Shown: in pieces, positions 1-64,000 of the stretch
How positions within the stretch are numbered: position 1 is the first letter of the stretch
Layout: each line of letters begins with the position of its first letter
Origin: a virus
Virus record (IMG/VR): IMGVR_UViG_3300030339_000006
Reading direction: 5' to 3' (one strand)
DNA length: 64,000 bases
Made by a program: the position numbers and the translations under genes
Notes under the pieces: generated by a model
The model's database searches: none
Seen by the model: the letters and a program-made list of their open reading frames with translations, nothing else
What the model was told of the DNA's origin: nothing

Positions 1-2929
1 CGTTGATCGCCGTTCCGGTATACCCGGCAGCCGTCTGAGCCTGCTTGACACCCTTACGGTAGGTTGCCACGTCCATCTTCTGAAGGCCAGCGTTGACGTT
101 CTTCGCAGTGGCATCACGGAGTTCATCCCCTTGCTTGCCGAAGAGCAGTCCTGCACCGTCCATGTCGCCACGACCCAGAGCAGTAATACCCTTATCGATC
201 GCCCCGAGTTTGTCCTTGTCGAGCCCGGAGATCTTCTGCATAGCCATGTAGTCACGTACGCGTCCACGTTCCTCTTCACTCAGAGAAGACGGATCGCTCT
301 GGTAACGTGCCAGCAACTCACCGAATTCCTTCGAATAGAAGGACGTCTTACCATCGCCACCGGCGTCAAACAGGTCACCGAGGTCGGCACGACCGGTCGC
401 CGTCTGTGAACGGATCGCAGCGTTAAAGATACGAGCCCCGTCGCCCTGACCGAACTGGCCTTTCACGTAGCGTTCCAGACCCGTCGCCCCGAAGTATTTA
501 TCGGAGAAAGAGTCCTTCTGGTACGCGGCAGACTTGCTGTAGGTCTTGGAACCCTGCAGACGACCACGGTTAGAAGACGCAAAGCCAGACAGGAAGTCAT
601 CGCTCACGCGAGGGTTGAGGTCAGCCGCTGTCGTGTTTGTCACCTTCGAGACGCCGGTACGAATTGCTTCGTTGGTCCACTCAGTGTAGTCACCACGCGA
701 CATGTCACGGCCCACTTCCCCTTTCTTCAGACGGTAGTACTGGTCGAGCAACGCACGGTTGTCGGAATCAGACTTGCCGAAGTTGCCTTTCAGCTGGGTG
801 ATAACTTTACCGAGTTCAGACGAAGGATCGACGGTAGCCGAGTCACGACCGATTTGCTTCATCACGTCATCATACTGAGACAGGCGGTAGCCCGCTGAGT
901 TCTGAGAGAAGAATTCGGTGGTCTGCAGCGTCTGCACGCCGTTGATGTTCTTGTAGCTCTCGACGGCACGGTCCTGCACACGGGTACGACCCTGGATGCT
1001 GGCGTTGAAAGAATCCCAGTCGTCAGCCATTCCAGCACGGATACGGGTGAACGCACCGGCCACGGCACCGCTTCCCGACATCAAGTTACGGTTAATTTCG
1101 CGCCCGGTGTTAATCATTCCGCCGATTCCCGGTACGCCGCCCAGTGTATCATAACCCATCTGGCTACGGTACTGAGCATACTGCTTGTCTGCCGACGCCG
1201 CCGTCGCTTCACGAAGACGTGATTGGTATTGCGGGTCCAGTTTAGACTGAATGTCCAGACCAAAGGCACGGGCCTGTTCCGGAGTCAGTTGGCCTTGAGC
1301 CATCGCCAGACCCAGAGCGGATACCAGGTCCACTTTACCGGAACCGTCCTTCATCATCGCTGCCGGCGTACCACGAGAACGGTCATAGAGCGTGCTCATG
1401 ACGGTATCGGTCATCGAGTGGTTGTTCAGATACTCAGAAGCGTTTGCCCCGAAGTTAATCTGATCCAGGCCAAAGGAACGCAGCGGGTTGTTCGCACGGT
1501 GGGCACCGAAAGCGCCTGACACGTTGAGCATATTACCCGTTCCCAACTGGCCACCGGAGTTGATCGCCGCACGGAAGTACGGAGAGTTCATGATCTGTCC
1601 GGAACCTTCCAAGAGGTTCTGCGTAGCCCCTTCAACACCACCGAGAGCGGCAATGTCTGCAGAGTGGATCGCACCGGTCTTGTACGCGTTCGAGAATCCG
1701 GCGAAGATCGAAGCTGCCTGACGCTGTCCCATAATCGGGAGCATGCCGAGCTGCTGGGCGACCATTTGCCCTTGGTTACCCACGGTGTTCATGATCTGTT
1801 CGGCCGACGCCCCGGAAATCCCAGAAGCGATACCCATTTCAGACATGACACGCGTTACGGCCCCAGGGTTGGACACACCGGCCGCCTTCAGACGACCCAT
1901 GTATTGGATCGCTTCTTTCACAGACGTGGTGTTGGCCACGGCCATGATCATCTTCACTGAATCAGCCATGCCTTCGACACGCTTCTTCATTTGGTCGACG
2001 TTCATGTTACCGATATCGTTGAAGATACCTGCCTGCATGCCATAGTCGGCCATCGCTGCGTAGTCACCCTGCTCGAACCCGAGGTCACGGGTGTTCGATT
2101 GGGTAAACGCACGGCTCAGTGAGTTAGCGTGACGTGCGGACATCCCGAAGGTGCCGACGTTAGGGCTCGAGATGCCACCGACGAATTGGTTTGCCGTCCC
2201 GGCCAGCATCGCGTCTTCACCACGGCGAATCCCGATGTAAGGCTCAGAGATGTAGTAGTTTGCCGCTTTCGCAGCTGCCGCACCGGCTAACAGTGGTGCA
2301 GCGATACCACCGACCAGTCCACCGATCACAGCGCCGCCGGCTCCCAGAGCTCCTCCGGTACCGGCTAATGCTCCGCCCAGGCCGAAAGCACGACCGGCAG
2401 CACCGATCATACTACCGACGAGGGAGCCTGCACCGCGGCCGGCCATAGAACCCATTGCTCCACCGAGAGACTGGGTCGCTGCGGTACTTGACCATGCAGC
2501 GGCAGCCGAAGCCATCCCTTCTCCACGGTAAATCGAGCGGGCGTAAGCTGCGGAACGGTCGAACAGGCCGGATGCTGGAGAGCGAGCGGCGACACGCTGG
2601 CCGAAGAACTTATTCGCCCCGTACCAAGCGGCTAACGGTACGCCGATCTTGGTGACGCCTTCCATAGCAGCGTCGGAGTTCATAGTGTTCAACGACCAGT
2701 TGTTGGCACGTTCTTCCTGAGACGGATCGCTCGCGTAGTTCCCGAAGGTATTCTGGAACATGTACTGTTGACGCATAGCGTCCATGTACCCACGATTGAC
2801 CGCGAAGGGGTTGTTGGGGTCAGTGTCCGACGAGTACGCCGGACGGAAGTTTGACATGTACGCCGGAGTCGTATACGCCGGGTTGATCCCGAAGCCCTGG
2901 TACGTGGACATCGGTCTCTGGGAGAACAT
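1..2929 (-). CDS. Tail tape measure protein (3' end runs off the window; >975 aa)
   Basis: Not in the ORF track. Manual translation from ATG 2929 (MFSQRPMSTYQGFGINP...) stays open to base 1. Ala/Gly/Met-rich helical sequence with a Gly-rich hydrophobic stretch, directly downstream of a frameshifting chaperone pair. Confidence 0.75.
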   Translation of the reverse strand, partial: MFSQRPMSTYQGFGINPAYTTPAYMSNFRPAYSSDTDPNNPFAVNRGYMDAMRQQYMFQNTFGNYASDPSQEERANNWSLNTMNSDAAMEGVTKIGVPLAAWYGANKFFGQRVAARSPASGLFDRSAAYARSIYRGEGMASAAAAWSSTAATQSLGGAMGSMAGRGAGSLVGSMIGAAGRAFGLGGALAGTGGALGAGGAVIGGLVGGIAAPLLAGAAAAKAANYYISEPYIGIRRGEDAMLAGTANQFVGGISSPNVGTFGMSARHANSLSRAFTQSNTRDLGFEQGDYAAMADYGMQAGIFNDIGNMNVDQMKKRVEGMADSVKMIMAVANTTSVKEAIQYMGRLKAAGVSNPGAVTRVMSEMGIASGISGASAEQIMNTVGNQGQMVAQQLGMLPIMGQRQAASIFAGFSNAYKTGAIHSADIAALGGVEGATQNLLEGSGQIMNSPYFRAAINSGGQLGTGNMLNVSGAFGAHRANNPLRSFGLDQINFGANASEYLNNHSMTDTVMSTLYDRSRGTPAAMMKDGSGKVDLVSALGLAMAQGQLTPEQARAFGLDIQSKLDPQYQSRLREATAASADKQYAQYRSQMGYDTLGGVPGIGGMINTGREINRNLMSGSGAVAGAFTRIRAGMADDWDSFNASIQGRTRVQDRAVESYKNINGVQTLQTTEFFSQNSAGYRLSQYDDVMKQIGRDSATVDPSSELGKVITQLKGNFGKSDSDNRALLDQYYRLKKGEVGRDMSRGDYTEWTNEAIRTGVSKVTNTTAADLNPRVSDDFLSGFASSNRGRLQGSKTYSKSAAYQKDSFSDKYFGATGLERYVKGQFGQGDGARIFNAAIRSQTATGRADLGDLFDAGGDGKTSFYSKEFGELLARYQSDPSSLSEEERGRVRDYMAMQKISGLDKDKLGAIDKGITALGRGDMDGAGLLFGKQGDELRDATAKNVNAGLQKMDVATYRKGVKQAQTAAGYTGTAIN

Positions 2930-2930
2930 A

Positions 2931-3263
2931 TTATCGGCCATTCGTTAATTCCTCTAGTCCCGTCACTTTGAGGTTAGTGTTACCTTGATCATCACGAACC
3001 ATCTGGGCTTCTGGCACCAGGTGCTTGATGTGCTTATCGTAGTATTCCAACATCTCATTGTAGTGGGCTTTCTTGGTGTCAGCCGAATCAAATATCGCGT
3101 TAGAGTATTCGGTAAGGATCGACCTAGCAGAGGTAGCGTTGTTTAGCCCGCCTGCTACAACAGCCATGAGTTTTCTGGACTCCTGAGACAGTTCACTCAG
3201 GGCGTATTTCCGAAAGATTACATCCCTCGGGGAGCCCAGAACATCCGGGTCGATCCCTTTCAT
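2931..3263 (-). CDS. Tail assembly chaperone, frameshift extension (gpGT-like 'T' part)
   Basis: In the -1 frame relative to 3299..3862 and open back to the slippery site; lies directly before the tape measure. Confidence 0.7.
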   Translation of the reverse strand: MKGIDPDVLGSPRDVIFRKYALSELSQESRKLMAVVAGGLNNATSARSILTEYSNAIFDSADTKKAHYNEMLEYYDKHIKHLVPEAQMVRDDQGNTNLKVTGLEELTNGR

Positions 3264-3298
3264 GTAGAGACCGACGCGGAGTTTACCCCATGGCTGTT

Positions 3299-3862
3299 TT
3301 AGAAATTTTCCTTGCCGTATTCAACGGCTTGGAGAACATTCTGGTCGAACTTGCCGAGTTCCCCTGCCAGGATAATGATTGCCGGCGAAGGTAAGCTGCT
3401 GACGTACGTGTAGCGGTCAGAAACGCTCATGTCTCGTAGATCTGTGCCGTTGTAATCCACCAGCGAGTACGCCAGGGTCAACAGGCTGCTTTGGTTCTGA
3501 TAGCTGAGCATCGTATTGAACGTACGGCCGTCCAACTTGGTGGTCATGTCGTTGTCTTCTTTCGCTGTACGGCTACGCAGGGTAGCACGGTAGCGAGTAC
3601 CCAGGTGAACCACCTCGGTGTAAGACCCTTCGAACATGATCGCATCGAAAATCTTGAGGAAGTAAGCTTTACGCTCTTCCGTCAGATCTGGTTCCTTATC
3701 TTCCTGATCCACTTTCTTTGTAACTTCAGGGTCTGGGACAGGTGCGTCCTTAACTTCTTCAGGGAAGAGCTCCCCTGCGGAAGCCACGTCGTTCATGCTG
3801 AAGCTGTCATCTGCGAACAATTCATTCATTTCTTTCTTGGCGCCAATCTTCTTGCTTGTCAT
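3299..3862 (-). CDS. Tail assembly chaperone (gpG-like)
   Basis: Acidic 187 aa protein ending GAA AAT TTC TAA; position upstream of the tape measure. Confidence 0.7.
   Translation of the reverse strand: MTSKKIGAKKEMNELFADDSFSMNDVASAGELFPEEVKDAPVPDPEVTKKVDQEDKEPDLTEERKAYFLKIFDAIMFEGSYTEVVHLGTRYRATLRSRTAKEDNDMTTKLDGRTFNTMLSYQNQSSLLTLAYSLVDYNGTDLRDMSVSDRYTYVSSLPSPAIIILAGELGKFDQNVLQAVEYGKENF
3302..3308 (-). other. Programmed -1 ribosomal frameshift slippery heptamer A AAT TTC
   Basis: X XXY YYZ heptamer in frame just before the stop. The -1 frame reads LKQPWGKLRVGLY-MKGIDP into ORF 2931..3263. Confidence 0.8.
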
Positions 3863-3889
3863 GTTGTTTCCTCTTGATGGTATTTTAGA

Positions 3890-5488
3890 TTACTCAGTGT
3901 AGCTGAAGTCGCCACTGATGTATTGATAGGCCACGTTGCCGAAAACCACGGAGTGAAGCCAATCATCCGGCTCATCTGGGTGGTGACGATACACTCGGCG
4001 TCCTACCGTCGTTTCTTCTTCGAAGATGTTCAGGGCATCGGTCCACATCCCTTCGGTCAGTTCCCAGCACGGGGACACGAAGGACTTCTGACCTAGACGC
4101 CACTTCATGAGTACGTTATCAATCGCTTGGGAGCGGTCGGCGGCCAGGTACTGACCTTCGCCATCCCAACGAAGACGCTTCTTCGCTGCAACGTAGTTTA
4201 TCATGATGACCTTGTTATGGCCTAATTCCTTTTGCATCAACTGACCCTGAAGCACACCGACACCGCGGTCAGAACCGATGATAGATACGTTCCACTTACG
4301 GGCCATTTGGCAGCACTTGTCGACCTGCTCGAGGATATGAATCCCCTGCATCTTACGGGACTCCAGGAGGTAGCACTTGCCGTAGCCATCATAGCCGAGA
4401 GCCGTGGCGACGGTGTAGGACTTGACTCCACCCGTTACTGACCAGTCGATGCCCAGTACCGTCTTCACGATGGTCGGAGCGATCGCCGCCCAGACAGGGT
4501 TCGAGAAGTCCTGAGGATCAGCCCAGCCCTTCCATGCCGGTACGCAGCAGTCCATCGCTTCACGCATTGACAGTGAGCGTCCGGAGAGGTCCGTTGCCAG
4601 ACCGAAGACTTCGTTGGCCAGCGTGGCCGGAGTATACAGTCCGCCGTCCTGAGCCTGCTTCACTTTGTCGATCATACGGGCCCACTTCTTGGGCTTGGTG
4701 TTGTCACCGATCACGAGCTGCGGAAGGTGGAAGCCGACTTTGTCACGGATAGACTGGTTCGTTGCGACCCACTGCCCGGTTCCAACGTCGATGACCTTAC
4801 CACACTTGTCACAGGACGGGCCGGCCGGTTGGCAGATCTTGATGCACGTTTCGTAGTCACGAGGAATAACCCAGTGATTACAGTGCGGACACTTGCTCGC
4901 CCATTCTAATCGGTTGGTACGCAGCCACAACTGCTCGAGGGTGTTAGCGGAAGACTTGGACGTGCCAGCCAGTACCTTGAAAGCATACTCGGAGGCGTTC
5001 AGGATTTCGAAGATCGGCGGGAGTGCGTCATAGGACACATCCTGGACTTCGTCGACGGTCAGCAGGTCCGCCATCAATCCACGGATACGGTCAGCGTCGC
5101 TTTCGGTCTGAGCGTACGACAGGTAAATCTTAGAGCCGTTCGAGAAGGTCTTTTCGAACACGTTGCTCGTGTCGCTGGTTTTACGGAAATACTTCTTCAC
5201 CAACGGCGACTCCAAGAAGGAGTCGAGGTATGCATTCGAGAAACGCTTCGCCTGGATCTGGAAAGGAGCGATGTAAAGGGAGTTGAAGTACCCCTTACCG
5301 ATACTCTTAGAAACCAAGCGGCCTCCTAGGGATACGGACTTACCGATCTGACGTCCGGCCTTGAAGACCATCAGGTCCGGGTCGATGTCATAGATCTTGG
5401 TGAAGGGTTTGTAATCCGAGAAATTGATCGGTTTACCCTTCAGTTCCAGCAGGGCCGCAGCCAGCTGGGAAGACGTTGCAACTTTCAT
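3890..5488 (-). CDS. terL: Terminase large subunit (GpA-like, with CxxC zinc ribbon)
   Basis: Walker A FKAGRQIGKS, Walker B LTVDEVQD, CPHC...CDKC, nuclease motifs LGIDW and PDDWLHS. Confidence 0.9.
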   Translation of the reverse strand: MKVATSSQLAAALLELKGKPINFSDYKPFTKIYDIDPDLMVFKAGRQIGKSVSLGGRLVSKSIGKGYFNSLYIAPFQIQAKRFSNAYLDSFLESPLVKKYFRKTSDTSNVFEKTFSNGSKIYLSYAQTESDADRIRGLMADLLTVDEVQDVSYDALPPIFEILNASEYAFKVLAGTSKSSANTLEQLWLRTNRLEWASKCPHCNHWVIPRDYETCIKICQPAGPSCDKCGKVIDVGTGQWVATNQSIRDKVGFHLPQLVIGDNTKPKKWARMIDKVKQAQDGGLYTPATLANEVFGLATDLSGRSLSMREAMDCCVPAWKGWADPQDFSNPVWAAIAPTIVKTVLGIDWSVTGGVKSYTVATALGYDGYGKCYLLESRKMQGIHILEQVDKCCQMARKWNVSIIGSDRGVGVLQGQLMQKELGHNKVIMINYVAAKKRLRWDGEGQYLAADRSQAIDNVLMKWRLGQKSFVSPCWELTEGMWTDALNIFEEETTVGRRVYRHHPDEPDDWLHSVVFGNVAYQYISGDFSYTE

Positions 5489-5508
5489 AAAAAATCTCCA
5501 TTTAGGTA

Positions 5509-5537
5509 TTCAATATTTTAGAATACCTTGGTATAAT
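5509..5537 (+). promoter_or_regulatory. Sigma70-like / GGTATAA promoter of the ubiquitin-like operon; overlaps a divergent TAAAAT site for terL
   Basis: TTCAAT-N17-TATAAT with extended -10 TGn; ATTTTA (minus-strand TAAAAT) at 5515-5520. Confidence 0.65.
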
Positions 5538-5594
5538 GACTTTGGTGTAGATTACTACGCTAAAAACAAAAAACCTAAACTAAAGGAAAATCCA

Positions 5595-5792
5595 ATGTCT
5601 CAAGTAACTTCTACCGTAATCCACATCCCAGGCCGTGAAGCAACCACTCTGACCGGTATGGACGTAAAACTCGAAGACGCAACTCGTCAGTTCGACGCAG
5701 CATTCCAGACCTCCACTATGGACAAGCGTGAAGATATCGTTGACGGCGTACGTCACATTTACTTCAGCCGCCGTACTGGTACTAAAGGCTGA
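5595..5792 (+). CDS. Ubiquitin-like modifier (Prok_Ub / PRTRC protein C-like), 65 aa
   Basis: RBS AAGGA; MSQVTSTVIHIPG...HIYFSRRTGTKG; C-terminal GTKG as in PRTRC protein C; first gene of an E2-JAB-E1 operon. Confidence 0.8.
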   Translation: MSQVTSTVIHIPGREATTLTGMDVKLEDATRQFDAAFQTSTMDKREDIVDGVRHIYFSRRTGTKG

Positions 5793-5815
5793 TCCATTAG
5801 GGTCAGTTTCCAAAG

Positions 5816-5844
5816 AGGAGCCTTCGGGCTCCTTTTTCTTTTTT
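5816..5844 (+). terminator. Rho-independent terminator after the Ubl gene
   Basis: AGGAGCC-TTCG-GGCTCCT followed by a T tract. Confidence 0.85.
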
Positions 5845-5861
5845 AGTTGCTGGAGAACACC

Positions 5862-6896
5862 ATGTCAGCAATCAGTTCGTATCAAGGCTATTCCTCGTTA
5901 GCCGGTCAGAGTTACAGCCTGGAACTCGAAGAGATCTTAACGAGACTTCCCGAAATGTTCCAACGGCACGGCGTTAATATCGACGTCCTGGGTCACCGCC
6001 AAGTAACCCCTCTGCCAGGCGAAGAACCTCATCCTGAAGTCGTTTCCCAGATGGCCGGGCAGGATAACTCCGGGACACTCTCTACGATGCGTCAGGGAGT
6101 GGATAACCTTCGCAATATCTCTATGCGTATCAATGCAGCCGTCTTCGCTCAGTGGGCCCGACCGGTGCTTCCCCAGACCCGCCCCGTAGAAGCCGCTCTG
6201 CAGCGTATCGTACAGGGTACTGCCGGCCACCGTATGGATCCGTTCATGGATCTCATTATCAAGTTTTTACGCAAAGATATCAAGCACCCAATTCGTAACC
6301 TGCCGATCTTCGATGCGAGTATTGGCTTCGGGATGGGTGTTCCGACTAACCCTGCGTTTAGTGAAGCGATTGGGACACTCGGGGAAGTCTATTCGGTAGG
6401 CCCACGTCGAGCGTCCGGTACTGTCGTCGAAGATACACCGGTGATCCGCCGCTATCTTCGTTATCTTAACTACCTGGCCCGCCAAACCGGTATGCATGTG
6501 GTGTGGATGCCAACGTCCTTTGATACACATCCAGCGATACGGGCGGCAACGGTCTCCGTTCAGATGACGAACGGCCAACCTCGAATTCTCGGGGAACCTC
6601 AGCGTCTTCGAGGGTTGGCAGTCTACCTGCTCGGGGACTACCTTCGTTGGGCACCACTGTCCCGCTACGAGTTCCTTCAGCAGCCGGGACAGGTGATGCT
6701 CGAAGACCCAAACATGTCTTACGTGCCCATTCTTAATGCCCACCTGCCCTCGATTTCGGCAGCACTGTTAACGTTAGGAGCGTTCTCTCCATGCAAGATC
6801 TTCTACAAAGACTTCAGAGCGCAAACGAGCTCACGGCAAGCGGACCCATCGCCTTCGACCTCATCCACGCCAGACTCCGAGCAGATACCGTTCTAG
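5862..6896 (+). CDS. Hypothetical protein in the ubiquitin-like operon
   Basis: RBS GGAG before ATG 5862; no recognisable motif. Confidence 0.7.
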   Translation: MSAISSYQGYSSLAGQSYSLELEEILTRLPEMFQRHGVNIDVLGHRQVTPLPGEEPHPEVVSQMAGQDNSGTLSTMRQGVDNLRNISMRINAAVFAQWARPVLPQTRPVEAALQRIVQGTAGHRMDPFMDLIIKFLRKDIKHPIRNLPIFDASIGFGMGVPTNPAFSEAIGTLGEVYSVGPRRASGTVVEDTPVIRRYLRYLNYLARQTGMHVVWMPTSFDTHPAIRAATVSVQMTNGQPRILGEPQRLRGLAVYLLGDYLRWAPLSRYEFLQQPGQVMLEDPNMSYVPILNAHLPSISAALLTLGAFSPCKIFYKDFRAQTSSRQADPSPSTSSTPDSEQIPF

Positions 6897-7024
6897 AGTC
6901 GATGATGGTTTTGTCTAATCTTCGCGTTCAGATCACTCGCCAGGCACGTGGTAACAACATCCGTGAGCGTATGCCTGAATTCCATTCTTACCGTAACCTC
7001 AGAACGGGGAGCACTTTTATATGA
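6791..7024 (+). CDS. Small hypothetical protein coupled to E2
   Basis: RBS AGGAG; its stop overlaps the E2 start (ATGA). Confidence 0.5.
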   Translation: MQDLLQRLQSANELTASGPIAFDLIHARLRADTVLESMMVLSNLRVQITRQARGNNIRERMPEFHSYRNLRTGSTFI

Positions 7025-7755
7025 GCAGCGGTCTTAATATCACGATCTTCGACACGCACGTCCGTGTGCCGAACGGTACGGGATCTTTCAAGAACATCTC
7101 CCGTGCTGACTTCATTGAAGAGGTCAAGCGTATGGAGAGTAATGAACCCGCCCGGGCGACTGCCGGGACGGCGTTCCGTTTCCCTAATGAAGTACTGACG
7201 GCAGAAATCTCGCCGGCACAGTGCCGCTTGTTGATGTACTTCCCGGCGGCCAAGCGTACCGTGAAGCATATTCGAGGGGGTAATCGCAAAGCGGATTCCT
7301 ATGAGATCCCGTTCCCGGCGACGCTCATCCACGTTACGATGACGGCAGACGCAGCCGGCCGTTGGGTTCTCCAGCAGCCACGCTGGTACTGCACGGACAT
7401 GAACATCGATGAAGTCCCGAGCATCCGCGGTCTGGACTTCACTCCACGTAACCGTATCTGGCCACTTCCTTTCCCGAACCAGTATGGCGATGGCCGCATG
7501 TGTGTCGGTCAGAACAACTACAAGTCGCTCTACACGAACGACCTGCGTGGCATGAACGAACTGTTCTACGGCGTGTTGATCGATTCTGCGTTCAACGATG
7601 ACCTGGGCGTTCGTATCAACTTGAATATCAACCCGGATAAGTGGTTTGAGAAACTGTCAAGACTGGACGAATTCCCGTTCAAATACCTAAGCGGCTATGT
7701 TGGCCAATCCACTGTTGCAATCGATGATGAAGACGAGGAAGAAGATGAAGATTGA
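7021..7755 (+). CDS. Prokaryotic E2 conjugating enzyme (Prok-E2 family D / PRTRC protein B-like)
   Basis: IPFPATL...PLPFPNQYGDGRMCVG with a catalytic Cys, and SAFNDDL; acidic tail. Confidence 0.8.
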   Translation: MSSGLNITIFDTHVRVPNGTGSFKNISRADFIEEVKRMESNEPARATAGTAFRFPNEVLTAEISPAQCRLLMYFPAAKRTVKHIRGGNRKADSYEIPFPATLIHVTMTADAAGRWVLQQPRWYCTDMNIDEVPSIRGLDFTPRNRIWPLPFPNQYGDGRMCVGQNNYKSLYTNDLRGMNELFYGVLIDSAFNDDLGVRINLNINPDKWFEKLSRLDEFPFKYLSGYVGQSTVAIDDEDEEEDED

Positions 7756-8854
7756 TTTGATGCCATTCATGAGCGTGCTGGTTACTGAAGAAGCTTTCCT
7801 GGCCGCCACTCCTGAACTGCTCCAGACGCCGATCGTTAACGTCCTGGGCAATGACGGGCAAATGTACGTGTACTCTCGCTTCTCCCTCGGCCGCTCCATG
7901 CTGACGGCGTCGACCAAGACCACGCTGAGCAACGGTAAGCCTTCGATCCTGAAGGAAGAACTGCAGCCACTGGCCTTCGGTAACAAGATCCCTTCGGCTA
8001 TGCTGGACAAGATCCTGGCGTTCTTCAAAGAAGTCATGGAGATGACCGGCTCGTCTGGTAAGCATGGTGAATACGAAGCGATGGCACACATCGTGTGGAA
8101 CACTCGTACCAAGTCCTACCGTATCGCTATCCCTAAACAGAAAGTGTCCAAAGCGGCAGTGACGTACACCTGGGAACACGTTGACGAAGATTACGAAACG
8201 GTTATCTTCGACATCCACTCACATAACACCATGGATGCTTTCTTCTCCGGTACTGACGAAGCTGATGATCGCTCGTACATCGGTATTTCCGGTGTGGCCG
8301 GCCGTCTGAACACCGACGCTAAGCTGATCTGGCGCTTCAATGCCTTCAAGCAGAAAGTCAAAATGGAGTACGGTGACATCTTCGACGCCCCAGAGAAATC
8401 TGCGATGCCGGAAATGCAGGAGTGGATGGATAAGGTTACCATCCCACCGGCCTACGTTGCTCCGTCCTATGGCAATGGCTATTCGTACAAGCCGGGCGGT
8501 GCTGACCCAAAGTCGGAAACGCGTGTGTTCGGGGTTGCAAGGGACCGTGCGGGCATCGACGACCAATCATCTATTGAAGACAATCTGTTCTCTGGTAACG
8601 AAAGCTCTTGGTATGATAAAAACCGGGATTTTCCAGGGGCCGGGCTCGGGCTGGACGACTTAGCCGAAGACCTGGCCGATAAAGTCTGGAATGAAGAAGA
8701 CGATGAGTTGAACGCAGAAGTGGCTGCAGTACTGGCCAAGCGTGTCGTCGAAACAGAAACCCTCTATGACGCCGGCGTGTTCGTCGTGACTAACCGTGCG
8801 GAAGCCGCTGCGGCGATCGCTCGTCTGAACTCTGATTACACCATAGGACAATAA
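7745..8854 (+). CDS. JAB/MPN metallo-isopeptidase (PRTRC protein A-like)
   Basis: E(AMAHIVW)...DIHSHNTMDAFFSGTD = JAMM motif E-xn-HxH-x7-S-x2-D. Confidence 0.85.
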   Translation: MKIDLMPFMSVLVTEEAFLAATPELLQTPIVNVLGNDGQMYVYSRFSLGRSMLTASTKTTLSNGKPSILKEELQPLAFGNKIPSAMLDKILAFFKEVMEMTGSSGKHGEYEAMAHIVWNTRTKSYRIAIPKQKVSKAAVTYTWEHVDEDYETVIFDIHSHNTMDAFFSGTDEADDRSYIGISGVAGRLNTDAKLIWRFNAFKQKVKMEYGDIFDAPEKSAMPEMQEWMDKVTIPPAYVAPSYGNGYSYKPGGADPKSETRVFGVARDRAGIDDQSSIEDNLFSGNESSWYDKNRDFPGAGLGLDDLAEDLADKVWNEEDDELNAEVAAVLAKRVVETETLYDAGVFVVTNRAEAAAAIARLNSDYTIGQ

Positions 8855-8855
8855 G

Positions 8856-9884
8856 ATGTTTACAACCAGAACTGAACAGATCATGAACAACGTGATCGTC
8901 GTAGGTTGTGGTGGTACCGCGGGTCGCTTAATCCCACTGATCTCTCAGTTGATGAGCCGCGGTGCGTACCAGGATCTGTTCCCTACGATCACCCTGATCG
9001 ACGGGGATGAAGTCGAGGTGAAGAACCTCAATCGCCAAAACTTCATTGCTGAAGATGTCGGTCGTAACAAGGCGGAAGTTCTGGCTGAGCGTTATGGGAA
9101 TGCTTTCGAGATTCCTATCATCGCGATCCCACACTTCTATGAAAACAGTGGTGACCTGCGTTCCTGGTTAGTCAGTCGCCTGCCAGAAAACATGCGTCGT
9201 CTGGTAGTGGACCGTCCGTACACGATTTTCCTGTGTGTGGACAACATGGTCGCTCGTTTCAACATCATCTCTGGTGTCATTCAAGATACCCGGGCGACCG
9301 GCGTCATGAATACCATCATCGATGCAGGCAACGAGAACACCTATGGTCAGGTTCGCGTCTTCCACAGTCGTTTAACGGAAGATTGGACTGAGAGCACTGC
9401 TATCCTGGATCGTCTGGTCGGCGGGACGGAGAAGCTCGACATCCGTCTACCCTACATCCCGTGTCCGATCGGGGAGTATCTGGATGGCACCCTGTACAAG
9501 GGCAATCCGGATGCATCCTGTGCGGACTTGGAACAGACCGGTGCAGTGAATGCTCAGATGGCTACGGGCATGTTCACGATCTTCCAGAACATCTACATGA
9601 TGCTGCCGATCGGTGTCGAAACGTGGTTCTACGATATCCATAACGGCAACGACCAGACTCGTCTGGCTCGCTCGTGGATTGAAGATCTGCTGTACGGTAC
9701 GCGTTACAAAATCGGTGAACGTGCGAAGGACCTGGATAAGTACCCAGTGGATAAACGTGCGGTAACTTCACTGACCAGTACGGCTCAACTGTGGGATGTG
9801 GTTAAAACGAAAGTAGAAGAAGGGCTGAAGAAGGGGACACTTGAAAGAATGTCCCCTGAATTGGCTGAGGCCTTAGGACTCTAA
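8856..9884 (+). CDS. E1-like ThiF/MoeB family activating enzyme
   Basis: VVGCGGTAG, IDGDEVEVKNLNRQNF, GRNKA, CVDN, DAGN, ASC catalytic Cys. Confidence 0.9.
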   Translation: MFTTRTEQIMNNVIVVGCGGTAGRLIPLISQLMSRGAYQDLFPTITLIDGDEVEVKNLNRQNFIAEDVGRNKAEVLAERYGNAFEIPIIAIPHFYENSGDLRSWLVSRLPENMRRLVVDRPYTIFLCVDNMVARFNIISGVIQDTRATGVMNTIIDAGNENTYGQVRVFHSRLTEDWTESTAILDRLVGGTEKLDIRLPYIPCPIGEYLDGTLYKGNPDASCADLEQTGAVNAQMATGMFTIFQNIYMMLPIGVETWFYDIHNGNDQTRLARSWIEDLLYGTRYKIGERAKDLDKYPVDKRAVTSLTSTAQLWDVVKTKVEEGLKKGTLERMSPELAEALGL

Positions 9885-10109
9885 GTCCACGCGGCGTTCT
9901 CGCTGGGCAACGTCGGGGGAATCTGAAACGCTAAATACTGCGAATTCAGTTCCTTCGGCGTTGAACATTTTGAGAATGCCGCTTTTTTTATCCCAAGACC
10001 ACGAACCAGTACCGACGGCCTGCAGTTCTGCCAGAACGGCGTTCCCCGCTTGAATGTCCGTGTGCATCGCGTTCAGTTTGGTCATGATGTCTGCTAAAGT
10101 TGGATCCAT
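9873..10109 (-). CDS. Hypothetical protein
   Basis: RBS AGGAG before MDPTLADIM. Confidence 0.6.
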   Translation of the reverse strand: MDPTLADIMTKLNAMHTDIQAGNAVLAELQAVGTGSWSWDKKSGILKMFNAEGTEFAVFSVSDSPDVAQRERRVDLES

Positions 10110-10110
10110 A

Positions 10111-10380
10111 TTAATTCTCCTTAGAGAAGACACCCACCATTTTCTGGTGGTGTTCAAGCAATTTCTTATCCCGTGCTCGGTGAACGAAGCTCATCAAGTC
10201 CGTACGAGGCAGGGATAACAGAGAGACCTGGGCCTTGTGGTATCCCAGATCGTGGTAACGTTTAGACGGGTCGCCATTAAGTTCCGCGACACGAGCCCGC
10301 TCCATTTGATTGAGCTCGTGCCACCGTTTGGTCTTCAACCTAGTGTTTCCCCGTTCACGACGGATCTCACCAAGTGTCAT
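10111..10380 (-). CDS. Hypothetical basic protein
   Basis: ATGA overlap with the upstream gene. Confidence 0.6.
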   Translation of the reverse strand: MTLGEIRRERGNTRLKTKRWHELNQMERARVAELNGDPSKRYHDLGYHKAQVSLLSLPRTDLMSFVHRARDKKLLEHHQKMVGVFSKEN

Positions 10381-10859
10381 AGTCGCTCCATGGCCAGTCC
10401 GTACAGACGGATTGCTTCGGCTTTGTTACGGGCCGCTTCCGGTGTTTCCCACTGATTCTCGAAGGGCTCAGTGATGAAATCGAACGGAGGTGGAGCGGAA
10501 CCGTAACCTTCATCGCTCAGGATGTAGTGGCAGATACGCGTGATAGCGTGGCTGAACTCAATCCCCGGGACGATTCTTTTTAGCTCGTAAAGACCCCACG
10601 CCAGCTCCAGAGAGTTTGGCATGTAGACAACCGTCGGGTCGACGTAGTGGCCATTCGCCGCTTCGACGAAACGCAGGAAATACGAGGCGTCCGTTTCAAA
10701 TAGGTGTGGATTATGGGCCAGACCCTTGAGCACCGACAGCTGAGACAGCATGGCCGGCGTCAGGACGTGGCCGAGATCCAAACTAATGGTCTCCAGCTCC
10801 ATCTCTGGCCAGTCTTTGCCGTATCGGGCGTCGAGCGTGTTCTTCAATTTGCTTAGCAT
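10377..10859 (-). CDS. Hypothetical protein (late operon)
   Basis: Overlap-coupled ORF in a minus-strand operon. Confidence 0.7.
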   Translation of the reverse strand: MLSKLKNTLDARYGKDWPEMELETISLDLGHVLTPAMLSQLSVLKGLAHNPHLFETDASYFLRFVEAANGHYVDPTVVYMPNSLELAWGLYELKRIVPGIEFSHAITRICHYILSDEGYGSAPPPFDFITEPFENQWETPEAARNKAEAIRLYGLAMERL

Positions 10860-11722
10860 TTGCACAGTCTCGCGAGTAGTTGTTTCTCAGGAAGCGGCAG
10901 GGCTTCTACACCACGCTTCAGATTCATCAGGTCGCCGGAGAGCAATTGGGCCACGTCATCACCGATTGCAGACTGGATAGCCGCAGCGGGCAGGGCCTGT
11001 AGGGACATAGCGGGAACAGTCTTGCTGCCCAGATTCACAGTGATGGAGCGGTCGATCGCTTCTTTGGTGAACCAGAAGGCATCACGGTAGAAGTCGCCAA
11101 GGTATCCAGACTGTTTTTCAAGGTAGAGCACGGCACTGGCCAGGGCACGGTTTTCTTCAACGGTCAGTTCATCCGGGTTAGTAGCGGACAGGATACTGGC
11201 CATCTTCGAGAACCCTTTGTTACCAGTCGTCTTCGCACGGCATTCTACTGCCAGGACAGCCGCTTCTTTGTTCAGCTTTCCGGCACCGGCGTACAGGCGA
11301 ACCAATGGTGACTCAATTTCTTCGGCATAGTTATCATACAGGGCTGCCGCGGTAGAGGCAACCTTCTCGATATCAATCAGGCCGGAGCAACGAGATTCCA
11401 GGATGGCTTCTGCAGTACGCAGCTCGTCGGTCACGCCACGTGCTTCCATGGAGCGGTCGGCAGCGGCTTTCACCAGCGTACCGGTCAGGTCAGAGACCTG
11501 TTGGGTCAGACCGTACAGACGAACAGCTTTGTTCACACGGGCGACGTCATCCATATCAACGACTTGGTGGGCGACCTTCGTGAGGTAAGCGATTTCCAAG
11601 GCAGACGCTACAGTGCTGTCCTTGTCTTTAGTCGGGAAGATCTCTTCCGCGTACGCTCTTTTGATGAAACCGGAAGCGGCAGGTACCAGCTCCAGGACGT
11701 TCTTGATTGCATGTAGTGACAT
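10853..11722 (-). CDS. Putative internal head protein with repeated K-x-A motifs
   Basis: LTKVA, LVKAA, IEKVA, LNKEA, FSKMA, FTKEA. Confidence 0.55.
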   Translation of the reverse strand: MSLHAIKNVLELVPAASGFIKRAYAEEIFPTKDKDSTVASALEIAYLTKVAHQVVDMDDVARVNKAVRLYGLTQQVSDLTGTLVKAAADRSMEARGVTDELRTAEAILESRCSGLIDIEKVASTAAALYDNYAEEIESPLVRLYAGAGKLNKEAAVLAVECRAKTTGNKGFSKMASILSATNPDELTVEENRALASAVLYLEKQSGYLGDFYRDAFWFTKEAIDRSITVNLGSKTVPAMSLQALPAAAIQSAIGDDVAQLLSGDLMNLKRGVEALPLPEKQLLARLCKC

Positions 11723-12642
11723 TAGTGTGTTCCTCGTTTCTCGTTCAGCAGATCACGGGCTAGTTGTGCCAGTTGTGATAAGTTTTCATTGTTGCTTTGA
11801 TGAGCCCCGTTGTTGGCGGAGATCGAATCAATTACGTGTTGGGCTGATTCCGGAGAATACCCAAGGTCTCGATGAGAGTTTAAGAGAATATCCTGCATGG
11901 TCGTGCCGGCTTCCATTGCACCCTCAGTTTTCTTCACGTAATGGTCAAGAGCGTCAGCCTGTACGGGAACGCCAGAACGAATCTTGTTCATCACCCGCTC
12001 AGTGACCCCGTTCGTTGGATCCACTTCCTCGTGAGCGGCATCGTAGTAACCCAGGCGGGCTGCCGGGATCGCTGAGTTCAAACCGATTCCACTGACGACG
12101 TTCGCTACCGGTGCCAGAGAGAATCCTGAACGGGCTACACGGCCACCGACACCACCGAACATTGCGGTAGCCATACCTTCCCCACCTTCTTCGGCGTCAG
12201 CCAGGCCCGAGTACAGAGCGGCGGCGTCACGGCGATCGGCCAGGATATCCAGTGCAGAACGGATCAATCCGCCGGCAGCACCGATCGCCGCACCGGTACC
12301 CACCAGAGCACGGACAGTCTTGTTCCCAGAGAGCGACTTCAGTGCCCCGAGGACACGGCCTTTATTGGCCCCGGAACCGAGTTCAATCCCCAGAGGGATC
12401 AGGGAGGCCAGCGGGATGGTAGCCGCAGCACCACCGATGGTGTTCTTCAGTACGTTACCGGCCATACCGGAGACGGACGGTTTATGATCTTTCATGCGTT
12501 CACGCAGTCCAGCAATCACTTCTTTCTTATCGGCGAGCGGAAGGCTAGCAAACTGGGGATTCGATAGGAGAGAGGTGAACGGCTGGCCAGCTTTGTAAGC
12601 TCGGTGCATACCCCCGATAATTTCACTATTCGTTAATGACAT
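11722..12642 (-). CDS. Putative virion/ejection protein with Gly-rich hydrophobic segments
   Basis: GTGAAIGAAGG-type segments; TAAAAT motif upstream at 12670. Confidence 0.5.
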   Translation of the reverse strand: MSLTNSEIIGGMHRAYKAGQPFTSLLSNPQFASLPLADKKEVIAGLRERMKDHKPSVSGMAGNVLKNTIGGAAATIPLASLIPLGIELGSGANKGRVLGALKSLSGNKTVRALVGTGAAIGAAGGLIRSALDILADRRDAAALYSGLADAEEGGEGMATAMFGGVGGRVARSGFSLAPVANVVSGIGLNSAIPAARLGYYDAAHEEVDPTNGVTERVMNKIRSGVPVQADALDHYVKKTEGAMEAGTTMQDILLNSHRDLGYSPESAQHVIDSISANNGAHQSNNENLSQLAQLARDLLNEKRGTH

Positions 12643-12706
12643 CGCGTTACCTCGTTAGTTGATACTGATATTTTAGCTACAACGCCCTGTAACGTCCAGC
12701 GTCCAG

Positions 12707-12922
12707 AAATGTTACAGACAAAAGTGTTGTAAACCAAGAGTTTAGAGCGTTTTGTGACATTGTTACATGGGAACATGAGAAAGTCACCCTTATTAGAGAC
12801 ATCTTACCCCTATACATACATTACTATGGATTCAAAATAAGGTATATATAGGATGCTACTACCCTCTAGGGGATAAAGGGGGTGTGTGTTTGGAGACGTA
12901 GTTCCTGTCACAATGTCACAAA
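12707..12922. repeat. Non-coding palindromic element, copy 1 (168 bp core 12753-12920)
   Basis: Terminal inverted repeats TTTGTGACATTGTTACA / TGTCACAATGTCACAAA; 47 bp block 12785-12831 identical to 45645-45691. Confidence 0.9.
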
Positions 12923-12943
12923 CTCAATAAACGCTGAGATAAC

Positions 12944-12950
12944 GGTATAA
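12944..12950 (+). promoter_or_regulatory. GGTATAA promoter motif (also at 5530, 15827, 44876, 46575, 55860, 56483, 60478, 63471)
   Basis: Recurs just upstream of plus-strand transcription units. Confidence 0.65.
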
Positions 12951-13035
12951 CTACTTTGAGCAATCATCCCTATGCTAAGTCAATGGGGAACTTAGCAGGG
13001 ATGGGATTACGGGGCTAAATCCCGTTGGAGGTTTC

Positions 13036-13131
13036 ATGCTTGCTCGAGTATCACTGCTTCACTTTTTAACGTTTATTCAGACTATCGCAGCGATTATAGT
13101 GAGAGAGGCTATTAAACGAGGTATCATCTAG
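13036..13131 (+). CDS. 31 aa hydrophobic peptide MLARVSLLHFLTFIQTIAAIIVREAIKRGII
   Basis: RBS GGAGG; below the ORF-track length cutoff. Confidence 0.55.
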   Translation: MLARVSLLHFLTFIQTIAAIIVREAIKRGII

Positions 13132-13139
13132 GGGGATTT

Positions 13140-13586
13140 GTGGAGAAAGTAACCAGCGTATTCAGCTTCCGGCAGATGGGAGACCAGCAGCTCAACCCGT
13201 TCGTTGAGAAGGCTAGTTTCGTCACCCGGGATCTTGAGTACAAGCGTAACTACTTCATCGTGGCAGACCGAGAAGAGGGCATTACGACCTTCGCGTACTG
13301 GCCGGTGAAGTTTGAAGTAAACGGTGACCTACTGCGGTTCCAGAAGTTCCCGGGGATTCTCTCCGACGGATTCCTGGTGCTGCCGAAGAACCGTGTGATT
13401 GAAATCAACATCGACGAACTCTCTCGTGGCAAAGTCCGCCTGGGTGACCGTTCGATCCCCTTCGCTGATTTTGCCCAAGCCAATCAAGGCCTGACTCAGG
13501 TTGTTACTGATGAAGGTATTCTGAACGTGCTCGGCGAAGTCGACGTCTTTACCTATTCCGCTAACCCGCGGGCTCATTGGATTTAA
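13140..13586 (+). CDS. Hypothetical protein
   Basis: GTG start with GGGGA RBS; typical codon usage. Confidence 0.7.
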   Translation: MEKVTSVFSFRQMGDQQLNPFVEKASFVTRDLEYKRNYFIVADREEGITTFAYWPVKFEVNGDLLRFQKFPGILSDGFLVLPKNRVIEINIDELSRGKVRLGDRSIPFADFAQANQGLTQVVTDEGILNVLGEVDVFTYSANPRAHWI

Positions 13587-13594
13587 AGGATACT

Positions 13595-14473
13595 ATGAAC
13601 TTATTTATCGATGGCACTTACGTACCTACTATCAAACCGTTTGCCAGCAACATGGTAAGCCTCGAGTTGTTCTCCCAGGCCATCACTGATGTAACCCTGG
13701 ATGAAAGCGACGCTCTGGATTGGCTGGAAGAGCATCACGGTCTCGACGTTGATGATATGAATGCCGATTGTGAAATCGCCCAGTTGGTCGATGACAAACT
13801 GTATGTCTGCCCGGGTCAGTTGGCCGAACTCTTCACCGAAGCTTACGGCAACGAATACGAAGACGTTCTGCAGCGTATCGTGGCTCACCTGGATAGCGAC
13901 GCAGCGGTGCTGAACCTGACCGGTCGTGGCATTCGGATCACCCCAGAGAAAACTGAAGAGCAACTGCCACTGGTGGGTACAGCTGCAGTTAACGGTGTGG
14001 TTATCGAAGGTGATGTTAATGTTACCGGCGGTCCGATCAGTGCTAAAGAACTGGGTGAGATCTTTGCTGGCTCTCCGCTGGCTGAAATCTATGAGAAGTC
14101 CCAGGGTGCCGACGCACCTCCTATGCATACCTCTTCACTGAGCATCGACGGCCATCTCGTAGAGGTTCTTCACCGTAGCCCCCTCACCCGCGTGTATCAC
14201 ATTCGCGGTTTAGTCGGTGCGGTGTACGACGTATGGTATAACCCCGATCACGTCAAGCAGGTCTTGATTGCTAACCGTCAGTCATTCGGACCTAACGAAG
14301 TGATCAAGCACGGGGATGATTTCTATGCTACCTCCGGTGCTCTGGCCAAGATCGTCCATGGTCTGTCCCCGATCGCAGAGAATCAATCTCTGATGCTTAA
14401 GATTCTGCAGCAGTATGAAGCGAATCCTGAAGTCGGTTGTGTAGTGGATTTCTTCGGTAATCCAATCTACTAA
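13595..14473 (+). CDS. Hypothetical acidic protein with two degenerate Bro-N/antirepressor-like segments
   Basis: RBS AAGGA; KLYVCPGQLAELF and DFYATSGALAKIV. Confidence 0.6.
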   Translation: MNLFIDGTYVPTIKPFASNMVSLELFSQAITDVTLDESDALDWLEEHHGLDVDDMNADCEIAQLVDDKLYVCPGQLAELFTEAYGNEYEDVLQRIVAHLDSDAAVLNLTGRGIRITPEKTEEQLPLVGTAAVNGVVIEGDVNVTGGPISAKELGEIFAGSPLAEIYEKSQGADAPPMHTSSLSIDGHLVEVLHRSPLTRVYHIRGLVGAVYDVWYNPDHVKQVLIANRQSFGPNEVIKHGDDFYATSGALAKIVHGLSPIAENQSLMLKILQQYEANPEVGCVVDFFGNPIY

Positions 14474-14478
14474 TGGTT

Positions 14479-14508
14479 GGGCCCTTCGGGGCCCTTCTAT
14501 TCTTTTTT
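14479..14508 (+). terminator. Rho-independent terminator
   Basis: GGGCCC-TTCG-GGGCCC plus a T-rich tail. Confidence 0.75.
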
Positions 14509-14519
14509 AGGAGAGAAGC

Positions 14520-14840
14520 ATGAAGGTACAGCACCGTGACGGTGGCCGGGAAGAGACCGCGATCCTCTGGAACGATAACCTGGAAGAGTTCCGTCCGCAC
14601 TTCTATCAGGTCGAACAGGAAGATACCGTCCTGAAGATCACTCACTACGGCCAGGAGTACCTCATCGAGAGTGGCCGAGTAGTGTTTACCGGGGAACGCC
14701 CCCTGGATATGTCGGAAGCGAAATTCAATAGCCGCTACCGTAAGACGGCCGGTGAGTACGCCGAGCAGCTGTCTGAAGCGACCGACGATATCTTATTACT
14801 GAAAATGCTCATTGAGGAAATGAAAGATGATTACTGTTAA
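14520..14840 (+). CDS. Hypothetical protein
   Basis: RBS AGGAG. Confidence 0.7.
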   Translation: MKVQHRDGGREETAILWNDNLEEFRPHFYQVEQEDTVLKITHYGQEYLIESGRVVFTGERPLDMSEAKFNSRYRKTAGEYAEQLSEATDDILLLKMLIEEMKDDYC

Positions 14841-15429
14841 CGGTACGCATATCAGCATCGACCCCGGCGGCCGAGTAGATCCAGACTGCATTATCGCCTT
14901 GTTCGGCCGAACGGTTGACCTCGATGAATACCTGGGTGGACGACGGGAAGAACTCCTGGATAACTCCGACAGAATGGACCGGGTTGAGGCCGTTAAGATG
15001 GCAACTCACTTTGACGCGGACTTCGGGAGAAAGATCGAGCATCTCCTTGAAGGCCTCACCTATCTTCGACGGGTCTGTGGGTGGCACTTGGAAGCGGAGA
15101 TCAAGGCGCCTAACCTGAGAATGTACAAAGGGGATGTCAAGGCACACTTTCGTAACCCCGACAACATGATCAAGGCAGTATTCGACGACATGTACTTCCA
15201 CAAGCTGTCCTTGGAGTTCTTCGGGGTCGGTGAGTACGGCGTCATCAAGAACAAAATGACCAAAACCCAGCAGGAGCACTACGATAAACTCGTGCAGTGC
15301 CACCGTTATCACCGCATGCGGGATGCCGGTCGAACGACCTTCATCAAGGATGAGGTTAACCGCTTCATGGTGGAACTCATTGGGTATAACTCTACGGAAT
15401 ACGACGTAGAAGGAACGGATTGGGCATGA
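14827..15429 (+). CDS. Hypothetical protein (possible KilA-N/Bro-like N-terminus)
   Basis: MITVNGTHISIDPGGRVDPDCIIALFG; RBS GAGG. Confidence 0.6.
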   Translation: MITVNGTHISIDPGGRVDPDCIIALFGRTVDLDEYLGGRREELLDNSDRMDRVEAVKMATHFDADFGRKIEHLLEGLTYLRRVCGWHLEAEIKAPNLRMYKGDVKAHFRNPDNMIKAVFDDMYFHKLSLEFFGVGEYGVIKNKMTKTQQEHYDKLVQCHRYHRMRDAGRTTFIKDEVNRFMVELIGYNSTEYDVEGTDWA

Positions 15430-15833
15430 AACTCTACCGCTTCCACCACGGCCTCTTTGGAGAGATTCTCAGCTCGATCCCTCAGGAAGATCTCCTGAAC
15501 CGCCTTCGTCAGCAACCGGACCTGGAGTTCCTCGAGTCGACCACCCTTAAGTTCTCCTCCGGGCTTCAACTGACGATCTCCGACCACGAAGATATCAGCA
15601 AGCCGTCCTGCCAGCTCTGCTCCGACGTCATGACCCTGGTCTACCAGCACTGCTGCTCCGGGACCTACGGTTGGTTCGTCGACCTCTGTCTGGCTCTCGA
15701 GAGTGCAGAGCTGATGGGCTCTCACGCCGAGTTAAGTACGCCGCAGGTCCTTCAATTCCTCGCCCTGGTGGCCACTTTCAGTGACGTGAATTCCACGCCA
15801 GTGCTGCTATATATGACTGATTTACTGGTATAA
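15426..15833 (+). CDS. Hypothetical protein
   Basis: ATGA overlap with the upstream gene. Confidence 0.6.
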   Translation: MKLYRFHHGLFGEILSSIPQEDLLNRLRQQPDLEFLESTTLKFSSGLQLTISDHEDISKPSCQLCSDVMTLVYQHCCSGTYGWFVDLCLALESAELMGSHAELSTPQVLQFLALVATFSDVNSTPVLLYMTDLLV

Positions 15834-15862
15834 GAATAGTACAGATAGATAGGAGCTGTGCT

Positions 15863-15979
15863 ATGTTTGACGGAATGTTAGTGAAGTTGCGTGTTGTAAC
15901 CCTGCCGAGATATCTCATCATTATCCGGCTGATCTCATCTCACGTGTGCCGCTGGGGCGTACGTGTAGGATTCCTCTAA
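15863..15979 (+). CDS. 38 aa basic/hydrophobic peptide
   Basis: RBS AGGAG after GGTATAA (15827); MFDGMLVKLRVVTLPRYLIIIRLISSHVCRWGVRVGFL. Confidence 0.5.
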   Translation: MFDGMLVKLRVVTLPRYLIIIRLISSHVCRWGVRVGFL

Positions 15980-16060
15980 CCCAAGAAGGACTTAACAATG
16001 GACACGATGTCATTGGACGTTAATGTTGTTGCCATAAAACAGTAACCACCTTCTCTTTCG

Positions 16061-16082
16061 GGAGCCTTCGGGCTCCTCTTTT
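16061..16082 (+). terminator. Rho-independent terminator
   Basis: GGAGCC-TTCG-GGCTCC-TCTTTT. Confidence 0.8.
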
Positions 16083-16177
16083 AGCTAAAACGCCCTGAGA
16101 GCCTCTCTACGAGGTTCCAGGGCGAGGCAAGGTGATTGTACCTTTTTAGATAAAAAACGCCTTAGGATGCGTCTGGC

Positions 16178-16471
16178 TCATCCGAAGTAGGCGTTCTGAG
16201 ACACGCCATCGCCGGACAGGATGTCTCCGTCAGAAACGGGGTCACCTTCTCGGGCAGCAAAGCGTCCTTCGATCCGGACCTTCGAACTCACACCGAGCAC
16301 AAAGCACTGGCGGGTTCGGTCATCCTTGTGATGGGTCTCACCACCGGAGCCGAGCAGCAGCACCGGTTTGCCGTTCACGAAGACCTTCGTGCTGGGGTTA
16401 CCGTAGAGGGCAACGCGGGACCATCCAGTGATTCCCGCTGTCAGAGTGCCGACTACCGCGACCTTAGCCAA
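16178..16471 (-). CDS. PAAR-like spike tip protein
   Basis: Likely TTG start 16471; S(T/S)KV(F/R)(V/I)(N/E)G repeats, AAREGD, His/Cys metal ligands; follows the spike gene. Confidence 0.8.
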   Translation of the reverse strand: MAKVAVVGTLTAGITGWSRVALYGNPSTKVFVNGKPVLLLGSGGETHHKDDRTRQCFVLGVSSKVRIEGRFAAREGDPVSDGDILSGDGVSQNAYFG

Positions 16472-17558
16472 GGTTGATTGTCCCACGCGGAATAACGGTG
16501 AAGTCCCCGGTAGTGAACGTCGTGTTACCCCCGACGTTGAAATCCAGGTCACCCTGCGGGCTCACCTCCATGTCAGCAGAGCAGGTCATCTTGATCTTCC
16601 CAGAGCGGGGGATCTCAATCGTTGCCTGTCCGGCCGCCGAGAGGATATAGCCGTCCTTATTACCGTCAAGGGTAATATCACCACCGATGTCCAGGTGCAC
16701 CGAGCTTTCATTCATGTTGAAGAACGTGGTGTCTCCTCCGTGGACCTTGACGAACGAACCGCTGATCGTGTCGTCTTTCTCGACGATACTCGCCCCCGTC
16801 TGGATCAATTGGTGGCGACGCCCGGAGATGTAATCCGTCTGGGTACTGGTCTCTACCCCGTCAGCATTGAAGAAGGAACGCTTCGAGAGCTCCCCTCCGT
16901 CAGCACCACCACCGTTACTGGCCACGTTACCCCGGATTTCCCGGAAGGCTGGGCGATCGGAGCGAGCGTCGCTGGTGGAACGGAAGAATTCGTGCTTAGA
17001 GTAGCATCCGCCGCCGGTCGATACCTTGTACGTGCTGTCCATGTCGGTAAAGTGCTCGAAGTTACGGGATACGATACGGACCATGTCGTCGTACTTGCTG
17101 GTCATCACCATCGCCGTCGGTGACGACTTCATCATCGCCGTGCCACCGCGGAGCAGGGCAATAATGCCACCACCCTTGCTGGTCTTCACCCAGTCGCCGG
17201 GACGCTGGTCCGCCGGGCCCGACGAGCTGATCACGTCAGGACTCTGTGCCTTTGAGAAGTCCGCCAGATCTGCCGGTACCACACCCTGTTGTCCGAGAGC
17301 CGGCTTCGCTGCCGCTTGATCACGGTTCAACGGCTGGGCCATCGATCCGATGATCACGTATTCGTTGTTCTGCAGGCGAACCATCACTACACGATCCCCT
17401 TCATTCGGGGAATACTCTTGAAGCCAGCGGACACCAGGAAGGGTCTGGCCTGCTTCACCACGCACTTTAGCCTCACAGCGAACCAGGTCGACCCCGGCCA
17501 CGTAACCATTTAAGAATGCACCGGCGGATCCGCCGGCTTGTTGCCCTGTTGTGAACAT
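16464..17558 (-). CDS. Baseplate central spike (gp5/gpV-like)
   Basis: N-terminal OB-fold-like PNEGDRVV...YVIIGS and C-terminal beta-helix repeats; next to PAAR. Confidence 0.75.
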   Translation of the reverse strand: MFTTGQQAGGSAGAFLNGYVAGVDLVRCEAKVRGEAGQTLPGVRWLQEYSPNEGDRVVMVRLQNNEYVIIGSMAQPLNRDQAAAKPALGQQGVVPADLADFSKAQSPDVISSSGPADQRPGDWVKTSKGGGIIALLRGGTAMMKSSPTAMVMTSKYDDMVRIVSRNFEHFTDMDSTYKVSTGGGCYSKHEFFRSTSDARSDRPAFREIRGNVASNGGGADGGELSKRSFFNADGVETSTQTDYISGRRHQLIQTGASIVEKDDTISGSFVKVHGGDTTFFNMNESSVHLDIGGDITLDGNKDGYILSAAGQATIEIPRSGKIKMTCSADMEVSPQGDLDFNVGGNTTFTTGDFTVIPRGTINLG

Positions 17559-17572
17559 AGTTTTTCTCCAAT

Positions 17573-17594
17573 AAAAAAGGGCCCGAAGGCCCTT
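17573..17594 (-). terminator. Terminator after tail tube
   Basis: AAGGGCC-TTCG-GGCCCTTTTTT on the minus strand. Confidence 0.8.
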
Positions 17595-17611
17595 TCACGT
17601 TAGTGTATCCG

Positions 17612-18304
17612 TTACTGCAAGTCAACCGGTACTGCACGGTCGAACTCGATCTGGACGTTCTCAGCGATGACCGGAGCCTGAGCCTGAACGTTGAACTGCC
17701 AGCCGGACATCATGCAATACTCGAGGTACGCAGCACCCAGAATCTTACCACGAAGACCAGAAGTGCCTTCCGAACCCTTGGTCTTGAACAGCATCAGCAG
17801 ACCGAACGGTACCGCCATGGTTTCTGAGTCAAGGTTCAGGTACAGGTTAGACACGCCCGGAGCCTTCGTACCCTGTGCATCCAGTGTATACTTACCGGCA
17901 AGCAGAGAGTTACGGTTATATGATTCCTGAGTCAGGACCTTCAGAAGGTTCTGCTGGTCAGCAATCATTGAAGAGATCTGCATTTGGCTGATCGTCTTAC
18001 CGCGGGTGAAGAACGAACGGTTTGAACCGATTTCGAACATACGCTGCAGCTGTGCACTGGCAGAGAAGCTGAATGAATCGATCAGACCGATTGGGTGCAG
18101 CTTCGTAGTATCGCTACCGATACCTGTAAAACGGGCCGGACCGGCAAACAGAATCGTGGTATCTGGGGTTGCTGAACCCTGAGAGAAACGCTCCAGGCCA
18201 TCACCAGAGGCCAGACCATCGACGTACTCACCTTTCCAGTCCCAAGCAGCTGATAGACCTTCGTTATCAGTAGCAACGCCCAATGCGTCATTTGGTGTAG
18301 ACAT
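17612..18304 (-). CDS. Tail tube protein
   Basis: PIGLIDSFSFS...QRMFEIGSNRSFF; downstream of the sheath with its own TAAAAT motif. Confidence 0.7.
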   Translation of the reverse strand: MSTPNDALGVATDNEGLSAAWDWKGEYVDGLASGDGLERFSQGSATPDTTILFAGPARFTGIGSDTTKLHPIGLIDSFSFSASAQLQRMFEIGSNRSFFTRGKTISQMQISSMIADQQNLLKVLTQESYNRNSLLAGKYTLDAQGTKAPGVSNLYLNLDSETMAVPFGLLMLFKTKGSEGTSGLRGKILGAAYLEYCMMSGWQFNVQAQAPVIAENVQIEFDRAVPVDLQ

Positions 18305-18366
18305 GTTTAATTCCTCTTGTTAGTTGTACTGATTTTACAGTCCACTCGTAATCCATCATAACTCCT

Positions 18367-18387
18367 AAAAGGGGCCCGAAGGCCCCC
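18367..18387 (-). terminator. Terminator after sheath
   Basis: GGGGCC-TTCG-GGCCCCTTTT on the minus strand. Confidence 0.75.
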
Positions 18388-18391
18388 TCCG

Positions 18392-20506
18392 TTAGATCAC
18401 CAAGTGGATGTTGGTGTAGTTGTTCGGATCGACGATGCTGGTGTTCATGATCAGCTCGATCGTGTCTTTCGACGTAGCGCTCTGAGCCAGGCTCACGATC
18501 GTGTAATCGATCAGTGGAGCACCGATACGCGGCAGCTTCTGGGTCTTCAGGTTCTCCGACGCCGAGATGATAGTCTGGCGGATTACACGCAGAGTATCGT
18601 CGATGATGTTCCAGCTACCGATGAATGGATCGACCAGATCCTTGTAGAAGTAGGACAGGTAGTCCCAGTTCTTCACTTTCAGGATCTCGCGGTATTCCAG
18701 GACGGTCATGTCCGTGGTCAGTTCGTGACGGCAGTACGGCGGAGCCGACTGGTTGTCCTGCACGAAGATACACGTACCGGCAGCCGCCATGGTATCCAGA
18801 TCATCGCTACCGAAGTAGTAGTTGCTGTTCTTCAGCGTTTCGATCCCGGCCACAGTCAGGTTCGTAAAGCCCTGCTGTACTGGGAACCCTGCACCCATCC
18901 CTGCCAGAGCACACGCCAGGAAGTACGAAGGAACGTACTTAACGACGGAGTTCTCGGTCACACCAACCAGGCACGGCATCACGTGTACGACACGGTTGCT
19001 GGCGAAGTTAGAGGAGATCGCAGCGATGTTCTTGGCTTTGCTCGGAGCGTCCAAGTTACGGTAGATCTCGAACTGAGTCACGTTGGTTTCAACTTCAGGG
19101 ATATAACCGGTTTCGCCGGTCAGGCCTGTTTTGACACCCAGCGTGGTGTTGCTGTAGATCGTATCGATCTTGAATGCACCCTCAATGGTCGCATCTTCTG
19201 CGTCGATGATAGAGAGCATGTCGCCAGACTCGATGCCGTCGTTCAGGAAGGTTGCCCCTGGAACGGTCAGGATCATGTTGTGACGGCCAGCAGAGTCACC
19301 GATAGAGCTCTTCGTCAGAGCGTAAGAACCGGTGAAATCACCCAGGTTCAGAACGTCGCTCGGATCAGAAGATACCAGGGCCATACGCCACATGCCTTTC
19401 AACGGATCGGACATCTGAACGGCGTGTGCTTTAAACGCAGTCAGAACGGCCATCTGTGAAGTCAACGGCACCATGTAGTACAGGCGTTCGTTTTCGATCA
19501 GCTGCAGAGCGGCTTGGTAACCGGCCTGAGAATCTTCTTCGATCGCTACCGCACGGACGCTGGTAGTGGTGTTCGCCATCGTGATGCTCACGCCCAGGGC
19601 CAACGGGTTGGTCGTGGTCGGTGAACCCAACTGTGACTTCAGGTCGCCAGCGGTCTGAGTGATCGTCATGATCTCACGAGACTTGTCGATACGCAGAGCA
19701 CGGTAACCGATGTACGACTGAAGGTTTGCACCACCATCCTGAGCCGGTGAACGTAGGGTATACGAACCGTCTTCAAGCGGGGTGTTCAGCAGCTGGTACT
19801 GGTTGCTGATCTTCAGGACTTCCTGGCCCAGGTAAATCTGGGAAACGTCAACGTCGTCCGCGTTTACACGGAAGATATTCACGTCGATGCCGGTGAACAG
19901 GTGGTACACTTCGAATTGAATCGTCTGTGTAGCATCCAGAGCGGCCAGCGAATCGGTCACTGACAGGGTCAGTTTACCGGCAGCCAGGCTCACGGAAGAG
20001 ATCGTAGTTTTCACTACGTGCGTACCGTCACGGGCAATCAGGCTGTCGCCAGAACGAACGTGTGCACCCTTGTCACCCAGAGCCATCAGGGCCAGTGGGT
20101 TTGCGTCTGCGAAACCGAACTTAACGGCAGAGACGTCAACGGTGAACTTCGACGCAGTAGCCGGTTCAGCGAAAGTCAGGGATACTGCTGGGAACGCGTA
20201 GGTACGAACCTTGGCATTCATCAGGTACAGTTTGATTGACTCGTCGTTCACGACCTTCTGACCCGGATAGGTCGTATTGCCGTTGATCGCCAGATCAATC
20301 ATTTTGCGTGCATCGCCAGTTTCAAACCAGTTAGCAACTTCGGTCGCCTTCGAGTTAGCCAGCGTGGTTTCGCTGGTAGGATCGATCGTCACTTCATTGT
20401 AAAGTGGACCGATAATGACCGCTTGGAGATCTGGCGTGACGTTCGCCGCTCCACCAGAGTTTTCCAACTCTTGGTACACCGCGGTACTAGGTTTTCTGTA
20501 AGCCAT
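18392..20506 (-). CDS. Contractile tail sheath protein
   Basis: MAYRKPSTAVYQE start; C-terminal sheath-like ...CRHELTTD...YREILKVKNWDY; 704 aa; precedes the tube. Confidence 0.8.
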   Translation of the reverse strand: MAYRKPSTAVYQELENSGGAANVTPDLQAVIIGPLYNEVTIDPTSETTLANSKATEVANWFETGDARKMIDLAINGNTTYPGQKVVNDESIKLYLMNAKVRTYAFPAVSLTFAEPATASKFTVDVSAVKFGFADANPLALMALGDKGAHVRSGDSLIARDGTHVVKTTISSVSLAAGKLTLSVTDSLAALDATQTIQFEVYHLFTGIDVNIFRVNADDVDVSQIYLGQEVLKISNQYQLLNTPLEDGSYTLRSPAQDGGANLQSYIGYRALRIDKSREIMTITQTAGDLKSQLGSPTTTNPLALGVSITMANTTTSVRAVAIEEDSQAGYQAALQLIENERLYYMVPLTSQMAVLTAFKAHAVQMSDPLKGMWRMALVSSDPSDVLNLGDFTGSYALTKSSIGDSAGRHNMILTVPGATFLNDGIESGDMLSIIDAEDATIEGAFKIDTIYSNTTLGVKTGLTGETGYIPEVETNVTQFEIYRNLDAPSKAKNIAAISSNFASNRVVHVMPCLVGVTENSVVKYVPSYFLACALAGMGAGFPVQQGFTNLTVAGIETLKNSNYYFGSDDLDTMAAAGTCIFVQDNQSAPPYCRHELTTDMTVLEYREILKVKNWDYLSYFYKDLVDPFIGSWNIIDDTLRVIRQTIISASENLKTQKLPRIGAPLIDYTIVSLAQSATSKDTIELIMNTSIVDPNNYTNIHLVI

Positions 20507-21096
20507 TATGCTTGTTCCTCACTGGTTGTTAGGTGTATGTTACCGAGAATCTTCTTCAGAAGAATAGTATCAGGGGTGTAATTCCACCGGTCTTCTACAC
20601 TGTACGGTATCTGTACCTGTATTTTAAATTTCTCTTTGTCTTCCGTGATCGCTTCGCACTCAGAAATTGCAATCTGGTGACCGAAACGCAGGAAGCCAAA
20701 CTCGGATTCGAACATCGGGCGATTGCGTACGACTAACCGGCGGACACCTTCTGCTAACACTTCGCAGGTTCCTTCACGATCAGCCTCGACAATCACCAGG
20801 ATAGAGCTGTTAACGTCCTGACGCATCCCTTTCGTCGGCAACTGTTGTGGACCCTTAACGGATTCCTCGGAGTTGTTGATGAATTGAACCTGCTGTTGCA
20901 AGGCGCCTCTCTGGACGAGGATGCGTGGCATTTTCTGCGTGGCTTCATTACTATTATAATCGTTTGCCGAGGCAATCACGATTTTATTCAGCTTGACGTC
21001 AGCACTCCACGCAAAATCTCCCCCGTACATCAAGAACCACTGACGGACAGAGTCTCGGAACATTGTGACCGCCATCAGCGGCGTGTAGTTGATCAT
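20506..21096 (-). CDS. Putative tail terminator/completion protein
   Basis: MPRILVQRG motif; immediately upstream of the sheath. Confidence 0.55.
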   Translation of the reverse strand: MINYTPLMAVTMFRDSVRQWFLMYGGDFAWSADVKLNKIVIASANDYNSNEATQKMPRILVQRGALQQQVQFINNSEESVKGPQQLPTKGMRQDVNSSILVIVEADREGTCEVLAEGVRRLVVRNRPMFESEFGFLRFGHQIAISECEAITEDKEKFKIQVQIPYSVEDRWNYTPDTILLKKILGNIHLTTSEEQA

Positions 21097-21139
21097 TTAA
21101 AACCCCCAGTTCTCTTCGAAGAAATCGACGTCCTCTGCG

Positions 21140-21253
21140 TTACACACCCCAGTTCTCCTCGAAAACGCCCCAGTCCTCTTCACGGCACTCGTTGCTGCCA
21201 CCGAAAAGTCCCCAGTCTTCCTCTGAGCGGATACCTTCGCCAAATCCTACCAT
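21140..21253 (-). CDS. Acidic EE(D/N)WG-repeat micro-protein (37 aa; apparently frameshifted, full form would end at 21097)
   Basis: RBS GAGG; MVGFGEGIRSEEDWGLFGGSNECREEDWGVFEENWGV*; a fourth repeat follows in another frame. Confidence 0.55.
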   Translation of the reverse strand: MVGFGEGIRSEEDWGLFGGSNECREEDWGVFEENWGV

Positions 21254-21260
21254 AAAAACC

Positions 21261-22151
21261 TCACTTGTGAATGTGTTTCGGGCGAACCCGAAGTGGTGAC
21301 CAGCCGCCACGTTGTAGCAGTCGGTTCTCGATCGCGACCTTCGACAGTTGGGTCAGCTTGAAGATCTGACGCTGTGGAACGGTCATCATGGTCGTATTCT
21401 GGATCATCTCCACGCGATAGATCGTGAAGTCAGTTAACCGTAAGATGATATCATGGGTGCGAACAGTTGGGTAGTTCATCGTCCACGCCATCACTTGGTT
21501 TGGCTCATACTTACCAAAATACGTGTTGCTCTTGGTCCCGGCCCATTGGTTGAACTGCAGGAGTACCGAAATACCCTTGTAGTAACCGCCTTCATAGCTG
21601 GTCCCGTAGCAGTGCTCACAGTCGTCACGGGTAACTTTCTCCGCCCGTGCATCCCAGCAGTAAGAACAACGGGTGCCGTAATCCTTCTTACGGAGCACCA
21701 CACACTCTACGCCGTAGAACTTGTCGAGCATGATCCACTCACGGCGGGTCATTTCTCTCCAACGCAGGAACTGCCAGTGAGGAAGCTTGTTCCCGATCAC
21801 CTGTGGGGATGACTTCAGGATACGCCCGTCAGACAGCTTCACCTGAAGGATGTAGAACTCACGGCCGAACTTCGACGAATCGAAGGTATTGGTCACGGTG
21901 TAGAACGGTTCCGGGAAGAAGTTCGGTGTACACTCCCGGAACGGTCCTTCTTCGTTTTCTGACAGGAGAACACGGAACTGAGGGTTCAGAGCGAGCATTT
22001 CGCCAGGAACCTCCCAGTCCATGCGGATCGATTCAAACCAATCAGGGAAGAAGTTGATCCGCACGTCGAAGTATCCCAGCTCATCACCGACGATGACCGG
22101 GACTTCGGTAAAGCCTGTGAAATCCATCCAAGATACTTCTAAAGGTCTCAT
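21261..22151 (-). CDS. Putative neck/head-closure protein with Zn finger
   Basis: CSYCW...CEHCYGT; head-tail gene block. Confidence 0.55.
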   Translation of the reverse strand: MRPLEVSWMDFTGFTEVPVIVGDELGYFDVRINFFPDWFESIRMDWEVPGEMLALNPQFRVLLSENEEGPFRECTPNFFPEPFYTVTNTFDSSKFGREFYILQVKLSDGRILKSSPQVIGNKLPHWQFLRWREMTRREWIMLDKFYGVECVVLRKKDYGTRCSYCWDARAEKVTRDDCEHCYGTSYEGGYYKGISVLLQFNQWAGTKSNTYFGKYEPNQVMAWTMNYPTVRTHDIILRLTDFTIYRVEMIQNTTMMTVPQRQIFKLTQLSKVAIENRLLQRGGWSPLRVRPKHIHK

Positions 22152-22155
22152 GCTA

Positions 22156-22584
22156 TTACCACGCTGGGAAGGTTGAGTAGTCGGAACGTACGTGTTCCCA
22201 TCCAGATTCCAGGTTCATCTGGATCTTTTCCTGCTTGGCCGCCGCCAGGAAGGCTTCACGGTAAATACCGATCATCTGAGCGTAGTACGGGAAACGTTCT
22301 TCGATCGGGATGTCCAAGCCACCATCACTATACGACATCGTGTTACGGGCCGCCAGTGCCATCTGTCCGCGGAACAGGTGGTAGATCGTCCCATCAAGCA
22401 GCGTGGTCAGGTACGGGAAGCCATCTTCTACGAAGTTGCTGCGGGGTGGCATGGCGTTATACTCAGACAGAGCAAACGTCTTGGCCAACTCCACGCGAGC
22501 ATCGTGGAATTCCACGTCGTCAAGCAGGTGGTTGTTTTCAGGATTGTCCGCCAGGTAGTCACGGACCATTTGAGTTGTCAGCAT
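22156..22584 (-). CDS. Putative head-tail adaptor/neck protein
   Basis: VRDYLAD..., YSDGGL; size and synteny. Confidence 0.55.
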   Translation of the reverse strand: MLTTQMVRDYLADNPENNHLLDDVEFHDARVELAKTFALSEYNAMPPRSNFVEDGFPYLTTLLDGTIYHLFRGQMALAARNTMSYSDGGLDIPIEERFPYYAQMIGIYREAFLAAAKQEKIQMNLESGWEHVRSDYSTFPAW

Positions 22585-22587
22585 AGG

Positions 22588-23247
22588 TTAATCCTTTGCG
22601 TCGTAGATCAAGCCGGAAACGATGTAGGAAGCTCGTTTCATTTCAGTATCGATCGACTTCATGTCCATTTCGGAGTGGTCATCTCTCCACGTGGCTAGCA
22701 GGACGCCAATCATGGTGCCATCCGCTGGGGACATCACCGGACACATGTAGGTTTTACGGGAGCCGTATTCCTCAAATTGTGTCTGGGCGACGATACTCAC
22801 GACTTCTGCCGTCTTGGCCACGAGGACACACTCGCCATTTAACAGCGGGGTCCACATGCCAGCGAAGATCGACGTGGGAATGTTCTGGAAATCCATCAGA
22901 ACTCGGGTCATACCTTTATCATCAGCTTCATAAGTACCGCTCATGTATGCGAAGCGGACACCGGTGGTGTTCTTCTTCCCATCATGCAGCTCGGCCACGA
23001 TCAAGCGGTCCGAGTTGATTCTCTCACGATACGTCTCCATCACCGGGGTAATCTTATCGTCCGCCTTCAGGCGTTTAGCCAGGGACGTGTAATACTCCGT
23101 GTTTCCGGTCAGGTAAAGGTAAGAGATCTGGTACACTAACGCCCCGCCGCCAATCATCAGCAGAAGAGTGGTGGTCATCAGGAATTTCTTCCATGAATCT
23201 GTAGCGTGAGAGATCAAGATAAGTAGGGCTCTGATCTTATTAAACAT
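22588..23247 (-). CDS. T4 gpT-like holin (single TM plus periplasmic GAF-like domain)
   Basis: N-terminal amphipathic helix and TM segment, then ...YMCPV...IGVLLATW GAF-like pattern; 219 aa. Confidence 0.6.
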   Translation of the reverse strand: MFNKIRALLILISHATDSWKKFLMTTTLLLMIGGGALVYQISYLYLTGNTEYYTSLAKRLKADDKITPVMETYRERINSDRLIVAELHDGKKNTTGVRFAYMSGTYEADDKGMTRVLMDFQNIPTSIFAGMWTPLLNGECVLVAKTAEVVSIVAQTQFEEYGSRKTYMCPVMSPADGTMIGVLLATWRDDHSEMDMKSIDTEMKRASYIVSGLIYDAKD

Positions 23248-23261
23248 AGTGGTATCCTGTG

Positions 23262-23546
23262 TTATTGTTTCTTGTACTCGTGCCTCAGAGCGGTCACACC
23301 TCCTGCGAGGGTTGCGGCCCTGGCAACGTGTGTCTTCCTGCGTTCTTTCGCGAAAGCCCGACGTTCTTCTTTCGTCCCGTATCGCTTCACGATCCGTTTC
23401 ATGATTTTACTGTCTGTCTTCGGGTGAGCAGCGGCCCGACGGAGCAGTGGATTGTTAACAGACCGTAATACATCCCGAGCATTCCCACCAGCTACCATGT
23501 TTGCGGCTTCGAGCGGCAGTTTAGCAATTCTTTTTAGTAAAGTCAT
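23262..23546 (-). CDS. Small very basic protein
   Basis: RBS GAGGA before MTLLKRIAK; Arg/Lys-rich with a C-terminal hydrophobic segment. Confidence 0.6.
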   Translation of the reverse strand: MTLLKRIAKLPLEAANMVAGGNARDVLRSVNNPLLRRAAAHPKTDSKIMKRIVKRYGTKEERRAFAKERRKTHVARAATLAGGVTALRHEYKKQ

Positions 23547-23555
23547 AGTTTCCTC

Positions 23556-23577
23556 TAAAAAGGGCCTGAAGGCCCTT
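23556..23577 (-). terminator. Terminator after the giant Ig-repeat gene
   Basis: AAGGGCC-TTCA-GGCCCTTTTT on the minus strand. Confidence 0.75.
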
Positions 23578-23581
23578 GGTC

Positions 23582-26500
23582 TTAGTTGATCTTCAGGGAG
23601 AACGCCAAACGGCACACTGCGGCACGCATTGACGGATACATCGTCGTCGCCAGACTCAGAGCGATGGTGAAAGTACCGCTGGTTGCCGAAGCACTCCACC
23701 CATTGAAACGCATCTTCAGGGTGTATTGCCCGTCTGACCCATCCGTAGTCGGTGCCAGCATCGTGCTGACAGCACCACTGTTACGCGGACCTACGATGTT
23801 GGACACGGACTGGGAGGCGATCGCAGTACAGGTCACACCGGTCAGTGGAGCCCCTTGATCATCCAGTAACTGAATGAAGTAATCCGGCAGATCCTTGGCA
23901 GGATACGGACCTGTATTACTCGTCGTGGTGTACACCGGTGATGCTGGGTTCTGTGTCACGTACGGAGCTCGAGTGATCGCAATCGGATCGCAGAAAGCAA
24001 CACCCACGGTATTACTCGGCGTCGTCATAGACCATTCTACCGTCACGTTTGGCTTCGGTATAGCGAAGGCGGTTGGGGTATAGATCATCAAGCCTGTAGT
24101 ATCACTATAAGAACCCCACGAACCTGAGAAGTTCTGCCCGGCAGCTCCGGTGTAATCCAGAATACTCATTGCACCCTGCGTCTGCTGGTTTCCGCCACCG
24201 GTAATTGACACCGGAGACTTGTCCGAGTAGATCGTACCGTCTACGATACCACGAGGGTATGGCCAGGCGATAGACGTGACCGTAACCGGTACGGTGTAAG
24301 TCTGTCCACCCCGAGTGTACGTCAAGGTCAGTGATTCCGCCACTGTAGCAACAGTACTGCCTACACCGTATGCAGAACAGATCGCCACCGGTTTGTACAG
24401 ACCGATTGACGTATCCTGACAAGTCCACGATCCAGTAGAAACGGTGTGGTACGTTCCGGCAGAGAGCCCAGTGATTGTCGCATCCGTAATAATGCCTGAG
24501 ACATCACGCAGGATAACCCCGATGACACGAGAGAGACCTTTGGCGCTACGGGTCGTTGCCGTAGCCGGAGAAAACGCTGTCCAACCTTTAGTTCCAGTGC
24601 TCGTAGAGTAACCTCCGACAGAGTCCACCAGTGCCAGGCCGCTGAACGTACCGCTCGTGGCGCTCGGCGTGAAGTGAATCACGTAGATCCCGGTAGCCGC
24701 GTTCGTCAGGTCCAACGTTTGGTTAGCGACAGCGTTAGATACCGTAATCGTGCCGGCGTAAGTGTAGAACGGAGCCGGGATCGCACCCCACATTACTTGG
24801 AGACGCATGCTGTTCGTTGTACCGATCAGGAACGAGGAGTCTAACCAAGTGACTGTCGCCGCCACGTTAACGTGAGCTGTACCTTTCACGGTATACACAC
24901 GGGTACCGACGTTCGACCCTTTGTTGATCGTCGTCTTGAACTCATAATCGTATATCATCGCGTCTGGCAGAGAACTCAGAGAGAACCCGAAGGAAACGCT
25001 GCTAACGCTGCCCTTGGCCGCCGGGGTAGTACCTGCGATGTAGTTCGTTCCGCGTGGCGTTAATTTCAACGACGTCGTATCCACGGTACCGATCAGAGCG
25101 GAGGTAGTAGCAGATACCCCGGCGTCATAAACCAGAGCGTTGTAGATCGTGTTAGCCAGCGTTGGACGGTTATCCCCGTTGACGAATGAGGTTAACAGGT
25201 AGCCCGCCGTCACGAATCCAACCACACGGGTCGTTACGCCACCGTCGGTCACGTCGATAATCACTACACCGTCCTGGCCGTTACACTCATACGGAGCCGT
25301 TACGGCCATCGTGTAAGTGCCGTCACCCAAGCGAGTTACTGCAGAGACCGTCAGGATACGGGAATTGCTCGCATCATAAGTCGCAGAAGCCGAGAAGGCC
25401 GCCCCGCCGATCGCCGTCATGGTGAACGGAAGCGTGGTCGTTGCTGTCTGAGCGTGAATGTCCGTCGCACCGGTCAGTGTCATCGGAGACGTGTCGACTA
25501 CCGGAACAGTGATCGTCGAGGTGTACAGCGCCCCTGACCACAGATAAGTCACGTCGAGATTCTGAGAACCGGCCGCCGTCGGCGTCACGTTCAGGGTATA
25601 CACCCCGGCGGTAATCGGCGTAAGCGTTCCACCCGCCGCTACGTTTCCGTTGATCGAAGAGAGTGTCGCTCCGGTCACGTTCGTAGAACCCTGCTTGATT
25701 GTCACGTTCAGTGTCGCTGGCAGGTTCTTCGTCGCCGTCCCCGAGGTCAACGCCATGATAGGCAGTACGCCCGCCGCAATCGTCGTCTGGAAGGTCAGCG
25801 TCTGCGTGGTCCCATTAATGGTCACGACCAGGCTCACGTTGATCGGATCCGAGTAGGCGGAAGTGCTCACCGTTAAACGGTAAGTCCCGGCCGACTGAGA
25901 GATCACACCCAGAGTCTGTTGGTACGCCCATACGGAACGGCTGGTGATGGTCACAGAGACGAAGGTCACTGCGTCGGTCACAGCCACGCCGGCACGGGTC
26001 AACGCCAAGTCGAGGTTGGTGTTGGACGTGTTGGTCGCCAGAACGTTAGTCCCCGTCGCCACTACCGGAGGTTGAACCGGTACTTGGGTCGTGAAGGACA
26101 GCGGGTAATCGATTCCGGCAAGCGTGGCCGTGAAGGTCACAGTCGCTGTACCACCGGCACCGTTCGTCACCACGTTCGGGATAGAATACTGTCCGCTCGC
26201 CGAAGCATTGATCACTAGGGTGGTACCCGCAGAAACGATCGGTGGGCCAGAGACCACGATGTTCTTCGCCGTCGCCGGAGTCAGCAGGGTAACTGCGGAG
26301 TCTCCACGTTTCAGCTGCATTGCCAGGCTCTGCGTAGCGTTGTACGTCATCGTGACGATAGACGCGGTGATCGCCGGCAGGGCCGCTACCGTGATTGGCA
26401 CGTCGTACGTTACCGCGTTCCCATTCACAGTCCCTGAAACGGTGGCGATGACAGTCCCTCCCGAGTTGTTCAAGATCACGTTAGGAATCGAGTAGTACTG

Positions 26501-29500
26501 GTTAGTGCTGTCCGCGTACGTCATAGTCTGCGGAGTCGTCGGTGAGTACACCGCGGTCCCCGACAGGGTCACGACAGGGTTAGTTAGCACCGCAGGATCG
26601 GTTCCTAAGAGGGATTGGATCGTCAGCGTGCTGGCACGTTCAGGCACCAGAGGGTTTCCCGCCAGTACCGCCGTCCAGTTTTTAGCCACTTCGGCAGTCC
26701 CGACAAAGGATAGATCATAGTCAACCCCCTTATCGTTCACCGTGAAGGACACGTTCACATCACCCCCCAGCCCGTTGGTAGTCACGTCAATGCTGTATCG
26801 CCCACCGGATTGAGATACTGTTTTCACTACGGTGTCTGCAGAGACTACGGGGGTACCGTTCACGACAACATTAGTGAAGGTTAAAGCGTTTGTAACGACG
26901 ATGAAGTGGTTATTACGCGTCATCCTAAAGATGAGAGGTGTGGTGGTATTCGCCGGAAGTGTCACGGTAGGGGTTACCTCAGGCGGTACGGCTTGAGGCT
27001 GATATACGTCTACGGATAGGCTATGGTAATCTACGCCATTGGTGGAAGCGGAGAAAGCCACTGTAACCGTGCCTTCTTTGTTATTTGTGATTGCCGAGGT
27101 TGTACCGTATAGGCCACCTGCAAACGCATTGATAGTAGTAGGTGCGTAGCTGATAGGGTCTCCGGTAACCAGTACGTTACGGAAACTCACAGTATTAGTA
27201 GGAGACGCTCCATCGATTGTCAGATAGAAGTAAATCGCCTGCGTTGAACCCGGTGATAAATCGGAGTTTGCAGTCGGTCTTACCGCCCATACGCCCGCCG
27301 CCGCTGAAACGGTGGTGAAGCTGATAGGGTATACTGTCCCGTTAATAGAGACGCTACAACCGATTGTAATTACTCCGCCCAATCCATTGGTGTTTACGGT
27401 GACCTTGTAGATCCCCTGTGAGGCATTGGAAACGGTGAACCCGGTGAAGGAGTTAACTGAATCCCCTGTGACCGTACCGCGGGTTAGGCTGCCGTTTGTT
27501 ACGGGAACGCCACCTTGCTTCAACGTGAAGAAGACCGTCTGACTCAACTCTGCCTTCAGAGGGTTCGTCACATCATAGATAGAGGGTGCCGCGACATCCA
27601 CGTTTACCATCTTGGAATACGTGTAAGTGATACCGTCGATCAGAACGGTCCCCGCGAAGGTCACCGTCCCCACGTCTTCTCCGGTAGTCACCCCTGAAAT
27701 GTTCCCCAGGCCGCCTGTGGCCGGCGTAAGCACAGAGGAGTCCAAGGATACGAATGCGGCTCCTGAACCTGCCACAGTGCCGCTGGTGAGCTCCATGACG
27801 GCTCCATCGACCAGGAATGCCAGTTGGTAATCCTGCTTGACGCCACCTTTCAGATTTTCCCCGGCGTTTACCGTCAGTGGTTTCATCGCTTCAGTGTATG
27901 AGCTGATCAGAACGCTGAACGCGTAGCCCTGAATCGTGATCGTGGTGGCAATCTGGAAGTTTCCGCCAACAGAGTCACCGGTCGCGGAGTTCAGTTGGTA
28001 GATACCGTTCGGAGCATCGACTGCAGAGAAAGTCCTCAGGTACGACGCTACACCAGAACCTGTGAGGGTTGCCGGTCCGAAGGTCGCTTTGGTCACAGGT
28101 ACGCCAGCACGGGTCAGTTTGAACTGAATCGGGGACGTTACCGTTGGACGTAAGTGCCCTGCTGCCGCTGCCAGTGGATCGGCGATAGCCGTTACCGGTA
28201 CGCTGAAGGTCAACGTCTGAGAGTAACCCTTGATCAGGCCTACTGCGGTCAGCACCAAAACGCCGCCTTTACCGTTCACGTTAACGTCCAGCCAGCTGTA
28301 AGCACCCATACCAGTGTTCGTTACCGCACCTTTAGAGATCAGAGCAGTTCCGGTCAGAGTGAAGGTCGGGCTGGTCATCGTGATCGGTTGGCCATCCAAA
28401 CGAATTTGGAAAGGAAGATTCGACGTAGTCTCCCCCACTAGAGTGGTACCGGAGGACAGCGTCGCTTGGTTTAGCTTAGCTGCAGAGGTCGTGAACGATA
28501 CTGGATAGGTAATCCCGCCGACTTGAACGTTCATCGATACCGAAATACTCCCACCCTTTTCATTTGTGGTGATACTTAAGCTATACACGCCATTACCGAC
28601 TTCAATGAGAGACGAGCCATATCCATTCACAGGAGTCCCTGATGCCACAATACTTCTCGGGACGAGTGTAGCCCCCAGCACTGGTTGGGCAAGGCCGGTC
28701 AAAAGGTCTTGCGTCAGAGTGAAGTTTTGGGTCTGAGAATCCGCAGCCATCAACGTGTTAGTCGCTTTCGAAATCAGAGGGACTTTTACAGCCTGCACGG
28801 TCAGGTCGTTTAAAGTGAACTTGCGGTTCTGATAGCGAATCACAGGAGAAATTGTGATCGGGCCACCTTTCTCGTTCGTCTTAATCGTGATTGCATAACG
28901 ACCTGCGTATTCGTCGATAACTTTAAAGGACTGCACAGAATCCCAGGCTGCACCGGAGACAGTAACGCTGTCTAAGGTCACTTCCTGAACTGCGTTGCCG
29001 TCGGCTTTCAGGTTAAAGATGACGTCCGTCGTAGAGTTAGCATCGACGTCCGTCGTTTCCTGAGTCATGATGATCTCTGGCGGGTCCATCGAAACGACAC
29101 CGAACGGGACGGTTACTTCCCAACCATCGAAGTCGTACGTGAAGGACAAATTACCTTCGAACGGCGTGCTCTTAGCGACCGCGTTCATGCTGTAGGTCAT
29201 TGACGGTAAGTTATCCAGACGGAAGTCGTCGAGCTCGGTAAACGCGTCGTCATAAGTGTAGGACTTCAGCGTAGGGACAATCTCAGAAGGTCTGCCAGCC
29301 AGCCAGATGTCAAACTTCAAGCGGAATTCTGCTTCAGTATAGAAAGAAGAATTGTAGGCGAGCATTTGAACTACCGGAGGGTTTACCGTCCAGTGTAGCT
29401 CCCGGTCAAACGTACGGTTCTTCATGCTCTCACTGGTAAAGGTGAAAGTTTCAGTGAAAGCCGCAGGAAGTAGTGGCGTCTGTGTTACGATAAGCCAATA

Positions 29501-29989
29501 ATCCCCTAGTACCCCGGACGGATCCGGTGCAAGAATGTACCCTTCTTTGGCTTCCAACTCCAGGTCAGTGACAGGTTGGCCGCCGTAAGTGGCAGTGATG
29601 GGGATAGTACCCGCAGAATCAGCGGGTAGAGCAGCTTCCTGTTGCACTAGTTTGAAGGACAGACGGTCCATGGAGAAGTGACCAACCGGCGTCAGATCGA
29701 AGGCAATCGGAGACCCGTCACTCTCTACGGAGAAGTCGATCTCGAAGATGTCACCCTTACGCATCAGCACGTTAGCTGCCTGCAGGGTCACGTCCTTCAC
29801 GATTTCATACTTACCCACGGCGAGTTTCTTCACTGCGTCTGAAGCAATCAGATTCAGTAAAGCTTTGTTGCGTGTAGCATAATCCCCGAAAACCAGCTCA
29901 ATCGGTGTACGCACCACTTCCGCTTGGCGGTAGATGCTGTTGTCGATCGGCTGAGTTCTCAGGACGGTTAGTTTGGTGGTCTGGGCCAT
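23582..29989 (-). CDS. Giant Ig-like repeat virion fibre/decoration protein (2135 aa)
   Basis: Thr/Val/Gly-rich ~100 aa beta repeats (F.L...G..VT...G.Y....TN..GG). Confidence 0.7.
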   Translation of the reverse strand: MAQTTKLTVLRTQPIDNSIYRQAEVVRTPIELVFGDYATRNKALLNLIASDAVKKLAVGKYEIVKDVTLQAANVLMRKGDIFEIDFSVESDGSPIAFDLTPVGHFSMDRLSFKLVQQEAALPADSAGTIPITATYGGQPVTDLELEAKEGYILAPDPSGVLGDYWLIVTQTPLLPAAFTETFTFTSESMKNRTFDRELHWTVNPPVVQMLAYNSSFYTEAEFRLKFDIWLAGRPSEIVPTLKSYTYDDAFTELDDFRLDNLPSMTYSMNAVAKSTPFEGNLSFTYDFDGWEVTVPFGVVSMDPPEIIMTQETTDVDANSTTDVIFNLKADGNAVQEVTLDSVTVSGAAWDSVQSFKVIDEYAGRYAITIKTNEKGGPITISPVIRYQNRKFTLNDLTVQAVKVPLISKATNTLMAADSQTQNFTLTQDLLTGLAQPVLGATLVPRSIVASGTPVNGYGSSLIEVGNGVYSLSITTNEKGGSISVSMNVQVGGITYPVSFTTSAAKLNQATLSSGTTLVGETTSNLPFQIRLDGQPITMTSPTFTLTGTALISKGAVTNTGMGAYSWLDVNVNGKGGVLVLTAVGLIKGYSQTLTFSVPVTAIADPLAAAAGHLRPTVTSPIQFKLTRAGVPVTKATFGPATLTGSGVASYLRTFSAVDAPNGIYQLNSATGDSVGGNFQIATTITIQGYAFSVLISSYTEAMKPLTVNAGENLKGGVKQDYQLAFLVDGAVMELTSGTVAGSGAAFVSLDSSVLTPATGGLGNISGVTTGEDVGTVTFAGTVLIDGITYTYSKMVNVDVAAPSIYDVTNPLKAELSQTVFFTLKQGGVPVTNGSLTRGTVTGDSVNSFTGFTVSNASQGIYKVTVNTNGLGGVITIGCSVSINGTVYPISFTTVSAAAGVWAVRPTANSDLSPGSTQAIYFYLTIDGASPTNTVSFRNVLVTGDPISYAPTTINAFAGGLYGTTSAITNNKEGTVTVAFSASTNGVDYHSLSVDVYQPQAVPPEVTPTVTLPANTTTPLIFRMTRNNHFIVVTNALTFTNVVVNGTPVVSADTVVKTVSQSGGRYSIDVTTNGLGGDVNVSFTVNDKGVDYDLSFVGTAEVAKNWTAVLAGNPLVPERASTLTIQSLLGTDPAVLTNPVVTLSGTAVYSPTTPQTMTYADSTNQYYSIPNVILNNSGGTVIATVSGTVNGNAVTYDVPITVAALPAITASIVTMTYNATQSLAMQLKRGDSAVTLLTPATAKNIVVSGPPIVSAGTTLVINASASGQYSIPNVVTNGAGGTATVTFTATLAGIDYPLSFTTQVPVQPPVVATGTNVLATNTSNTNLDLALTRAGVAVTDAVTFVSVTITSRSVWAYQQTLGVISQSAGTYRLTVSTSAYSDPINVSLVVTINGTTQTLTFQTTIAAGVLPIMALTSGTATKNLPATLNVTIKQGSTNVTGATLSSINGNVAAGGTLTPITAGVYTLNVTPTAAGSQNLDVTYLWSGALYTSTITVPVVDTSPMTLTGATDIHAQTATTTLPFTMTAIGGAAFSASATYDASNSRILTVSAVTRLGDGTYTMAVTAPYECNGQDGVVIIDVTDGGVTTRVVGFVTAGYLLTSFVNGDNRPTLANTIYNALVYDAGVSATTSALIGTVDTTSLKLTPRGTNYIAGTTPAAKGSVSSVSFGFSLSSLPDAMIYDYEFKTTINKGSNVGTRVYTVKGTAHVNVAATVTWLDSSFLIGTTNSMRLQVMWGAIPAPFYTYAGTITVSNAVANQTLDLTNAATGIYVIHFTPSATSGTFSGLALVDSVGGYSTSTGTKGWTAFSPATATTRSAKGLSRVIGVILRDVSGIITDATITGLSAGTYHTVSTGSWTCQDTSIGLYKPVAICSAYGVGSTVATVAESLTLTYTRGGQTYTVPVTVTSIAWPYPRGIVDGTIYSDKSPVSITGGGNQQTQGAMSILDYTGAAGQNFSGSWGSYSDTTGLMIYTPTAFAIPKPNVTVEWSMTTPSNTVGVAFCDPIAITRAPYVTQNPASPVYTTTSNTGPYPAKDLPDYFIQLLDDQGAPLTGVTCTAIASQSVSNIVGPRNSGAVSTMLAPTTDGSDGQYTLKMRFNGWSASATSGTFTIALSLATTMYPSMRAAVCRLAFSLKIN

Positions 29990-30063
29990 TGAATACCTCT
30001 GGTTATTTCCTATAGTTTAATAGGATCCCACTATGTTACCGCAGGATCCTAGGTGAGTCCAGA

Positions 30064-31632
30064 TTAACCGCCAACGGCTACCGTGATGTTGAAATCAGGC
30101 ACCGTGTAGACATTCCCGGCATGATTGATCTTCAGTGAGACCTTCACGTTCCCCGGAGTAGCATTCGTGGCAACCTGGAAGTGGTACGCACCGGTGGCTG
30201 CGTCGTCGAGCACCAGCGTCTGAGCGTAGGTTGATAGGGAACTGGTCACTACGGTCATCTTGTTGGTGGTCGCATCAGTGATCGGTACGCCATCTACGGT
30301 CAGGTTGAAGCGGACGAGCTGTACCAAACTGGTGTCCAGACGCGTAGTCACTTGGGTAAAGCCCAGGTCGCCGAGAGGAACGGCTACCGTTCTGAAGTCC
30401 AACTTCACCGGATAGTTTTGGTACAGGAATGCCTGTTCTTCCACTCTTGCAGTACCGGTAATGGTGATAGGGGATGGATCCCCTCCTCCTGCGGAGAAGT
30501 TCAGCTTATAGGTACCTGTTGCAGAATCTACCAAAGTAGGTTGGCTGTTAACTAACCCCCCAAACGCGGTGAATCCAGATAAGGTGCCAATAACTGGCTT
30601 TAGTCCCGCGGGGATAGTTCTCTGGTATTGCTGAAGGGTGAAAGTGAGATCTTGAGTCTGACCCACGATAACCTCCGAACCATCGGTAAGTGCCGCAACT
30701 AGCGCCTGAGACGTTACGTTAATTACAAAATCTTCTACAGTGTAGAGACGCCCGGCGATGAATCCGTTAAAGGATACCGTCGCTGGTCCACCCACGTGGT
30801 TCGTCGTCAGGGAGATGTAAAACTCTCCTGGATTTGACCCCGGGATGACCGAGTTGGCGTAGGAGCCGATCGGCAGCTGTGGAGAACGCACCGTTACGTG
30901 TGATCCGGTGAACTCCGTTACCGGTAGACCGGCTTGCTTCAACGTGAAGTACACTTGGTTGCTAGCATTTGGCAGGAGATTATCGTTGTTGAAACGTTCA
31001 AAGATAAGGGCGGCCGGCTCCGTTACGCGAATCTGGAGATTGGCCACTTTGGTCACTCCATTAGCCGTCACGTTAAAGGACACGACGCTCTCCCCTACGG
31101 CAGTACCCGCAGTGACATCAATACCCCACAGGCCATCTCCGAGATCGACTGGGATAGATTCTACGTCGGTAACCGGATCGAGGAACGTAATCGGACCCAT
31201 CTCCCAGGCCACTGGAGCATCTTCCCAGAGAACTTTGAAGGTGATTCGCTTGGTCATCGAAGTGTACATGGCCAGATTAACCTGTGCGATGCTCAGTTTG
31301 CTCGTGAGTGTCTGATCCATCTTAAAGACGCCGACGGGATCCAGATCAAATACGATCGGGCCTTCTTCAACGATGGCTTCAAGATCTGCGATAAACTGGT
31401 CGTTTTTACGCATGAGGTAGTTACCGATGGCTACGGTGATATCCCCGGTGATTTTGAATTGGGTTTTAGACACTGGAGTGATGACTTCAGAATCAATGAG
31501 TTGAACAGGGGCCAAAGCACGGCTGAGGCGATTCCCAAAGAGACTGCTCGCAGGCATCTCCAGGACAGTTCCACCGCTGTAGACATCACCGTCAAGCAGC
31601 ATGGTTTTTAAAAGGGTAACAGTAGTTTGCAT
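30064..31632 (-). CDS. Ig-like repeat virion protein, paralogue of 23582..29989
   Basis: Shared N-terminus (LMRK.D.F, PI.FDL.PVG.F.MD) and the same repeats. Confidence 0.7.
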   Translation of the reverse strand: MQTTVTLLKTMLLDGDVYSGGTVLEMPASSLFGNRLSRALAPVQLIDSEVITPVSKTQFKITGDITVAIGNYLMRKNDQFIADLEAIVEEGPIVFDLDPVGVFKMDQTLTSKLSIAQVNLAMYTSMTKRITFKVLWEDAPVAWEMGPITFLDPVTDVESIPVDLGDGLWGIDVTAGTAVGESVVSFNVTANGVTKVANLQIRVTEPAALIFERFNNDNLLPNASNQVYFTLKQAGLPVTEFTGSHVTVRSPQLPIGSYANSVIPGSNPGEFYISLTTNHVGGPATVSFNGFIAGRLYTVEDFVINVTSQALVAALTDGSEVIVGQTQDLTFTLQQYQRTIPAGLKPVIGTLSGFTAFGGLVNSQPTLVDSATGTYKLNFSAGGGDPSPITITGTARVEEQAFLYQNYPVKLDFRTVAVPLGDLGFTQVTTRLDTSLVQLVRFNLTVDGVPITDATTNKMTVVTSSLSTYAQTLVLDDAATGAYHFQVATNATPGNVKVSLKINHAGNVYTVPDFNITVAVGG

Positions 31633-31709
31633 ATAGACCTCATAGTGAATGGAGAGGATCTCCTCTAGGTCTAGTTTAGAAGGGAAAGGCCCCTTTCGGG
31701 GCCTAAAGA

Positions 31710-32555
31710 TTAAGACACAGTGACTGTACGGTTAGCAGTCTTCGCACCGGAGTTCGTAGTGAAGGACACTACAGAAGTACCGGCAGACACGCCTGTCACG
31801 GTACCATCTTGAGCGACGGTCGCTACAGCTGGCGTTGCTGATGCCCACACACCGGATTTATCCGTTGCACCGGCAGGAGTAATCGCTGCTGACAGCTTAA
31901 CCGTTCCGCCAACAGTGGTGGTCGGAGAAGCCGGGCTGACGGTAACGCTCGTTGGTACTACAACTGGAATCGTGATCGTACCCGCAGAGGTACCCACTTT
32001 AGCACCGTCGGTAGTGGTGAACGTGATGTTCGCCGTACCGGCTTTCAGTGCAGTAACCAGACCTGCGTTATCCACAGTAGCAACGGTCACATCACTCGAT
32101 GCCCACGCACCGGTTTTATCCGCAGCGTTAGCTGGGAGAACGGCAGCGGCCAGAGACTGAGTATTACCGACGTCAATGGAGAACGTTGCAGGAGTCAGTG
32201 TTACGCCCGAAACGTGGATGATCCCGTCATCCAGAGTCCACAGGCCCTTAGTTACGCCTTCTGCGATCCACTTCGGATAATCGACAACGTCAACGTAGGC
32301 AAAAGCTTTCGGTGCAACGAAGGTGGAGTTTTTCGCGTAATTCTGGCCAGCCAGAGTCACAACGATGTCCCCTACGACCTTATAAGTGTTCGTAGCGGTT
32401 GAAGAAATCAGGCCGGCGTCCAAAAGAATCTGAAGGCTCGATGGAATCTCTTGGGTTTCGTAGTGCAGAAGCGTTTTATGAGCTTCAACTGAGTCACCAG
32501 ACTTGTAGATCTGCCCAGCAAGGGTGATGTTCTTCAGGATGTTTAGTTTTAACAT
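31710..32555 (-). CDS. Big_2 Ig-domain virion protein (Hoc-like)
   Basis: Two Big_2 domains (V.P.NA.DK...W.S....VATV...G.VT....G). Confidence 0.8.
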   Translation of the reverse strand: MLKLNILKNITLAGQIYKSGDSVEAHKTLLHYETQEIPSSLQILLDAGLISSTATNTYKVVGDIVVTLAGQNYAKNSTFVAPKAFAYVDVVDYPKWIAEGVTKGLWTLDDGIIHVSGVTLTPATFSIDVGNTQSLAAAVLPANAADKTGAWASSDVTVATVDNAGLVTALKAGTANITFTTTDGAKVGTSAGTITIPVVVPTSVTVSPASPTTTVGGTVKLSAAITPAGATDKSGVWASATPAVATVAQDGTVTGVSAGTSVVSFTTNSGAKTANRTVTVS

Positions 32556-32570
32556 TTTGATTCCTCTAAT

Positions 32571-32593
32571 AAAAAACCCCCTTTCGGGGGTTT
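32571..32593 (-). terminator. Terminator after major capsid gene
   Basis: AAACCCCC-GAAA-GGGGGTTTTTT on the minus strand. Confidence 0.8.
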
Positions 32594-32620
32594 CTGAAAG
32601 GTCCCTTCGGAACCGGTGGA

Positions 32621-33547
32621 TTAGTTCAGTGCGACCTGACCCAGGATGAAGCCTTTGGTGTTACCGATGCCGATCCCGATTGACTCGTAAGTCTGGAATT
32701 CGATCATGTCAGCTTTCGCTTCCAGGAACACAGTTGGCTCCTGCAGGCTGTAGAACTGACCCAGGTATTCTTCTGGAGCGAAGACCGCAACCAGGTCACC
32801 AAGTTCTTTCGTGATGTCCGTAGACAGCAGGTCAGCCTTGATGGTGGTAACGATTTCGAAGCCATAGAACGTGTCCATGGAACCAGTTTCGAATGCCTTG
32901 GTAACTACTGCATCACCCAGCTGGGTAGCAGGCTCACGAAGCATCTGCAGGTACAGCACGTGAGACAGCAGGATTTTACCCGGCTTCTGACGAGCGATAA
33001 CCAGCTGTTGCACCAGGCTCATAACACGGTCAGTGATACGGTCGCCGGTAGCAACTACGAAGTCAGCACCCAGACGTTCATTCTGGATCGCACGGAGACC
33101 GGCGATGAAGTTGCTGTCTTCCTGCTGCTGCAGGTCCTTCACGGAGTTTTCCTGAAGGATGTTACGGATGTCCGTACGGTAAGTTGCCAGTTCGAACTTC
33201 GACTTAACGAAACGCTCGCTTGACAGCTTGTAGAAAGGAACTTCGTAACGAGCGCCACGGAAGTAACGCACAGTTGGCTGACCGGACAGGCTCATGTAAG
33301 CCGCCACTGAATCAGGTTCCTTTTCGATGATCACGCGAGGCTGATCATCAAGACCACGGTCCAGGTCACTTGCAGTAATCATCTGAGGGGTCAGAATCTT
33401 ACGGGCAAAGCCGGTTTCACGCAGTTTCTGGCGAACGAAAGCGGACATTGCTGCCCCTGCTTCCTTGACCATGCCCTGATCGATTTTGTCGATGAAAGAC
33501 TGGTTCAGGAAAGCAACGTTTACTGTTTCTTGTGGAATGTTCATCAA
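32621..33547 (-). CDS. Major capsid protein (HK97-fold, putative)
   Basis: FVRQKLRETGFARKIL; strongly biased codons; synteny protease-scaffold-decoration-MCP. Confidence 0.75.
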   Translation of the reverse strand: MMNIPQETVNVAFLNQSFIDKIDQGMVKEAGAAMSAFVRQKLRETGFARKILTPQMITASDLDRGLDDQPRVIIEKEPDSVAAYMSLSGQPTVRYFRGARYEVPFYKLSSERFVKSKFELATYRTDIRNILQENSVKDLQQQEDSNFIAGLRAIQNERLGADFVVATGDRITDRVMSLVQQLVIARQKPGKILLSHVLYLQMLREPATQLGDAVVTKAFETGSMDTFYGFEIVTTIKADLLSTDITKELGDLVAVFAPEEYLGQFYSLQEPTVFLEAKADMIEFQTYESIGIGIGNTKGFILGQVALN

Positions 33548-33559
33548 ACGTTTCTCCTA

Positions 33560-34036
33560 TTAACGAACCAAGATGACAAGGGCTTTAGTGCCATTTGCCA
33601 GAGTTTCAACTTCCAGTACATGGCCCAGGGCCTTGTCACCAGCAGCTTTACCGAACACGCCTGTAGCCGTTGCGGTTACCGCATCGCCTTCAACGTAAGT
33701 TGCGGTTGCGTCAATGGCATCGGTACGCACGATGTATCCGCTGAACAGCACGATACAAGTGTTACCACCACCGACTACGTCAGTACCGTTACCCGCAGCG
33801 ATACCGCCGGCGATGCGTACTGATTTGTCGTCTTTCGGACCACGAACTACGATGCCGACAGCACCAGTAGAGTCTGCGACGGTTACACGTTTAACTTTAC
33901 CACCAGCAACTGGAACAACCAGATCGCCGTTGGTCAACGTAGCGTCGTCAGAGCCGTAGTTCATGTGCAGTCCGTTCGGACGCGGCCAACCGTGTAGGAA
34001 CTCAGCACGGTATTCTAAAACAGGCAGTCTGCTCAT
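33560..34036 (-). CDS. Capsid decoration/cement protein
   Basis: Gly/Val-rich beta protein immediately upstream of the MCP. Confidence 0.6.
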   Translation of the reverse strand: MSRLPVLEYRAEFLHGWPRPNGLHMNYGSDDATLTNGDLVVPVAGGKVKRVTVADSTGAVGIVVRGPKDDKSVRIAGGIAAGNGTDVVGGGNTCIVLFSGYIVRTDAIDATATYVEGDAVTATATGVFGKAAGDKALGHVLEVETLANGTKALVILVR

Positions 34037-34056
34037 TTAATTCTCCTAGTTGGGTC

Positions 34057-34578
34057 TTATGATAAACAGAAATCTACGAACGGGTCAACCCCGCGAGAAC
34101 TCTGTCCATTACTTGCTTTGCCAAGATCCCATGGATCCTGTTGGCTGCTAGCGATCTTACTCAGCGTACCTTCTGGTAGAGATTTTAACGCTTCCCAATC
34201 GGAATCCGTCCAATCTCCCTTAGATTTTAATGCATCCAAGGTCGGTGCTACGCTAGCGCTTTTCTGAAGGTCGGTAATCGTTTCTTCACTACTTTGTAGT
34301 TTAGCACTGAGTTCATCAATTACATCAGCACTTTTAGAAAGAATCCCGGCTTCCTTCTCGAAAGTCGCGGCGTGTTGCAACATTTCTGCTGCATGACCAG
34401 GAGTGAATTTTTCTTCGTAACCGGCAAGAATCTCTTCCGCCTGGCTCGCATCCACTCCATTCTCTGCCAAAGAGTTTAACGCTGCTTGCTTGACCATCGA
34501 GAAATCATACTGATTTTTGATGCCCGTGGCAATAGCATTCAGATCACCAGCTCGTTTACGAAGAAGATCAGTATTCAT
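34057..34578 (-). CDS. Scaffold-like coiled-coil head protein
   Basis: Multiple K-x-A motifs, coiled coil, C-terminal DPFVDFCLS. Confidence 0.55.
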   Translation of the reverse strand: MNTDLLRKRAGDLNAIATGIKNQYDFSMVKQAALNSLAENGVDASQAEEILAGYEEKFTPGHAAEMLQHAATFEKEAGILSKSADVIDELSAKLQSSEETITDLQKSASVAPTLDALKSKGDWTDSDWEALKSLPEGTLSKIASSQQDPWDLGKASNGQSSRGVDPFVDFCLS

Positions 34579-34593
34579 GTTTCCTCTCACTGG

Positions 34594-35250
34594 TTAAATA
34601 CTTCCGTTGTTCTTACGGAAATTGTACACAGCGGCTTTACCCGCAGCACCGTCAAGTTGCTCATCGGCGACGTGTGTAACTCCGAGTCCAACTCCCCCGG
34701 CTACTGTTCCACCTACAATTTTAGTCAGAGTCGGAGCTTTACGGCCATAGAGTCTTACTAAAGCGAGGGAACGGCGAGCCAGGCCCGCAGATTTGCTCAT
34801 TGAAGAGCGTGCAGCTAATCCACCAGCCACGCCGACAGCGAGGCCCGTCTTAGCAGGATTGGCTTTTGCGATGTCAGCACCACGCTTTAAGCCGCCGAGG
34901 ACGCTTTGACCGGTAGAGGTCTTCGCCAGGGTTGCTCGAGCAGAATTGCCGGAACGAGTCACGAAACCGCGTGCTGCGTTGACGCCTTCAGTGATGAAAG
35001 CTCCTACGCCCGCTTGTTTCTTCATCGCATCGTTATAACCAGTGTGGTACATAGTAGCTTGGGCAGCGGCGGAACCGCTGTAACCCCCAATGATATGTCC
35101 TGCGACCAGGCCTGTGCCGATAGCTTGCGGAGAGATGGATTTGATAGGCTTATAGGCTTTCGCAATGGCTCGACCCGCGGCATCCTTCCCGGCTTTAATA
35201 GCCTCAAGAGCACGCTTGGCTTGACCCAGTACGGTTGCTTCCTTCTCCAT
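34594..35250 (-). CDS. Basic Gly/Ala-rich internal head protein, three K-x-A-delimited units
   Basis: EKEA, KKQA and SKSA each followed by a basic amphipathic helix and a Gly-rich hydrophobic segment. Confidence 0.55.
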   Translation of the reverse strand: MEKEATVLGQAKRALEAIKAGKDAAGRAIAKAYKPIKSISPQAIGTGLVAGHIIGGYSGSAAAQATMYHTGYNDAMKKQAGVGAFITEGVNAARGFVTRSGNSARATLAKTSTGQSVLGGLKRGADIAKANPAKTGLAVGVAGGLAARSSMSKSAGLARRSLALVRLYGRKAPTLTKIVGGTVAGGVGLGVTHVADEQLDGAAGKAAVYNFRKNNGSI

Positions 35251-35288
35251 TCTCACCTCTGAAAACCCCTCCGAAGAGGGGCGTGGGA

Positions 35289-36032
35289 TTAACCGCAGAT
35301 TTCTGCGATTGCTGCTACAGCTTCTGCGAAGTCAACGCCTTCATCCAGCAGTTGATCCAGGGCAGCTTTCTTTTCCAGATCGCTGTACTCAGGAGCTTCT
35401 TCGAGAGTCGCTTGCTTAACCAGTTCTACTGCGTCAGAGAAGTCGATGCCTTCTTCCAACAGAGCTGCAACGGCTGCAGATTTTTCCAGGTCCTGAGTCA
35501 TCAGGATGGAAGCTTCTTTAACCAGATCAGCTGCTTCAGCGAAGGTTAGACCATCGTTGATCAGAGCGGTCAGGGTATCAGAGGCTTGCTTATCCAGGTT
35601 AGACTGGATTGGCTCACGGCCAGCAGTTTGAGCGCCGCCTTCAGCAGACACTTCAGTCTCAACTTTAGTTGGAACTGCAGTCTTGCCTTCGTGACCAGCA
35701 CGTTCCAGAAGAGCTTTAGCCACTTCGGTCACAGTCTTACCGGCCACCGGAGTTGGTTTGATTTTAGCAGTGTCCTGAGCGACCATTTCGGCAGTTTCAG
35801 TAGCTACGTTGTTCTCAGCTTGCTTAGTCAGACCAGCAAGGATTGCGTCGGCGATAGACTGGCCAGCCAGTTCATGTGCACTTTTGGTCATTACAGTTTC
35901 TCCAGCAGTTTCGTTTGAAAGAGCAGTTTCCAGCTCAGTTGAGGCATCGGATGCCTGTTTGGTCATTTCTTGATTTGCTGAATCCTGCACCTGCAGGCTA
36001 GCAATCAAGCTGTCCAGTGTATAATCACTCAT
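35289..36032 (-). CDS. Acidic scaffold/core protein with three C-terminal ~33 aa repeats
   Basis: Eight K-x-A motifs; repeat L(D/E)KxA....L...G..F.(E/D)A... Confidence 0.6.
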   Translation of the reverse strand: MSDYTLDSLIASLQVQDSANQEMTKQASDASTELETALSNETAGETVMTKSAHELAGQSIADAILAGLTKQAENNVATETAEMVAQDTAKIKPTPVAGKTVTEVAKALLERAGHEGKTAVPTKVETEVSAEGGAQTAGREPIQSNLDKQASDTLTALINDGLTFAEAADLVKEASILMTQDLEKSAAVAALLEEGIDFSDAVELVKQATLEEAPEYSDLEKKAALDQLLDEGVDFAEAVAAIAEICG

Positions 36033-36033
36033 T

Positions 36034-37518
36034 TTAACTTCTCCCACAATGGCGTTTAATGGAACCTTCCATTAGTTTAACAGTAATCTCTGCGGACTTC
36101 ACAATTGTTTCCCCGATAGGAGAGTTTAACCAACTGATCTGCTTCTGCAGTTTACGTTTAGCTAAGTCGGCAATCATGATCTTTGCCAGCAAGGCACTCC
36201 CGGCGATCGATAGGAGAGTCTTCAACAAAGTCGGCTCTTGAGCCGCTACAGCTGGAGTCGGCAGTACCGGTGTTTCCATCGGAACTCTTCCGTGCTCCCA
36301 ATTAGTATAACCTGTTGGGGCAGGAGGACGACCAACTACATACTCAGCAGCACGCTTTTCTACCATATCGGATCGCAAAGAGGAGCCCTCAATGTATCTT
36401 AAAAGTAGTTTAAGCAGAACCGGGTTCGCTTCCTTCTCAACTATCTCAGGAATGTTGTCTAAATGCAAGGGAATCGAGTCGATACCGACGTGATTCGCTA
36501 CCGCAACAGCCAAAGGTCCCAGGTGTTCTTTCTCCCGACCGAGGTACATCGTGGCGAAATATTTCGACAGGAAGTCCATGGAAGGGTTCATTCCGAGTTC
36601 CGCGAGAGCGTTCATCACGTCCTCAAACGGGTACGGTTGCAGAATGTGGAGGATATTATCGCTCGGATCCAGCACGCGGTCAAGGATAGGGTCCAAACGA
36701 TTGTCATAATCGACAACGTCTCCCTGGATTTCCTTCACCAAATCAGCCAGTTTCTCAACGGCTTCTTTCTTGATGCCCGTCTCGATGACGGCGGACGGTT
36801 CGTATGACACGCCTTCCGCGAGGGCCGCTTCTGCCGAAGAGATTGCTCCCTGGTGGTTAGCCACCTTCTCGAGCACCGACGAGGTCACGTCAGCAGGACG
36901 GATCACGATGGAGATGTCAAAGAAGCGTAGCGGTCCCAGGTTGAGTGCCATGACTTTACGACCGTCAGGGTACAGTGAGTTCAGCTGCGATGTTAAGTGC
37001 GAGCAGTACTCGTTACGGGAATGTGCTTTGTTACCACAGATGCTACACACGTCGAATGGCGTATTGCAGGCCATTGAAGTCGCCGGGTATTGCCCACGTT
37101 CAGTAATCTGGTAGTACTCATCGGCACCGAGAATCTTGCTGACTTCCACGATGAGCTCCACACGGTGCATCCGTGGGTTGTAGTACGAGAAGATTACCTT
37201 ACCGATGGACTTGGCCGGGTCTTTGTTGACGTGGTGGCGGAATACGTGGGCAGGAGACGTTTCGAAGGTCTTGTGCCATCGAATCAACTGGGCTTCCGGG
37301 AAGTAGTCCCCGTTGCGGTTCGACCCGTAGTACTCGCCGGCACCCATGGCATTAATGTGCAGATAAAAATAACCTTCGCGAACAGGGATCTGCTTCACGT
37401 AGTCATCAATCTCTGCCGCCGCAGCCTTCTTAGTCAGACCGGCCGCGTCGTCAAACAGTAACGTCGCTTCACCCATTTCCAAGTGAGCTTCGTAACGGCT
37501 GTCGAGTAATTTATCCAT
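36034..37518 (-). CDS. Prohead maturation protease with Zn-binding insert
   Basis: NRNGDYF, HVFRHH (His), TSMAC (Ser), CSICG...CSHL, FFDISIVIRPAD. Confidence 0.75.
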   Translation of the reverse strand: MDKLLDSRYEAHLEMGEATLLFDDAAGLTKKAAAAEIDDYVKQIPVREGYFYLHINAMGAGEYYGSNRNGDYFPEAQLIRWHKTFETSPAHVFRHHVNKDPAKSIGKVIFSYYNPRMHRVELIVEVSKILGADEYYQITERGQYPATSMACNTPFDVCSICGNKAHSRNEYCSHLTSQLNSLYPDGRKVMALNLGPLRFFDISIVIRPADVTSSVLEKVANHQGAISSAEAALAEGVSYEPSAVIETGIKKEAVEKLADLVKEIQGDVVDYDNRLDPILDRVLDPSDNILHILQPYPFEDVMNALAELGMNPSMDFLSKYFATMYLGREKEHLGPLAVAVANHVGIDSIPLHLDNIPEIVEKEANPVLLKLLLRYIEGSSLRSDMVEKRAAEYVVGRPPAPTGYTNWEHGRVPMETPVLPTPAVAAQEPTLLKTLLSIAGSALLAKIMIADLAKRKLQKQISWLNSPIGETIVKSAEITVKLMEGSIKRHCGRS

Positions 37519-37528
37519 TTGGGTTCCT

Positions 37529-37551
37529 TAAAAAGGTGCCCGAAGGCACCT
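37529..37551 (-). terminator. Rho-independent terminator
   Basis: AGGTGCC-TTCG-GGCACCTTTTT on the minus strand. Confidence 0.8.
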
Positions 37552-37556
37552 ACAGA

Positions 37557-38111
37557 TTACAGAGAGAAGTTACGGGCGGTAAGCGGAGTTTGGTTTCCAC
37601 GACGGGATTCCAGTTCTGCCAACATCTTCACAGTCTGAATGTCCAGGTTGTCACCACGGATGGCGTTCGACAGAACCTGGCCCAGAATGTTCGGGTCGGT
37701 AGAAACACTCGGTGCTGTAGCATAAATGCTGTCAGCCAGAGACTTCACGCGATCCTGGTCAGCGTGCTGCAGGACGTTGTTACGAGAAATCGCCATACGC
37801 AGAGCTGCTTCGAATTTGCTGCGGTTCAAGCCACCGGCAATCGAGCGGATTGCACCCGCACCGGCAGCAACACCCAGGCCACCCAGGAGTGGGATACCGG
37901 TTTTCAGCACGGCTTTACCGAGTTCTTCACCCTTAAAGGCGCCGACGAAGTCAGACCAACCGGCCGTCTTTTCGAAATTCTCGACGGTCAAGTCGATGAA
38001 ACGCTTTTGGTCTTCTGACAATTCTGCAGCGTCAGTCAGACCGGCAGATTTCATCAGACCGGACTGCAGACCTTCGCGGAGTCCGTTCAATACTTCTTGG
38101 TTTTCGTTCAT
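37557..38111 (-). CDS. Putative internal head/ejection protein
   Basis: LMKSA and FEKTA followed by the Gly-rich segment GIPLLGGLGVAAGAG. Confidence 0.5.
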   Translation of the reverse strand: MNENQEVLNGLREGLQSGLMKSAGLTDAAELSEDQKRFIDLTVENFEKTAGWSDFVGAFKGEELGKAVLKTGIPLLGGLGVAAGAGAIRSIAGGLNRSKFEAALRMAISRNNVLQHADQDRVKSLADSIYATAPSVSTDPNILGQVLSNAIRGDNLDIQTVKMLAELESRRGNQTPLTARNFSL

Positions 38112-38120
38112 GTAGGCCTC

Positions 38121-39041
38121 TTAGTTGTGTAGACTGCCCCAGACGTCTTTGGTCGGAGCGGATTTGCTGGCGATCTGGCCGATCTCAGGACCGGCGATGG
38201 CTACTGTTCCACCTAGTTTAATCGCTTTGCCTGCTGAATTGGCGCCTTTAGCACCACCCCGCATGATCGAACCCGCCGCACGAATCAGGGAGCCAACGAA
38301 GGCTTCTTTCGTCAAGTGAGGTGGGCAGATAACTTCAGCGATCTTCGTCAGTTTCTCTTCGAGGTCTTGGCGTTTCATGCTAGCCTCTTTAGCCAGACCC
38401 AGAGAGTCCTGCAGAGCCTTAACGTTAAACAGGGCTTCTACGCCACGGATAGACGGGCCGGAAGCTTCCTTCACGTGACCGAACACCAGCGAGCAGAGCT
38501 CATTGTAACGCTTTGAATCTCCACCGGTCAACGCCGCAATCTTCATCAGGGCGTCAGGATCCTTGGCAACCACGGCAGCGGACTTCAACAGGCCTTCCGT
38601 GATGTTCATTTCCTCCATCTGCATGCTGCGAAGTTGCTCACGGCCGGCGTAGAGGTGCTTGGTCAGCTGCTTACGGGCTTCGATCGGATCGATGTTCGGT
38701 TCGTAGGCCGACGCGACCTTTTCCATCGGAGCTGACATCAGCGACAACGGGCTAGGGCGTTTCTCACTCGCAGCTTTCTCCATTGACGGAGTCAGGAAGT
38801 ACGCCATGATCTGCTCAGTGTTTGCCAGATCAAACTCCGCTGTTTTATCCATCGAGCCGTGTGGGCCAGAGAGATACGCTAGTTGGTTAACAGTTTCGAC
38901 CAGGCGGGCAACCTGGTCAGCGTTCATTTCGTTGGCTTCTGCGACTTTGATAATGCCGTCGTTCAGAGAGACACCACCGTTACGGTAGCGGGCTACCACA
39001 CCCGCCCCCACGTTCTTAAGGAAATCTACTGACATGTCCAT
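38121..39041 (-). CDS. Putative internal head protein, about 10 K-x-A motifs
   Basis: IIKVA, MDKTA, MEKAA, MEKVA, LLKSA, LMKIA, LAKEA, LTKIA, LTKEA. Confidence 0.55.
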   Translation of the reverse strand: MDMSVDFLKNVGAGVVARYRNGGVSLNDGIIKVAEANEMNADQVARLVETVNQLAYLSGPHGSMDKTAEFDLANTEQIMAYFLTPSMEKAASEKRPSPLSLMSAPMEKVASAYEPNIDPIEARKQLTKHLYAGREQLRSMQMEEMNITEGLLKSAAVVAKDPDALMKIAALTGGDSKRYNELCSLVFGHVKEASGPSIRGVEALFNVKALQDSLGLAKEASMKRQDLEEKLTKIAEVICPPHLTKEAFVGSLIRAAGSIMRGGAKGANSAGKAIKLGGTVAIAGPEIGQIASKSAPTKDVWGSLHN

Positions 39042-39685
39042 TAATCTTCCTTCAGGTCTTCTTCACTCGGGAACTGAATGTCATCCCCAGTGAACTGTTG
39101 CAGTGCGATATTGATGTCTTTCATAGCTTCATCAGTATCAGTCACCCATGTTTTGAGCAGACGGGCCGCTTCAACAGCCTGCTTCGTCCACTTCGCGGAT
39201 TCCTTGGACGCCTCAGAGGCGTTAGCGTTAAAGAACGCTTCCTTACTCTTGAAGTAACAATCCGAGAAGATACGGGTCAGACCCTCGACCGGCGAGACAC
39301 TGACTTCGTTACCAAAACGCCACTCGAGGAACTTCATGCCCTGAGTCAGGGCCCAAGTCTTCATCGTACGTTCGCTGGCTTCTTTGATGCTGTCAACCAT
39401 CGCCAAGCGTTGGAGTTTGGTCATCGCTTCCACGTCCCAGTATACCGTGCGGTAAATGTCCAGCACGCTCACCGGAACACCCAGGAAGGATGAGATCACC
39501 GCCAAGTCATTCGTGGCCAGTAGGCTAGACTCCACGTAAAGACGTTGTGTGCGATCCTTGTAGATTACCGTGGCTTCCGCAACCAGTTCGGCGAATTGGC
39601 CAGCCAGGAGCTGATCCACGATCGGATCAACCCCCTTGGTGCCTTTCGCGAGCAGTAGGCCGCGGTAGTTCGGTCCTTTAGACAT
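39041..39685 (-). CDS. Hypothetical protein with HTH-like segment
   Basis: DLAVISSFLGVPVSVLDIYR resembles a helix-turn-helix. Confidence 0.5.
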   Translation of the reverse strand: MSKGPNYRGLLLAKGTKGVDPIVDQLLAGQFAELVAEATVIYKDRTQRLYVESSLLATNDLAVISSFLGVPVSVLDIYRTVYWDVEAMTKLQRLAMVDSIKEASERTMKTWALTQGMKFLEWRFGNEVSVSPVEGLTRIFSDCYFKSKEAFFNANASEASKESAKWTKQAVEAARLLKTWVTDTDEAMKDINIALQQFTGDDIQFPSEEDLKED

Positions 39686-41555
39686 TACTGGCGATCTGCT
39701 CGAGCTTGATGTAGCTTTCACCAAGGTTCTGGTAAGAACTACGCAGGTTCGTCACCATGTTACTCAACGCCTCAGGGTCCAGTGAGTCGGACAGTCTGTT
39801 TGAGTTAACACGGGCCAGGAAGAGAATGCGACCGAGGCGGTCTACTGCACTCCCGATTTCCGGCAGATATTCGTTAATGGTTTCGAACATGTTCGGATCG
39901 CTCAGGAGCTCAGCGATGATTGTCGCTTCCACGACGCTCTTATCGTTGGTCTTCGCCGCAGCGTTCAGACGGTCGGTCTGACCCATTTGGCGTTCCTGAC
40001 GGCTACCCGCCATGGTCGGTGCGGGTGGCAGTTTCTGACCATACTCGAAGAACGGAGTAGGACGAGAACCTTCAACGGCAGCAGCCTGCTTGGACATGTG
40101 CATCCCGATCATCTTGCGTTCTTCCGCAGACTTCATCAGGTTTTCCGTGTCGATCGGCTGGAGCATCATGTTCTCGACCAGCATGCGAGCGGCTTCCGGA
40201 CGTCCACCCACTGGGCGACCATCAATAGCGAACTCACCATTGTGGAAGGACATGGTGTGGTAATCCGGCAGATACGACGTAGTGCGATGCTCGTGACGGG
40301 TAACCGTGGCTGCGATAGACTTCTCGAACTGAGAGCCCAGCGAAGAGCGGTGGCCGACGTACGCACGACAGACGGCATTCAGGAACACGTCCTGGCCCCC
40401 ACGTTCGTTGCTCTGGCAGTGAACCAGACCGTGCATACCTTCGGTTACAATCACGCGACCGTTGCTGCCACCCTGGAAGGTACCGCGGTAGGTCGTCGAG
40501 TGAGCATCCATCAGTGGCATTCCGTCAATGTCAAACAGGAAGTATCCCGTACCGTCGAAGAACATCACCTTCTTATCCTCTGCACCGTCCAGGAGTAACG
40601 CCAATTCACCGGCAGGAACGCCAGAGAGGTTTGCTGTCACTTCATCGTACGGCACTTCCTGTTGGTGGATCACGACGTCTTTGTCGACCAGGCCAAACTG
40701 ACCCTCTACCGTACAGACCAGAACCTGGCGAGTGTCTACCGGTGCTCCGCATTGACGCAGTACCGCGATTGGGATTTCCCCACCGCCGACACCTTCCGCC
40801 ATGTACGCGTGGCCTTCTTCAGCCGCTTTCAGCTTGGTGTAATGGTTCGCACCGGCAGACTCAATTACCACACGGGTCGTCGAGTGTTCCCCGGCGATGT
40901 GGTAACCCTTTTGCACGATATCCTGAACGGCTTCGTGAGACAGTGGAGCTCCACCGGCTGCGAAATCAGGAGTGTCAGTCAGCACTTGGGCTTCTTTCAC
41001 CATCTGAACTTCGGGCAGTTTCTCAACCGTACGCAGGGCTTCGGCGAACTTCTCCAGGTTCAGCAGACGGCCGATCGAGTCGGAAATCTCTGGGTTCTGG
41101 GTCAGCGTGTCTGCCAGTTCGCCGCGAATCGCAGGATCGGACATCGCAATGATACCGTCCAGGCGGCCATCGCTGGCGTACATGAACTTACCGGTACGTG
41201 GTGGAACGACCAGATCTTTAAGGTCTGGGTTGGAAATAGCACCCTGTGGGGTACGGGCAGCGGCACCCATCCCGGCGTTCTGAGCGGCACGGACTTGTTC
41301 GATGGTCTTCTTGGTTAACGGGAAGAATGCCTTACGATCAGCCAAATAGATGGAATCGATAGGGAAAATTACCCCGCCGCGGGAGATCACCGGAATGTAG
41401 AACAGGTTCCCACCATTTCGCATGATGAAGACGCCTACCTCTACCCCGTCTGACTCGGACAGTTCAGAAGACATGTCTTTGAATGCCACGATGTACTTGC
41501 TCAAGCCGGGAGAAGCCGCGTTAAGCTTTTCCAGAGCCATCTGACTAAAATTCAT
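39678..41555 (-). CDS. Large putative head/core protein
   Basis: TAAAAT motif upstream; K-x-A motifs; first gene of the head operon. Confidence 0.55.
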   Translation of the reverse strand: MNFSQMALEKLNAASPGLSKYIVAFKDMSSELSESDGVEVGVFIMRNGGNLFYIPVISRGGVIFPIDSIYLADRKAFFPLTKKTIEQVRAAQNAGMGAAARTPQGAISNPDLKDLVVPPRTGKFMYASDGRLDGIIAMSDPAIRGELADTLTQNPEISDSIGRLLNLEKFAEALRTVEKLPEVQMVKEAQVLTDTPDFAAGGAPLSHEAVQDIVQKGYHIAGEHSTTRVVIESAGANHYTKLKAAEEGHAYMAEGVGGGEIPIAVLRQCGAPVDTRQVLVCTVEGQFGLVDKDVVIHQQEVPYDEVTANLSGVPAGELALLLDGAEDKKVMFFDGTGYFLFDIDGMPLMDAHSTTYRGTFQGGSNGRVIVTEGMHGLVHCQSNERGGQDVFLNAVCRAYVGHRSSLGSQFEKSIAATVTRHEHRTTSYLPDYHTMSFHNGEFAIDGRPVGGRPEAARMLVENMMLQPIDTENLMKSAEERKMIGMHMSKQAAAVEGSRPTPFFEYGQKLPPAPTMAGSRQERQMGQTDRLNAAAKTNDKSVVEATIIAELLSDPNMFETINEYLPEIGSAVDRLGRILFLARVNSNRLSDSLDPEALSNMVTNLRSSYQNLGESYIKLEQIASNV

Positions 41556-41604
41556 AGTTGGGTTCTCCGTTAAATATACACTATTTTAGTTAATCACTCG
41601 TATT

Positions 41605-43014
41605 TTAGCTATTCATAGCGTCGAGGATTTCCTTGGTCAGGCTATCTTTGTTGGCTGCCGAGTGGTGCAGGTAGTCATCAATGCCTTGTCCACGAGAGAT
41701 CTTACCGAAGAGCTTGGGTTTGGTTGCGAGATATCTCATCACCCGTACTTTACGCTCTTCCTCAGGCAGGTCTGCGTGGGAACGGTAACGAATGCCACGA
41801 CCGATAACCTGGTTGATCTTCTCGTTGTTAAAGTGAGGCTCCATCCCTTGGAACGAACGGGTGCCCTTTAAATCCAAGCCTTCTGAGCCGGCTGACGACA
41901 GGAGGATCGCTTTGATCTTCCCTTCGTTGTAGTCACTGATAGCCTGCTTACGTTCCGAAGACGTGGTACTGCCGGTAAACATCGCAGCAGAAATCTTTTT
42001 CGCCACCAGTTGTCGGTGGGCCTCTTCCAGGCCGGAGCCCAGGTAGTTAGAGTAGATGATACCCTTGTGATTAGGATTATCCTTCATCATCGTCTCAAAG
42101 TCACTGACTATTCGATCAATCTTTGGCGCCGACGGTTTACGCGTGGTGTATTTAGCGTCGGTGTTACTGATCTGTCGAACGGCCTGAGAGAAGGCGTTCA
42201 GGTTCTGCTGCTCTTTCTTATCCACTGGAAGGTTCATACGGATCTTCAAGCGAAGAGGGAGGGGGATCGTGTCTTCTGCGTACTGGTAAGCCCGCAGCTG
42301 GTCCGGAGACATGTCAACGTGCACCATTTCGTCAGTACGGTCCGGGAAGTCCTGCTTCATTTCCTTCATGGCATCGAAGCGGTCCATGTACTCTTTACCC
42401 AGGCGACGCAGTTCCTTCTTGTTCTTCACAGACAGCTTATCACCGGGTTTCACCCCGAGAATACGCAGGAGTAGGCCTGGCTTGACTTTGTCATGCTGGA
42501 TGAAGGCCTGGTCGAACTTGTCTGGATCTTCCGGCATGACTGACTTGCCGGCCGTCGTGTTGATGACCTTGGCGATGTCAGAACGCTGGTTGTAGATCGG
42601 CGTACCGGTTAACAGCAGGCGTTGCTTGGCGGAACGAGCCAGATCGCGTACGGCGTCGGAGCGAAGCCCCGGGTTACGCACACGGTGGGCTTCATCGAGC
42701 ACCACCAAATGGTAGCCTTTGGCCTTGTAATCCTTCGCTTTTCTCTGAGCACCTTCGTAGGAATCGATGTCGATGTTCGAACGGATGTGCTTAGGGATGT
42801 TGTGCTTGTCCATTTCCTTCTGCATGTTGTCACGCAGCGGAGCCGGAACGATGAACAGGGCACGGGCCCCTGGATTCTTCTCAATGACACCGCGGGCGGA
42901 ATCGAGACTCTCGAGGGTCTTCCCTGACCCAAGAGAATGATAGGCCAGGACAGATTTGCCCGAGCCGATCTTGTCGGATATCCGCTGTTGGTGGTCCTTC
43001 AGCGTGTAATCCAT
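41605..43014 (-). CDS. SNF2-family helicase/ATPase
   Basis: HSLGSGKT, LDEAH, LLTGTP, GSEGLDL, QVIGRGIR. Confidence 0.9.
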   Translation of the reverse strand: MDYTLKDHQQRISDKIGSGKSVLAYHSLGSGKTLESLDSARGVIEKNPGARALFIVPAPLRDNMQKEMDKHNIPKHIRSNIDIDSYEGAQRKAKDYKAKGYHLVVLDEAHRVRNPGLRSDAVRDLARSAKQRLLLTGTPIYNQRSDIAKVINTTAGKSVMPEDPDKFDQAFIQHDKVKPGLLLRILGVKPGDKLSVKNKKELRRLGKEYMDRFDAMKEMKQDFPDRTDEMVHVDMSPDQLRAYQYAEDTIPLPLRLKIRMNLPVDKKEQQNLNAFSQAVRQISNTDAKYTTRKPSAPKIDRIVSDFETMMKDNPNHKGIIYSNYLGSGLEEAHRQLVAKKISAAMFTGSTTSSERKQAISDYNEGKIKAILLSSAGSEGLDLKGTRSFQGMEPHFNNEKINQVIGRGIRYRSHADLPEEERKVRVMRYLATKPKLFGKISRGQGIDDYLHHSAANKDSLTKEILDAMNS

Positions 43015-44834
43015 TAGTAACGACCTCCTTCGCCTTCACCGAACGCACCGCCGAGAATGTACGGGGCAATAGGGTCAGTGCTGCTTGATGGTGATTCCAT
43101 ACCTTCTGCTGCGGCCTCAGTCAGCGTCTTGCCGATCTGTTTGAACGCCAGGCGGGATAGCCAGTTGGTGTCTTTCAACTTCGCTGTCTTAATCCCCGGT
43201 ACCATTGGCTCTACTTCCAAGCCAGAACGAGACGTGTGAACCTCGTCGATACCGTGTTTGCTCAAATACGCCAGGTGGTTGCTGTCCAGGATTGTTCCCG
43301 GGGTCAACTCCAAGACTGGACGAGCCAGTTTCTGTCCGGTAGCACGCTCAATAGGCATGACCTGCGAGTCACGAGCCATTTCGTCGGCAATGTGGTTCAC
43401 GGTCACAACCTGGCCCGGAAGATACGCCGTAGTACCCGGATCCTTCACCTTCACGTATTTGACCAGATTCTTCGCGATCAGATCGAAGTGACGCGGGTCC
43501 AGTCCGCCGCCGTAGATTTCATACAGCTTGTTGGACATGTAGCGACGACCGTCACCGATGCCACGCAGGGCCACCAGCTCACGGGTGTTGATCGTACCGG
43601 TAGACAGAGCCTCACCGGTCTTCACTTTGTCGCCTTCCTTCACTGCCAGATCCTGGGAGTTCGGGATGAAGTACTCTTTGTCACCGACGTGCAGCGTGGT
43701 ATCCCCGAGAGTCGTGGTCTTGATCGTGTGAACAGAACCGTTACCCTCTGCGATGATCGCTTTGTCCTGGAACTTCTGTGGGTTGACCAAGAGGTTAGAC
43801 GTCAAGTCGTACGGGTTGATGGACTTACCGGATTTCGCGTTATGCTTAGTACCCAGAATCATCTGTGTCAACACTTCGGAGGCCGACTGAGCCGCCACGA
43901 CACCGACGTTCTCTCCGATATCCGGGATGTGACCGTTGGCATTCAGACCGTAACACTTCTTACACACGCCTTCTTTGGCCTGGCAGGTCAGCGTATTGCG
44001 GACTTTGATACTCTTCACGCCGTCGTGTTGCAACTGGCGGTAGTAAGCTTCGTCGATCAGGTGGTTTGTGCCGGCAGTGAAGTGGAAGATTACCTTCTTC
44101 TTATCCGTCGGATCCATCTTCTCGACCAGGCCATTCGTCGTGCCACAGTCGTCTTCCGTGATTACTTCGTGGTACAGGTTCGGAGTGATCGATTTGAACA
44201 TGTCGCCAGGCTTGGAGGTAGACAACTGAGCTCCCACGGTGTTACCGCGTCCCCAGTATGACATGGCCAAGTGTTCGGCGGGACTCAGACCTTCGGCGAA
44301 GGAGTGCATGATCGCCAGTGGGATCGGTGAGCCATCGATCTTCTTTGACTGAATCGGTGAGCTGGTAGCCTGTTGGAGCTGATCCGGGTTACCACGAGCA
44401 CCGGTCTGAGCCATCATAGCCGCCGTCGACTTGCGGGCCACCATGTAGTTCAGGTTCTGGTCGGTCAGCAAGCGTTGATACTTGGTTGACACGTCCAGCA
44501 GTTTTTCACGGCGTTCACGCTCGGAGAGACCCTTCTCGTCGTTCACGTGGTTAGTTGCCGCTTCGTATTCTTTGAGCATGGCATCACGTTCGTCTGAGTC
44601 GTTGTAGTAGTCAGAGAGTGGGGTGGAGTAGCCGTGATCGGTTGCTGTGTGGAAAAACAGGTGTGACAGATTCGAGATCGTGTCAGCTGCTTGATCTCCA
44701 CCGTGGGTAATGACGTTAGCAATCAAATCCTTAACGCCGTTCTTGTTCAGCACTGTGTGCGGGTCGAAGTGCTTCTGTGCTGCTTCCGGTAGCATGCTCT
44801 TAATCTTCAGAGCGCCGGGGGTAATGATTGTCAT
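43014..44834 (-). CDS. rpoC: RNA polymerase beta' subunit, C-terminal half
   Basis: MMAQTGARGN, SFAEGL, bridge helix, ITEDDCGT, TC...GVCKKCYG, trigger loop GENVGVVAAQSASEVLTQMILGTKH. Confidence 0.9.
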   Translation of the reverse strand: MTIITPGALKIKSMLPEAAQKHFDPHTVLNKNGVKDLIANVITHGGDQAADTISNLSHLFFHTATDHGYSTPLSDYYNDSDERDAMLKEYEAATNHVNDEKGLSERERREKLLDVSTKYQRLLTDQNLNYMVARKSTAAMMAQTGARGNPDQLQQATSSPIQSKKIDGSPIPLAIMHSFAEGLSPAEHLAMSYWGRGNTVGAQLSTSKPGDMFKSITPNLYHEVITEDDCGTTNGLVEKMDPTDKKKVIFHFTAGTNHLIDEAYYRQLQHDGVKSIKVRNTLTCQAKEGVCKKCYGLNANGHIPDIGENVGVVAAQSASEVLTQMILGTKHNAKSGKSINPYDLTSNLLVNPQKFQDKAIIAEGNGSVHTIKTTTLGDTTLHVGDKEYFIPNSQDLAVKEGDKVKTGEALSTGTINTRELVALRGIGDGRRYMSNKLYEIYGGGLDPRHFDLIAKNLVKYVKVKDPGTTAYLPGQVVTVNHIADEMARDSQVMPIERATGQKLARPVLELTPGTILDSNHLAYLSKHGIDEVHTSRSGLEVEPMVPGIKTAKLKDTNWLSRLAFKQIGKTLTEAAAEGMESPSSSTDPIAPYILGGAFGEGEGGRY

Positions 44835-44906
44835 GGAGACCTCCGTTTAGTTGATCAACTAGACCTATTTTACAGGGTATAAGTACTGTAGTGAATAGGA
44901 GAGTCT

Positions 44907-45170
44907 ATGTTCAAAATTCTTAAGAAATACTCTACCACAAGAGTAAGTTACAACGAACGGGCTACAGGTTGTGTAGACTACCTACCCGTTCAAGATCAGA
45001 TCTTCTTCGAAGATCACTACATAGGCGGAATACGCGTGTATCGAAGGATACTCTTCAGAGAAAGGATACCTGTGTACGCGTGGACCGCCAGTGCTGTTAT
45101 GGGCTTTACAGACTGGAAAACAGACTGCCCAGCAGACATTTGGAAACTTTGCACCGGGAAAGATCTATGA
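44907..45170 (+). CDS. Hypothetical protein
   Basis: RBS AGGAG after GGTATAA. Confidence 0.65.
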   Translation: MFKILKKYSTTRVSYNERATGCVDYLPVQDQIFFEDHYIGGIRVYRRILFRERIPVYAWTASAVMGFTDWKTDCPADIWKLCTGKDL

Positions 45171-45508
45171 AAACCAAAACTGTACTTGCTTTCGATACAC
45201 CCTTCATCACGTTCAAAGAGGATAACACCGTTTGGGTTTCAGTTGAATCCCTCTCGAACTTCCTCGGCCTGGGTTACGCAGAACAGGTGTACAACCTGTC
45301 CGGCGATACATCCATGCGGGAACTGGGGTTGAAGACCACCACTACCCCTGTCACGAAAGTCATCAGTGATGAGGGCCGGCAGTATCTTTGCATTCGACTC
45401 GAGGATGTCTCATTGTTTGCGGCCACGGCCACACTCGATGATCTCGGGAAGATTGATAACCAAAGACACTGCCGGGATGACCTGCCGGGTCTCCTGGCAG
45501 TATCCTGA
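45167..45508 (+). CDS. P22 antirepressor N-terminal/Bro-N-like protein
   Basis: F...EDNTVWVSVESLSNFLGLGYAEQ...GRQYLCIRLEDVSLF. Confidence 0.55.
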   Translation: MKTKTVLAFDTPFITFKEDNTVWVSVESLSNFLGLGYAEQVYNLSGDTSMRELGLKTTTTPVTKVISDEGRQYLCIRLEDVSLFAATATLDDLGKIDNQRHCRDDLPGLLAVS

Positions 45509-45529
45509 GGACCCTTACGGGTCCTTTTT
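45509..45529 (+). terminator. Rho-independent terminator
   Basis: GGACCC-TTAC-GGGTCC-TTTTT. Confidence 0.8.
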
Positions 45530-45566
45530 AGCTGCTGTGACATCGAAAGTCAGGGTCCTGTTCCCA

Positions 45567-45781
45567 AAATGTTCCAAAGAAAACCCAGATAGGACAAGGG
45601 CTTAGACGATTCTGTGACATTGTTACATCGGAACGTCTCCAACCCACCCTTATTAGAGACATCTTACCCCTATACATACATTACTATGGATCTTTAAATA
45701 GGTATATATAGGATACTACCTACTCTATGGGGATAAAGGGGGTGTGTGTTTAGGGGTGTTGTTCCTGTAACGGTGTCACAG
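45567..45781. repeat. Non-coding palindromic element, copy 2 (168 bp core 45613-45780)
   Basis: Direct repeat of copy 1 at offset 32,860; arms CTGTGACATTGTTACA / TGTAACGGTGTCACAG. Confidence 0.9.
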
Positions 45782-46400
45782 CCCGGTCACGATAGTACCC
45801 AATCATGTTACCTGCTGCGTTTCCTACCTTCGAGGCAAGATACGCGGTACCCAAAGATCCCCCGATGGCGAACAATGGGTTTGTCCCATTTGTCATCATA
45901 CGGGCAGCCAGAGGAACGACCGACGCGATACCCAGGGCAGAACCCATGTTTGAGTAACGTGACTGACGATCACTCATGATGTCCACGTGGGTCAGTGCTT
46001 CCGGGATCATATCCACAGAGTCAGCTGCAGCAATCGCTCCGTCTACTACTCGACGTCCGATTGCTCCCCCTACTATAGACCCGCCGATAGCGCCTGCAAC
46101 GCCCGCTGCGACCTTAGCACGCAGTGACCCTGGCATTGCTGCGGCTGCAAGGTAAGAACCCAGCAGAGAGCCTCCTATGCCACCTCCTGACTGGATTACG
46201 TCTTTGGCCACGTACCCCAGGTCATCGATCGGGCGATCCATCAGGGCCACCTTCTCGAGCGGTTTCTGACGGAGCAGAGCACGAATCTTCGCTTTGGCGT
46301 ATGACAGCGCCATTTTATGAGGACGAGGGTCAGTACTCGCCTTCAGCAGCACCTTGATTTCCGGGCTGCGGTATACTTCAGTTACGTTAGAATCCTCCAC
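45750..46400 (-). CDS. Gly-zipper membrane-type virion protein (putative)
   Basis: LEKVA followed by several GxxxG segments; start uncertain; the 3' end runs into the repeat element. Confidence 0.55.
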   Translation of the reverse strand: MEDSNVTEVYRSPEIKVLLKASTDPRPHKMALSYAKAKIRALLRQKPLEKVALMDRPIDDLGYVAKDVIQSGGGIGGSLLGSYLAAAAMPGSLRAKVAAGVAGAIGGSIVGGAIGRRVVDGAIAAADSVDMIPEALTHVDIMSDRQSRYSNMGSALGIASVVPLAARMMTNGTNPLFAIGGSLGTAYLASKVGNAAGNMIGYYRDRAVTPLQEQHP

Positions 46401-46545
46401 GTCTGGCTCCTAATTTCTTTGCACGACGGTACATACCGTTGATCGACATACGGGTGCCACGTAGGAGTCCGCGAAGAGCGATGAAGCTGCCCAGCCCGGC
46501 CCCGATCTTGATCCCCGTCTCCAGATAAGACTTTTGTTCATTCAT
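46387..46545 (-). CDS. 52 aa basic peptide with Gly-rich hydrophobic segment
   Basis: RBS GGAGG, TAAAAT upstream; MNEQKSYLETGIKIGAGLGSFIALRGLLRG... Confidence 0.6.
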   Translation of the reverse strand: MNEQKSYLETGIKIGAGLGSFIALRGLLRGTRMSINGMYRRAKKLGARRGGF

Positions 46546-46623
46546 AGTGTTCCTCCATTCAGCTCATATTTTAGGGTATAAGCAAGGTGTAGTAGAAACC
46601 ATTGTACCCCAAAGGAGGTGCCT

Positions 46624-46836
46624 ATGAAATATCGCATTACAGAAAGGATTGCCGGGTTCAACTACGCGGCAGGACTTCTGGCGAGCTCACGTGCCCTAAG
46701 CGATGATGACCTTCGTCTCGCGGTAAATACCATGATCGAAAACGCTGAGATAGCCACAGAGAGCTACCAGCGGGGCGTCGAAGATGCCCTTATGCATTCC
46801 CATCCGTATCTTTCTAGAAGACTCGGCCACTACTGA
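46624..46836 (+). CDS. Hypothetical protein
   Basis: RBS AGGAGGT. Confidence 0.65.
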   Translation: MKYRITERIAGFNYAAGLLASSRALSDDDLRLAVNTMIENAEIATESYQRGVEDALMHSHPYLSRRLGHY

Positions 46837-46894
46837 TCCCGCGAGGGACATTCTGAATGGTCTTCATTCACAATTTTCCTTAAAGGAGATTTCC

Positions 46895-47248
46895 ATGGAA
46901 ATCTTAAAAACCCCCATCACCTTCAACTTCTGTGGCCTCCTGTTGAAGTTCGTTATTGATCCATCTGGCCGTCGTCTGGTTGATTCCGCCAAGCTTTGGT
47001 CCGACCTGGAACTCTGGCAGCGTCCGGCTCCGGATTGCACTGAGTATCTGTATGAAGAAGATCGCGAGGGGATACCATCCTGGTCGGTCTCCCGGTTCAG
47101 TAACCTAGAGGATCTGAAGAAACGCCACGAGCAACTCTCCACGATCGCTCTGATGAAGGACAACAAAGGTTTCATCCAACTGGGCTTCCTGCTCGAACAT
47201 TACCCACAACTCCTAGCAAAGCTAGATAAGGACTTACAATGTCAATAG
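46895..47248 (+). CDS. Degenerate Bro-N-like protein
   Basis: RBS AAGGAG; TFNFCG...IDPSGRRLVDSAKLWSDLEL. Confidence 0.5.
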   Translation: MEILKTPITFNFCGLLLKFVIDPSGRRLVDSAKLWSDLELWQRPAPDCTEYLYEEDREGIPSWSVSRFSNLEDLKKRHEQLSTIALMKDNKGFIQLGFLLEHYPQLLAKLDKDLQCQ

Positions 47249-47862
47249 AAACATTCAACTTCCACGGTGAATCAATCCGCTTCAACTTAGACACCATGCA
47301 GATCAGCGTTTCGGATATTCTCTCCGTCATCGCCAATGACGTAAGCCAATTTGCCCTTGAGTCTAAATTCTCCTATTGGGTAGGCCTGGATAAAGTCATG
47401 GATGTCATCTCCGAAGGTTCGGATGGTTGCGGTGAATGTGGGGTCTGCACGATCTGGCTGTTGGAATTCGTCCCGACGTTGGTCAAGTGGTTGACCTGGC
47501 AGCATAGCGCCCTCGACCCAATCACGATCAACGAAGACGAATACAGCAAAGGCTTCAAAGAGGTCTACTGGGCACAGAAAGACGCCAAACACACTACCGC
47601 GTATCTGCTCTCAGGTGTTTTCACAGATTTGTACTCCCCGTGGGACGATCGCTGTGAAGTGAAGGTGGGTATGGGATACATTCCGTTAGAGGGTGAATTC
47701 CAGTACCGCGTCGTTCACGTGGTCCGTGATGTTGATATCGTAGAGGATGTCCCGGGTGGCTTCCCGCTCCGCTCTACTCGCTCGGTTACCCTACGTCTGG
47801 GTGTCGAAACGATCATCAAAAGTGCGGATCTCGGCAGCTTGCTCCACACGCTGTCCCGTTAA
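47239..47862 (+). CDS. Bro-N/KilA-N-like protein
   Basis: MSIETFNFHGESIRF...ISVSDILSVI. Confidence 0.5.
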   Translation: MSIETFNFHGESIRFNLDTMQISVSDILSVIANDVSQFALESKFSYWVGLDKVMDVISEGSDGCGECGVCTIWLLEFVPTLVKWLTWQHSALDPITINEDEYSKGFKEVYWAQKDAKHTTAYLLSGVFTDLYSPWDDRCEVKVGMGYIPLEGEFQYRVVHVVRDVDIVEDVPGGFPLRSTRSVTLRLGVETIIKSADLGSLLHTLSR

Positions 47863-47886
47863 AATCCGGGGTGGAGGTACCACCCT

Positions 47887-48222
47887 ATGATCGAAATTGT
47901 GTACTTGAACGGAACTCCGGTAAATACCATTAAGACTGACGCGATCTACGTCGATGTCGTGAAGTTCTGGAAGGACCTAAAGATCCGCGTGGATCTGGCA
48001 CCCCTTCCTCCTTTCACGGAAATCCTCACGAGCGAATCAGAGAAGAGCTTCGCACTGGGCCAGTACGTGACCCTTGAAGACTTCGTCCAAGCCGTTTCTA
48101 ACATGAACCCGATTGCCATCGATGCAGCTATTCAGCATGCGATTTCCGTCGGTCTCACGGAAGCGGTCACGACTTACTGGGCATCACTGCCGGAGTTCAC
48201 ACCTATCTACAAGCCCCGCTAA
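47887..48222 (+). CDS. Degenerate Bro-N-like protein
   Basis: YLNGTPV...IYVDVVKFWKDLKI. Confidence 0.45.
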   Translation: MIEIVYLNGTPVNTIKTDAIYVDVVKFWKDLKIRVDLAPLPPFTEILTSESEKSFALGQYVTLEDFVQAVSNMNPIAIDAAIQHAISVGLTEAVTTYWASLPEFTPIYKPR

Positions 48223-48244
48223 GGGGCTTTTTTCGGAAACTGCT

Positions 48245-48877
48245 ATGGATTTTTTCGGTTGTCCAATTGATATCACGGTAGAACGCGGGCAGGTACATAT
48301 CGCCAGCACATCCCTGACTGAAAACCTCATCCTCCCTAAACGATTGGACCGAATGATCCTCGAGACCGACAAGATCCCGTTGGATTTACTCCTTCCAATC
48401 CTCAACCAATTCTCTGATACGAACAAGCAGGGCATCTTCCGCCGCCATCTGATCGAGGCCATCGTGATTGACAGTACGTGGATGACGAAGAAACTCCAGA
48501 AGGTGTATCCTCGCGTCGTTCCCGTCGTCCCGGGGCTTAACGTAACCTGCTACAACGAGGAAGGCCTCTGGATTGACGCGATGGATCTGGAGTATGACTT
48601 AAATCCCAAAGCTCGCCCCGCCCGTATCCCCCGATTATCCATGCGTCCATTCGACATGATGTATCGCCCTCGCCTGGCTCATCTGGAGCAGATGGAACGC
48701 GTCCGCTACTTTATCCCACTGCGTAGCCTCGACGATTACCTGGCCGCCAGCCGCAATCTGGCCAACGACAAGAACGTCCGGGCGTGGAAAGGACGCATCG
48801 AATCTGCCCTCCTGGATTACTGGGAGAACCTGGCGGACCTATCCTCTATCGGCTTACCGGAGAAATACCGTGCTTAA
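48245..48877 (+). CDS. Protein with two degenerate Bro-N/antirepressor-like segments
   Basis: FFGCPI...GQVHIASTSLTENL; EGLWIDAMDLEYDL. Confidence 0.45.
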   Translation: MDFFGCPIDITVERGQVHIASTSLTENLILPKRLDRMILETDKIPLDLLLPILNQFSDTNKQGIFRRHLIEAIVIDSTWMTKKLQKVYPRVVPVVPGLNVTCYNEEGLWIDAMDLEYDLNPKARPARIPRLSMRPFDMMYRPRLAHLEQMERVRYFIPLRSLDDYLAASRNLANDKNVRAWKGRIESALLDYWENLADLSSIGLPEKYRA

Positions 48878-49151
48878 AAACGTTGTCATTATCTTCGGGG
48901 TATCCCTCCCAATCATGGAGGATGGCCACCTGGTGTACGTCGACCCTGGTGAGCTTCTGAAGAAGCTGTCGATAGACCGCGAGCTGATCCCGTGCAATCG
49001 TCGAGTTGGCTGGTGGGATGGCTTCTGCCACATCTCTAAGGCCACGATGACTTCGGAGTACTTAGTGTATATGCTCAGGACTTTAAGGGGTTCACAGGAA
49101 GAGATCGAGAAGTACAACATCTACGCTGATGAGATTGAGCGACGGGTGTAA
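48870..49151 (+). CDS. Degenerate Bro-N-like protein
   Basis: IFGVSLPIMEDGHLVYVDPGELLKKLSI. Confidence 0.45.
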   Translation: MLKNVVIIFGVSLPIMEDGHLVYVDPGELLKKLSIDRELIPCNRRVGWWDGFCHISKATMTSEYLVYMLRTLRGSQEEIEKYNIYADEIERRV

Positions 49152-49155
49152 AAGA

Positions 49156-49182
49156 AAAGGGCCCCGTTAAGGGCCCTTTTTT
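49156..49182. terminator. Bidirectional terminator
   Basis: AAAAGGGCCC-CGTTAA-GGGCCCTTTTTT between convergent genes. Confidence 0.8.
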
Positions 49183-49267
49183 AGGCAGGAAAATGAAATT
49201 TCAACAGCATTCACAACATTCAATAACATAAGGAGGACTTCCACTATAGCTAAGTCCTCCTGGACTG

Positions 49268-52200
49268 TCAACCCGTAATTCGAATCGGAGTGTCACTTTG
49301 TACGTGACCTGCTTCGAGAGCCGCCAGTGCTTCAGCTTCTGTCTTGAATTCCACGACTTTCTTATCCATGTTCGGCTTAGTCAGGTGAACTGAACCGAGG
49401 ATCGCTTCGTGGCCCGGTGCGAACATCGGGTTGCCGTAACCTTTACGAGCGTCGTGCAGGTTGCTCGAAGGCATCAACTTCTCCTTCGCTTCCCGTACGG
49501 CTTCCGGAGTCATCGGCACGAACATCGACATGGCGTCACCGTCGTAGTCGGCTGCGAACGCCGGTAGGTGGAGGATGTTCACCCCGATCGTCTTACCGTC
49601 CGTCGGCACTGCCTTCATCGCCATGATGTTGGTACGCATCAGGGTCGGTGCACGGTTCAGCATGACCGGAACGGTATCCACGATGTGGTTAAAGCTCGCC
49701 GTCGCTGCGTCGTTACGTCCTTCGTAGGCGTTCTTCGCTTCCGCCAGGTCATACCCTTTCTGGCTCAGGTCACGAATGATGTGCATCTTGTACATCGTCC
49801 AGAGCTGATCAGCGGGGATACGGGCCTCGTTGAAACCAATATCTGGCGCCGCGTAGATCGTACCACGACCGGAGAAGTCCTGTTTCTTCTTCAGGATCTT
49901 ATCCTGGAAGTAACCCGTCTTCGGTCCACCGGTACCTTCCAGCTGACGCATCAGGCCTTTGGTCCCCTTCTGCTTCGCTTGGAAGTCAATCGGGTCACCG
50001 CCGTCCATGATTGCTTTCGCCCCGTTGTACAGGTCACGACGCAGATCGACCATCCCTTCCATGTCTGGAGAGATCATGTCCATCCCGATTTCGTCATCCA
50101 GACGCTTCAAGCGGCCATTTACCAGCATGTGGTGTTTGTACAGCTCGTTGACGTCAGCGTAGCCCAGACGGTTACCCGAAATGGTATACGGACGCATGAC
50201 CGGAGGAATTACCGGCATGTGGTGCAGCACGAGTGCCTTCGATGGATCCGTAAAGCCCTGCTTGGCCAGACCGGCCAGGTACTTCATCTTCTTCACGATG
50301 GTGTCACGCTTGGTGGCAGACTTCTCGTCCATCACTTTGCCACGCAGGTGGGCCAGCTCGTCGTCGACGTGAATGTCTTTCAACATCGCTTCGATCGCGT
50401 GTCCGCCGACCAGTGCTTCCCCACCCTCTTCTGCCGCTGCTTTCTCCAGCGTGTTGGAAACGGTCAGCTGTTTCACCAGAGCATCGTCCTTGTGGGTATC
50501 GACCAGGTCGAACAGGCCTTTACCGCGACGAATCACCCCATACTTCCCGGAGATCAGGTTCGTCATGTGCTCTTTGCTCAGACCCAGCAGGGCACGAGCA
50601 GGATCTTCCATGACCGGGTTAACGATCGGTTCCATCAGCTTGTAGTGAGACCAGTTGTTACCTTCTGGACCACCGGTCACGTCCATATCGAACAGGCCGC
50701 CCTTCACTGGAGAGACGTTACGAGCCAAGATCATGTCCGGCTTGTGAATCTCACCGCTCGAGTTACCTAGCACTTCACGGTCGGTCATTGGGCCGGCCAC
50801 GAGGTTACCGTTACGCTCAGAGACGTTGATGCCTGAACCACGCAGGTAATCGAAGAACTTACGCGTGGCGAAAGTCGTCTTCGGCTGCGGCAGTGGCAGG
50901 CCACGCATGAACTTGTCCCAGTAATCGTGGGTGTCAGAGTGATCACCACCTTCAGACTTCACGGTACCGATCTCTTTCAAGTTAGCACGAGCGTTGGAAC
51001 CCAACAGGCCCAGGAACTCCATGTAACCCACGGCCTTAGCACCATCGTCACCACCCTTAGTAGGCTGGGCGTTGTTGTCGTAGCCACCAACTGAACGGGC
51101 CGAGTAGTTCGCATCGGTCGTCTTGTTCAGCTTCAGGAAGTACTGTGGCCCCGTCAGGACATTCGTACCGTACACGTGACCGGTTTTCGGATCGATAACG
51201 GTGTCGGTGTCAGACAGGCCGTGCTCTTTTAGCTTAGCCATCAAGTTCTTGACGGTGTTGCCTTCTTCGTAGACTTTGGTCTTGTACGGCTGCCCGGTCT
51301 TCTGAGCAATCTTACCGGCCGCAGCTTCGAAGATCTGACCCAGGTTGATACGGGACGTTACTGACGCTGGGTTCAGAATCAGGTCGAACGGCTTACCGGT
51401 AGTACCGCTGGTAGGCATTTCGTCGTCTTCGAGAACCGCTGAGACCACGCCTTTGTTCCCGTGGAAGCCAGTGACTTTATCGCCGATCTCCAGGTTACGT
51501 TCACAGCGAACCATGATGCGAATCTTCTTCCCGTCAACGCTGGTGTCGGTCACGGTACCTTTTTCTTTGTGGTCCCAGACTTCTGCAGCAGAACGGTACG
51601 GGTTCACCAGCGTCTTATGCAGACGGCCGAGCACCATGTCCGTTTCGGTCAGTTGACGCTGCTCGAGAACGGCGAAGACCGGGTCACCGTATTCCAGCAC
51701 GGCACCCTGCTTAGCGAAGCCACGGGAGTCCAGCTTGGAGAGCTGCTCTGCAGTGAACTTGCCGGCGAAGGCTGCTTTGTACTTGTTGACGTCCGCGATG
51801 GTGTCTTTACCCATCTCGTATTCCACTTTGTACGCGTGGTTGGACTGCAGCTTCTCCGTCGCAGAGCGAGACACGACGATACCATCTTCGTGGTTGAACC
51901 CTTTGAATGGCATGTACGCCGTTTCCAGGTTCTTACCGATCGCCAACTGGCCGTCTTTGGTGTAGTTGTTGTCCGTCAGTACCTGACCGGCTTCAACCTG
52001 AGCACCGACCGGGTGCAGGTTAGGTTCGTCATCGTGGAAGCCTTTCATGTTGAACGGCAGGTTCTGCACGAAGTCGACGGTGTGTTCTTTCCCGTCGTGA
52101 GCCTTGATCACCATCTGAGACGGTGTGGACTTCACTACGGTACCCGTCACCGGCGCCACGGTAGACACGATCTTACCGATCGCAGAAACGAAGGTCTCGC

Positions 52201-53848
52201 CGTTATCCGCAACGGTCTGCACCAGCGGAGTCTCACGGTTCGTCAGGGACAACGCCTGTGGGATCGCCTTGCCTGCCATGGTCAGACGGCCCGGGTGGTT
52301 GGTGTTCAGGAACGGCACGAGGTTAGTCGTGATCGTGTACATGTCCGTACCGGATGGAATCCAGTATTGAACCTGGCCGCGAGGCACGTTCTTGAACTCG
52401 CCGTGAACCTGAGCCTGGACGATTGGCTTACCGTTGTCCTTCTCACCCGGGAACCCGATGGTGTGCGTCATGATTTCGTTGGCAGACAGATAAACCTTCT
52501 TGCCTTGATTATCGACGGCACGAGCGTACATCCCACCTTCTTTGTCACGGTGAGCCGTGATGGTGAAACGCTGGTCCAGACCGGCAGTTGACGATTCTGG
52601 TGTACGGGACGGGTCAATGATACCGAGCTGAGAGGGGTGCACGTTACGGCTCTCCGTCGTGGCCTGGCGCTCAGAGGACATCCCGCCGTCACCGGCAGCA
52701 ATTAGGGTCACCTTACCGACGTTCTCGATAGACTCGACAGGGTTGGTCTCATCCGGCGTAGAGCTCAGCTGAGAACCGATGATGAAGTCCGAGTAAATCT
52801 TGTTGAACGGCTTGGCCGGGATCACTTCACGCAGGCTCGGGGCCGCGTCATTGATTCGGCTCAGGTTGTACTTGATGCGGTCAAAGGACTTCCCAACGGT
52901 CTGGTGCAGCTTGTTCGCTTCGAAACGACGACCGATGAAGTCCGGCAGGTTCTGAACACGCTTGAACTGCAGGGAGTCACGGTTATCTTCCGGACGCTTC
53001 TTCGAGTACACTTCGACGATGTTCTTCATCGCACGCAGCAGTGTCTCTGGCTCGATCCCACCGAAGGACTTCCCAAGGGTTGTCGCGGTAGTCTCTTTGT
53101 CCAGAGTCATTTCGGCCAGACGGCTCTTCAGCGCCACGCCCATTTCCTCAGTGGAAACACTGCGGGACTGTTCTTTGCGGTCAACCAAACGCTTGTACAG
53201 CTGGCCGAGGATCAGGTCTTCCTTACCCTTGGTGATCTTGCGGTTAGCCATCCACACGTCAGACGGAACGAAACGCATCACGTCGGCGTCGGACAGGCCA
53301 AAGCCCTTGGTCATCAACGGAGCGATCGGAATGTGCAAGTTCTTGCCGTTGATCTTGGAGAAGTAAATCTCCATGGTCTTCGAATCCAGGCCGAGAGAGA
53401 ACGTCGCACCCTTACCGGTGTTGATGTTCGTTTCCAGCTCGCCGTTGTTGGTCTTACGGGTGTAAACCCCGGGACGCAGCTGCATTAAGTTGGCGACGGA
53501 ATAGTTGTTCCCTTTGTACAGTAGGGTATGCTTGTTGGTGACGTGGAAGGTGTCAGCCAGGGCGAAGTTCTGCACGCGGTCAACCAGTTTCCCGGTCGCA
53601 CGGTCGTGCAGCATCAACGTACCGCGGATTGGGTACGTCAGAGAACGCGACTTCAAGATCGCGTCCTTCTCATCTGCCGTGGTGTAGTTCTTCTTGTCGA
53701 CATGCATGTCCTCTACCGACAGGGTGTACTTACCCGTCTCGATAGGGAACTGTTGCTTGATACCCTGGAGCATCGCGTCATCAGTGGCCGCGTTGATTGC
53801 GACCGGTGACGAGAAGATAGGCATCAATTCACTTGCTGTCTTAGGCAT
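49268..53848 (-). CDS. rpoBC: RNA polymerase beta subunit fused to N-terminal half of beta' (contains the catalytic DYDGD)
   Basis: beta motifs: TPE, GFNHEDG, GDKVTGFHGNKGVV, NPASVTSRINLGQ. beta' motifs: KKQDFSGRG, NRAPTL, AADYDGD. Confidence 0.92.
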   Translation of the reverse strand: MPKTASELMPIFSSPVAINAATDDAMLQGIKQQFPIETGKYTLSVEDMHVDKKNYTTADEKDAILKSRSLTYPIRGTLMLHDRATGKLVDRVQNFALADTFHVTNKHTLLYKGNNYSVANLMQLRPGVYTRKTNNGELETNINTGKGATFSLGLDSKTMEIYFSKINGKNLHIPIAPLMTKGFGLSDADVMRFVPSDVWMANRKITKGKEDLILGQLYKRLVDRKEQSRSVSTEEMGVALKSRLAEMTLDKETTATTLGKSFGGIEPETLLRAMKNIVEVYSKKRPEDNRDSLQFKRVQNLPDFIGRRFEANKLHQTVGKSFDRIKYNLSRINDAAPSLREVIPAKPFNKIYSDFIIGSQLSSTPDETNPVESIENVGKVTLIAAGDGGMSSERQATTESRNVHPSQLGIIDPSRTPESSTAGLDQRFTITAHRDKEGGMYARAVDNQGKKVYLSANEIMTHTIGFPGEKDNGKPIVQAQVHGEFKNVPRGQVQYWIPSGTDMYTITTNLVPFLNTNHPGRLTMAGKAIPQALSLTNRETPLVQTVADNGETFVSAIGKIVSTVAPVTGTVVKSTPSQMVIKAHDGKEHTVDFVQNLPFNMKGFHDDEPNLHPVGAQVEAGQVLTDNNYTKDGQLAIGKNLETAYMPFKGFNHEDGIVVSRSATEKLQSNHAYKVEYEMGKDTIADVNKYKAAFAGKFTAEQLSKLDSRGFAKQGAVLEYGDPVFAVLEQRQLTETDMVLGRLHKTLVNPYRSAAEVWDHKEKGTVTDTSVDGKKIRIMVRCERNLEIGDKVTGFHGNKGVVSAVLEDDEMPTSGTTGKPFDLILNPASVTSRINLGQIFEAAAGKIAQKTGQPYKTKVYEEGNTVKNLMAKLKEHGLSDTDTVIDPKTGHVYGTNVLTGPQYFLKLNKTTDANYSARSVGGYDNNAQPTKGGDDGAKAVGYMEFLGLLGSNARANLKEIGTVKSEGGDHSDTHDYWDKFMRGLPLPQPKTTFATRKFFDYLRGSGINVSERNGNLVAGPMTDREVLGNSSGEIHKPDMILARNVSPVKGGLFDMDVTGGPEGNNWSHYKLMEPIVNPVMEDPARALLGLSKEHMTNLISGKYGVIRRGKGLFDLVDTHKDDALVKQLTVSNTLEKAAAEEGGEALVGGHAIEAMLKDIHVDDELAHLRGKVMDEKSATKRDTIVKKMKYLAGLAKQGFTDPSKALVLHHMPVIPPVMRPYTISGNRLGYADVNELYKHHMLVNGRLKRLDDEIGMDMISPDMEGMVDLRRDLYNGAKAIMDGGDPIDFQAKQKGTKGLMRQLEGTGGPKTGYFQDKILKKKQDFSGRGTIYAAPDIGFNEARIPADQLWTMYKMHIIRDLSQKGYDLAEAKNAYEGRNDAATASFNHIVDTVPVMLNRAPTLMRTNIMAMKAVPTDGKTIGVNILHLPAFAADYDGDAMSMFVPMTPEAVREAKEKLMPSSNLHDARKGYGNPMFAPGHEAILGSVHLTKPNMDKKVVEFKTEAEALAALEAGHVQSDTPIRITG

Positions 53849-54116
53849 TGCGTTTCTCCATGTAGATTACAACGGCAGTATAGATCCCGGTGGCAGACGA
53901 GATGGAGTCTTTACGCTCCACCACAATGACACTGCCCTGCAGGCTTCGAGTCAGGAGAGACTCCATCTGCAGCGTGTCATCGTCTTCACCCCCGATAGTG
54001 AAGTACCCGATACGGTACTGCCACTCGTCCATGTTAATCCCTAACTGATCAACGGCCGGGGTAACCCCGGGCATTGCGTTCCCTTCATTACTTGGTTCCA
54101 GCGGATTCTTGGCCAT
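53841..54116 (-). CDS. Small acidic hypothetical protein between portal and RNAP
   Basis: RBS AGGAG; overlaps both neighbours. Confidence 0.65.
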   Translation of the reverse strand: MAKNPLEPSNEGNAMPGVTPAVDQLGINMDEWQYRIGYFTIGGEDDDTLQMESLLTRSLQGSVIVVERKDSISSATGIYTAVVIYMEKRNA

Positions 54117-55800
54117 CTTGTTCTCCTTGTTGTGCCGGTGGCAGGTTTTCGATGATGTTCATAACGCTCTGATACATCGTCTGGTCTTTCGCCTGTAGAG
54201 CCAACAGAGCTTGCTGCTGAGCTTCTGGAGGAGTCTGCAGAATCTTCGCAGCTTCGTCATAGGCTTCTTTACGGTTGTCAGCGAATCCTGAGCTGTCTTT
54301 ATCAGACGCCAGGCCTTTGGATTTCGCGAAGATTGCTTTCTCGACGAGGTCTTTCGTTTCGACCTGGCTTTCAGCAGAGGAGACGGTATCGTTCATCATC
54401 TTCTCGAGTTCTTCATCATAATCCATTCCGAACGCTTCTAACAGGGTAGATGCAGACAAAATGTTAGATTTCCACATGTCCATCATGGACGCTTTCAGTG
54501 CTTCGTTATCCGTAAGTTTAAACGGCACGAGCTTCACTTCGGCAATCTCCAGAGACAGATATGACGCGATCTTCTCCATGATCCATTCGATCATATCCTT
54601 GAGCTGGCCCACGTAGTTGTTCATCGTGTTTTCCAGCAGACGCAGACCGATGGTTGAAGACGTCCAGTTAGTCGTACCAGACAGCAGTTCACGGGATACC
54701 CCCATGGACATCAGCTGTTGCTCTTCAGCGTACTGCAACTCTTGGGAGACCAACAGGGAACGTCCCTGGCCACCGATTTGCTGCGAACCGATCGGGATCG
54801 GAGAGATCAGCACGTGGTTCGGGTCCGACTTCATCTGACGGATTGTCCCCTTCATGTGCTTCGCGAAACCACGCAGTGACATCTGGGCCACCGGGTCGGC
54901 GTTCGCTGAGTTCTGCTGCGGGAAGATAACACGCAACGGAACCATGTGTTCTGCCGCCACTGCTTCGTTAGCCTTGCGGAGCATTGCCTGGTAGAACACC
55001 AGACCGTAGTGAGAGATCAACGGTGGGATGCCCAGCCCATCAATCATGTTACCCATCGAAATGGACTTCATGTGGTAGATGTTGGTGTCATCGAACAGGT
55101 AATCTTTACCAAAGCGTACGGCTTCAACCATAGACCACGGCACGGTAGACAGGAACAGTGGGTCGCCCATCATGATCTTCTTCTTCACGTCGCCAGGAAT
55201 CTGATAGTAGAACTCGGATTCTCCGGTCACCGGGTTGTGGTTCAGAGAGACGTTCTCTGGTTTCCACTTGATCAGGTTGATGCGAGACACGTCACGGGAC
55301 TTAGTGTCGACCAATTTGTAGTTCACGATGTTGTGACAGTTCGGGCATTCCCCGACGAATTGCCATTTCTTGAACGCTGCGAAGCCAGAACGCATGGCAG
55401 TCTTCACTTCGTAGGACGAGCGGCAGTTCGGGCAGTGCACGTGGCGGTCAATCGGGAAGTAGATCGACGTGTAAACGTTACCGAGCGTGTAGTAATCGAA
55501 ACCGGCGTCACAGAGCTTCTCTTTGAACTTGATGCTCTTGAAGATCTGCTTGTACGTCTCGATGGTTTTCTCGTTCTTGGAGTCCGTCAGGAACTCAGTG
55601 ATCGGGTAAGAGGAAAGCTTACGGATCACTTCGGTGGTAGTCGGCGCCTGGGTAGTGATGTAGCGGGACCACTTGATAATGTCATGAAAGCTACGCGGGA
55701 TGAACTGGTTCGCTTGCGTAAAGAAAGGACTCGGCAGTTGGCCGACCTCGTAGCTGTCATACATTCCACTCGGGGTGGGGTTAAGTCCGAACATTGACAT
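54088..55800 (-). CDS. Portal protein (putative) with Zn-ribbon insertion
   Basis: DYYTLGNVY, IYHMK...GLGIPPL, MGVSRELL.G portal-like pattern; CPNC...CPNC insert. Confidence 0.7.
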   Translation of the reverse strand: MSMFGLNPTPSGMYDSYEVGQLPSPFFTQANQFIPRSFHDIIKWSRYITTQAPTTTEVIRKLSSYPITEFLTDSKNEKTIETYKQIFKSIKFKEKLCDAGFDYYTLGNVYTSIYFPIDRHVHCPNCRSSYEVKTAMRSGFAAFKKWQFVGECPNCHNIVNYKLVDTKSRDVSRINLIKWKPENVSLNHNPVTGESEFYYQIPGDVKKKIMMGDPLFLSTVPWSMVEAVRFGKDYLFDDTNIYHMKSISMGNMIDGLGIPPLISHYGLVFYQAMLRKANEAVAAEHMVPLRVIFPQQNSANADPVAQMSLRGFAKHMKGTIRQMKSDPNHVLISPIPIGSQQIGGQGRSLLVSQELQYAEEQQLMSMGVSRELLSGTTNWTSSTIGLRLLENTMNNYVGQLKDMIEWIMEKIASYLSLEIAEVKLVPFKLTDNEALKASMMDMWKSNILSASTLLEAFGMDYDEELEKMMNDTVSSAESQVETKDLVEKAIFAKSKGLASDKDSSGFADNRKEAYDEAAKILQTPPEAQQQALLALQAKDQTMYQSVMNIIENLPPAQQGEQDGQESAGTK

Positions 55801-55896
55801 GATTAGTCCTCGTTAGTTGTTCTAAGATTTTAGACGATCCAATTCTCAGGAACCGGCCTGGTATAAGTATTGTGTAAACCACATAGGAGATAGTTT

Positions 55897-56124
55897 ATGT
55901 CATTACTGAAGAAATTGGAACCGTCGACTTCTAGTCAATTAACGACAATGGCCTTAGTTGGTACGGCTATTGTACTCGGTGCGGTGGCAATACGCCATAG
56001 CATTGAGATCAAAGAGTTAAAGAAGTGGACTGATCTTCAGACCAAATTGAACAACAGCCTGGTCCCCGTAGTTCTGGCTCAGGGTGGTCAAATCCGTAAC
56101 CTGCATGCGAAGGAAACTCTGTGA
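55897..56124 (+). CDS. Small single-TM protein
   Basis: RBS AGGAG after GGTATAA; MALVGTAIVLGAVAI. Confidence 0.65.
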   Translation: MSLLKKLEPSTSSQLTTMALVGTAIVLGAVAIRHSIEIKELKKWTDLQTKLNNSLVPVVLAQGGQIRNLHAKETL

Positions 56125-56468
56125 ATATCATTATCGAAGTAAACGGTCTGAACCAGTGCGATTTCGTACAGAACGGCTACTGGGTGCGTAACCCGTCAGT
56201 TGAACTCTGTGGTGTAAATGATAGCGATGACTGTAAAGTCAACGTTATCCAGTGGTTGAAAGACCTGGAGCCGGTACCGTTCGAGAACATTTCGGACTTC
56301 GAAGGTCAGGTGCCATTGGTCGTCGATCAGATCGACTTGTTTATTAAAGAGTTGGAAGGCATGGATGTAATCACCCAGACCTTCTCCACTGACACGATCT
56401 TCATCAGTGTCCGGGCTATTGCGAAGTACAGCAGCGATTACGTCTTCGACCCTGCGGATTTTCAATAA
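56121..56468 (+). CDS. Acidic hypothetical protein
   Basis: GTGA overlap with the upstream gene. Confidence 0.65.
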   Translation: MNIIIEVNGLNQCDFVQNGYWVRNPSVELCGVNDSDDCKVNVIQWLKDLEPVPFENISDFEGQVPLVVDQIDLFIKELEGMDVITQTFSTDTIFISVRAIAKYSSDYVFDPADFQ

Positions 56469-56540
56469 CAGAAAACCGTAATGGTATAAGAAGGTTGTAG
56501 AAAGAGATTAGATTAACCATAACCCCATAAGGAAAGTAAC

Positions 56541-56969
56541 ATGACTACCCAGAAAACCAATACTGCTAAGAACACTGCTAAACCTACTCTGTCTGTTGAA
56601 GAGCGTCTGGAAATGATCGAGAGCGGTCAAGAGCGTACTGCTCAGATCGTTGGTGAATTAGATCAACGTCTGAGCAGCATTCAGGCTGACGTTGCGACTG
56701 AAGCAGTAATCGATGCGTTGGCTCCGGCAGCGAAGAAAAACCTGCTGGCTGGCCTGAAACAAACCAGTACTACCCGTAAAGTTGTTATCGCTACTGTTGC
56801 TACTGCAGCGGTTGCTGGTGTTGGCTATGCAGGTTACCGCGGTCTGGAAATGTACAAAGATCGTAAAGCTGCTGGTGCAATGGCAGAAGTACTGAGCGTT
56901 GCTCACGTGGACTCACCGTCTACCGTCAGCAAACAAGATGCGATCCGTCAGGGTCTGGGCGTTAAGTAA
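56541..56969 (+). CDS. Coiled-coil plus single-TM protein
   Basis: Own GGTATAA, RBS AAGGA, strongly biased codons. Confidence 0.7.
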   Translation: MTTQKTNTAKNTAKPTLSVEERLEMIESGQERTAQIVGELDQRLSSIQADVATEAVIDALAPAAKKNLLAGLKQTSTTRKVVIATVATAAVAGVGYAGYRGLEMYKDRKAAGAMAEVLSVAHVDSPSTVSKQDAIRQGLGVK

Positions 56970-57032
56970 TCGGTTGAGGGGTCACTAGCTAAGGCCCCTT
57001 TCCCTCTCCACTAAGAATAACAGGAAATACTC

Positions 57033-57251
57033 ATGAGCAAATTACTCGATCAGTTGAAAGAAAGTTCCCCGAATGTAAAATTGGGTGTGGCAGTTGCAAC
57101 AGGCGTGGCAGTGGGCATCGCAGGTACTATCGCGATTCAAGCTTACGGTCAACGCAAAGAGCGTCTGGCTACTCAACGCACGCTGAGCCTGCAGGATAAC
57201 AACAACATCGTTCCCCTGCGTATGTTTCGCACAGTGAACGCTCAGCAGTAA
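57033..57251 (+). CDS. Small single-TM protein
   Basis: LGVAVATGVAVGIAGTIAI. Confidence 0.65.
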   Translation: MSKLLDQLKESSPNVKLGVAVATGVAVGIAGTIAIQAYGQRKERLATQRTLSLQDNNNIVPLRMFRTVNAQQ

Positions 57252-57313
57252 CAAATTTGCCCCGGTCGGTGCCAACACCAGGCCATCACACGAACCGGTC
57301 GGGGCAAACCACT

Positions 57314-57332
57314 AAAGACTTCGGTCTTTTTT
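57314..57332 (+). terminator. Rho-independent terminator
   Basis: AAAGAC-TTCG-GTCTTTTTT. Confidence 0.75.
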
Positions 57333-57347
57333 ACATTAGGGTTAACT

Positions 57348-57629
57348 ATGGACTCCAAAAAGATTCTCAACGACGCACGCGATCCTAACTCGAAGGACAA
57401 TACCTTCCGTCAGCTCTGGGCTCAGTACCAGAAGACGAGTTTTCACGTGGAGCAGAAGCGACTCATGGGGATGCCCTTGAAGACGTTGGAAGCGAACATG
57501 ACGAGTATCCGTGACATGATCACTAAGATGCGTTACGGGCCGGAGACGGAGAAAGAAGAAACCGCCGAGGAGTGCTTGAAGCTGGTCGAGCAATCCCAGG
57601 CGGTTATGGAGCAACTACTTAAGCTGTAG
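57348..57629 (+). CDS. Hypothetical helical protein
   Basis: ORF with normal codon usage. Confidence 0.6.
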   Translation: MDSKKILNDARDPNSKDNTFRQLWAQYQKTSFHVEQKRLMGMPLKTLEANMTSIRDMITKMRYGPETEKEETAEECLKLVEQSQAVMEQLLKL

Positions 57630-58551
57630 GGCTTTTGTACGTGTAGATCTTCGTCTGAACAACCTGCACGTCTGCTGCGTAGGTCAGTTCCCCACCCAGG
57701 ATAATGCGGAAGAGAACCGGGTCGATACTGAAGTTGACCTGGTTCACCCCTGTCAAGAACACCTCGAAGGAATCCTTGCCGAGTGACCAGTCGAAGTCAG
57801 AACGCCCTGACAGATCGACAATCTTCGAGCCGAGTGGAACAGTGATGTTTGCACGGGCCTTCGCAAAGCGAGCCTTTTCTAACTTGGTCTGTGACTGACC
57901 GTTGACCAAATCCGAGATGTTCGACTGGTCAACCCAGTTGATACCCACGATGTTTTCTTCGGTTAACGCCGTCTGGCCAAACTTCACGATGAACGACAGG
58001 ACTGCAGTATTGCCGGTATCTGGATAGATAATCGGTTCAGCACCCGTCGCAGTGTATTCACCTGAAGACTTCAGGGCGAAACGACAGACCTTCGTCAGTG
58101 AGTCAACACCCGGAACGATCGACGTGGCGTCAGCCTCTTCCATGTAACCCTGCAGCAAGTACTTGATGTTCTTGCCGGCAGTTACCGGAGCAGCGACGTT
58201 CGTCAGGTTGGTCGGTGAGTCATGAACCGCCATAGTCGGAACACGGAAGAACGTGTTGTTGTTATCGTACGGCACGGACTGGATGAGATATCCGAACAGC
58301 ACATTCAGGCTTAAACCACCAGGGAAGTAGAGATTACCCACGAACCCTTCGTTGGCCGAAAATTGCACGCCAATAGATGCCGCCGCCAGTGAGCCGCGGT
58401 TGAAACTGCCCTTCGTGATGTCCAGCTGATCCGCCAGGATGTTCATGTTATCCATGATATCCTTGAGTGGACGGTTATCGACGTCAACGTAGTAAGGGTC
58501 CAGGTTCGTGTAGTAACGTACCTGCTTTAATTTTGATTGAGTTGTAGACAT
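57619..58551 (-). CDS. Putative virion structural protein (baseplate/fibre-associated)
   Basis: TAAACT motif upstream; VRYYTNLDPYYVDVDNRPL start; beta-rich. Confidence 0.5.
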   Translation of the reverse strand: MSTTQSKLKQVRYYTNLDPYYVDVDNRPLKDIMDNMNILADQLDITKGSFNRGSLAAASIGVQFSANEGFVGNLYFPGGLSLNVLFGYLIQSVPYDNNNTFFRVPTMAVHDSPTNLTNVAAPVTAGKNIKYLLQGYMEEADATSIVPGVDSLTKVCRFALKSSGEYTATGAEPIIYPDTGNTAVLSFIVKFGQTALTEENIVGINWVDQSNISDLVNGQSQTKLEKARFAKARANITVPLGSKIVDLSGRSDFDWSLGKDSFEVFLTGVNQVNFSIDPVLFRIILGGELTYAADVQVVQTKIYTYKSPTA

Positions 58552-58603
58552 GTGTTATCCTCTCTAAGGAACGGTGTACTCATAGTTTAACTAAAGGTGG
58601 CGA

Positions 58604-60484
58604 ATGAAACTTATCTTAACTCCCGACGGACAGAACGTTGAGTTCGTCCCGGAGAGCAATGCGGAAGAGACCATCATCACGATGTTCCCCGCCCTCTACA
58701 AGGTCCGAGGCAAACGCTTCGCCCCAAGTCTACCCCATATTTTACAGAATATCATCGAGCGTTTGAAGAAAACCCTCAAGACGCCAATCACGACGGCGGA
58801 CAAACGCATCGTTGATCTGCTAAAGAACGAAGTGACGCTCCGAGAGATTCCGGAAGAGTTCAACTTTATCACAGATCCGATGAAGCACCAACGTATCGTT
58901 CTACAGTATCTGCTGACCAACGGCGGCGGCGGCGTGCTGCTCGATCCCGGCCTGGGCAAGACGAAGATCATCCTGGATTTCATCAAGCTGATGAAGTTCA
59001 AGAAGAGCCTGATCGTGTGCCCGGTAGCCCTGCTCGATGTGTGGGTCGATGAGACCGGTACGCACCGTCCGGACCTGAAGACGTACGTGCTGCAGTCCAC
59101 CAGCTGGCCGACACTGTTCAAAGCCGCTAAGACCCGGGTTGAGAAGCACTCCGCGGCACTGGCAGAGGAAGAAGAGGGATCGGACGAGTACAAGAAGATT
59201 CGCACCAAGCTTCGAGCGGCAGAACGGGAAGTGAAGTTCATCCCGGCGGCCATGGCGGAAGACCTGGAGTTGGCCGCTGCGGCCGACGTGGTAGTCATCA
59301 ACTACGACAAAGCCAGCAACTACGACTACTTGATGAAGCACTTCGAGTTTGACTTCATTGCCCTCGACGAAGCGCTCATCAAGACGCACAACTCGACCCG
59401 CACGCTGTCCCTCTTGAAGATCGGGTCGAAGATCCCTTACCGCGTCATCATGTCCGGCACGCTGATCAACAACACGGCTCTCGATGCCTTCGCACCGATC
59501 CGTTTTCTTCAGCCGGCCCTCACCGGTATGGCCTACGGGAAGTTCGATCAGCATTACGGCATCAAGATCAAACCCCGGGGTAAGTCCTTTGAGGTCACGA
59601 TCGGCGTCAGTAAGAAGAACGTGCAGGAGATCCGCGGTATCCTCGAGGCCTGTTCGATCGTCATGCGTAAAGAAGACTGGTTGGATCTCCCACCGAAGCA
59701 CTTCCACCGCGTTGACGTTCCACTGACCGAAGCACAGAAGAGAATGTACTCCGGGTTGGTCAGTAACTACGCCTACGAGTTGCCGAACGGGGAAATGGTC
59801 TCAGTCGATAACGGTCTGGGTATGCTGGCCAAAGTCCAACAGATCGCCAGCGGGTTCCTGTACTACAAGGAAGAGTCCGACGATTACTACGATATCCTCT
59901 TTGGGAACGATCAGAAGGAGTCTCCTCGCCAGACATATCTGTTCGAAGAGAACCCGAAGCTCGATGCCCTGTTTGAGCTCCTCAATGGCCCCCTGGTTGG
60001 ACGCAAGGGTATCTTGTGGTACAACTGCGAGGCAGAGTACGAGCTCATCACAGCGGCCTTCAGAGAGCGTTCTGTGACCCATCGGGTTATCAAAGGCGGG
60101 ACGAAGGGGACGGGTGCGATTATCCGTGAGTTCAACAACGATCCGAGCATTTCGTGGCTGGTCTGTCAGGCCAAGTCGGTGAACTACGGGATTACCGTCC
60201 TCGGGGCGAACCCGGAGAACCTCGATCGGGCCCAGGAGATCCTTCCTGAGGTCTCGACCCGGGTGTTCACCCACGTGTTCTACTCGTTGAACTACTCGCT
60301 GGAAGTCTACCTGCAGCAGCAAGACCGTTCCCACCGAATCGGTCAGACGATGCCGGTCGACTATTACGTCCTTCTGGGTGACTGTGAAGCCGAAGAACAA
60401 GTCTATAACGCCCTGCAAAACAAGATGGTAATCCGAGAATCGACCCTGGTAGACTTTTCCAGAAGGCTCAAACCACTGGTATAA
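58604..60484 (+). CDS. SNF2-family helicase
   Basis: DPGLGKT, LIVCP, LDEAL, MSGT, QQQDRSHRIGQ. Confidence 0.9.
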   Translation: MKLILTPDGQNVEFVPESNAEETIITMFPALYKVRGKRFAPSLPHILQNIIERLKKTLKTPITTADKRIVDLLKNEVTLREIPEEFNFITDPMKHQRIVLQYLLTNGGGGVLLDPGLGKTKIILDFIKLMKFKKSLIVCPVALLDVWVDETGTHRPDLKTYVLQSTSWPTLFKAAKTRVEKHSAALAEEEEGSDEYKKIRTKLRAAEREVKFIPAAMAEDLELAAAADVVVINYDKASNYDYLMKHFEFDFIALDEALIKTHNSTRTLSLLKIGSKIPYRVIMSGTLINNTALDAFAPIRFLQPALTGMAYGKFDQHYGIKIKPRGKSFEVTIGVSKKNVQEIRGILEACSIVMRKEDWLDLPPKHFHRVDVPLTEAQKRMYSGLVSNYAYELPNGEMVSVDNGLGMLAKVQQIASGFLYYKEESDDYYDILFGNDQKESPRQTYLFEENPKLDALFELLNGPLVGRKGILWYNCEAEYELITAAFRERSVTHRVIKGGTKGTGAIIREFNNDPSISWLVCQAKSVNYGITVLGANPENLDRAQEILPEVSTRVFTHVFYSLNYSLEVYLQQQDRSHRIGQTMPVDYYVLLGDCEAEEQVYNALQNKMVIRESTLVDFSRRLKPLV

Positions 60485-60514
60485 GAAAAGTGTGTAAAAC
60501 AGCCAGAGGTCACT

Positions 60515-62101
60515 ATGATTAAGGACTACTTTCCGTTCGACTCGATACGAGAAACGCAAGACCGAGTGCTAACGCAGTTAGACATTATCCTGCCGCAGCA
60601 CTCTTGCATCATCCTGGAGAGTCCAGTGGGTTCCGGTAAGTCCGCAATGGCTCTCGCCGTCGGGTGTTCCCGAGGGCGGAGCTTCTTACTGACACCCCGC
60701 AAGAGCCTGCAAGACCAGTACTTTGACGATTTTTCCCAGCACGTCGTCACGCTCAAAGGCCGTTCGGCCTACCCCTGCGTCGATCCTTCCCGACCGGGCA
60801 ATGAGAACCTTCCCGTCCATCAAATAGAATCCGAAGTCTTCGAAGGGAATCTCTCTACCAGATTCCTGACGGGGAGAATGTGTGCTACCGGACGCTGCAC
60901 GACTTTCTCAACGGCGGCCCGCCGAGAAGCCTACGTGGATGACTGTGAGTCGTCGAGCGGTATTGCCTGCCCGTACAACTCTGCTATTCAGGTCGCTATC
61001 GGTGCCCCGCACGTGGTCTGTAACCTCCACTCATTTATCTTCCAGACGAACTTCGCCGGCCGCTTCGAGCGTCGCCCGACGTTGATCGTTGATGAGTGTC
61101 ATGATATGGCCGGTATCGTACGGGATATGCTCGAGAAGGACTTCTATATCCGCGGGATCTTTATTAATGAGGACAGCGAGATGGAGCAGTGGGATCTGCC
61201 TCGCTGGCAGCGTTTCTTCCACGCCCCGCAGAACCGACCGATCGGGTCAAACACTCGAGAGTTCCGTGATTATCTCGAGGACCATGACCTGAAGGTTGAA
61301 GCCCTCGCGGAATCTATCTTCGGTGCCTTCGTGGTAGACTTCAAGGTCTTGCCTGGTGGGACCGTCATTAAGTTCCGACAGCTGAACGTGGCCGCTGCTT
61401 CCCGCAAGCTCATTCTTGATCACGGGGATAAGATCCTCTTGATGTCGGGGACGATCTACAACAAGAACATGTTCTGTTGGGAGAACGGTCTGGATGCCAG
61501 GGAGACGGCACACGTTAAGGTGAACTCCACGTTCCCAGTAGCGAACCGTCCGGTGATCCTGCATCCGAACGCGATAGACACGTCGGCCCGAGTCTGGGAG
61601 AACAACTTCGGCCACCTGGTCGACGTCTGTCGTGAGATTATGGATGATCATCCTCGGGAGAAGGGGTTGATTCACGTGTCGAGTTACGCCAAGGCCATCC
61701 AGCTGCAGGCCGCACTCGGTGATCGTGCGGTTACCCACACGCCAGAAGACTTCCAACTGGCCCTGATGGGCTTCTTCATTGCCCCGGGCAACGGTGTGTT
61801 TATCTCACCGATCTGCCAGCAGGGGACAGACTTCAAGGATGACCGTGCCCGCTTCCAAATCGTGACTTCGGTACCGTACTTAAACGTCGGTGACAAAGTG
61901 GTGAAGCGGATGATGGAAACGGTCCGTGGTTGGTACGACCTGAAAACACTGGTGGTCTTTGGCCAGATTCTCGGTCGAGTAGTACGCTCCGAAACTGACA
62001 GTGGGACGACCTATCTGGTAGACAGTCGCTTCCGCTCATTTATTAACAGAACCCGCCGCCATCTTCCACGTTGGCTAACGGAATCCTTCATAGGCTTATG
62101 A
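60515..62101 (+). CDS. DinG/XPD-family helicase
   Basis: ESPVGSGKS, KGRSAYPC, CPY, VDECH, MSGT, QGTDF, QILGRVVR, LVDSRF. Confidence 0.9.
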   Translation: MIKDYFPFDSIRETQDRVLTQLDIILPQHSCIILESPVGSGKSAMALAVGCSRGRSFLLTPRKSLQDQYFDDFSQHVVTLKGRSAYPCVDPSRPGNENLPVHQIESEVFEGNLSTRFLTGRMCATGRCTTFSTAARREAYVDDCESSSGIACPYNSAIQVAIGAPHVVCNLHSFIFQTNFAGRFERRPTLIVDECHDMAGIVRDMLEKDFYIRGIFINEDSEMEQWDLPRWQRFFHAPQNRPIGSNTREFRDYLEDHDLKVEALAESIFGAFVVDFKVLPGGTVIKFRQLNVAAASRKLILDHGDKILLMSGTIYNKNMFCWENGLDARETAHVKVNSTFPVANRPVILHPNAIDTSARVWENNFGHLVDVCREIMDDHPREKGLIHVSSYAKAIQLQAALGDRAVTHTPEDFQLALMGFFIAPGNGVFISPICQQGTDFKDDRARFQIVTSVPYLNVGDKVVKRMMETVRGWYDLKTLVVFGQILGRVVRSETDSGTTYLVDSRFRSFINRTRRHLPRWLTESFIGL

Positions 62102-62144
62102 ATGAACATTTGGAATTGGGAATTTTTTCCTAACGGAGAAGAGA

Positions 62145-62417
62145 ATGAAGATCGAGATGAAAGACAACCTGTTAACGCTGACACCAGAAGGCCGGTGGGA
62201 GCGGAAGACTATTGAGGATAAAACTAAAAAGGCGATGGCGGCTTTTGGCGTTTCTTCTCGTGTTGGACGGATTTTCGCAGCAGTGACGATCGCTACCGAG
62301 CTCGGTCATGACATCTCGGTAGACAATCGCCAAGTCACGGTGCAGGATCAGTCGTTCTCGATATACCCCAGAGGACTGGACGGCATGTCCATCCCTGAAG
62401 TACTCATCAACCCGTAA
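62145..62417 (+). CDS. Hypothetical protein
   Basis: RBS GGAG; 70 bp convergent overlap with the sigma gene. Confidence 0.55.
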   Translation: MKIEMKDNLLTLTPEGRWERKTIEDKTKKAMAAFGVSSRVGRIFAAVTIATELGHDISVDNRQVTVQDQSFSIYPRGLDGMSIPEVLINP

Positions 62418-63199
62418 CCCGCCTCCATAACTTCTCCAATACTCTCAAGACTCTTCGCCAACGTCTTCTTGACGAACGCTTGATTCACTTTAGGATCGTT
62501 GATGTGCTTCACGATGTCGGCCGGCTTCATCTCCGTGCCGTCGATCAGACCGTATGTCAGCTTAACGATTGTGCTATCAGGATAAGGCAGTGCGTTAATT
62601 GCACCCATGAGACTTTTGTCTTCGAGCTCGTTGACCAGTTCATCGATCGGGTTAACCGTTGGCATCTCTGCCTCCTTCATGTTATCCAGATAGAAGGTGA
62701 TGTACTGGGTCTTACTGAGCTCTTTCAAATCCCGCACGGATGCATTCGGGAATTCTTCACGCAGCTCACACAGCGTTGGGACAACATCGAGACCTTCAAT
62801 GTGCTTCTTCAGCTTGGTCGCCAGTTGTTGCTTCTGAGCGGGAAGAGCCACCAAACGCCACTTGGACATCTCTTTGAGTTGGCGTTGCATGACCCACCAG
62901 CCGGCGTACGTCAATAGACGAACTCCCGAGGTCGGATCAAATTTGTCGAGACCTGCAAGCAAGCCTTCATTTCCGGCTGCGATCAGGTCCTCGAATTGCT
63001 CCAGGTTACCGCGGGAATACTTCTTGGCCCGTTTGAACACGTAGCGGAGGTTTGAGCAGATCAACTTATCGCGAGCGGCCTTCTTTACATTAGGGTTAGT
63101 GGCGGGATCGAAATAAGTCGCCAGCAGTACCGTTTCGTCCTCACGGGATAGAATCGGGTAGCGGTCGCAGATCTCTTCGTAGTATTTTGTCAGGCCCAT
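62348..63199 (-). CDS. Sigma70-family RNA polymerase sigma factor
   Basis: Region 1.2 YPILSREDE; region 2 LICSNLRYV...DLIAAGNEGL...KFDP..G.RLLTYA.WW. Confidence 0.9.
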   Translation of the reverse strand: MGLTKYYEEICDRYPILSREDETVLLATYFDPATNPNVKKAARDKLICSNLRYVFKRAKKYSRGNLEQFEDLIAAGNEGLLAGLDKFDPTSGVRLLTYAGWWVMQRQLKEMSKWRLVALPAQKQQLATKLKKHIEGLDVVPTLCELREEFPNASVRDLKELSKTQYITFYLDNMKEAEMPTVNPIDELVNELEDKSLMGAINALPYPDSTIVKLTYGLIDGTEMKPADIVKHINDPKVNQAFVKKTLAKSLESIGEVMEAGYGLMSTSGMDMPSSPLGYIEND

Positions 63200-63223
63200 T
63201 GTGTTCTCCAGGTTAATAGCAGT

Positions 63224-63252
63224 ATAGTACTCGGCGAAACCCGAATAGTCAA
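63224..63252 (-). promoter_or_regulatory. Host sigma70-type promoter for the phage sigma gene
   Basis: TTGACT-N17-TACTAT on the minus strand, 24 nt upstream of the ATG. Confidence 0.6.
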
Positions 63253-63264
63253 TTGAGGAATACC

Positions 63265-63477
63265 ATGATCAAGATTGAAGCAGTACAGCGAGATAACGGC
63301 GTGGTCGCCCTTATCCTCAACAGCAATGACCCCGATCGAGACCGTGACCAAATGGACCTGATCGGTGCAACCATCGTGACACCGTCCGAGCGCCGTGGCC
63401 GTTACACCATGCAGGGTTCTGGTCGCACCATTGAGATTCTCTTCCAGGAACCTCAAAACCGTAAATCTGGGGTATAA
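63265..63477 (+). CDS. Hypothetical protein
   Basis: RBS GAGG before MIKIEAV. Confidence 0.6.
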   Translation: MIKIEAVQRDNGVVALILNSNDPDRDRDQMDLIGATIVTPSERRGRYTMQGSGRTIEILFQEPQNRKSGV

Positions 63478-63640
63478 CAACTATGGAGAAATCTGGACGC
63501 ATCGTTCTGACTCCGGAAGACCTTGCCGAATTTCGAAAAGGCTTGGTATCAGAACGTATTCAGACAACTTGGGGCTTGACATTCGCCGAGCTTTCAGAGA
63601 TAATTGCATCTCAAAACACAAACTCTAACGGAGAATCCGA

Positions 63641-64000
63641 ATGACTGACAAAATCGAACAGCGTATCATCATCCCAGCAGCTAAAGGCGAATGGTTCCAC
63701 ATCGTTGATCCAGACACCAAATTCAACGCGGAAGGCGAATACAAAGTAACCGTCTACCCGACCCAGCGTGAAATGGAAGCTCTGTTTGAGCCGCTGAAAG
63801 CAATGGCTGAAGAAGCGCTGGCCGCTTATCAGGAAGAAGAAAACGAGAAAGCGAAGGCGAAGAAAGTTAAGCCTAAGATTCTCAAATTGGCCGATAACCA
63901 GCCGTGGACCGCTCAGGAAACTGAAGAAGGCACTCTGGTACTGAAGCTGAAACGTAAAGCTCGTATCACCAAGAAAGACGGCACTATCGAAGACATTCAG
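63641..64000 (+). CDS. Single-stranded DNA-binding protein, T7 gp2.5-like (partial)
   Basis: Manual translation MTDKIEQRIIIPAAKGEWFHIVDPDTKFNAEGEYKV...LKLKRKARITKKDG; RBS GGAG; open to the window end. Confidence 0.7.
   Translation, partial: MTDKIEQRIIIPAAKGEWFHIVDPDTKFNAEGEYKVTVYPTQREMEALFEPLKAMAEEALAAYQEEENEKAKAKKVKPKILKLADNQPWTAQETEEGTLVLKLKRKARITKKDGTIEDIQ

What the first reader, a model, noticed from the sequence alone, without database searches (positions are those of the whole stretch)
5509..9884. Complete phage-encoded ubiquitin-like conjugation system (Ubl-X-Y-E2-JAB-E1)
Seen: a promoter, a 65 aa protein ending TGTKG, two unknown ORFs, an E2 (PNQYGDGRMC), a JAB peptidase (HSH-x7-S-x2-D) and a ThiF E1, with catalytic residues apparently intact. 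Established: this gene set matches PRTRC-type / Prok_Ub-E2D-JAB-ThiF operons, whose targets are to my knowledge unknown; related bacterial Ubl-E1-E2 systems act in antiphage defence. Inference: a lytic phage conjugates its own Ubl to host or phage proteins (counter-defence or host takeover). No ParB gene is adjacent. The Ubl already ends in Gly, so JAB would act as a deconjugase rather than a maturase.
Basis: partly seen in the sequence, partly recalled or inferred. Interest (0 to 1): 0.9.

Follow-up and report, generated by a model that had tools for sequence, protein, structure and literature searches.

The report
Phage-encoded ubiquitin-like tagging operon
A 176-kb peat-soil phage related to Salmonella phage Arash carries an intact six-gene kit (ubiquitin-like tag, activating enzyme, carrier enzyme, trimming protease, two unknown partners), switched on with its DNA-replication genes; such kits have been studied only as bacterial anti-phage defences, and what this one tags is unknown.

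Summary
The operon is Ubl (65 aa, ends TGTKG), X, Y, E2, JAB, E1, with all catalytic motifs intact.

The Ubl models as a beta-grasp (pLDDT 89). Relatives encode it as 1, 2, 3 or 5 head-to-tail copies, each ending (R/K)TGTKG, like polyubiquitin. So the JAB is a maturase in the family, not only a deconjugase.

The operon is a syntenic hallmark of the Arash-like lineage, beside the terminase gene. All six genes are under purifying selection (dN/dS 0.08-0.24).

It is closest to the uncharacterised PRTRC / "6d" class, but scores below every PRTRC cut-off and has no ParB. It matches no PHROG. No Ubl, X, Y, E2 or JAB match in PADLOC.

Three points appear new here:
- The operon uses the phage's TGGTATAAG promoter class (17 sites on one strand, 0 on the other), shared with DNA polymerase and helicase genes.
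- A conserved terminator follows the Ubl gene.
- X, Y and E2 show 2-8 times the synonymous divergence of flanking genes, suggesting allele swapping.

The target is unknown. Host takeover or counter-defence is favoured but not shown.

This scan had already reported the same operon family in three related genomes (e1-5713159, e1-3481011, e1-5815028). I found no paper describing it.

The parts
5505..5527 (.). Palindrome GGTATTC-N9-GAATACC between the divergent terminase and Ubl promoters. It may be an operator, or it may overlap the terminase late promoter (TAAAATAT on the minus strand).
   Evidence: Read. Kept in close relatives; L012 has a different sequence that is still palindromic.
5529..5537 (+). 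Promoter element TGGTATAAT, followed by GGTGTAGA. It belongs to the phage's TGGTATAAG promoter class.
   Evidence: 17 sites on this strand and 0 on the other in 176 kb. The class also drives DNA pol A, a DinG-like helicase and a P22 AR_N protein. The motif is kept upstream of the Ubl gene in 10 of 11 relatives.
5595..5792 (+). Ubiquitin-like modifier, 65 aa, ending RRTGTKG-stop with a free C-terminal Gly.
5812..5846 (+). Intrinsic terminator or attenuator: 11-bp GC-rich stem plus a T-run, between the Ubl gene and X.
   Evidence: A hairpin plus T-run is kept at this position in 10 of 11 relatives.
5862..6896 (+). X, 344 aa, function unknown. It is specific to this lineage and has the lowest amino-acid identity to relatives of the six genes; candidate specificity factor.
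   Evidence: No hit in Pfam, NCBIfam, PHROGs or PADLOC. Only 10 cluster representatives among 1.84 billion. 29-34% identity where TerL is 83-89%. dN/dS 0.15-0.21. AF2 model pLDDT 50, not usable.
6791..7024 (+). Y, 77 aa, function unknown. It overlaps the 3' end of X in the -1 frame and has a conserved [FY][IV]-COOH end.
   Evidence: Conserved RBS, ATG and MQDLLQ start. C-terminal motif also in analogues from bacterial operons. dN/dS 0.16-0.20.
7021..7755 (+). E2-like conjugating enzyme (Prok-E2_D-like), catalytic Cys161 in FPNQYGDGRMC.
   Evidence: Pfam Prok-E2_D E=0.0067, 16.6 bits, below the cut-off of 25. Homologue L014 scores 39.7 bits. The family profile hits bacterial Prok-E2_D proteins. 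Cys is invariant in 20 sequences.
7724..8854 (+). JAB/JAMM metallopeptidase with an N-terminal domain, an acidic linker and a small C-terminal domain. Start uncertain (7697, 7724 or 7745).
   Evidence: Prok-JAB 3.6e-8. PRTRC_A 67.1 bits against a cut-off of 101.8. E111, HxH, S and D are invariant.
8856..9884 (+). Single-domain ThiF-type E1 with a phage-specific C-terminal extension of about 80 aa. Candidate catalytic Cys222.
   Evidence: ThiF 1.4e-13. PRTRC_ThiF 57.7 bits against a cut-off of 144.75. Invariant adenylation motifs. The SCAD/E Cys is kept in all phage and bacterial relatives.

Best explanation
This is a working ubiquitin-like protein-conjugation pathway encoded by a lytic-type phage.

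Shown from sequence and comparison:
- The Ubl gene is transcribed from an early/middle-class phage promoter.
- It is followed by a leaky terminator, so the tag should be made in excess over the five downstream proteins.
- In relatives the tag is made as a 2-5-copy polyprotein, or carries a short C-terminal tail.

Inferred from the families involved:
- The JAB peptidase cuts after TGTKG to expose the C-terminal Gly, and probably also removes the tag from targets.
- The homodimeric ThiF-type E1 adenylates Gly65 and takes the tag onto Cys222 as a thioester.
- The tag passes to Cys161 of the E2 and then to lysines of target proteins.
- X and Y, which diverge and are swapped together with E2, act as specificity or adaptor subunits in place of an E3.

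Biological role, inferred and about 45% likely: tagging of host proteins, including defence factors, early in infection to take over or disarm the cell. This would parallel the way T7 kinase uses phosphorylation.
For: Parts and motifs:
- All four enzyme and tag families are present with invariant catalytic residues.
- The Ubl models as a beta-grasp.

The C-terminal Gly is the reactive end:
- (R/K)TGTKG is kept at the end of every repeat in 1-, 2-, 3- and 5-copy Ubl genes.
- Some carry extra residues after the last Gly: ND, A, INYSK.

All six genes are functional:
- Synteny is conserved across at least 12 phages, down to 48% TerL identity.
- dN/dS is 0.08-0.24 for every gene.

Regulation:
- The promoter class is shared with DNA pol A and a helicase.
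- The terminator after the Ubl gene is conserved.

Conflict-type evolution:
- X, Y and E2 evolve fastest and have 2-8 times the flanking dS.
- In Vibrio phage D69 the operon follows a run of small genes that includes an annotated RecBCD inhibitor.

The genome has no sulfur-relay partner genes.
Against: - No biochemical or expression data exist for this phage; no RNA run was listed.
- A profile of the E2 family finds nothing in the PDB.
- X could not be modelled, so its adaptor role is a guess.
- A strictly conserved position inside the structural gene block is unusual for an anti-defence module. Together with detection of operon proteins in an Arash particle preparation (PMC10585845), it fits a role in virion biogenesis equally well.
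- The TGGTATAAG class is assigned to early/middle only from the genes it drives.
Confidence: 0.75

Rival explanations
1. Virion biogenesis role. The phage tags its own structural or packaged proteins, for example head, internal or ejection proteins, as part of assembly or to arm the particle.
For: - The operon sits in a fixed position between the terminase gene and conserved particle-associated genes throughout the lineage.
- It is a core gene set, not a sporadic one.
- A high tag dosage (own promoter plus attenuator, poly-Ubl genes) suits abundant targets.
- The GenBank record of Arash labels the E1 and E2 'structural protein' from particle mass spectrometry (PMC10585845).
Against: - The operon is on the opposite strand to the structural genes. 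It uses the promoter class of the replication genes, not the late motif.
- The Arash particle preparation listed 116 proteins, including ribonucleotide reductases and kinases, so it is not specific for packaged proteins.
- X, Y and E2 evolve far faster than the neighbouring structural genes.
Confidence: 0.25
2. Inter-phage competition or superinfection exclusion. Like bacterial Bil, the system tags proteins of a co-infecting rival phage.
For: [quoted passage not shown]
- The fast evolution and allele swapping of X-Y-E2 would suit changing rival targets.
Against: - No sequence relation to Bil beyond the shared folds; PADLOC gives no hit for the Ubl, E2 or JAB.
- The E1 is a 342-aa single domain, not the multidomain BilD.
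- Strict conservation in every lineage member and a lytic-type genome argue for a function in the phage's own cycle.
Confidence: 0.1
3. Sulfur-carrier system. The small protein is only thiocarboxylated by the E1 (as with ThiS, MoaD or TtuB) to supply sulfur for a nucleic-acid or cofactor modification.
For: - The E1 is a single-domain ThiF/MoeB-type enzyme.
- MoaD is among the structural matches of the Ubl.
Against: - An E2 with an invariant Cys and a JAB peptidase are kept in all members.
- Polyprotein precursors point to a consumable protein tag.
- The phage genome has no rhodanese, cysteine desulfurase or TtuA-type PP-loop ATPase.
Confidence: 0.05

Closest known systems
PRTRC cassette (NCBIfam TIGR03734-03742), which appears to be operon class '6d' of Iyer, Burroughs and Aravind 2006 (PMC1779556); Pfam Prok_Ub / Prok-E2_D / Prok-JAB
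   Same: - A small Ubl with a C-terminal Gly.
- An E2 lacking the classical HPN histidine.
- A JAB with an N-terminal extra domain.
- A single-domain ThiF-type E1.
- Extra fast-diverging small proteins.
- The best NCBIfam hits of the JAB and E1 are PRTRC_A and PRTRC_ThiF. Relatives' E2s hit PRTRC_B and Prok-E2_D.
- I found no experimental characterisation of PRTRC function in the papers I could search.
   Different: - All scores are below the curated cut-offs.
- No ParB, and no match to PRTRC C, D, E or F.
- The conserved His after the E2 Cys described for 6d is absent.
- The compact gene order Ubl-X-Y-E2-JAB-E1, the poly-Ubl precursors, and the fixed place in a lytic phage lineage rather than plasmids or ICEs.
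Bil (BilABCD, types I and II) anti-phage systems (PMC10557695; 10.1101/2023.09.04.556158)
   Same: - Gene order Ubl-E2-JAB-E1.
- Thioester-type Cys in the E1 and E2.
- The JAB trims residues after the conserved Gly.
- The Ubl is attached to proteins during infection.
   Different: - Bil is a host defence. Its E1 is multidomain (IAD, AAD, CYS), and its multi-domain Ubls are not described there as cleaved precursors.
- The phage proteins have no PADLOC hit.
- The phage operon has two extra genes.
Bub pathways ('6E'; PMC11601596, PMC11601603)
   Same: - A bacterial E1-E2-Ubl-peptidase operon.
- The JAB cleaves a precursor to free the Ubl.
- The biological role is still unknown.
   Different: - Bub works through Tyr and Ser oxyesters and lacks catalytic cysteines; the phage E1 and E2 keep invariant cysteines.
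- No BubE/DUF6527 protease here.
Eukaryotic polyubiquitin genes
   Same: Head-to-tail tag copies, each ending in the reactive Gly, sometimes with an extra C-terminal residue. They need a deubiquitinase to release monomers.
   Different: - No sequence relation.
- Repeats can be separated by linkers of up to about 50 residues.
- This window's phage has a single copy.
Lambda and T1 tail assembly proteins I (Ubl) and K (JAB + NlpC), per Iyer et al. 2006
   Same: A phage-encoded Ubl paired with a JAB peptidase.
   Different: That pair has no E1 or E2, so no conjugation cascade.

Membership tests
PRTRC system (NCBIfam) | JAB protein reaches the PRTRC_A (TIGR03735) cut-off of 101.8 bits | tested here: not met
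   67.1 bits, E 1.4e-18, C-terminal half of the model only.
PRTRC system (NCBIfam) | E1 reaches the PRTRC_ThiF (TIGR03736) cut-off of 144.75 bits | tested here: not met
   57.7 bits. The best relative, L047, scores 126.6 bits.
PRTRC system (NCBIfam) | Proteins B, C, D, E and F are present | tested here: not met
   The window's Ubl, X, Y and E2 give no NCBIfam hit at E<=0.1. Relatives' E2s give PRTRC_B at 14-30 bits against a cut-off of 131.
PRTRC system (NCBIfam) | Associated ParB-family protein | tested here: not met
   No ParB_N (PF02195) in the 176-kb genome. The control search rings in 11 of 14 genomes.
Operon class 6d (Iyer et al. 2006) | Small beta-grasp protein with a conserved C-terminal Gly | tested here: met
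Operon class 6d (Iyer et al. 2006) | E2-like protein without the classical His but with an absolutely conserved His C-terminal to the Cys | tested here: not met
   FPN replaces HPN. No invariant His follows Cys161, and the window has Gly where some relatives have His.
Operon class 6d (Iyer et al. 2006) | JAB with an N-terminal alpha+beta domain bearing a conserved Arg and Trp | tested here: inconclusive
   An N-terminal domain exists, and R50 and W118 are invariant in 5 sequences. I could not align it to the published JAB-N.
Operon class 6d (Iyer et al. 2006) | Rapidly diverging alpha-helical partner protein | tested here: inconclusive
   X and Y both diverge fast. The X model is low-confidence alpha+beta. 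Equivalence is not shown.
Pfam Prok-E2_D (PF14460) | Gathering score of 25 bits | tested here: inconclusive
   The window protein scores 16.6 bits. Its homologue L014 scores 39.7 bits. The family profile A7 hits L018's E2, which scores 28.8 bits on PF14460.
JAMM/MPN+ metallopeptidases | E...HxH-x7-S-x2-D zinc and catalytic motif | tested here: met
   E111, H158, H160, S168 and D171 are invariant. Prok-JAB scores 33.7 bits, above the cut-off of 25.
E1 / ThiF-MoeB adenylating enzymes | Nucleotide-binding GxGxxG, an Arg finger, a Mg-binding Asp, and a conserved Cys after the adenylation core | tested here: met
   ThiF scores 51 bits, above the cut-off of 28.1. Invariant residues. Thioester formation itself cannot be tested here.
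Bil (BilABCD) | Multidomain E1 (IAD, AAD, CYS) and matches to defence-system models | tested here: not met
   The E1 is a 342-aa single domain. PADLOC gives no hit for the Ubl, E2 or JAB, and only weak Cap2-type hits on the E1 nucleotide-binding part.

The most novel reading that the evidence does not exclude
A whole lineage of large lytic phages, with cultured members on Salmonella and probably Vibrio (Vibrio phages from an oyster/seawater source), runs its own ubiquitin-like conjugation cascade from polyubiquitin-like precursors. It would tag host proteins early in infection, as a broad post-translational takeover or anti-defence weapon whose swappable X-Y-E2 module sets the targets. That would be, as far as I could find, the first virus-side counterpart of bacterial Bil and CBASS ubiquitin-like immunity.
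Probability: 0.4. Interest if true: 0.9.

Novelty: new variant of a known kind. Interest (0 to 1): 0.75.

Why it matters
Ubiquitin-like conjugation in bacteria has been characterised, in the papers I read, only as host immunity (CBASS Cap2/Cap3, Bil) or as orphan pathways (Bub). I found no functional study of the PRTRC/6d class.

Here the same chemistry sits on the virus side, as a fixed part of a phage lineage with precursor genes built like polyubiquitin.

The lineage includes cultured phages: Arash on Salmonella Typhimurium ATCC 14028, and Vibrio phages D69, D148 and D181. Conjugates, targets and knockout phenotypes can therefore be tested directly.

Their annotations hide the system. All the genes are labelled 'hypothetical' or 'structural', and the Arash Ubl gene is called in the wrong frame.

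Finding the targets would show either a new counter-defence or takeover strategy, or a new step in virion biogenesis. It would also give a first function for a PRTRC-like system.

Tried and rejected
- **X-Y as a -1 frameshift fusion.** Considered because Y is in the -1 frame and its conservation starts inside X. Rejected: Y has its own conserved RBS, ATG and MQDLLQ start, and the X tail beyond the overlap is not conserved.
- **Structure of X.** AF2 on a 12-sequence alignment gave pLDDT 50.5, so no fold search was run.
- **ESM Atlas.** X had no usable hit. Y had only unnamed clusters.
- **X profile against 1.84 billion representatives.** 10 hits, all matching most of the profile with similar lengths, so apparently this same family; no remote relatives found.
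- **E2 family profile against PDB sequences.** No match.
- **Foldseek of the Ubl model.** Only weak rows, with protein L and GB1 on top. VIA-align gave the clearer beta-grasp list.
- **PHROGs.** None of the six proteins, nor four neighbours, match.
- **PADLOC.** Only weak generic E1 hits.
- **Sequencing runs.** No RNA holder listed.
- **Metagenome scan with X.** It found nothing.
- **Arash mass-spectrometry table.** The numbering of the published table (Gp246-251) could not be reconciled with the GenBank gp numbers. It is used only as evidence of expression.
- **Literature.** Seven full-text searches found no description of a phage-encoded system of this kind. The library is not complete.


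Full report
**Where the window comes from**

The window is the minus strand of positions 91480-155479 of a 176,021-bp virus record that CheckV rates complete. Sequencing runs that hold the stretch are almost all peat metagenomes.

The nearest cultured relative is Salmonella phage Arash (OQ632216, 180.8 kb), with 55% identity in the E1. Further relatives are Vibrio phages D69, D148 and D181, and about ten IMG/VR contigs of 100-190 kb.

**Checking the observation**

- **Ubl (5595-5792).** 65 aa, ending RRTGTKG-stop.
- **X.** It most likely starts at the ATG at 5862, which has a GGAG 6 nt upstream, and ends at 6896.
- **Y (6791-7024).** 77 aa, in the -1 frame relative to X, overlapping X's last 106 nt. 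I considered a frameshift fusion. I rejected it because Y's RBS, its ATG and its MQDLLQ start are conserved in relatives, while the X tail beyond the overlap is not.
- **E2 (7021-7755).** It carries LPFPNQYGDGRMCVG. Cys161 is invariant in 20 homologues.
- **JAB.** The start is 7697, 7724 or 7745; the gene ends at 8854. The whole JAMM motif is invariant: E111, H158-x-H160, S168, D171.
- **E1 (8856-9884).** The adenylation motifs are invariant. Cys222 in SCAD/E is conserved in every phage and bacterial relative I aligned.
- **ParB.** No ParB_N domain exists anywhere in the genome.

**Is the small protein a ubiquitin-like modifier?**

An AlphaFold2 model built on 15 repeats has mean pLDDT 89.1. 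Its order is beta-beta-alpha-beta-beta, with a flexible tail.

- Foldseek gave only weak rows, headed by protein L and GB1.
- One relative repeat hits Pfam Prok_Ub at E=0.0041.

The strongest argument is comparative. The gene holds a different number of Ubl copies in different phages:

| Copies | Where |
|---|---|
| 1 | this window, Arash, L008-L011 |
| 2 | L003, L004, L012 |
| 3 | Vibrio phage D69 |
| 5 | L013 |

Every copy ends (R/K)TGTKG, although the linkers between copies vary. Some genes carry extra residues after the last Gly: ND, A, or INYSK.

Internal repeats would have no reason to keep the tail unless each is released. These are therefore polyubiquitin-like precursors, and the Gly carboxylate is the reactive end. 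The JAB is the only peptidase in the operon, so it is the likely maturase in the family as well as a likely deconjugase.

**The enzymes and their family**

- The JAB scores Prok-JAB 3.6e-8 and PRTRC_A 67.1 bits.
- The E1 scores ThiF 1.4e-13 and PRTRC_ThiF 57.7 bits.
- The window's E2 reaches only 16.6 bits on Prok-E2_D, below the cut-off of 25.
- Its homologue in L014 reaches 39.7 bits.
- A profile of the phage E2 family also finds bacterial proteins, one of which passes the Pfam cut-off.
The E2 fold therefore rests on profile evidence plus the UBC-like (F)PN...G-x-x-M-C motif.

All PRTRC scores are below NCBI's curated cut-offs, and X and Y match no PRTRC protein.

Iyer, Burroughs and Aravind's class 6d is the best literature match (PMC1779556). 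That class has a Ubl, a JAB with an N-terminal domain, an E1, an E2 without the classical His, and a fast-diverging helical protein. However, its 'absolutely conserved His after the Cys' is not present here.

The system is unlike the other characterised families:
- Bil has a multidomain E1 (PMC10557695), and only the E1 of this operon has weak PADLOC hits.
- Bub works through oxyesters without cysteines (PMC11601596).

None of the six proteins matches any PHROG.

**X and Y**

X has no family hit. Its model was unusable (pLDDT 50.5). A profile search of 1.84 billion representatives found only 10 clusters, all apparently of this same family.

Y is a real gene, with dN/dS of 0.16-0.20 in its non-overlapping part. 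It ends in [FY][IV]-COOH in all phages. The small proteins at the equivalent place in three bacterial operons end the same way. I have no explanation for this motif.

**Distribution**

Among 50,697 GenBank phage records, only Arash and the three Vibrio phages carry the E2. There the genes are annotated as 'hypothetical' or 'structural'. The Arash Ubl gene (gp251c) is called in the wrong reading frame.

Within the lineage the operon keeps one place, divergent from the large terminase gene and upstream of three conserved minus-strand genes. This holds even in L014, whose TerL is only 48% identical.

Bacterial relatives fall into two layouts:
- **Split layout.** JAB-E1 with the E2 3-6 kb downstream, common in Oscillospiraceae. 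The one locus I annotated (L018) lies next to DNA pol III beta, MoxR, VWA, radical SAM and methyltransferase genes, which may be a mobile element.
- **Compact layout.** Ubl-small protein-200-aa protein-E2-JAB-E1, in chromosomes of two delta-proteobacterial MAGs.

**Regulation**

The sequence TGGTATAAT at 5529-5537 belongs to a motif, TGGTATAA(T/G).A..GTGtA.A. It occurs 17 times on this strand of the genome and never on the other; about 1.3 per strand would be expected by chance. Each of the 16 sites with a called ORF lies 23-114 nt before its ATG (15 within 57 nt); one site has no ORF within 200 nt.

The genes it precedes include DNA polymerase A, a DinG-like helicase, a P22 AR_N-domain protein and many small ORFs. 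The structural genes lie on the other strand.

The Ubl operon is therefore co-regulated with the non-structural, early/middle gene class, although it is embedded in the morphogenesis block. The motif is kept upstream of the Ubl gene in 10 of 11 relatives.

Directly after the Ubl stop codon lies an 11-bp GC-rich hairpin with a T-run, at 5812-5846. A hairpin and T-run hold this position in 10 of 11 relatives. In L014 a second TGGTATAAG follows it. This predicts much more tag than enzymes. Poly-Ubl genes in relatives achieve the same end by another route.

**Evolution**

Against the six closest relatives, amino-acid identity falls in this order:

| Gene | Identity to window (%) |
|---|---|
| TerL | 83-89 |
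| d289 | 73-76 |
| Ubl | 62-74 |
| E1 | 55-60 |
| JAB | 46-49 |
| E2 | 43-48 |
| Y | 36-45 |
| X | 29-34 |

In three close pairs, Nei-Gojobori dN/dS is 0.08-0.24 for all six operon genes, against 0.03-0.08 for TerL. All six are therefore constrained.

Synonymous divergence of X, Y and E2 is 2-8 times that of the flanks. In the pair L010-L011, dS is 0.15 for TerL, 1.26 for X, 1.04 for E2 and 0.11 for d289. I read this as replacement of the X-Y-E2 part by recombination with divergent alleles. That behaviour is typical of loci in conflict, and it suggests these three proteins form one functional, probably target-defining, unit.

**Mechanism and role**

The chemistry follows from the families involved and is inferred, not shown:
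1. The JAB matures the precursor.
2. The E1 adenylates the C-terminal Gly and forms a Cys222 thioester.
3. The tag is transferred to E2 Cys161.
4. It is then attached to target lysines.
5. The JAB reverses the modification.

For the biological role I favour tagging of host proteins for takeover or counter-defence, at about 45%. The reasons are:
- the early/middle promoter class;
- the conflict-like evolution of X-Y-E2;
- the small-gene neighbourhood with an annotated RecBCD inhibitor in phage D69;
- the precedent of a phage using a broad protein modification against defences (T7 kinase, PMC13645617, seen).

The main rival, at about 25%, is modification of the phage's own particle proteins. It is supported by the fixed place in the structural block, the core conservation, the high tag dosage, and the detection of operon proteins in an Arash particle preparation. 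That preparation, however, listed 116 proteins, including ribonucleotide reductases (PMC10585845).

Exclusion of rival phages is given about 10%. A sulfur-carrier role is given about 5%; the genome has no rhodanese, desulfurase or TtuA-type gene.

**Novelty**

Seven full-text literature searches found no description of this system in phages and no functional study of PRTRC.

This scan had already reported the same operon family in three related genomes (e1-5713159, e1-3481011, e1-5815028). It had also reported other kinds of phage Ubl cassettes elsewhere. My reading agrees with those reports.

- the promoter class;
- the attenuator after the Ubl gene;
- the 1-to-5 copy series of the Ubl gene;
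- the universally conserved E1 cysteine;
- the selection and recombination pattern;
- the lineage-restricted nature of X;
- the compact chromosomal versions in delta-proteobacteria;
- the annotation errors in the cultured phages.

I class it as a new variant of a known kind.

Noticed in passing
whole genome G000; in the window at 5529, 15826, 55859, 56482, 60477: A phage promoter class, TGGTATAA(T/G).A..GTGtA.A, occurs 17 times on one strand and 0 on the other. Most sites lie 23-57 nt before an ATG. It drives DNA pol A, a DinG-like helicase, a P22 AR_N protein and many small ORFs, and has no conserved -35 element.
   Followed up: partly
L001:102-320 (Salmonella phage Arash gp251c): The annotated CDS is in the wrong frame. 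The true Ubl ORF is L001:107-307 (66 aa, ending RRTGTKG). Y (gp249c) is also annotated with a start that is too late: conservation begins at L001:1277, not 1340.
   Followed up: yes
L002:5965-6954 (Vibrio phage D69): The E1 frame is open from 5965, but has no ATG, GTG or TTG before 6199. The annotated 251-aa product therefore lacks the GxGxxG motif. The cause could be a rare start codon, coupling to the JAB gene, or a sequencing error.
   Followed up: no
L013:6445-6990: An HNH/AP2-domain homing-endonuclease gene is inserted between the JAB and E1 genes of the penta-Ubl phage.
   Followed up: partly
window 5505-5527: A palindrome, GGTATTC-N9-GAATACC, lies between the terminase and Ubl promoters. 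It is conserved in close relatives and replaced by a different palindrome in L012. Its centre reads TAAAATAT on the minus strand, resembling the late-gene motif noted by another reader.
   Followed up: partly
L003/L004, L008/L009, L010/L011 operon regions: Synonymous divergence of X, Y and E2 is 2-8 times that of the flanking TerL and d289 genes in all three close pairs. This suggests recombinational allele replacement of this part of the operon.
   Followed up: partly
window 6791-7024 and Y analogues (L047:5401-5694, L072:4721-5074, L021:175-480): Y-type proteins end in [FY][IV]-COOH in all phages and in the bacterial compact operons. The meaning is unknown; it might be a C-terminal docking motif.
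   Followed up: no
L047, L072 (delta-proteobacterial MAGs): Compact operons Ubl(ends AGTKG)-small protein-200-aa protein-E2-JAB-E1 lie in chromosomal contexts, next to caspase-domain, cNMP-binding and M14 carboxypeptidase genes. These are bacterial cousins of the phage operon, also below the PRTRC cut-offs.
   Followed up: partly
L014:2802-3003: In this distant relative, the terminator after the Ubl gene is followed by a second TGGTATAAG promoter in front of X. The tag and the enzymes would then be separate transcription units.
   Followed up: no

Follow-up and report, generated by a model that had tools for sequence, protein, structure and literature searches.

Evenly spaced, five-copy palindromic repeats as candidate replication origins of an Arash-like phage

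Our analysis of a 176,021-bp IMG/VR virus record (G000), related to Salmonella phage Arash, reveals five copies of a quasi-palindromic intergenic element in which arrays of short inverted boxes flank an AT-rich centre. Judging from sequence, we propose, with a probability of about 0.6, that the five copies are multiple replication origins of this Arash-like phage, equivalent to one another and each consisting of iterons plus an unwinding element. The proposal draws on the anatomy of the element, its copy number, spacing and synteny, the conservation of its architecture, the signs of concerted evolution among its copies, the low duplex stability of its centre, and the modelled fold class of a phage-encoded helicase. 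The DNA presented here (the window, 64,000 nucleotides) is the minus strand of G000:C1:91480-155479. The ends of the whole record overlap by 126 bp, and the genome therefore maps as a circle of 175,894 bp.

The window contains two of the copies, which are direct repeats at a constant offset of 32,860 bp (Table 1). Copies 1 and 2 are 81.5% identical over the 168-bp core and 76.4% identical over positions 12707-12922, whereas the flanks, compared at the same offset, are 26-29% identical, confirming the duplication described in an earlier note on this DNA. The two copies share identical runs of 16 bp (12753-12768), 47 bp (12785-12831), 15 bp (12840-12854), 23 bp (12869-12891), and 8 bp (12901-12908); the 47-bp and 23-bp runs are as the earlier note gave them, while the block that it gave as 14 bp is one base longer.

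The element spans ~170-215 bp and comprises two to three 7-bp boxes (TGTNACA, with a period of 8) on the left and one to two boxes, in inverted orientation, on the right. Specifically, copies 1, 4, and 5 have TGTNACA pairs on both sides, copy 2 has one perfect and one degenerate box on its right side, and copy 3 lacks the outer right box and so has a single right box. An inner inverted pair (CCTATACATAC / GTATATATAGG) is present between the arms, and a weaker segment (ATGTTACA / ATGTTCCA) ~46 bp upstream of the element carries a further box, TGTTACA or TGTTCCA. The inverted TGTNACA arms, the inner pair, the AT-rich centre, and the upstream segment had all been noticed previously, and all are found. 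The outer-left flank of copy 2 is common to copy 5. It had also been claimed that differences between the arms preserve pairing. This holds for the outer arm ends, which are T..A in copies 1 and 4 and C..G in copies 2 and 5, but these ends are the sole such paired change, and the claim does not extend to the five copies, across which the variable inner segments lose complementarity.

Table 1. Positions of the element, its parts, and neighbouring genes and signals in the window
Feature	Position	Strand	Description
Gene flanking copy 1	11722-12642	-	Homologue of Arash structural protein gp241; defines the copy 1 slot
Late-type promoter-like site	12670-12698	-	With CTAAAATA; outside the element; would serve the divergent structural gene 11722-12642
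Copy 1, outer-left box	12710-12716	.	TGTTACA; copies 2-5 have degenerate TGTTCCA
Copy 1, core	12753-12920	.	168-bp quasi-palindrome; 80-92% identity with the four other copies
Copy 1, left arm	12753-12774	.	TGTGACA-T-TGTTACA (12753-12767) and GGAAC (12770-12774)
Copy 1, AT-rich centre	12810-12852	.	TATATATAG (12843-12851) and its imperfect mirror CTATACATAC (12810-12819)
Copy 1, right arm	12901-12920	.	GTTCC (12901-12905) and TGTCACA-A-TGTCACA (12906-12920); inverted relative to the left arm
Promoter core	12944-12951	+	GGTATAAC; 24 nt right of the copy 1 arm, facing away toward gene 13176-13586
Early/middle motif sites	15826-15847, 46574-46595, 56482-56503, 60477-60498, 63470-63491		
(C/T)TAAAATA sites	12670-12690, 41560-41600, 44840-44880, 46550-46590, 55800-55860	-	
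Gene flanking copy 2	43014-44834	-	RNA polymerase beta'-C chain (Arash gp216); defines the copy 2 slot
Terminator	45509-45529	+	Hairpin and T-run immediately before copy 2; counterparts also lie ahead of copies 3 and 5
Copy 2, outer-left boxes	45536-45576	.	TGTGACA (45536-45542), TGTTCC (45558-45563), TGTTCCA (45570-45576)
Copy 2, core	45613-45780	.	Left boxes 45613-45627, GGAAC 45630-45634, centre 45670-45712
Copy 2, right side	45761-45765, 45766-45772, 45774-45780	.	GTTCC, degenerate box TGTAACG, and TGTCACA, respectively

A whole-genome search revealed five copies of the element, all in one orientation. The earlier note had recognised two of these five. The copies start near 12.7, 45.6, 80.8, 115.7, and 155.2 kb (in window-oriented coordinates), and are separated on the circular map by 32.9, 35.2, 34.9, 39.5, and 33.4 kb, an evenness that five random points on a circle would attain by chance with P ~5e-5. 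All five copies are intergenic, in differing settings. The genes on either side of copy 1 are divergent; those around copy 2 are convergent, and this copy has a terminator on one side and the 3' end of a minus-strand gene on the other; copies 3-5 are embedded in long plus-strand gene arrays.

The boxes are concentrated in the element. The genome contains 31 occurrences of TGTNACA, 21 of which are within the five elements (0.09 expected there). Boxes are ~80-fold enriched in the elements, and all eight tandem TGTNACANTGTNACA box pairs in the genome fall within elements. The box counts and the restriction of the tandem pairs therefore place the repeat far beyond chance. Outside the elements, TGTNACA is under-represented (10 observed versus 24-37 expected), which suggests that the box is avoided where binding would be harmful. 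Ranked against all 64 palindromes of the form NNN-N-NNN, TGTNACA outside the five elements is the fourth most depleted.

The centre of the element is exceptionally easy to melt as judged from nearest-neighbour energies: when the 176-kb genome is ranked by 30-80-bp windows, the element centres fall among the five to seven with the lowest stability. The same calculation places the centres as the five least stable in Arash and within the seven least stable in Vibrio phage D148. TATATA hexamers follow the same pattern, with 10 of 14 inside elements here and 20 of 21 in Arash, such that nearly every TATATA hexamer in these genomes of ~52% G+C falls in an element centre. TATATATAG, or a close variant, is present at the centre in all relatives examined, and a degenerate promoter-like AGGTATATA is located within the centre.

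To compare relatives, we used the RNA polymerase beta'-C chain as an anchor and took nine complete IMG/VR genomes and Vibrio phage D148. Salmonella phage Arash (OQ632216, 180.8 kb), the one close relative in culture, contains five ~210-bp repeats, at 26.6, 66.4, 100.1, 138.5, and 173.3 kb; their mutual identity over the 220 bp surrounding the centre is 83-92%. The Arash repeats are not alignable by BLAST to the present element, yet they occupy the same five gene slots. BLAST of the element against Arash and relatives with 65-76% RNA polymerase identity gave no element-to-element match, and gave weak matches to the centre in G001 only. Four further genomes (G001, G002, G003, and G005) have five copies each in the same five slots, and the slots are syntenic in six genomes that share 46-87% mean protein identity. 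More distant relatives have elements of 300-650 bp in other slots, with three copies in G006, four in G007, two in G008, three in G009, four in G010, and three in D148. A check for further copies in this genome and in relatives had been suggested in the earlier note; the outcome is five copies here and two to five in related phages.

The relatives share a plan rather than a sequence. In particular, inverted box arrays flank a TATATATAG-type centre in 11 relatives, and the sequence of the box is specific to the lineage: TGTNACA in the present genome, TGTAACC in Arash and G003, GATACG / GGTACG in G001 and G002, TGTGTCG in G005, TGTAGCA in G006, TGTAACA in G007, GTTCCGA in G008, TGTCTA in G009 (~18 per element), TGTCCA in G010, and TGTTGCA in D148. 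In G005, G006, and G007, a single copy has the opposite orientation to the rest, indicating that strand orientation is not essential. Even spacing recurs in the other slots. The two copies of G008 are 98.5 and 93.9 kb apart, almost diametrically opposite; the three copies of D148 are spaced by 57.6, 61.2, and 68.7 kb; and spacing is over-dispersed in each of six distant relatives. With the syntenic five-copy group counted as a single observation, the Fisher combined P for evenness is 1.9e-8, and it is 1.2e-5 without the five-copy clade. Two other searches were uninformative or empty: the 14-base arm pattern gave >100 unrelated chance matches in IMG/VR, and a search for related loci with the flanking structural protein alone returned nothing.

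Sequence comparison of the copies indicates that they evolve in concert. Copies within a genome are 79-90% identical, exceeding the 75-78% identity of same-slot copies in sister genomes, which is approximately equal to that of other-slot pairs, and copy 5 is a mosaic, with its left part from copy 2 and its right part from copy 1. The higher identity of paralogues and the mosaic structure together point to concerted evolution.

Several properties of the database records touch on the repeats. In many relatives, the contig carrying the RNA polymerase gene is 32-38 kb long, which equals the distance between repeats; evidently, the repeats interrupt short-read assemblies of Arash-like phages. The record ends of G000, G001, and G008 fall inside an element copy. 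G003 (IMG/VR 2084038018_000001) has a 515-bp exact terminal repeat (1-515 and 182098-182612) that is not at an element and that may be a real terminal redundancy, unlike the end overlaps of other records, which are assembler overlaps of 127-143 bp. Within 66238-66938, 100204-100371, and 138717-139073 of the Arash record, ORFs gp115c, gp116c, and gp171c overlap repeat copies, and gp214c starts at the end of one copy; these annotated hypothetical ORFs are probably over-calls. D148 (OZ196545) contains a second, unrelated repeat family of ~150-200 bp (141862-142060, 145742-145889, and 187332-187525) close to a homing-endonuclease gene interrupting the RNA polymerase beta gene.

The phage encodes a candidate initiator for such an element. 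Pfam annotation of its replication cluster identifies a ligase, RNase H, a two-part family-A polymerase, and a Toprim primase protein of 963 aa, whose Arash counterpart is gp183c. A model of the C-terminal 430 aa of the 963-aa protein, built on ten orthologues, has a pLDDT of 68.6. Foldseek matches this C-terminal half to SCCmec Cch (5dgk, E 2.4e-5) and SaPIbov1 Rep (8tch, E 7e-4), at TM scores of only 0.3-0.4, and further fold matches include PriRep1 (7pds), poxvirus MPXV E5, and ASFV PrimPol helicases. The model suggests a primase joined to a helicase with a fold similar to that of the initiators Cch and SaPI Rep, which belong to a class of helicases that recognise their own origin and load onto it unaided. 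The last 100 aa are modelled as winged-helix-like, with matches that include the C-terminal domain of SaPIbov1 Rep (Z 4.5), within a range of Z 4.5-5.7 that is too low to exclude a common arrangement. The predicted recognition helix, GHAKSTIRTA, is nearly identical across lineages with wholly different boxes, and for this reason we do not claim the winged helix as the reader of the box. The box reader may be another part of the 963-aa protein, of which residues 120-200 and the last 80 residues are the most divergent, or it may be another protein. A screen for proteins that diverge in step with box type returned only small unannotatable proteins. The best-placed outlier in the screen is a 149-aa protein beside the primase-helicase, a homologue of Arash gp181c, with no Pfam, PHROG, or PDB match and a poor Atlas model. 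The primase-helicase gene (71.9-74.8 kb in rotated coordinates) is ~6 kb from the nearest element, copy 3, in the present genome; in G006, G007, D148, and G010, one copy is ~0.6-3 kb from it. The phage also encodes a PD-(D/E)XK nuclease and several helicases.

Three options had been put forward in the earlier note: a multi-copy replication origin, a structured non-coding RNA, and a MITE-like or recombination element. The first fits as a candidate, matching the inverted iteron-like boxes around a meltable centre, the five even copies, the conserved architecture, and the Cch/SaPI-Rep-like primase-helicase; the RNA option gained no support and the MITE option is rejected, as set out below. We infer box binding, centre melting, helicase loading, and origin firing, in a sequence of steps as follows. 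A phage-encoded, sequence-specific initiator would dock on the inverted box arrays; the most likely initiator is the 963-aa Toprim-primase/Cch-SaPI-Rep-like helicase, acting alone or with a separate box reader. The centre would then open, and two helicase rings would load facing apart, such that forks would depart both ways. Five equally spaced origins would cut the time needed to copy a large genome, and the copies would be kept alike by inter-copy recombination and by the need to suit one initiator.

Strand composition shows no asymmetry of a replication type. Raw cumulative GC and AT skew give no consistent signal at the elements, the GC skew having no sawtooth, and regression of third-codon-position skew on gene strand and side of the nearest element (12 genomes, with rotation controls) gave small coefficients of inconsistent sign. 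The missing skew signal is uninformative: it neither supports nor excludes phage origins.

A broader proposal, to which we give even odds, is that widespread 150-190-kb phages with their own RNA polymerase use two to five sequence-identical, equally spaced origins, which would be homogenised by gene conversion and would co-evolve with the fused primase/Cch-Rep-type helicase. Selection would act on copy number and spacing, given that distant lineages use new slots and still space them evenly.

The alternative that survives best, though we consider it unlikely, is that the element is a transcription-control module, namely an operator array, an enhancer like a baculovirus hr, or a centre acting as a weak divergent promoter pair. 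A DNA-binding phage protein on the box arrays would then switch adjacent early and late promoters. The phage encodes its own RNA polymerase and sigma factors, the elements are at transcription-unit boundaries (with terminators just upstream of copies 2, 3, and 5), and the centre has AGGTATATATAGG and its mirror, which resemble the TGGTATAAG promoter core. The genome has two classes of promoter against which these features can be judged. The early/middle motif is TGGTATAAG(t)AAgGTGTAAacc, the core of which, GGTATAA, has 40 plus-strand occurrences and a single minus-strand one, and almost every site precedes a plus-strand gene start by 30-60 nt; in form it looks like an extended -10 promoter (TGnTATAAg). 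The late-type CTAAAATA motif is located upstream of minus-strand structural genes. Copies 1, 3, and 5, and likewise three of the Arash copies, have an early-type GGTATAAC promoter 20-30 nt to the right of the arm, but these promoters are outside the right arm, are directed away from the element, and are missing at copies 2 and 4. Inside the element, a scan for sigma-70-type promoters and terminators found none, and the genome's two promoter classes have no complete site there; a check for R-loop-type features found only the degenerate AGGTATATA in the centre. Copy 2, moreover, lies between convergent genes, ~40 ordinary early promoters function without an element, and a gene switch provides no rationale for two to five near-equally spaced copies in slots that vary between lineages.

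Two other sequence features were noted in this survey of signals. The motif (C/T)TAAAATA is present 20-40 nt before the ribosome sites of minus-strand structural, terminase, and RNA-polymerase genes, and is a candidate for a late promoter used by the phage-encoded polymerase. At 21097-21179, the 164-bp spacer ahead of gene 20506-21096 of the structural cluster contains a 43-bp unit (TTA.A.CCCCAGTTCTC.TCGAAGA...) twice in tandem.

A chromosome-handling site, which we judge slightly less probable again than transcription control, could work in one of two ways: a protein of condensation, partition, or packaging would dock on it, or it would be a hotspot, prone to cruciforms, at which cutting initiates recombination-dependent replication. 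Arrays of protein sites that are dispersed, even, and symmetric would be in keeping with loop anchors or centromere-like sites too; a DNA hairpin can be formed by the entire element (z = -3.1); the phage encodes the PD-(D/E)XK nuclease and several helicases; and the mosaic copies show that recombination occurs in the elements. However, a (TA)n centre with minimal stability, found universally and bracketed by inverted arrays, typifies an unwinding element and not a partition or pac site; no ParA/ParB or protelomerase gene was found in the Arash annotation; and origins served by the helicase class to which the phage protein is matched share the iteron/AT-centre layout.

A structured non-coding RNA gene, with the inverted arms as a long stem, is very improbable. 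The strand does fold better than shuffles, and one outer-arm position is changed on both sides (T-A versus C-G), but any DNA palindrome folds well as RNA. The covariation analysis proposed in the earlier note gave an alifold covariation term of +0.48, with one of 45 pairs compensatory and a consensus fold that pairs only the palindromic arms; in addition, copy 3 has no outer right box and the variable inner segments do not keep their complementarity. A scan of Rfam (E up to 10) gave only two chance-level matches, both outside the element, the sigma-70-type scan found no promoter or terminator of its own, and copies in G005, G006, and G007 are inverted relative to surrounding genes. Least probable is a MITE-like or other selfish mobile repeat, which would account for a non-coding repeat with terminal inverted arms of 20 bp and several copies at dispersed sites, but which is excluded by five slots conserved among six genomes at only 46-87% mean protein identity and by the absence of target-site duplications at the element ends, and is further opposed by a copy number fixed at five in those genomes, a spacing too even for random insertion, and the absence of a transposase gene in the Arash annotation.

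To our knowledge, the origins of large lytic phages are mostly unknown. Those that are known, as in T4, are heterogeneous and hard to predict. In the literature searched, we found no description of the element repeats and no phage described as having several identical, evenly spaced origins; the paper on Arash does not mention repeats or origins (PMC10585845). A single recognisable module now marks candidate origins in hundreds of mostly uncultured phages, and the culture of Arash on Salmonella Typhimurium makes direct testing possible. If the copies are origins, phages can use several identical, optimally spaced origins, an arrangement otherwise known from eukaryotic viruses and cellular chromosomes, and the module would be a simple, sequence-defined prokaryotic-virus counterpart of the multi-origin genomes of herpesviruses and baculoviruses. 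It would also provide a rule by which origins can be located in phage genomes from metagenomes, account for the breakage of Arash-like phage assemblies into ~35-kb contigs, and offer a compact origin-plus-initiator pair for work on self-loading helicases.

The candidate origins can be compared with five known systems. SaPI Reps are self-loading initiator helicases in which a C-terminal winged helix reads iterons, and a SaPI ori has 6-12 iterons around a central AT-rich region, at least two per side and in opposite orientation, with two hexamers thought to load, one per side (PMC9371898). The present element is similar to a SaPI ori in having short inverted iterons on both sides of an AT-rich centre (PMC9371898). 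SaPI Rep and PriRep (PDB 8tch, 7pds) are AAA+ helicases that end in a winged-helix-like domain and that, as in PriRep5, can be fused to a primase; the phage 963-aa protein gives matches to these folds, at low TM scores; in SaPIs, as in the present phages, specificity differs between lineages. Differences include the number and placement of origins (one SaPI ori directly downstream of rep, versus five candidates here, 33-39 kb apart and none abutting the gene), the Toprim-type primase part of the 963-aa protein, and the genome itself, a 176-kb lytic-type myovirus rather than a satellite.

In the alpha protein of satellite phage P4, a Toprim-type primase is joined to a P-loop helicase and to a DNA-binding C-terminal domain; this domain recognises 8-bp repeats (TGTTCACC), which are present in direct and inverted orientation at two separate loci, ori and crr. 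P4 differs in having one ori and one crr on an 11.6-kb genome, and no sequence match of the 963-aa protein to P4 alpha was obtained. The HSV origins, oriS and oriL, are related palindromic multi-copy origins with an (AT)n centre and inverted boxes for an origin-binding helicase. The likeness lies in several palindromic copies per genome, each with an AT centre between inverted boxes; however, UL9 is an SF2 helicase of a eukaryotic virus, the copies are three and unevenly placed, and there is no sequence relationship.

The baculovirus hrs are near-identical, AT-rich, imperfect palindromic repeats dispersed on a large circular genome, and are candidate origins. Like the present element, they are non-coding, homogenised within a genome, and divergent between species; unlike it, they are tandem 30-bp palindromes that are bound by IE-1 and also serve as enhancers, in insect viruses with other replication machinery. 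T4 (~170 kb) uses at least five origins early in infection, of which oriF and oriG consist of a promoter and an A+T-rich unwinding element (PMC3016281). The number and scale are similar, with five origins on ~170 kb in T4 (PMC3016281) and five candidates on 176 kb here. However, the T4 origins have little shared sequence and no iterons, and use R-loops from MotA-dependent promoters, whereas the present element is five copies of one module, with inverted box arrays and no full promoter. By analogy, the candidate origins would resemble a SaPI or HSV oriS origin in mode of action and the baculovirus hrs in distribution.

Follow-up and report, generated by a model that had tools for sequence, protein, structure and literature searches.

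The phage genome is complete at 176 kb, and its sole beta/beta' set is encoded as two chains within the window, the 64,000-nucleotide stretch of DNA analysed here. Major features of the locus are summarized in Table 1. One gene encodes beta fused to the N-terminal part of beta' (P0001) and the other encodes the C-terminal part of beta' (P0002). The 4433 nt between them, which include two copies of the motif GGTATAAG, shrink to about 0.65 kb in the Vibrio phages D181, D148 and D69 and expand to as much as 8.5 kb in other relatives. The portal gene lies directly upstream, so that the polymerase genes belong to a virion-protein module; here and in all relatives examined they are flanked by the portal gene and other genes for virion proteins.

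The SNF2 gene follows beta'C in Salmonella phage Arash (OQ632216; PMC10585845) as it does here, and its product is the homologue of the Arash virion protein gp217. The arrangement is limited to the Salmonella-phage lineage and is not conserved outside it. The small protein P0003 is syntenic in every relative examined. It was considered as an omega subunit or assembly factor and rejected, having no Pfam or PHROG match and an AF2 model (pLDDT 76) that consists of a beta-alpha-beta-beta unit, whereas omega is helical. Fold searches with this model gave no meaningful match (best Z 5.2 among 48,161 chains; best BFVD E 0.014). For a conserved protein of 625 aa encoded after the polymerase genes, no lead was obtained from Pfam, PHROG or the Atlas.

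Table 1. Features of the polymerase locus (window coordinates except for the last row)
Feature	Position	Strand	Remarks
SNF2-family ATPase, 469 aa	41605..43014	-	start overlaps beta'C stop by one base
beta'C gene	43014..44834	-	606 aa, P0002; Rpb1_4/Rpb1_5
Spacer between polymerase genes	44835..49267	.	4.4 kb, about 8 small genes, mostly on the opposite strand
Sigma-70-like site TTCACT-17-TAAAAT	44867..44895	-	just 5' of beta'C start; consensus match only
Fused beta+beta'N gene	49268..53848	-	1526 aa, P0001; Pfam, BLASTP, alignment, model
beta'N module of P0001 (residues 1015-1526)	49271..50806	-	zipper region, clamp helices, catalytic barrel
Site of lost zinc-binding domain	50642..50701	-	GGLFD...NNWSHY, P0001 residues 1050-1069
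beta module of P0001 (residues 1-1014)	50807..53848	-	Rpb2_3, Rpb2_6, GNKG lysines
Conserved 91-aa protein, P0003	53841..54116	-	stop overlaps start of fused gene
Portal protein gene	54088..55800	-	directly upstream
Sigma-70-family factor, 283 aa	62348..63199	-	region 2; homologue of Arash gp196
Second sigma, 234 aa	162024-162728 (G000)		outside the window; regions 2-3; homologue of virion protein Arash gp10

Domain architecture of the two chains

In a 72-row MAFFT alignment, P0001 runs from beta 21-1342 directly into beta' 20-551, with residues 1 to about 1014 corresponding to the former and about 1016-1526 to the latter. The beta insertions SI1 and SI2 and the first 19 residues of beta' are missing. 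Pfam recognizes Rpb2_3, Rpb2_6 (E 4e-54), Rpb1_1 and Rpb1_2 in this chain, and BLASTP pairs its residues 263-966 with Salmonella beta 418-1296, 1030-1059 with beta' 34-63 and 1138-1525 with beta' 168-553. A structure model of residues 940-1526 (pLDDT 81) finds bacterial beta' and cyanobacterial gamma as its top fold matches. The beta module contains a flap that includes a flap-tip segment, together with the lysines of GNKG (residues 797-800); the beta'N module contains clamp helices at about 1223-1283 and the Mg-binding DxDGD motif in the form AADYDGD (residues 1432-1438, nt 49535-49555). The motif PGHEAILGSVHLT is present beside these two. Among the 71 homologues HGNKG is close to invariant, and D495, D497, G498 and D499 (numbering of alignment A1) are invariant. 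Since beta is joined head-to-tail to beta' ~20-551, both active-site barrels lie on one polypeptide, as a preliminary description had read from the GNKG and ADYDGD motifs. That description also regarded ADYDGD, in place of NADFDGD, as a departure from the cellular enzyme. The exchange of Y for F is trivial because both occur in the family; the replacement of Asn by Ala is a real departure.

P0002 corresponds to beta' from about residue 570 to the end. As proposed, it is a separate reading frame 4.4 kb away that carries the bridge helix and trigger loop (Rpb1_5), and its trigger loop lacks SI3. BLASTP against Salmonella beta' aligns P0002 140-331 with 724-936 and 349-482 with 1144-1285. The second zinc site of beta' is kept, with C230, C284, C291 and C294 at the positions of E. 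coli C814, C888, C895 and C898.

The division of beta' resembles that between rpoC1 (gamma) and rpoC2 of cyanobacteria and plastids, falling after the catalytic barrel and in the same linker region. The end of P0001 corresponds to about residue 559 of 624 in cyanobacterial gamma and residue ~15 of P0002 to rpoC2 residue 1; the phage cut therefore lies some tens of residues earlier. Unlike the phage, cyanobacteria retain a separate beta, the beta' zinc-binding domain (ZBD), alpha and omega. The preliminary description placed the split near the rpoC1/rpoC2 boundary, and the contrast it drew with phiKZ-type enzymes applies to beta but not to beta', because phiKZ/AR9 beta' is cut where the cyanobacterial one is (PMC7598289), in the same region as here. 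In phiKZ/AR9 beta is divided among 2-3 polypeptides and never joined to beta', whereas here it is continuous and fused.

Deletion of the Cys4 ZBD, also noted earlier, is evident from the alignment: P0001 skips beta' 68-99, 32 residues that include all four ZBD cysteines. A cysteine-free segment of 20 residues takes the place of 52 in Salmonella beta', among them C70, C72, C85 and C88. The stretch from GGLFD to WSHY is exactly 20 residues long and has no cysteine in 71/71 family members. Joining of the beta C-terminus to the beta' N-terminus in one frame is also seen in the rpoBC genes of Helicobacter and Wolbachia. These encode proteins of about 2900 aa that have a complete beta' with its zinc domain and work with alpha and omega. 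The phage fusion differs in lacking beta' residues 1-19 and the zinc domain, and in that beta' is cut a second time. The catalytic core of the phage enzyme is thus encoded as two chains, beta+beta'N and beta'C, without SI1/SI2, SI3 or the ZBD.

A phage-specific polymerase family

The same layout is present in 71 homologues. In Arash, Gp206 and Gp216 are 80% and 74% identical to P0001 and P0002, and the two chains of Vibrio phages D69, D148 and D181 are 55% and 53% identical to them. Arash and the Vibrio phages share the gene order portal, small protein, fused gene, and Arash likewise has two sigma genes; in D181 and D148, but not in this phage, the fused gene contains a homing-endonuclease insertion. 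The Arash-like pattern of a beta+beta'N chain of about 1500 aa, a beta'C of about 600 aa, and a portal gene and small protein upstream is found here. The Arash proteins were annotated simply as beta and beta', and neither the fusion nor the cut nor the missing zinc domain is mentioned (PMC10585845); we found no description of the fusion layout in the searchable part of the literature.

Among the 150 nearest clusters at 50% identity, beta is fused to beta'N in 135, made up of 77 beta+beta'N fusions and 58 proteins with a complete beta-beta' in a single chain; all 135 lack the ZBD. The fused clusters number about 75, with identities of 39-83%. In a FastTree phylogeny of sequences picked by similarity to the query, with one bacterial outgroup, a single branch with support of 99 parts the split from the unsplit forms. 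The layout is thus no peculiarity of this one phage, as had first appeared, but defines a large uncultured clade. A 1019-aa protein (P0157) initially taken for a beta' without its N-terminal tip belongs to a gene cut by the contig end. The gut contig MT836236 was also dismissed as a family member: its beta is conventional and spread over two ORFs, and its beta' has 1444 aa.

A sequencing error had been raised as grounds on which the fusion might fall. Records of 12 contigs contain the identical protein, all 71 homologues have the same junction and C-terminal end, and Arash gp206 is covered 100% by virion peptides (PMC10585845). The catalytic motifs are all invariant. Both the artefact and the pseudogene readings are already refuted.

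The search returned a single match among 185,579 species genomes, indicating that the family is phage-specific. The present chains are 28-30% identical to Salmonella beta and beta', and the beta' E-values are alike (~1e-44 to 1e-38) for E. coli, Thermus, Bacillus and cyanobacteria. These values argue against recent capture from a host. The relatives span very different environments and hosts, including Vibrio and Salmonella, and Arash, which grows on a laboratory strain of Salmonella, and the Vibrio phages offer a culturable model for a very large uncultured clade.

Two groups of phage enzymes invite comparison. Like the phiKZ/AR9 type, the present one is a phage two-barrel enzyme without alpha or omega genes in which beta' is cut after the catalytic barrel; the phiKZ/AR9 type also has a virion-packaged form, and in both an SNF2-type helicase is associated with the polymerase genes. 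However, phiKZ/AR9 phages have two paralogous sets (virion and non-virion), whereas this phage has one, and their sequences have diverged much further from bacterial enzymes. The best PDB matches of P0001 and P0002 include no chain labelled as phiKZ or AR9. The mReC phages (Weinheimer and Aylward 2020, PMC7481178) are likewise uncultured tailed phages with a polymerase recognizable by cellular beta/beta' models, and theirs too is deep-branching instead of host-derived. By their listed lengths, mReC betas mostly measure about 1000-1400 aa, with a few reaching up to 1563, and are paired with a beta' of about 900-1390 aa; neither a fusion or cut layout nor sigma is mentioned for them (PMC7481178). 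No link between the two groups emerged from the published mReC list, in which the contig names of the present family are absent and the lengths differ.

Sigma factors and the question of alpha and omega

Pfam searches over all six frames of the entire genome (176 kb) found one Rpb2_6 locus, one Rpb1_2 locus and no second beta/beta' set. In the same searches RNA_pol_A_bac had no match, RNA_pol_L had one weak match (E 0.04) that is not above the cut-off, and nothing exceeded the cut-off for the alpha and omega models PF01000, PF01193 and PF01192. The positive controls were recovered in 14/14 genomes, although these HMMs might overlook a phage alpha or omega of highly diverged sequence. The earlier statement that no alpha or omega gene is recognizable in the region therefore extends to the complete genome.

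Two Sigma70_r2 matches were found. Arash and Vibrio phage D181 have sigma genes too, and in metagenomic relatives such genes adjoin the polymerase genes. phiKZ/AR9 phages, in contrast, lack a sigma homologue, and in reviews published up to 2026 jumbo phages with their own multisubunit polymerase and no sigma stand apart from sigma-encoding phages without a polymerase (PMC7824862, PMC7598289, PMC13282480). The present family has both, with a polymerase that resembles the bacterial enzyme far more than that of phiKZ does. A structure model docks the 234-aa sigma against the clamp helices of P0001 (residues 1228-1272 with sigma 20-65) at a score of 0.85, against 0.04 for the best control. At least 51% of contacts are common to the runs, and the partner pLDDT is at least 71. 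Among solved complexes, 58 of 80 attain this mark, and among mismatched pairs, 2 of 110; sigma on the clamp is a textbook pair, so this pass may reflect likeness to solved holoenzymes. We infer that the sigma-70-family factors probably recognize promoters while bound to the conserved clamp helices and flap tip, although the data fit service to the phage core or redirection of the host core alike.

Sigma is thus a likely third component of the enzyme, and the "streamlined two-chain enzyme" of the preliminary description holds only in part. The stripped two-chain core and the absence of a recognizable alpha or omega gene agree with it; sigma was omitted, and the phage chains could also recruit host alpha or omega. 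That they are not self-sufficient and assemble on host alpha2, perhaps with omega, the fusion being a quirk of layout as in Helicobacter, is rather improbable. The core is clearly bacterial in type, with 28-33% identity and only bacterial fold matches, and the Helicobacter and Wolbachia fusions still use alpha, which counts in favour of such a hybrid. However, the phage enzyme is no closer to the host polymerase than to those of distant phyla, making co-adapted alpha contacts unlikely; the same family serves phages of differing environments and hosts; a virion-packed enzyme would need host alpha packaged as well; and the phiKZ/AR9 polymerases function without alpha (PMC7598289). In a self-sufficient enzyme, the covalent beta-beta' link would probably take over the role of the alpha-dimer assembly platform. 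Should the core assemble without alpha and omega, it would show that covalent linkage can replace this platform, give structural and synthetic biologists a minimal sigma-dependent polymerase of one or two chains, and provide a way to test what the beta' ZBD is needed for.

Probable virion carriage and candidate promoters

Virion proteomics of Arash detected both polymerase chains, one sigma and the SNF2 ATPase. Gp206 had 3516 spectra, the most of any protein, Gp216 had 1210, helicase Gp217 1148 and sigma Gp10 467; coverage of the polymerase chains in this CsCl-type preparation was 89-100% (PMC10585845). By analogy with this 80%-identical relative, the polymerase of the present phage is probably carried in the virion. 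The two chains, the 234-aa sigma and the SNF2 ATPase would be packed in the capsid and then injected, in which case early transcription would be free of the host polymerase.

Alternatively, a non-virion enzyme could be made in mid or late infection for middle and late genes, its detection in Arash particles being carry-over, with early genes read by the host polymerase, perhaps redirected by an injected sigma. The Arash authors themselves raised the possibility that abundant late proteins contaminate the particle preparation (PMC10585845), and sigma-70-type sites, near-consensus and partial, occur in the region. Carry-over fits poorly with chains that are among the most-detected virion proteins and are accompanied by the cognate sigma, when gp196 and gp205, the latter the homologue of P0003, are missing from the published list (PMC10585845). 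The genes lie in the virion-protein module in each relative examined, and the presence of one polymerase set only means that there is no separate early enzyme. We consider this alternative unlikely.

We favour a self-contained, sigma-dependent, probably virion-carried phage polymerase with redrawn chain boundaries, and put its probability at about 70%. A fuller version is an even bet: a complete, self-assembling sigma-dependent holoenzyme in Arash-like capsids, without alpha, omega or the ZBD, with a single-chain form of about 2000 aa in the sister clade. If true, this version would provide the first case of a virion multisubunit RNA polymerase that depends on sigma and would break the accepted rule that phages have their own polymerase or sigma factors but never both.

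Likely targets of the phage polymerase would be TGGTATAAG promoters, which are extended -10-like, ahead of non-structural genes. The motif GGTATAAG occurs 30 times in the genome (2.35 +/- 1.2 expected); 29/30 copies are on the non-structural strand and 18 sit 15-80 nt 5' of a start codon. One copy, at 44876-44883 on the opposite strand, is back-to-back with TTCACT-17-TAAAAT. Host sigma-70 prefers T at -7, and the G at this position in the candidate motif suggests a non-host specificity. Sigma region 3 reads the TG of extended -10 promoters, and the virion-type (234-aa) sigma has region 3. We infer on these circumstantial grounds that the motif may serve the phage polymerase. CTAAAAT, which precedes several structural-strand genes, was rejected as a late promoter motif, as it is not enriched (15 found, 11.2 expected). 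The strand bias of TGGTATAAG is likewise seen in Arash, with 18 copies on one strand and 0 on the other.

A two-chain polymerase with a fused beta and beta' N-terminal part

The window corresponds to positions 91480-155479, minus strand, of a complete phage genome (G000:C1) of 176,021 bp with a G+C content of 53%. The two ORFs of the preliminary description, P0001 (beta fused to the N-terminal part of beta') and P0002 (the C-terminal part of beta'), are both present with exactly the coordinates and lengths claimed for them, and 4433 nt lie between their genes. P0001 carries the Pfam domains Rpb2_3, Rpb2_6 (E 4e-54), Rpb1_1 and Rpb1_2, and P0002 carries Rpb1_4 and Rpb1_5; the best PHROG matches are two families of unknown function, one beta-like and one beta'-like. 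By BLASTP against Salmonella rpoB and rpoC (locus L010), P0001 residues 263-966 correspond to beta 418-1296, 1030-1059 to beta' 34-63 and 1138-1525 to beta' 168-553, and P0002 residues 140-331 and 349-482 correspond to beta' 724-936 and 1144-1285.

Finer detail comes from a MAFFT alignment in which 71 family members were set against Salmonella beta and the N-terminal half of beta'. The beta part of P0001 tracks beta 21-1342, with the lineage insertion SI1 (beta 213-362) mostly missing and SI2 (beta 938-1049) missing, and beta 1342 runs directly into beta' 20-67 with no linker. Beta' 68-99, including the four cysteines of the zinc-binding domain, is skipped, and the chain resumes along beta' 100-551. 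The site of the lost domain is exactly 20 residues long and cysteine-free in 71 of 71 homologues, and likewise in more distant representatives, bearing out the proposed loss of the beta' Cys4 domain. The second zinc site is retained in P0002, which lacks the beta' insertion SI3. The flap-tip segment, lid, clamp helices and rudder region are all alignable. The top fold matches of an AlphaFold model of P0001 residues 940-1526 (pLDDT 81) are all bacterial beta' or cyanobacterial gamma chains.

On the cyanobacterial gamma chain, which has 624 aa, the end of P0001 falls at about residue 559. In P0002, residue 4 pairs with beta' ~570 and residue ~15 with the first residue of cyanobacterial rpoC2. 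The break in beta' is thus in the linker that also contains the cyanobacterial rpoC1/rpoC2 boundary, near which it had been placed, but some tens of residues before it. The further claim that the arrangement differs from the phiKZ-type split holds for beta, which is here uncut and fused to beta', but not for beta': the phiKZ/AR9 cut coincides with the cyanobacterial one (Sokolova et al., PMC7598289), so the beta' cut is recurrent and only the beta side separates this enzyme from phiKZ.

The ADYDGD form of the catalytic motif, previously singled out as a departure, is trivial relative to ADFDGD, and the family contains both. Throughout the subfamily resembling that of the cultured Salmonella phage Arash, the Asn of NADFDGD is replaced by Ala (or Gly), whereas fused relatives at greater distance mostly retain it. 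In cellular enzymes this residue makes contact with the incoming NTP at its ribose hydroxyls. The rifampicin pocket differs from that of E. coli at several positions (Q513S, F514T, H526N, R529K and S531T), and these substitutions make rifampicin insensitivity of the phage enzyme probable.

Coordinates of the polymerase genes, neighbouring genes, sequence elements and comparison loci
Feature	Position	Strand	Remarks
P0001, fused beta and beta' N-terminal part	window 49268-53848	-	1526 aa
P0002, beta' C-terminal part	window 43014-44834	-	606 aa
Rifampicin-pocket segment	window ~52570-52790	-	P0001 residues 355-428; alignment
NADFDGD-equivalent motif	window 49535-49555	-	P0001 residues 1432-1438
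Conserved 625-aa protein	window 39678-41555	-	28-29% identity; syntenic after the beta' C-terminal gene across the clade
Sigma-70-family factor	window 62348-63199	-	283 aa; region 2
Sigma-70-family factor	outside window		234 aa; region 3 and weak region 2
Second SNF2-family ATPase	window 58604-60484	+	626 aa; adjoins sigma gene
DEAD/Helicase_C_2 helicase	window 60515-62101	+	adjoins sigma gene
tGGTATAAGTAaGGTGTAA copies	window 15827, 44876, 46575, 55860, 56483, 60478	+	
Near-consensus sigma-70 site	window 49243-49271	-	TTGACA-17-TATAGT; 11/12
Interrupted fused gene, Vibrio phage D181	L002:8001-13515		annotated as several hypothetical proteins
Sister lineage cut at P0001 ~1118	L011:10001-19490 (JGI Ga0138308_100057) and L012		

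Relatives and the cut and uncut forms

That the fusion and the split are assembly artefacts is excluded. The identical P0001 protein is recorded on 12 contigs; Arash gp206 and gp216 share 80% and 74% identity with the two chains, and the proteins of Vibrio phages D69, D148 and D181 share 55% and 53%. In D148 and D181 a homing-endonuclease insertion lies inside the fused polymerase gene, and the D69 gene is uninterrupted. A more distant relative, P0138, has a LAGLIDADG intein in its beta part.

A word-indexed search across the junction recovered about 75 clusters of fused proteins of 1450-1616 aa, together with a sister group of proteins of about 1112 aa that end at P0001 ~1118. The genes of this group run in the order 1112-aa protein, a 633-aa ORF, a 385-aa middle piece of beta' and the beta' C-terminal part. 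The cut site coincides with the position at which Thermus beta' bears a large insertion; the 633-aa ORF has a faint DnaJ-like stretch and shares its frame with the 385-aa piece, one stop codon standing between them.

An exhaustive profile-free search with the beta' N-terminal part placed beta-beta' N-terminal fusions in 77 of the 150 nearest clusters (at 50% identity) and complete single-chain beta-beta' proteins of roughly 2000-2600 aa in another 58. The latter (for example L014:1025-7270, P0129-P0272) are sister to the two-chain form, and one of them has ParA and KTSC genes as neighbours on a 10.9-kb contig. In a FastTree phylogeny of 125 rows covering the beta' N-terminal region, with Salmonella as outgroup, a single branch (support 99, one change) divides the cut from the uncut forms. 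A search of 185,579 species genomes turned up a single one with a relative, located on a MAG contig of 4.3 kb, so that phage contigs account for essentially the whole family.

No description of the fused and cut architecture was found in the literature searched. The study of multisubunit-RNAP-encoding Caudovirales (mReC) lists beta and beta' as separate proteins, with no mention of sigma or of this layout (PMC7481178), and the Arash paper names its proteins beta and beta' with the fusion unmentioned (PMC10585845). The architecture thus appears to be undescribed in print, though it is represented in culture by Arash.

Genomic setting and virion proteins

The whole genome encodes one beta/beta' set and two sigma-70-family factors, and a whole-genome search for alpha and omega gave no match above the cut-off, in agreement with no such gene having been recognised in the window. 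The suggestion of a streamlined two-chain enzyme is supported in part, as regards the two-chain core and the lack of alpha and omega matches above cut-off; a phage sigma is a likely third component. The polymerase genes are housed in the virion-protein module, in the order portal, conserved 91-aa protein, fused gene, variable spacer, beta' C-terminal gene, SNF2 ATPase (with overlapping start) and conserved 625-aa protein. Distant metagenomic relatives have the same order except for the SNF2 gene. Family, fold and Atlas comparisons gave no lead for the 625-aa protein. Distant relatives keep the 626-aa SNF2 gene close to their polymerase genes.

Mass spectrometry of Arash virions detected Gp206 above all other proteins (3516 spectra, 100% coverage), along with Gp216 (1210 spectra), the sigma factor Gp10 (467), the helicase Gp217 (1148) and Gp218 (1149), the abundant homologue of the 625-aa protein; gp196, the second sigma, and gp205, the 91-aa homologue, are missing from the virion list (PMC10585845). 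The authors of that study allowed for contamination by abundant proteins (PMC10585845), and the enzyme might be a non-virion one whose presence in particles is carry-over; or it might be a hybrid still requiring host alpha and omega. Both are less likely, given that the genome has one set, that this set lies in the virion module, that Arash virions selectively contain one of the sigmas and that the enzyme is equally distant from all bacterial phyla. We propose instead that transcription is self-contained here, with a core of two chains that has both barrels on the first chain and a covalent link in place of the alpha dimer, and that phage sigma factors would guide this core to promoters. Reviews describe phages with their own multisubunit polymerase and no sigma, and sigma-encoding jumbo phages with no polymerase (PMC7824862, PMC7598289, PMC13282480).

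Predicted sigma docking and a candidate promoter motif

In the predicted complex, residues 20-65 of the 234-aa sigma lie on P0001 1228-1272, the clamp helices, with a score of 0.85 against 0.04 for the best control. Among solved complexes 58 of 80 attained that mark, as did 2 of 110 mismatched pairs; at least 51% of contacts recur between runs, and partner pLDDT is at least 71. Because sigma and beta' are a textbook pair, the modelled docking is evidence of resemblance to known holoenzymes and does not amount to proof that the two bind.

tGGTATAAGTAaGGTGTAA is strongly over-represented: it occurs 30 times in the whole genome against 2.35 expected, 29 of them on the non-structural strand, and within the window 6 times against 0.82 expected. 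The copies usually stand 30-60 nt before a start codon, and 18 of them lie 15-80 nt upstream of one. TGGTATAAG is biased in the same direction in Arash (18 versus 0). tGGTATAAGTAaGGTGTAA reads like an extended -10 element with G at its last position, -7, where host sigma-70 prefers T, and we infer that it may be a promoter for an injected holoenzyme. The near-consensus sigma-70 site, at the extreme terminus of the fused gene, is directed into the spacer.
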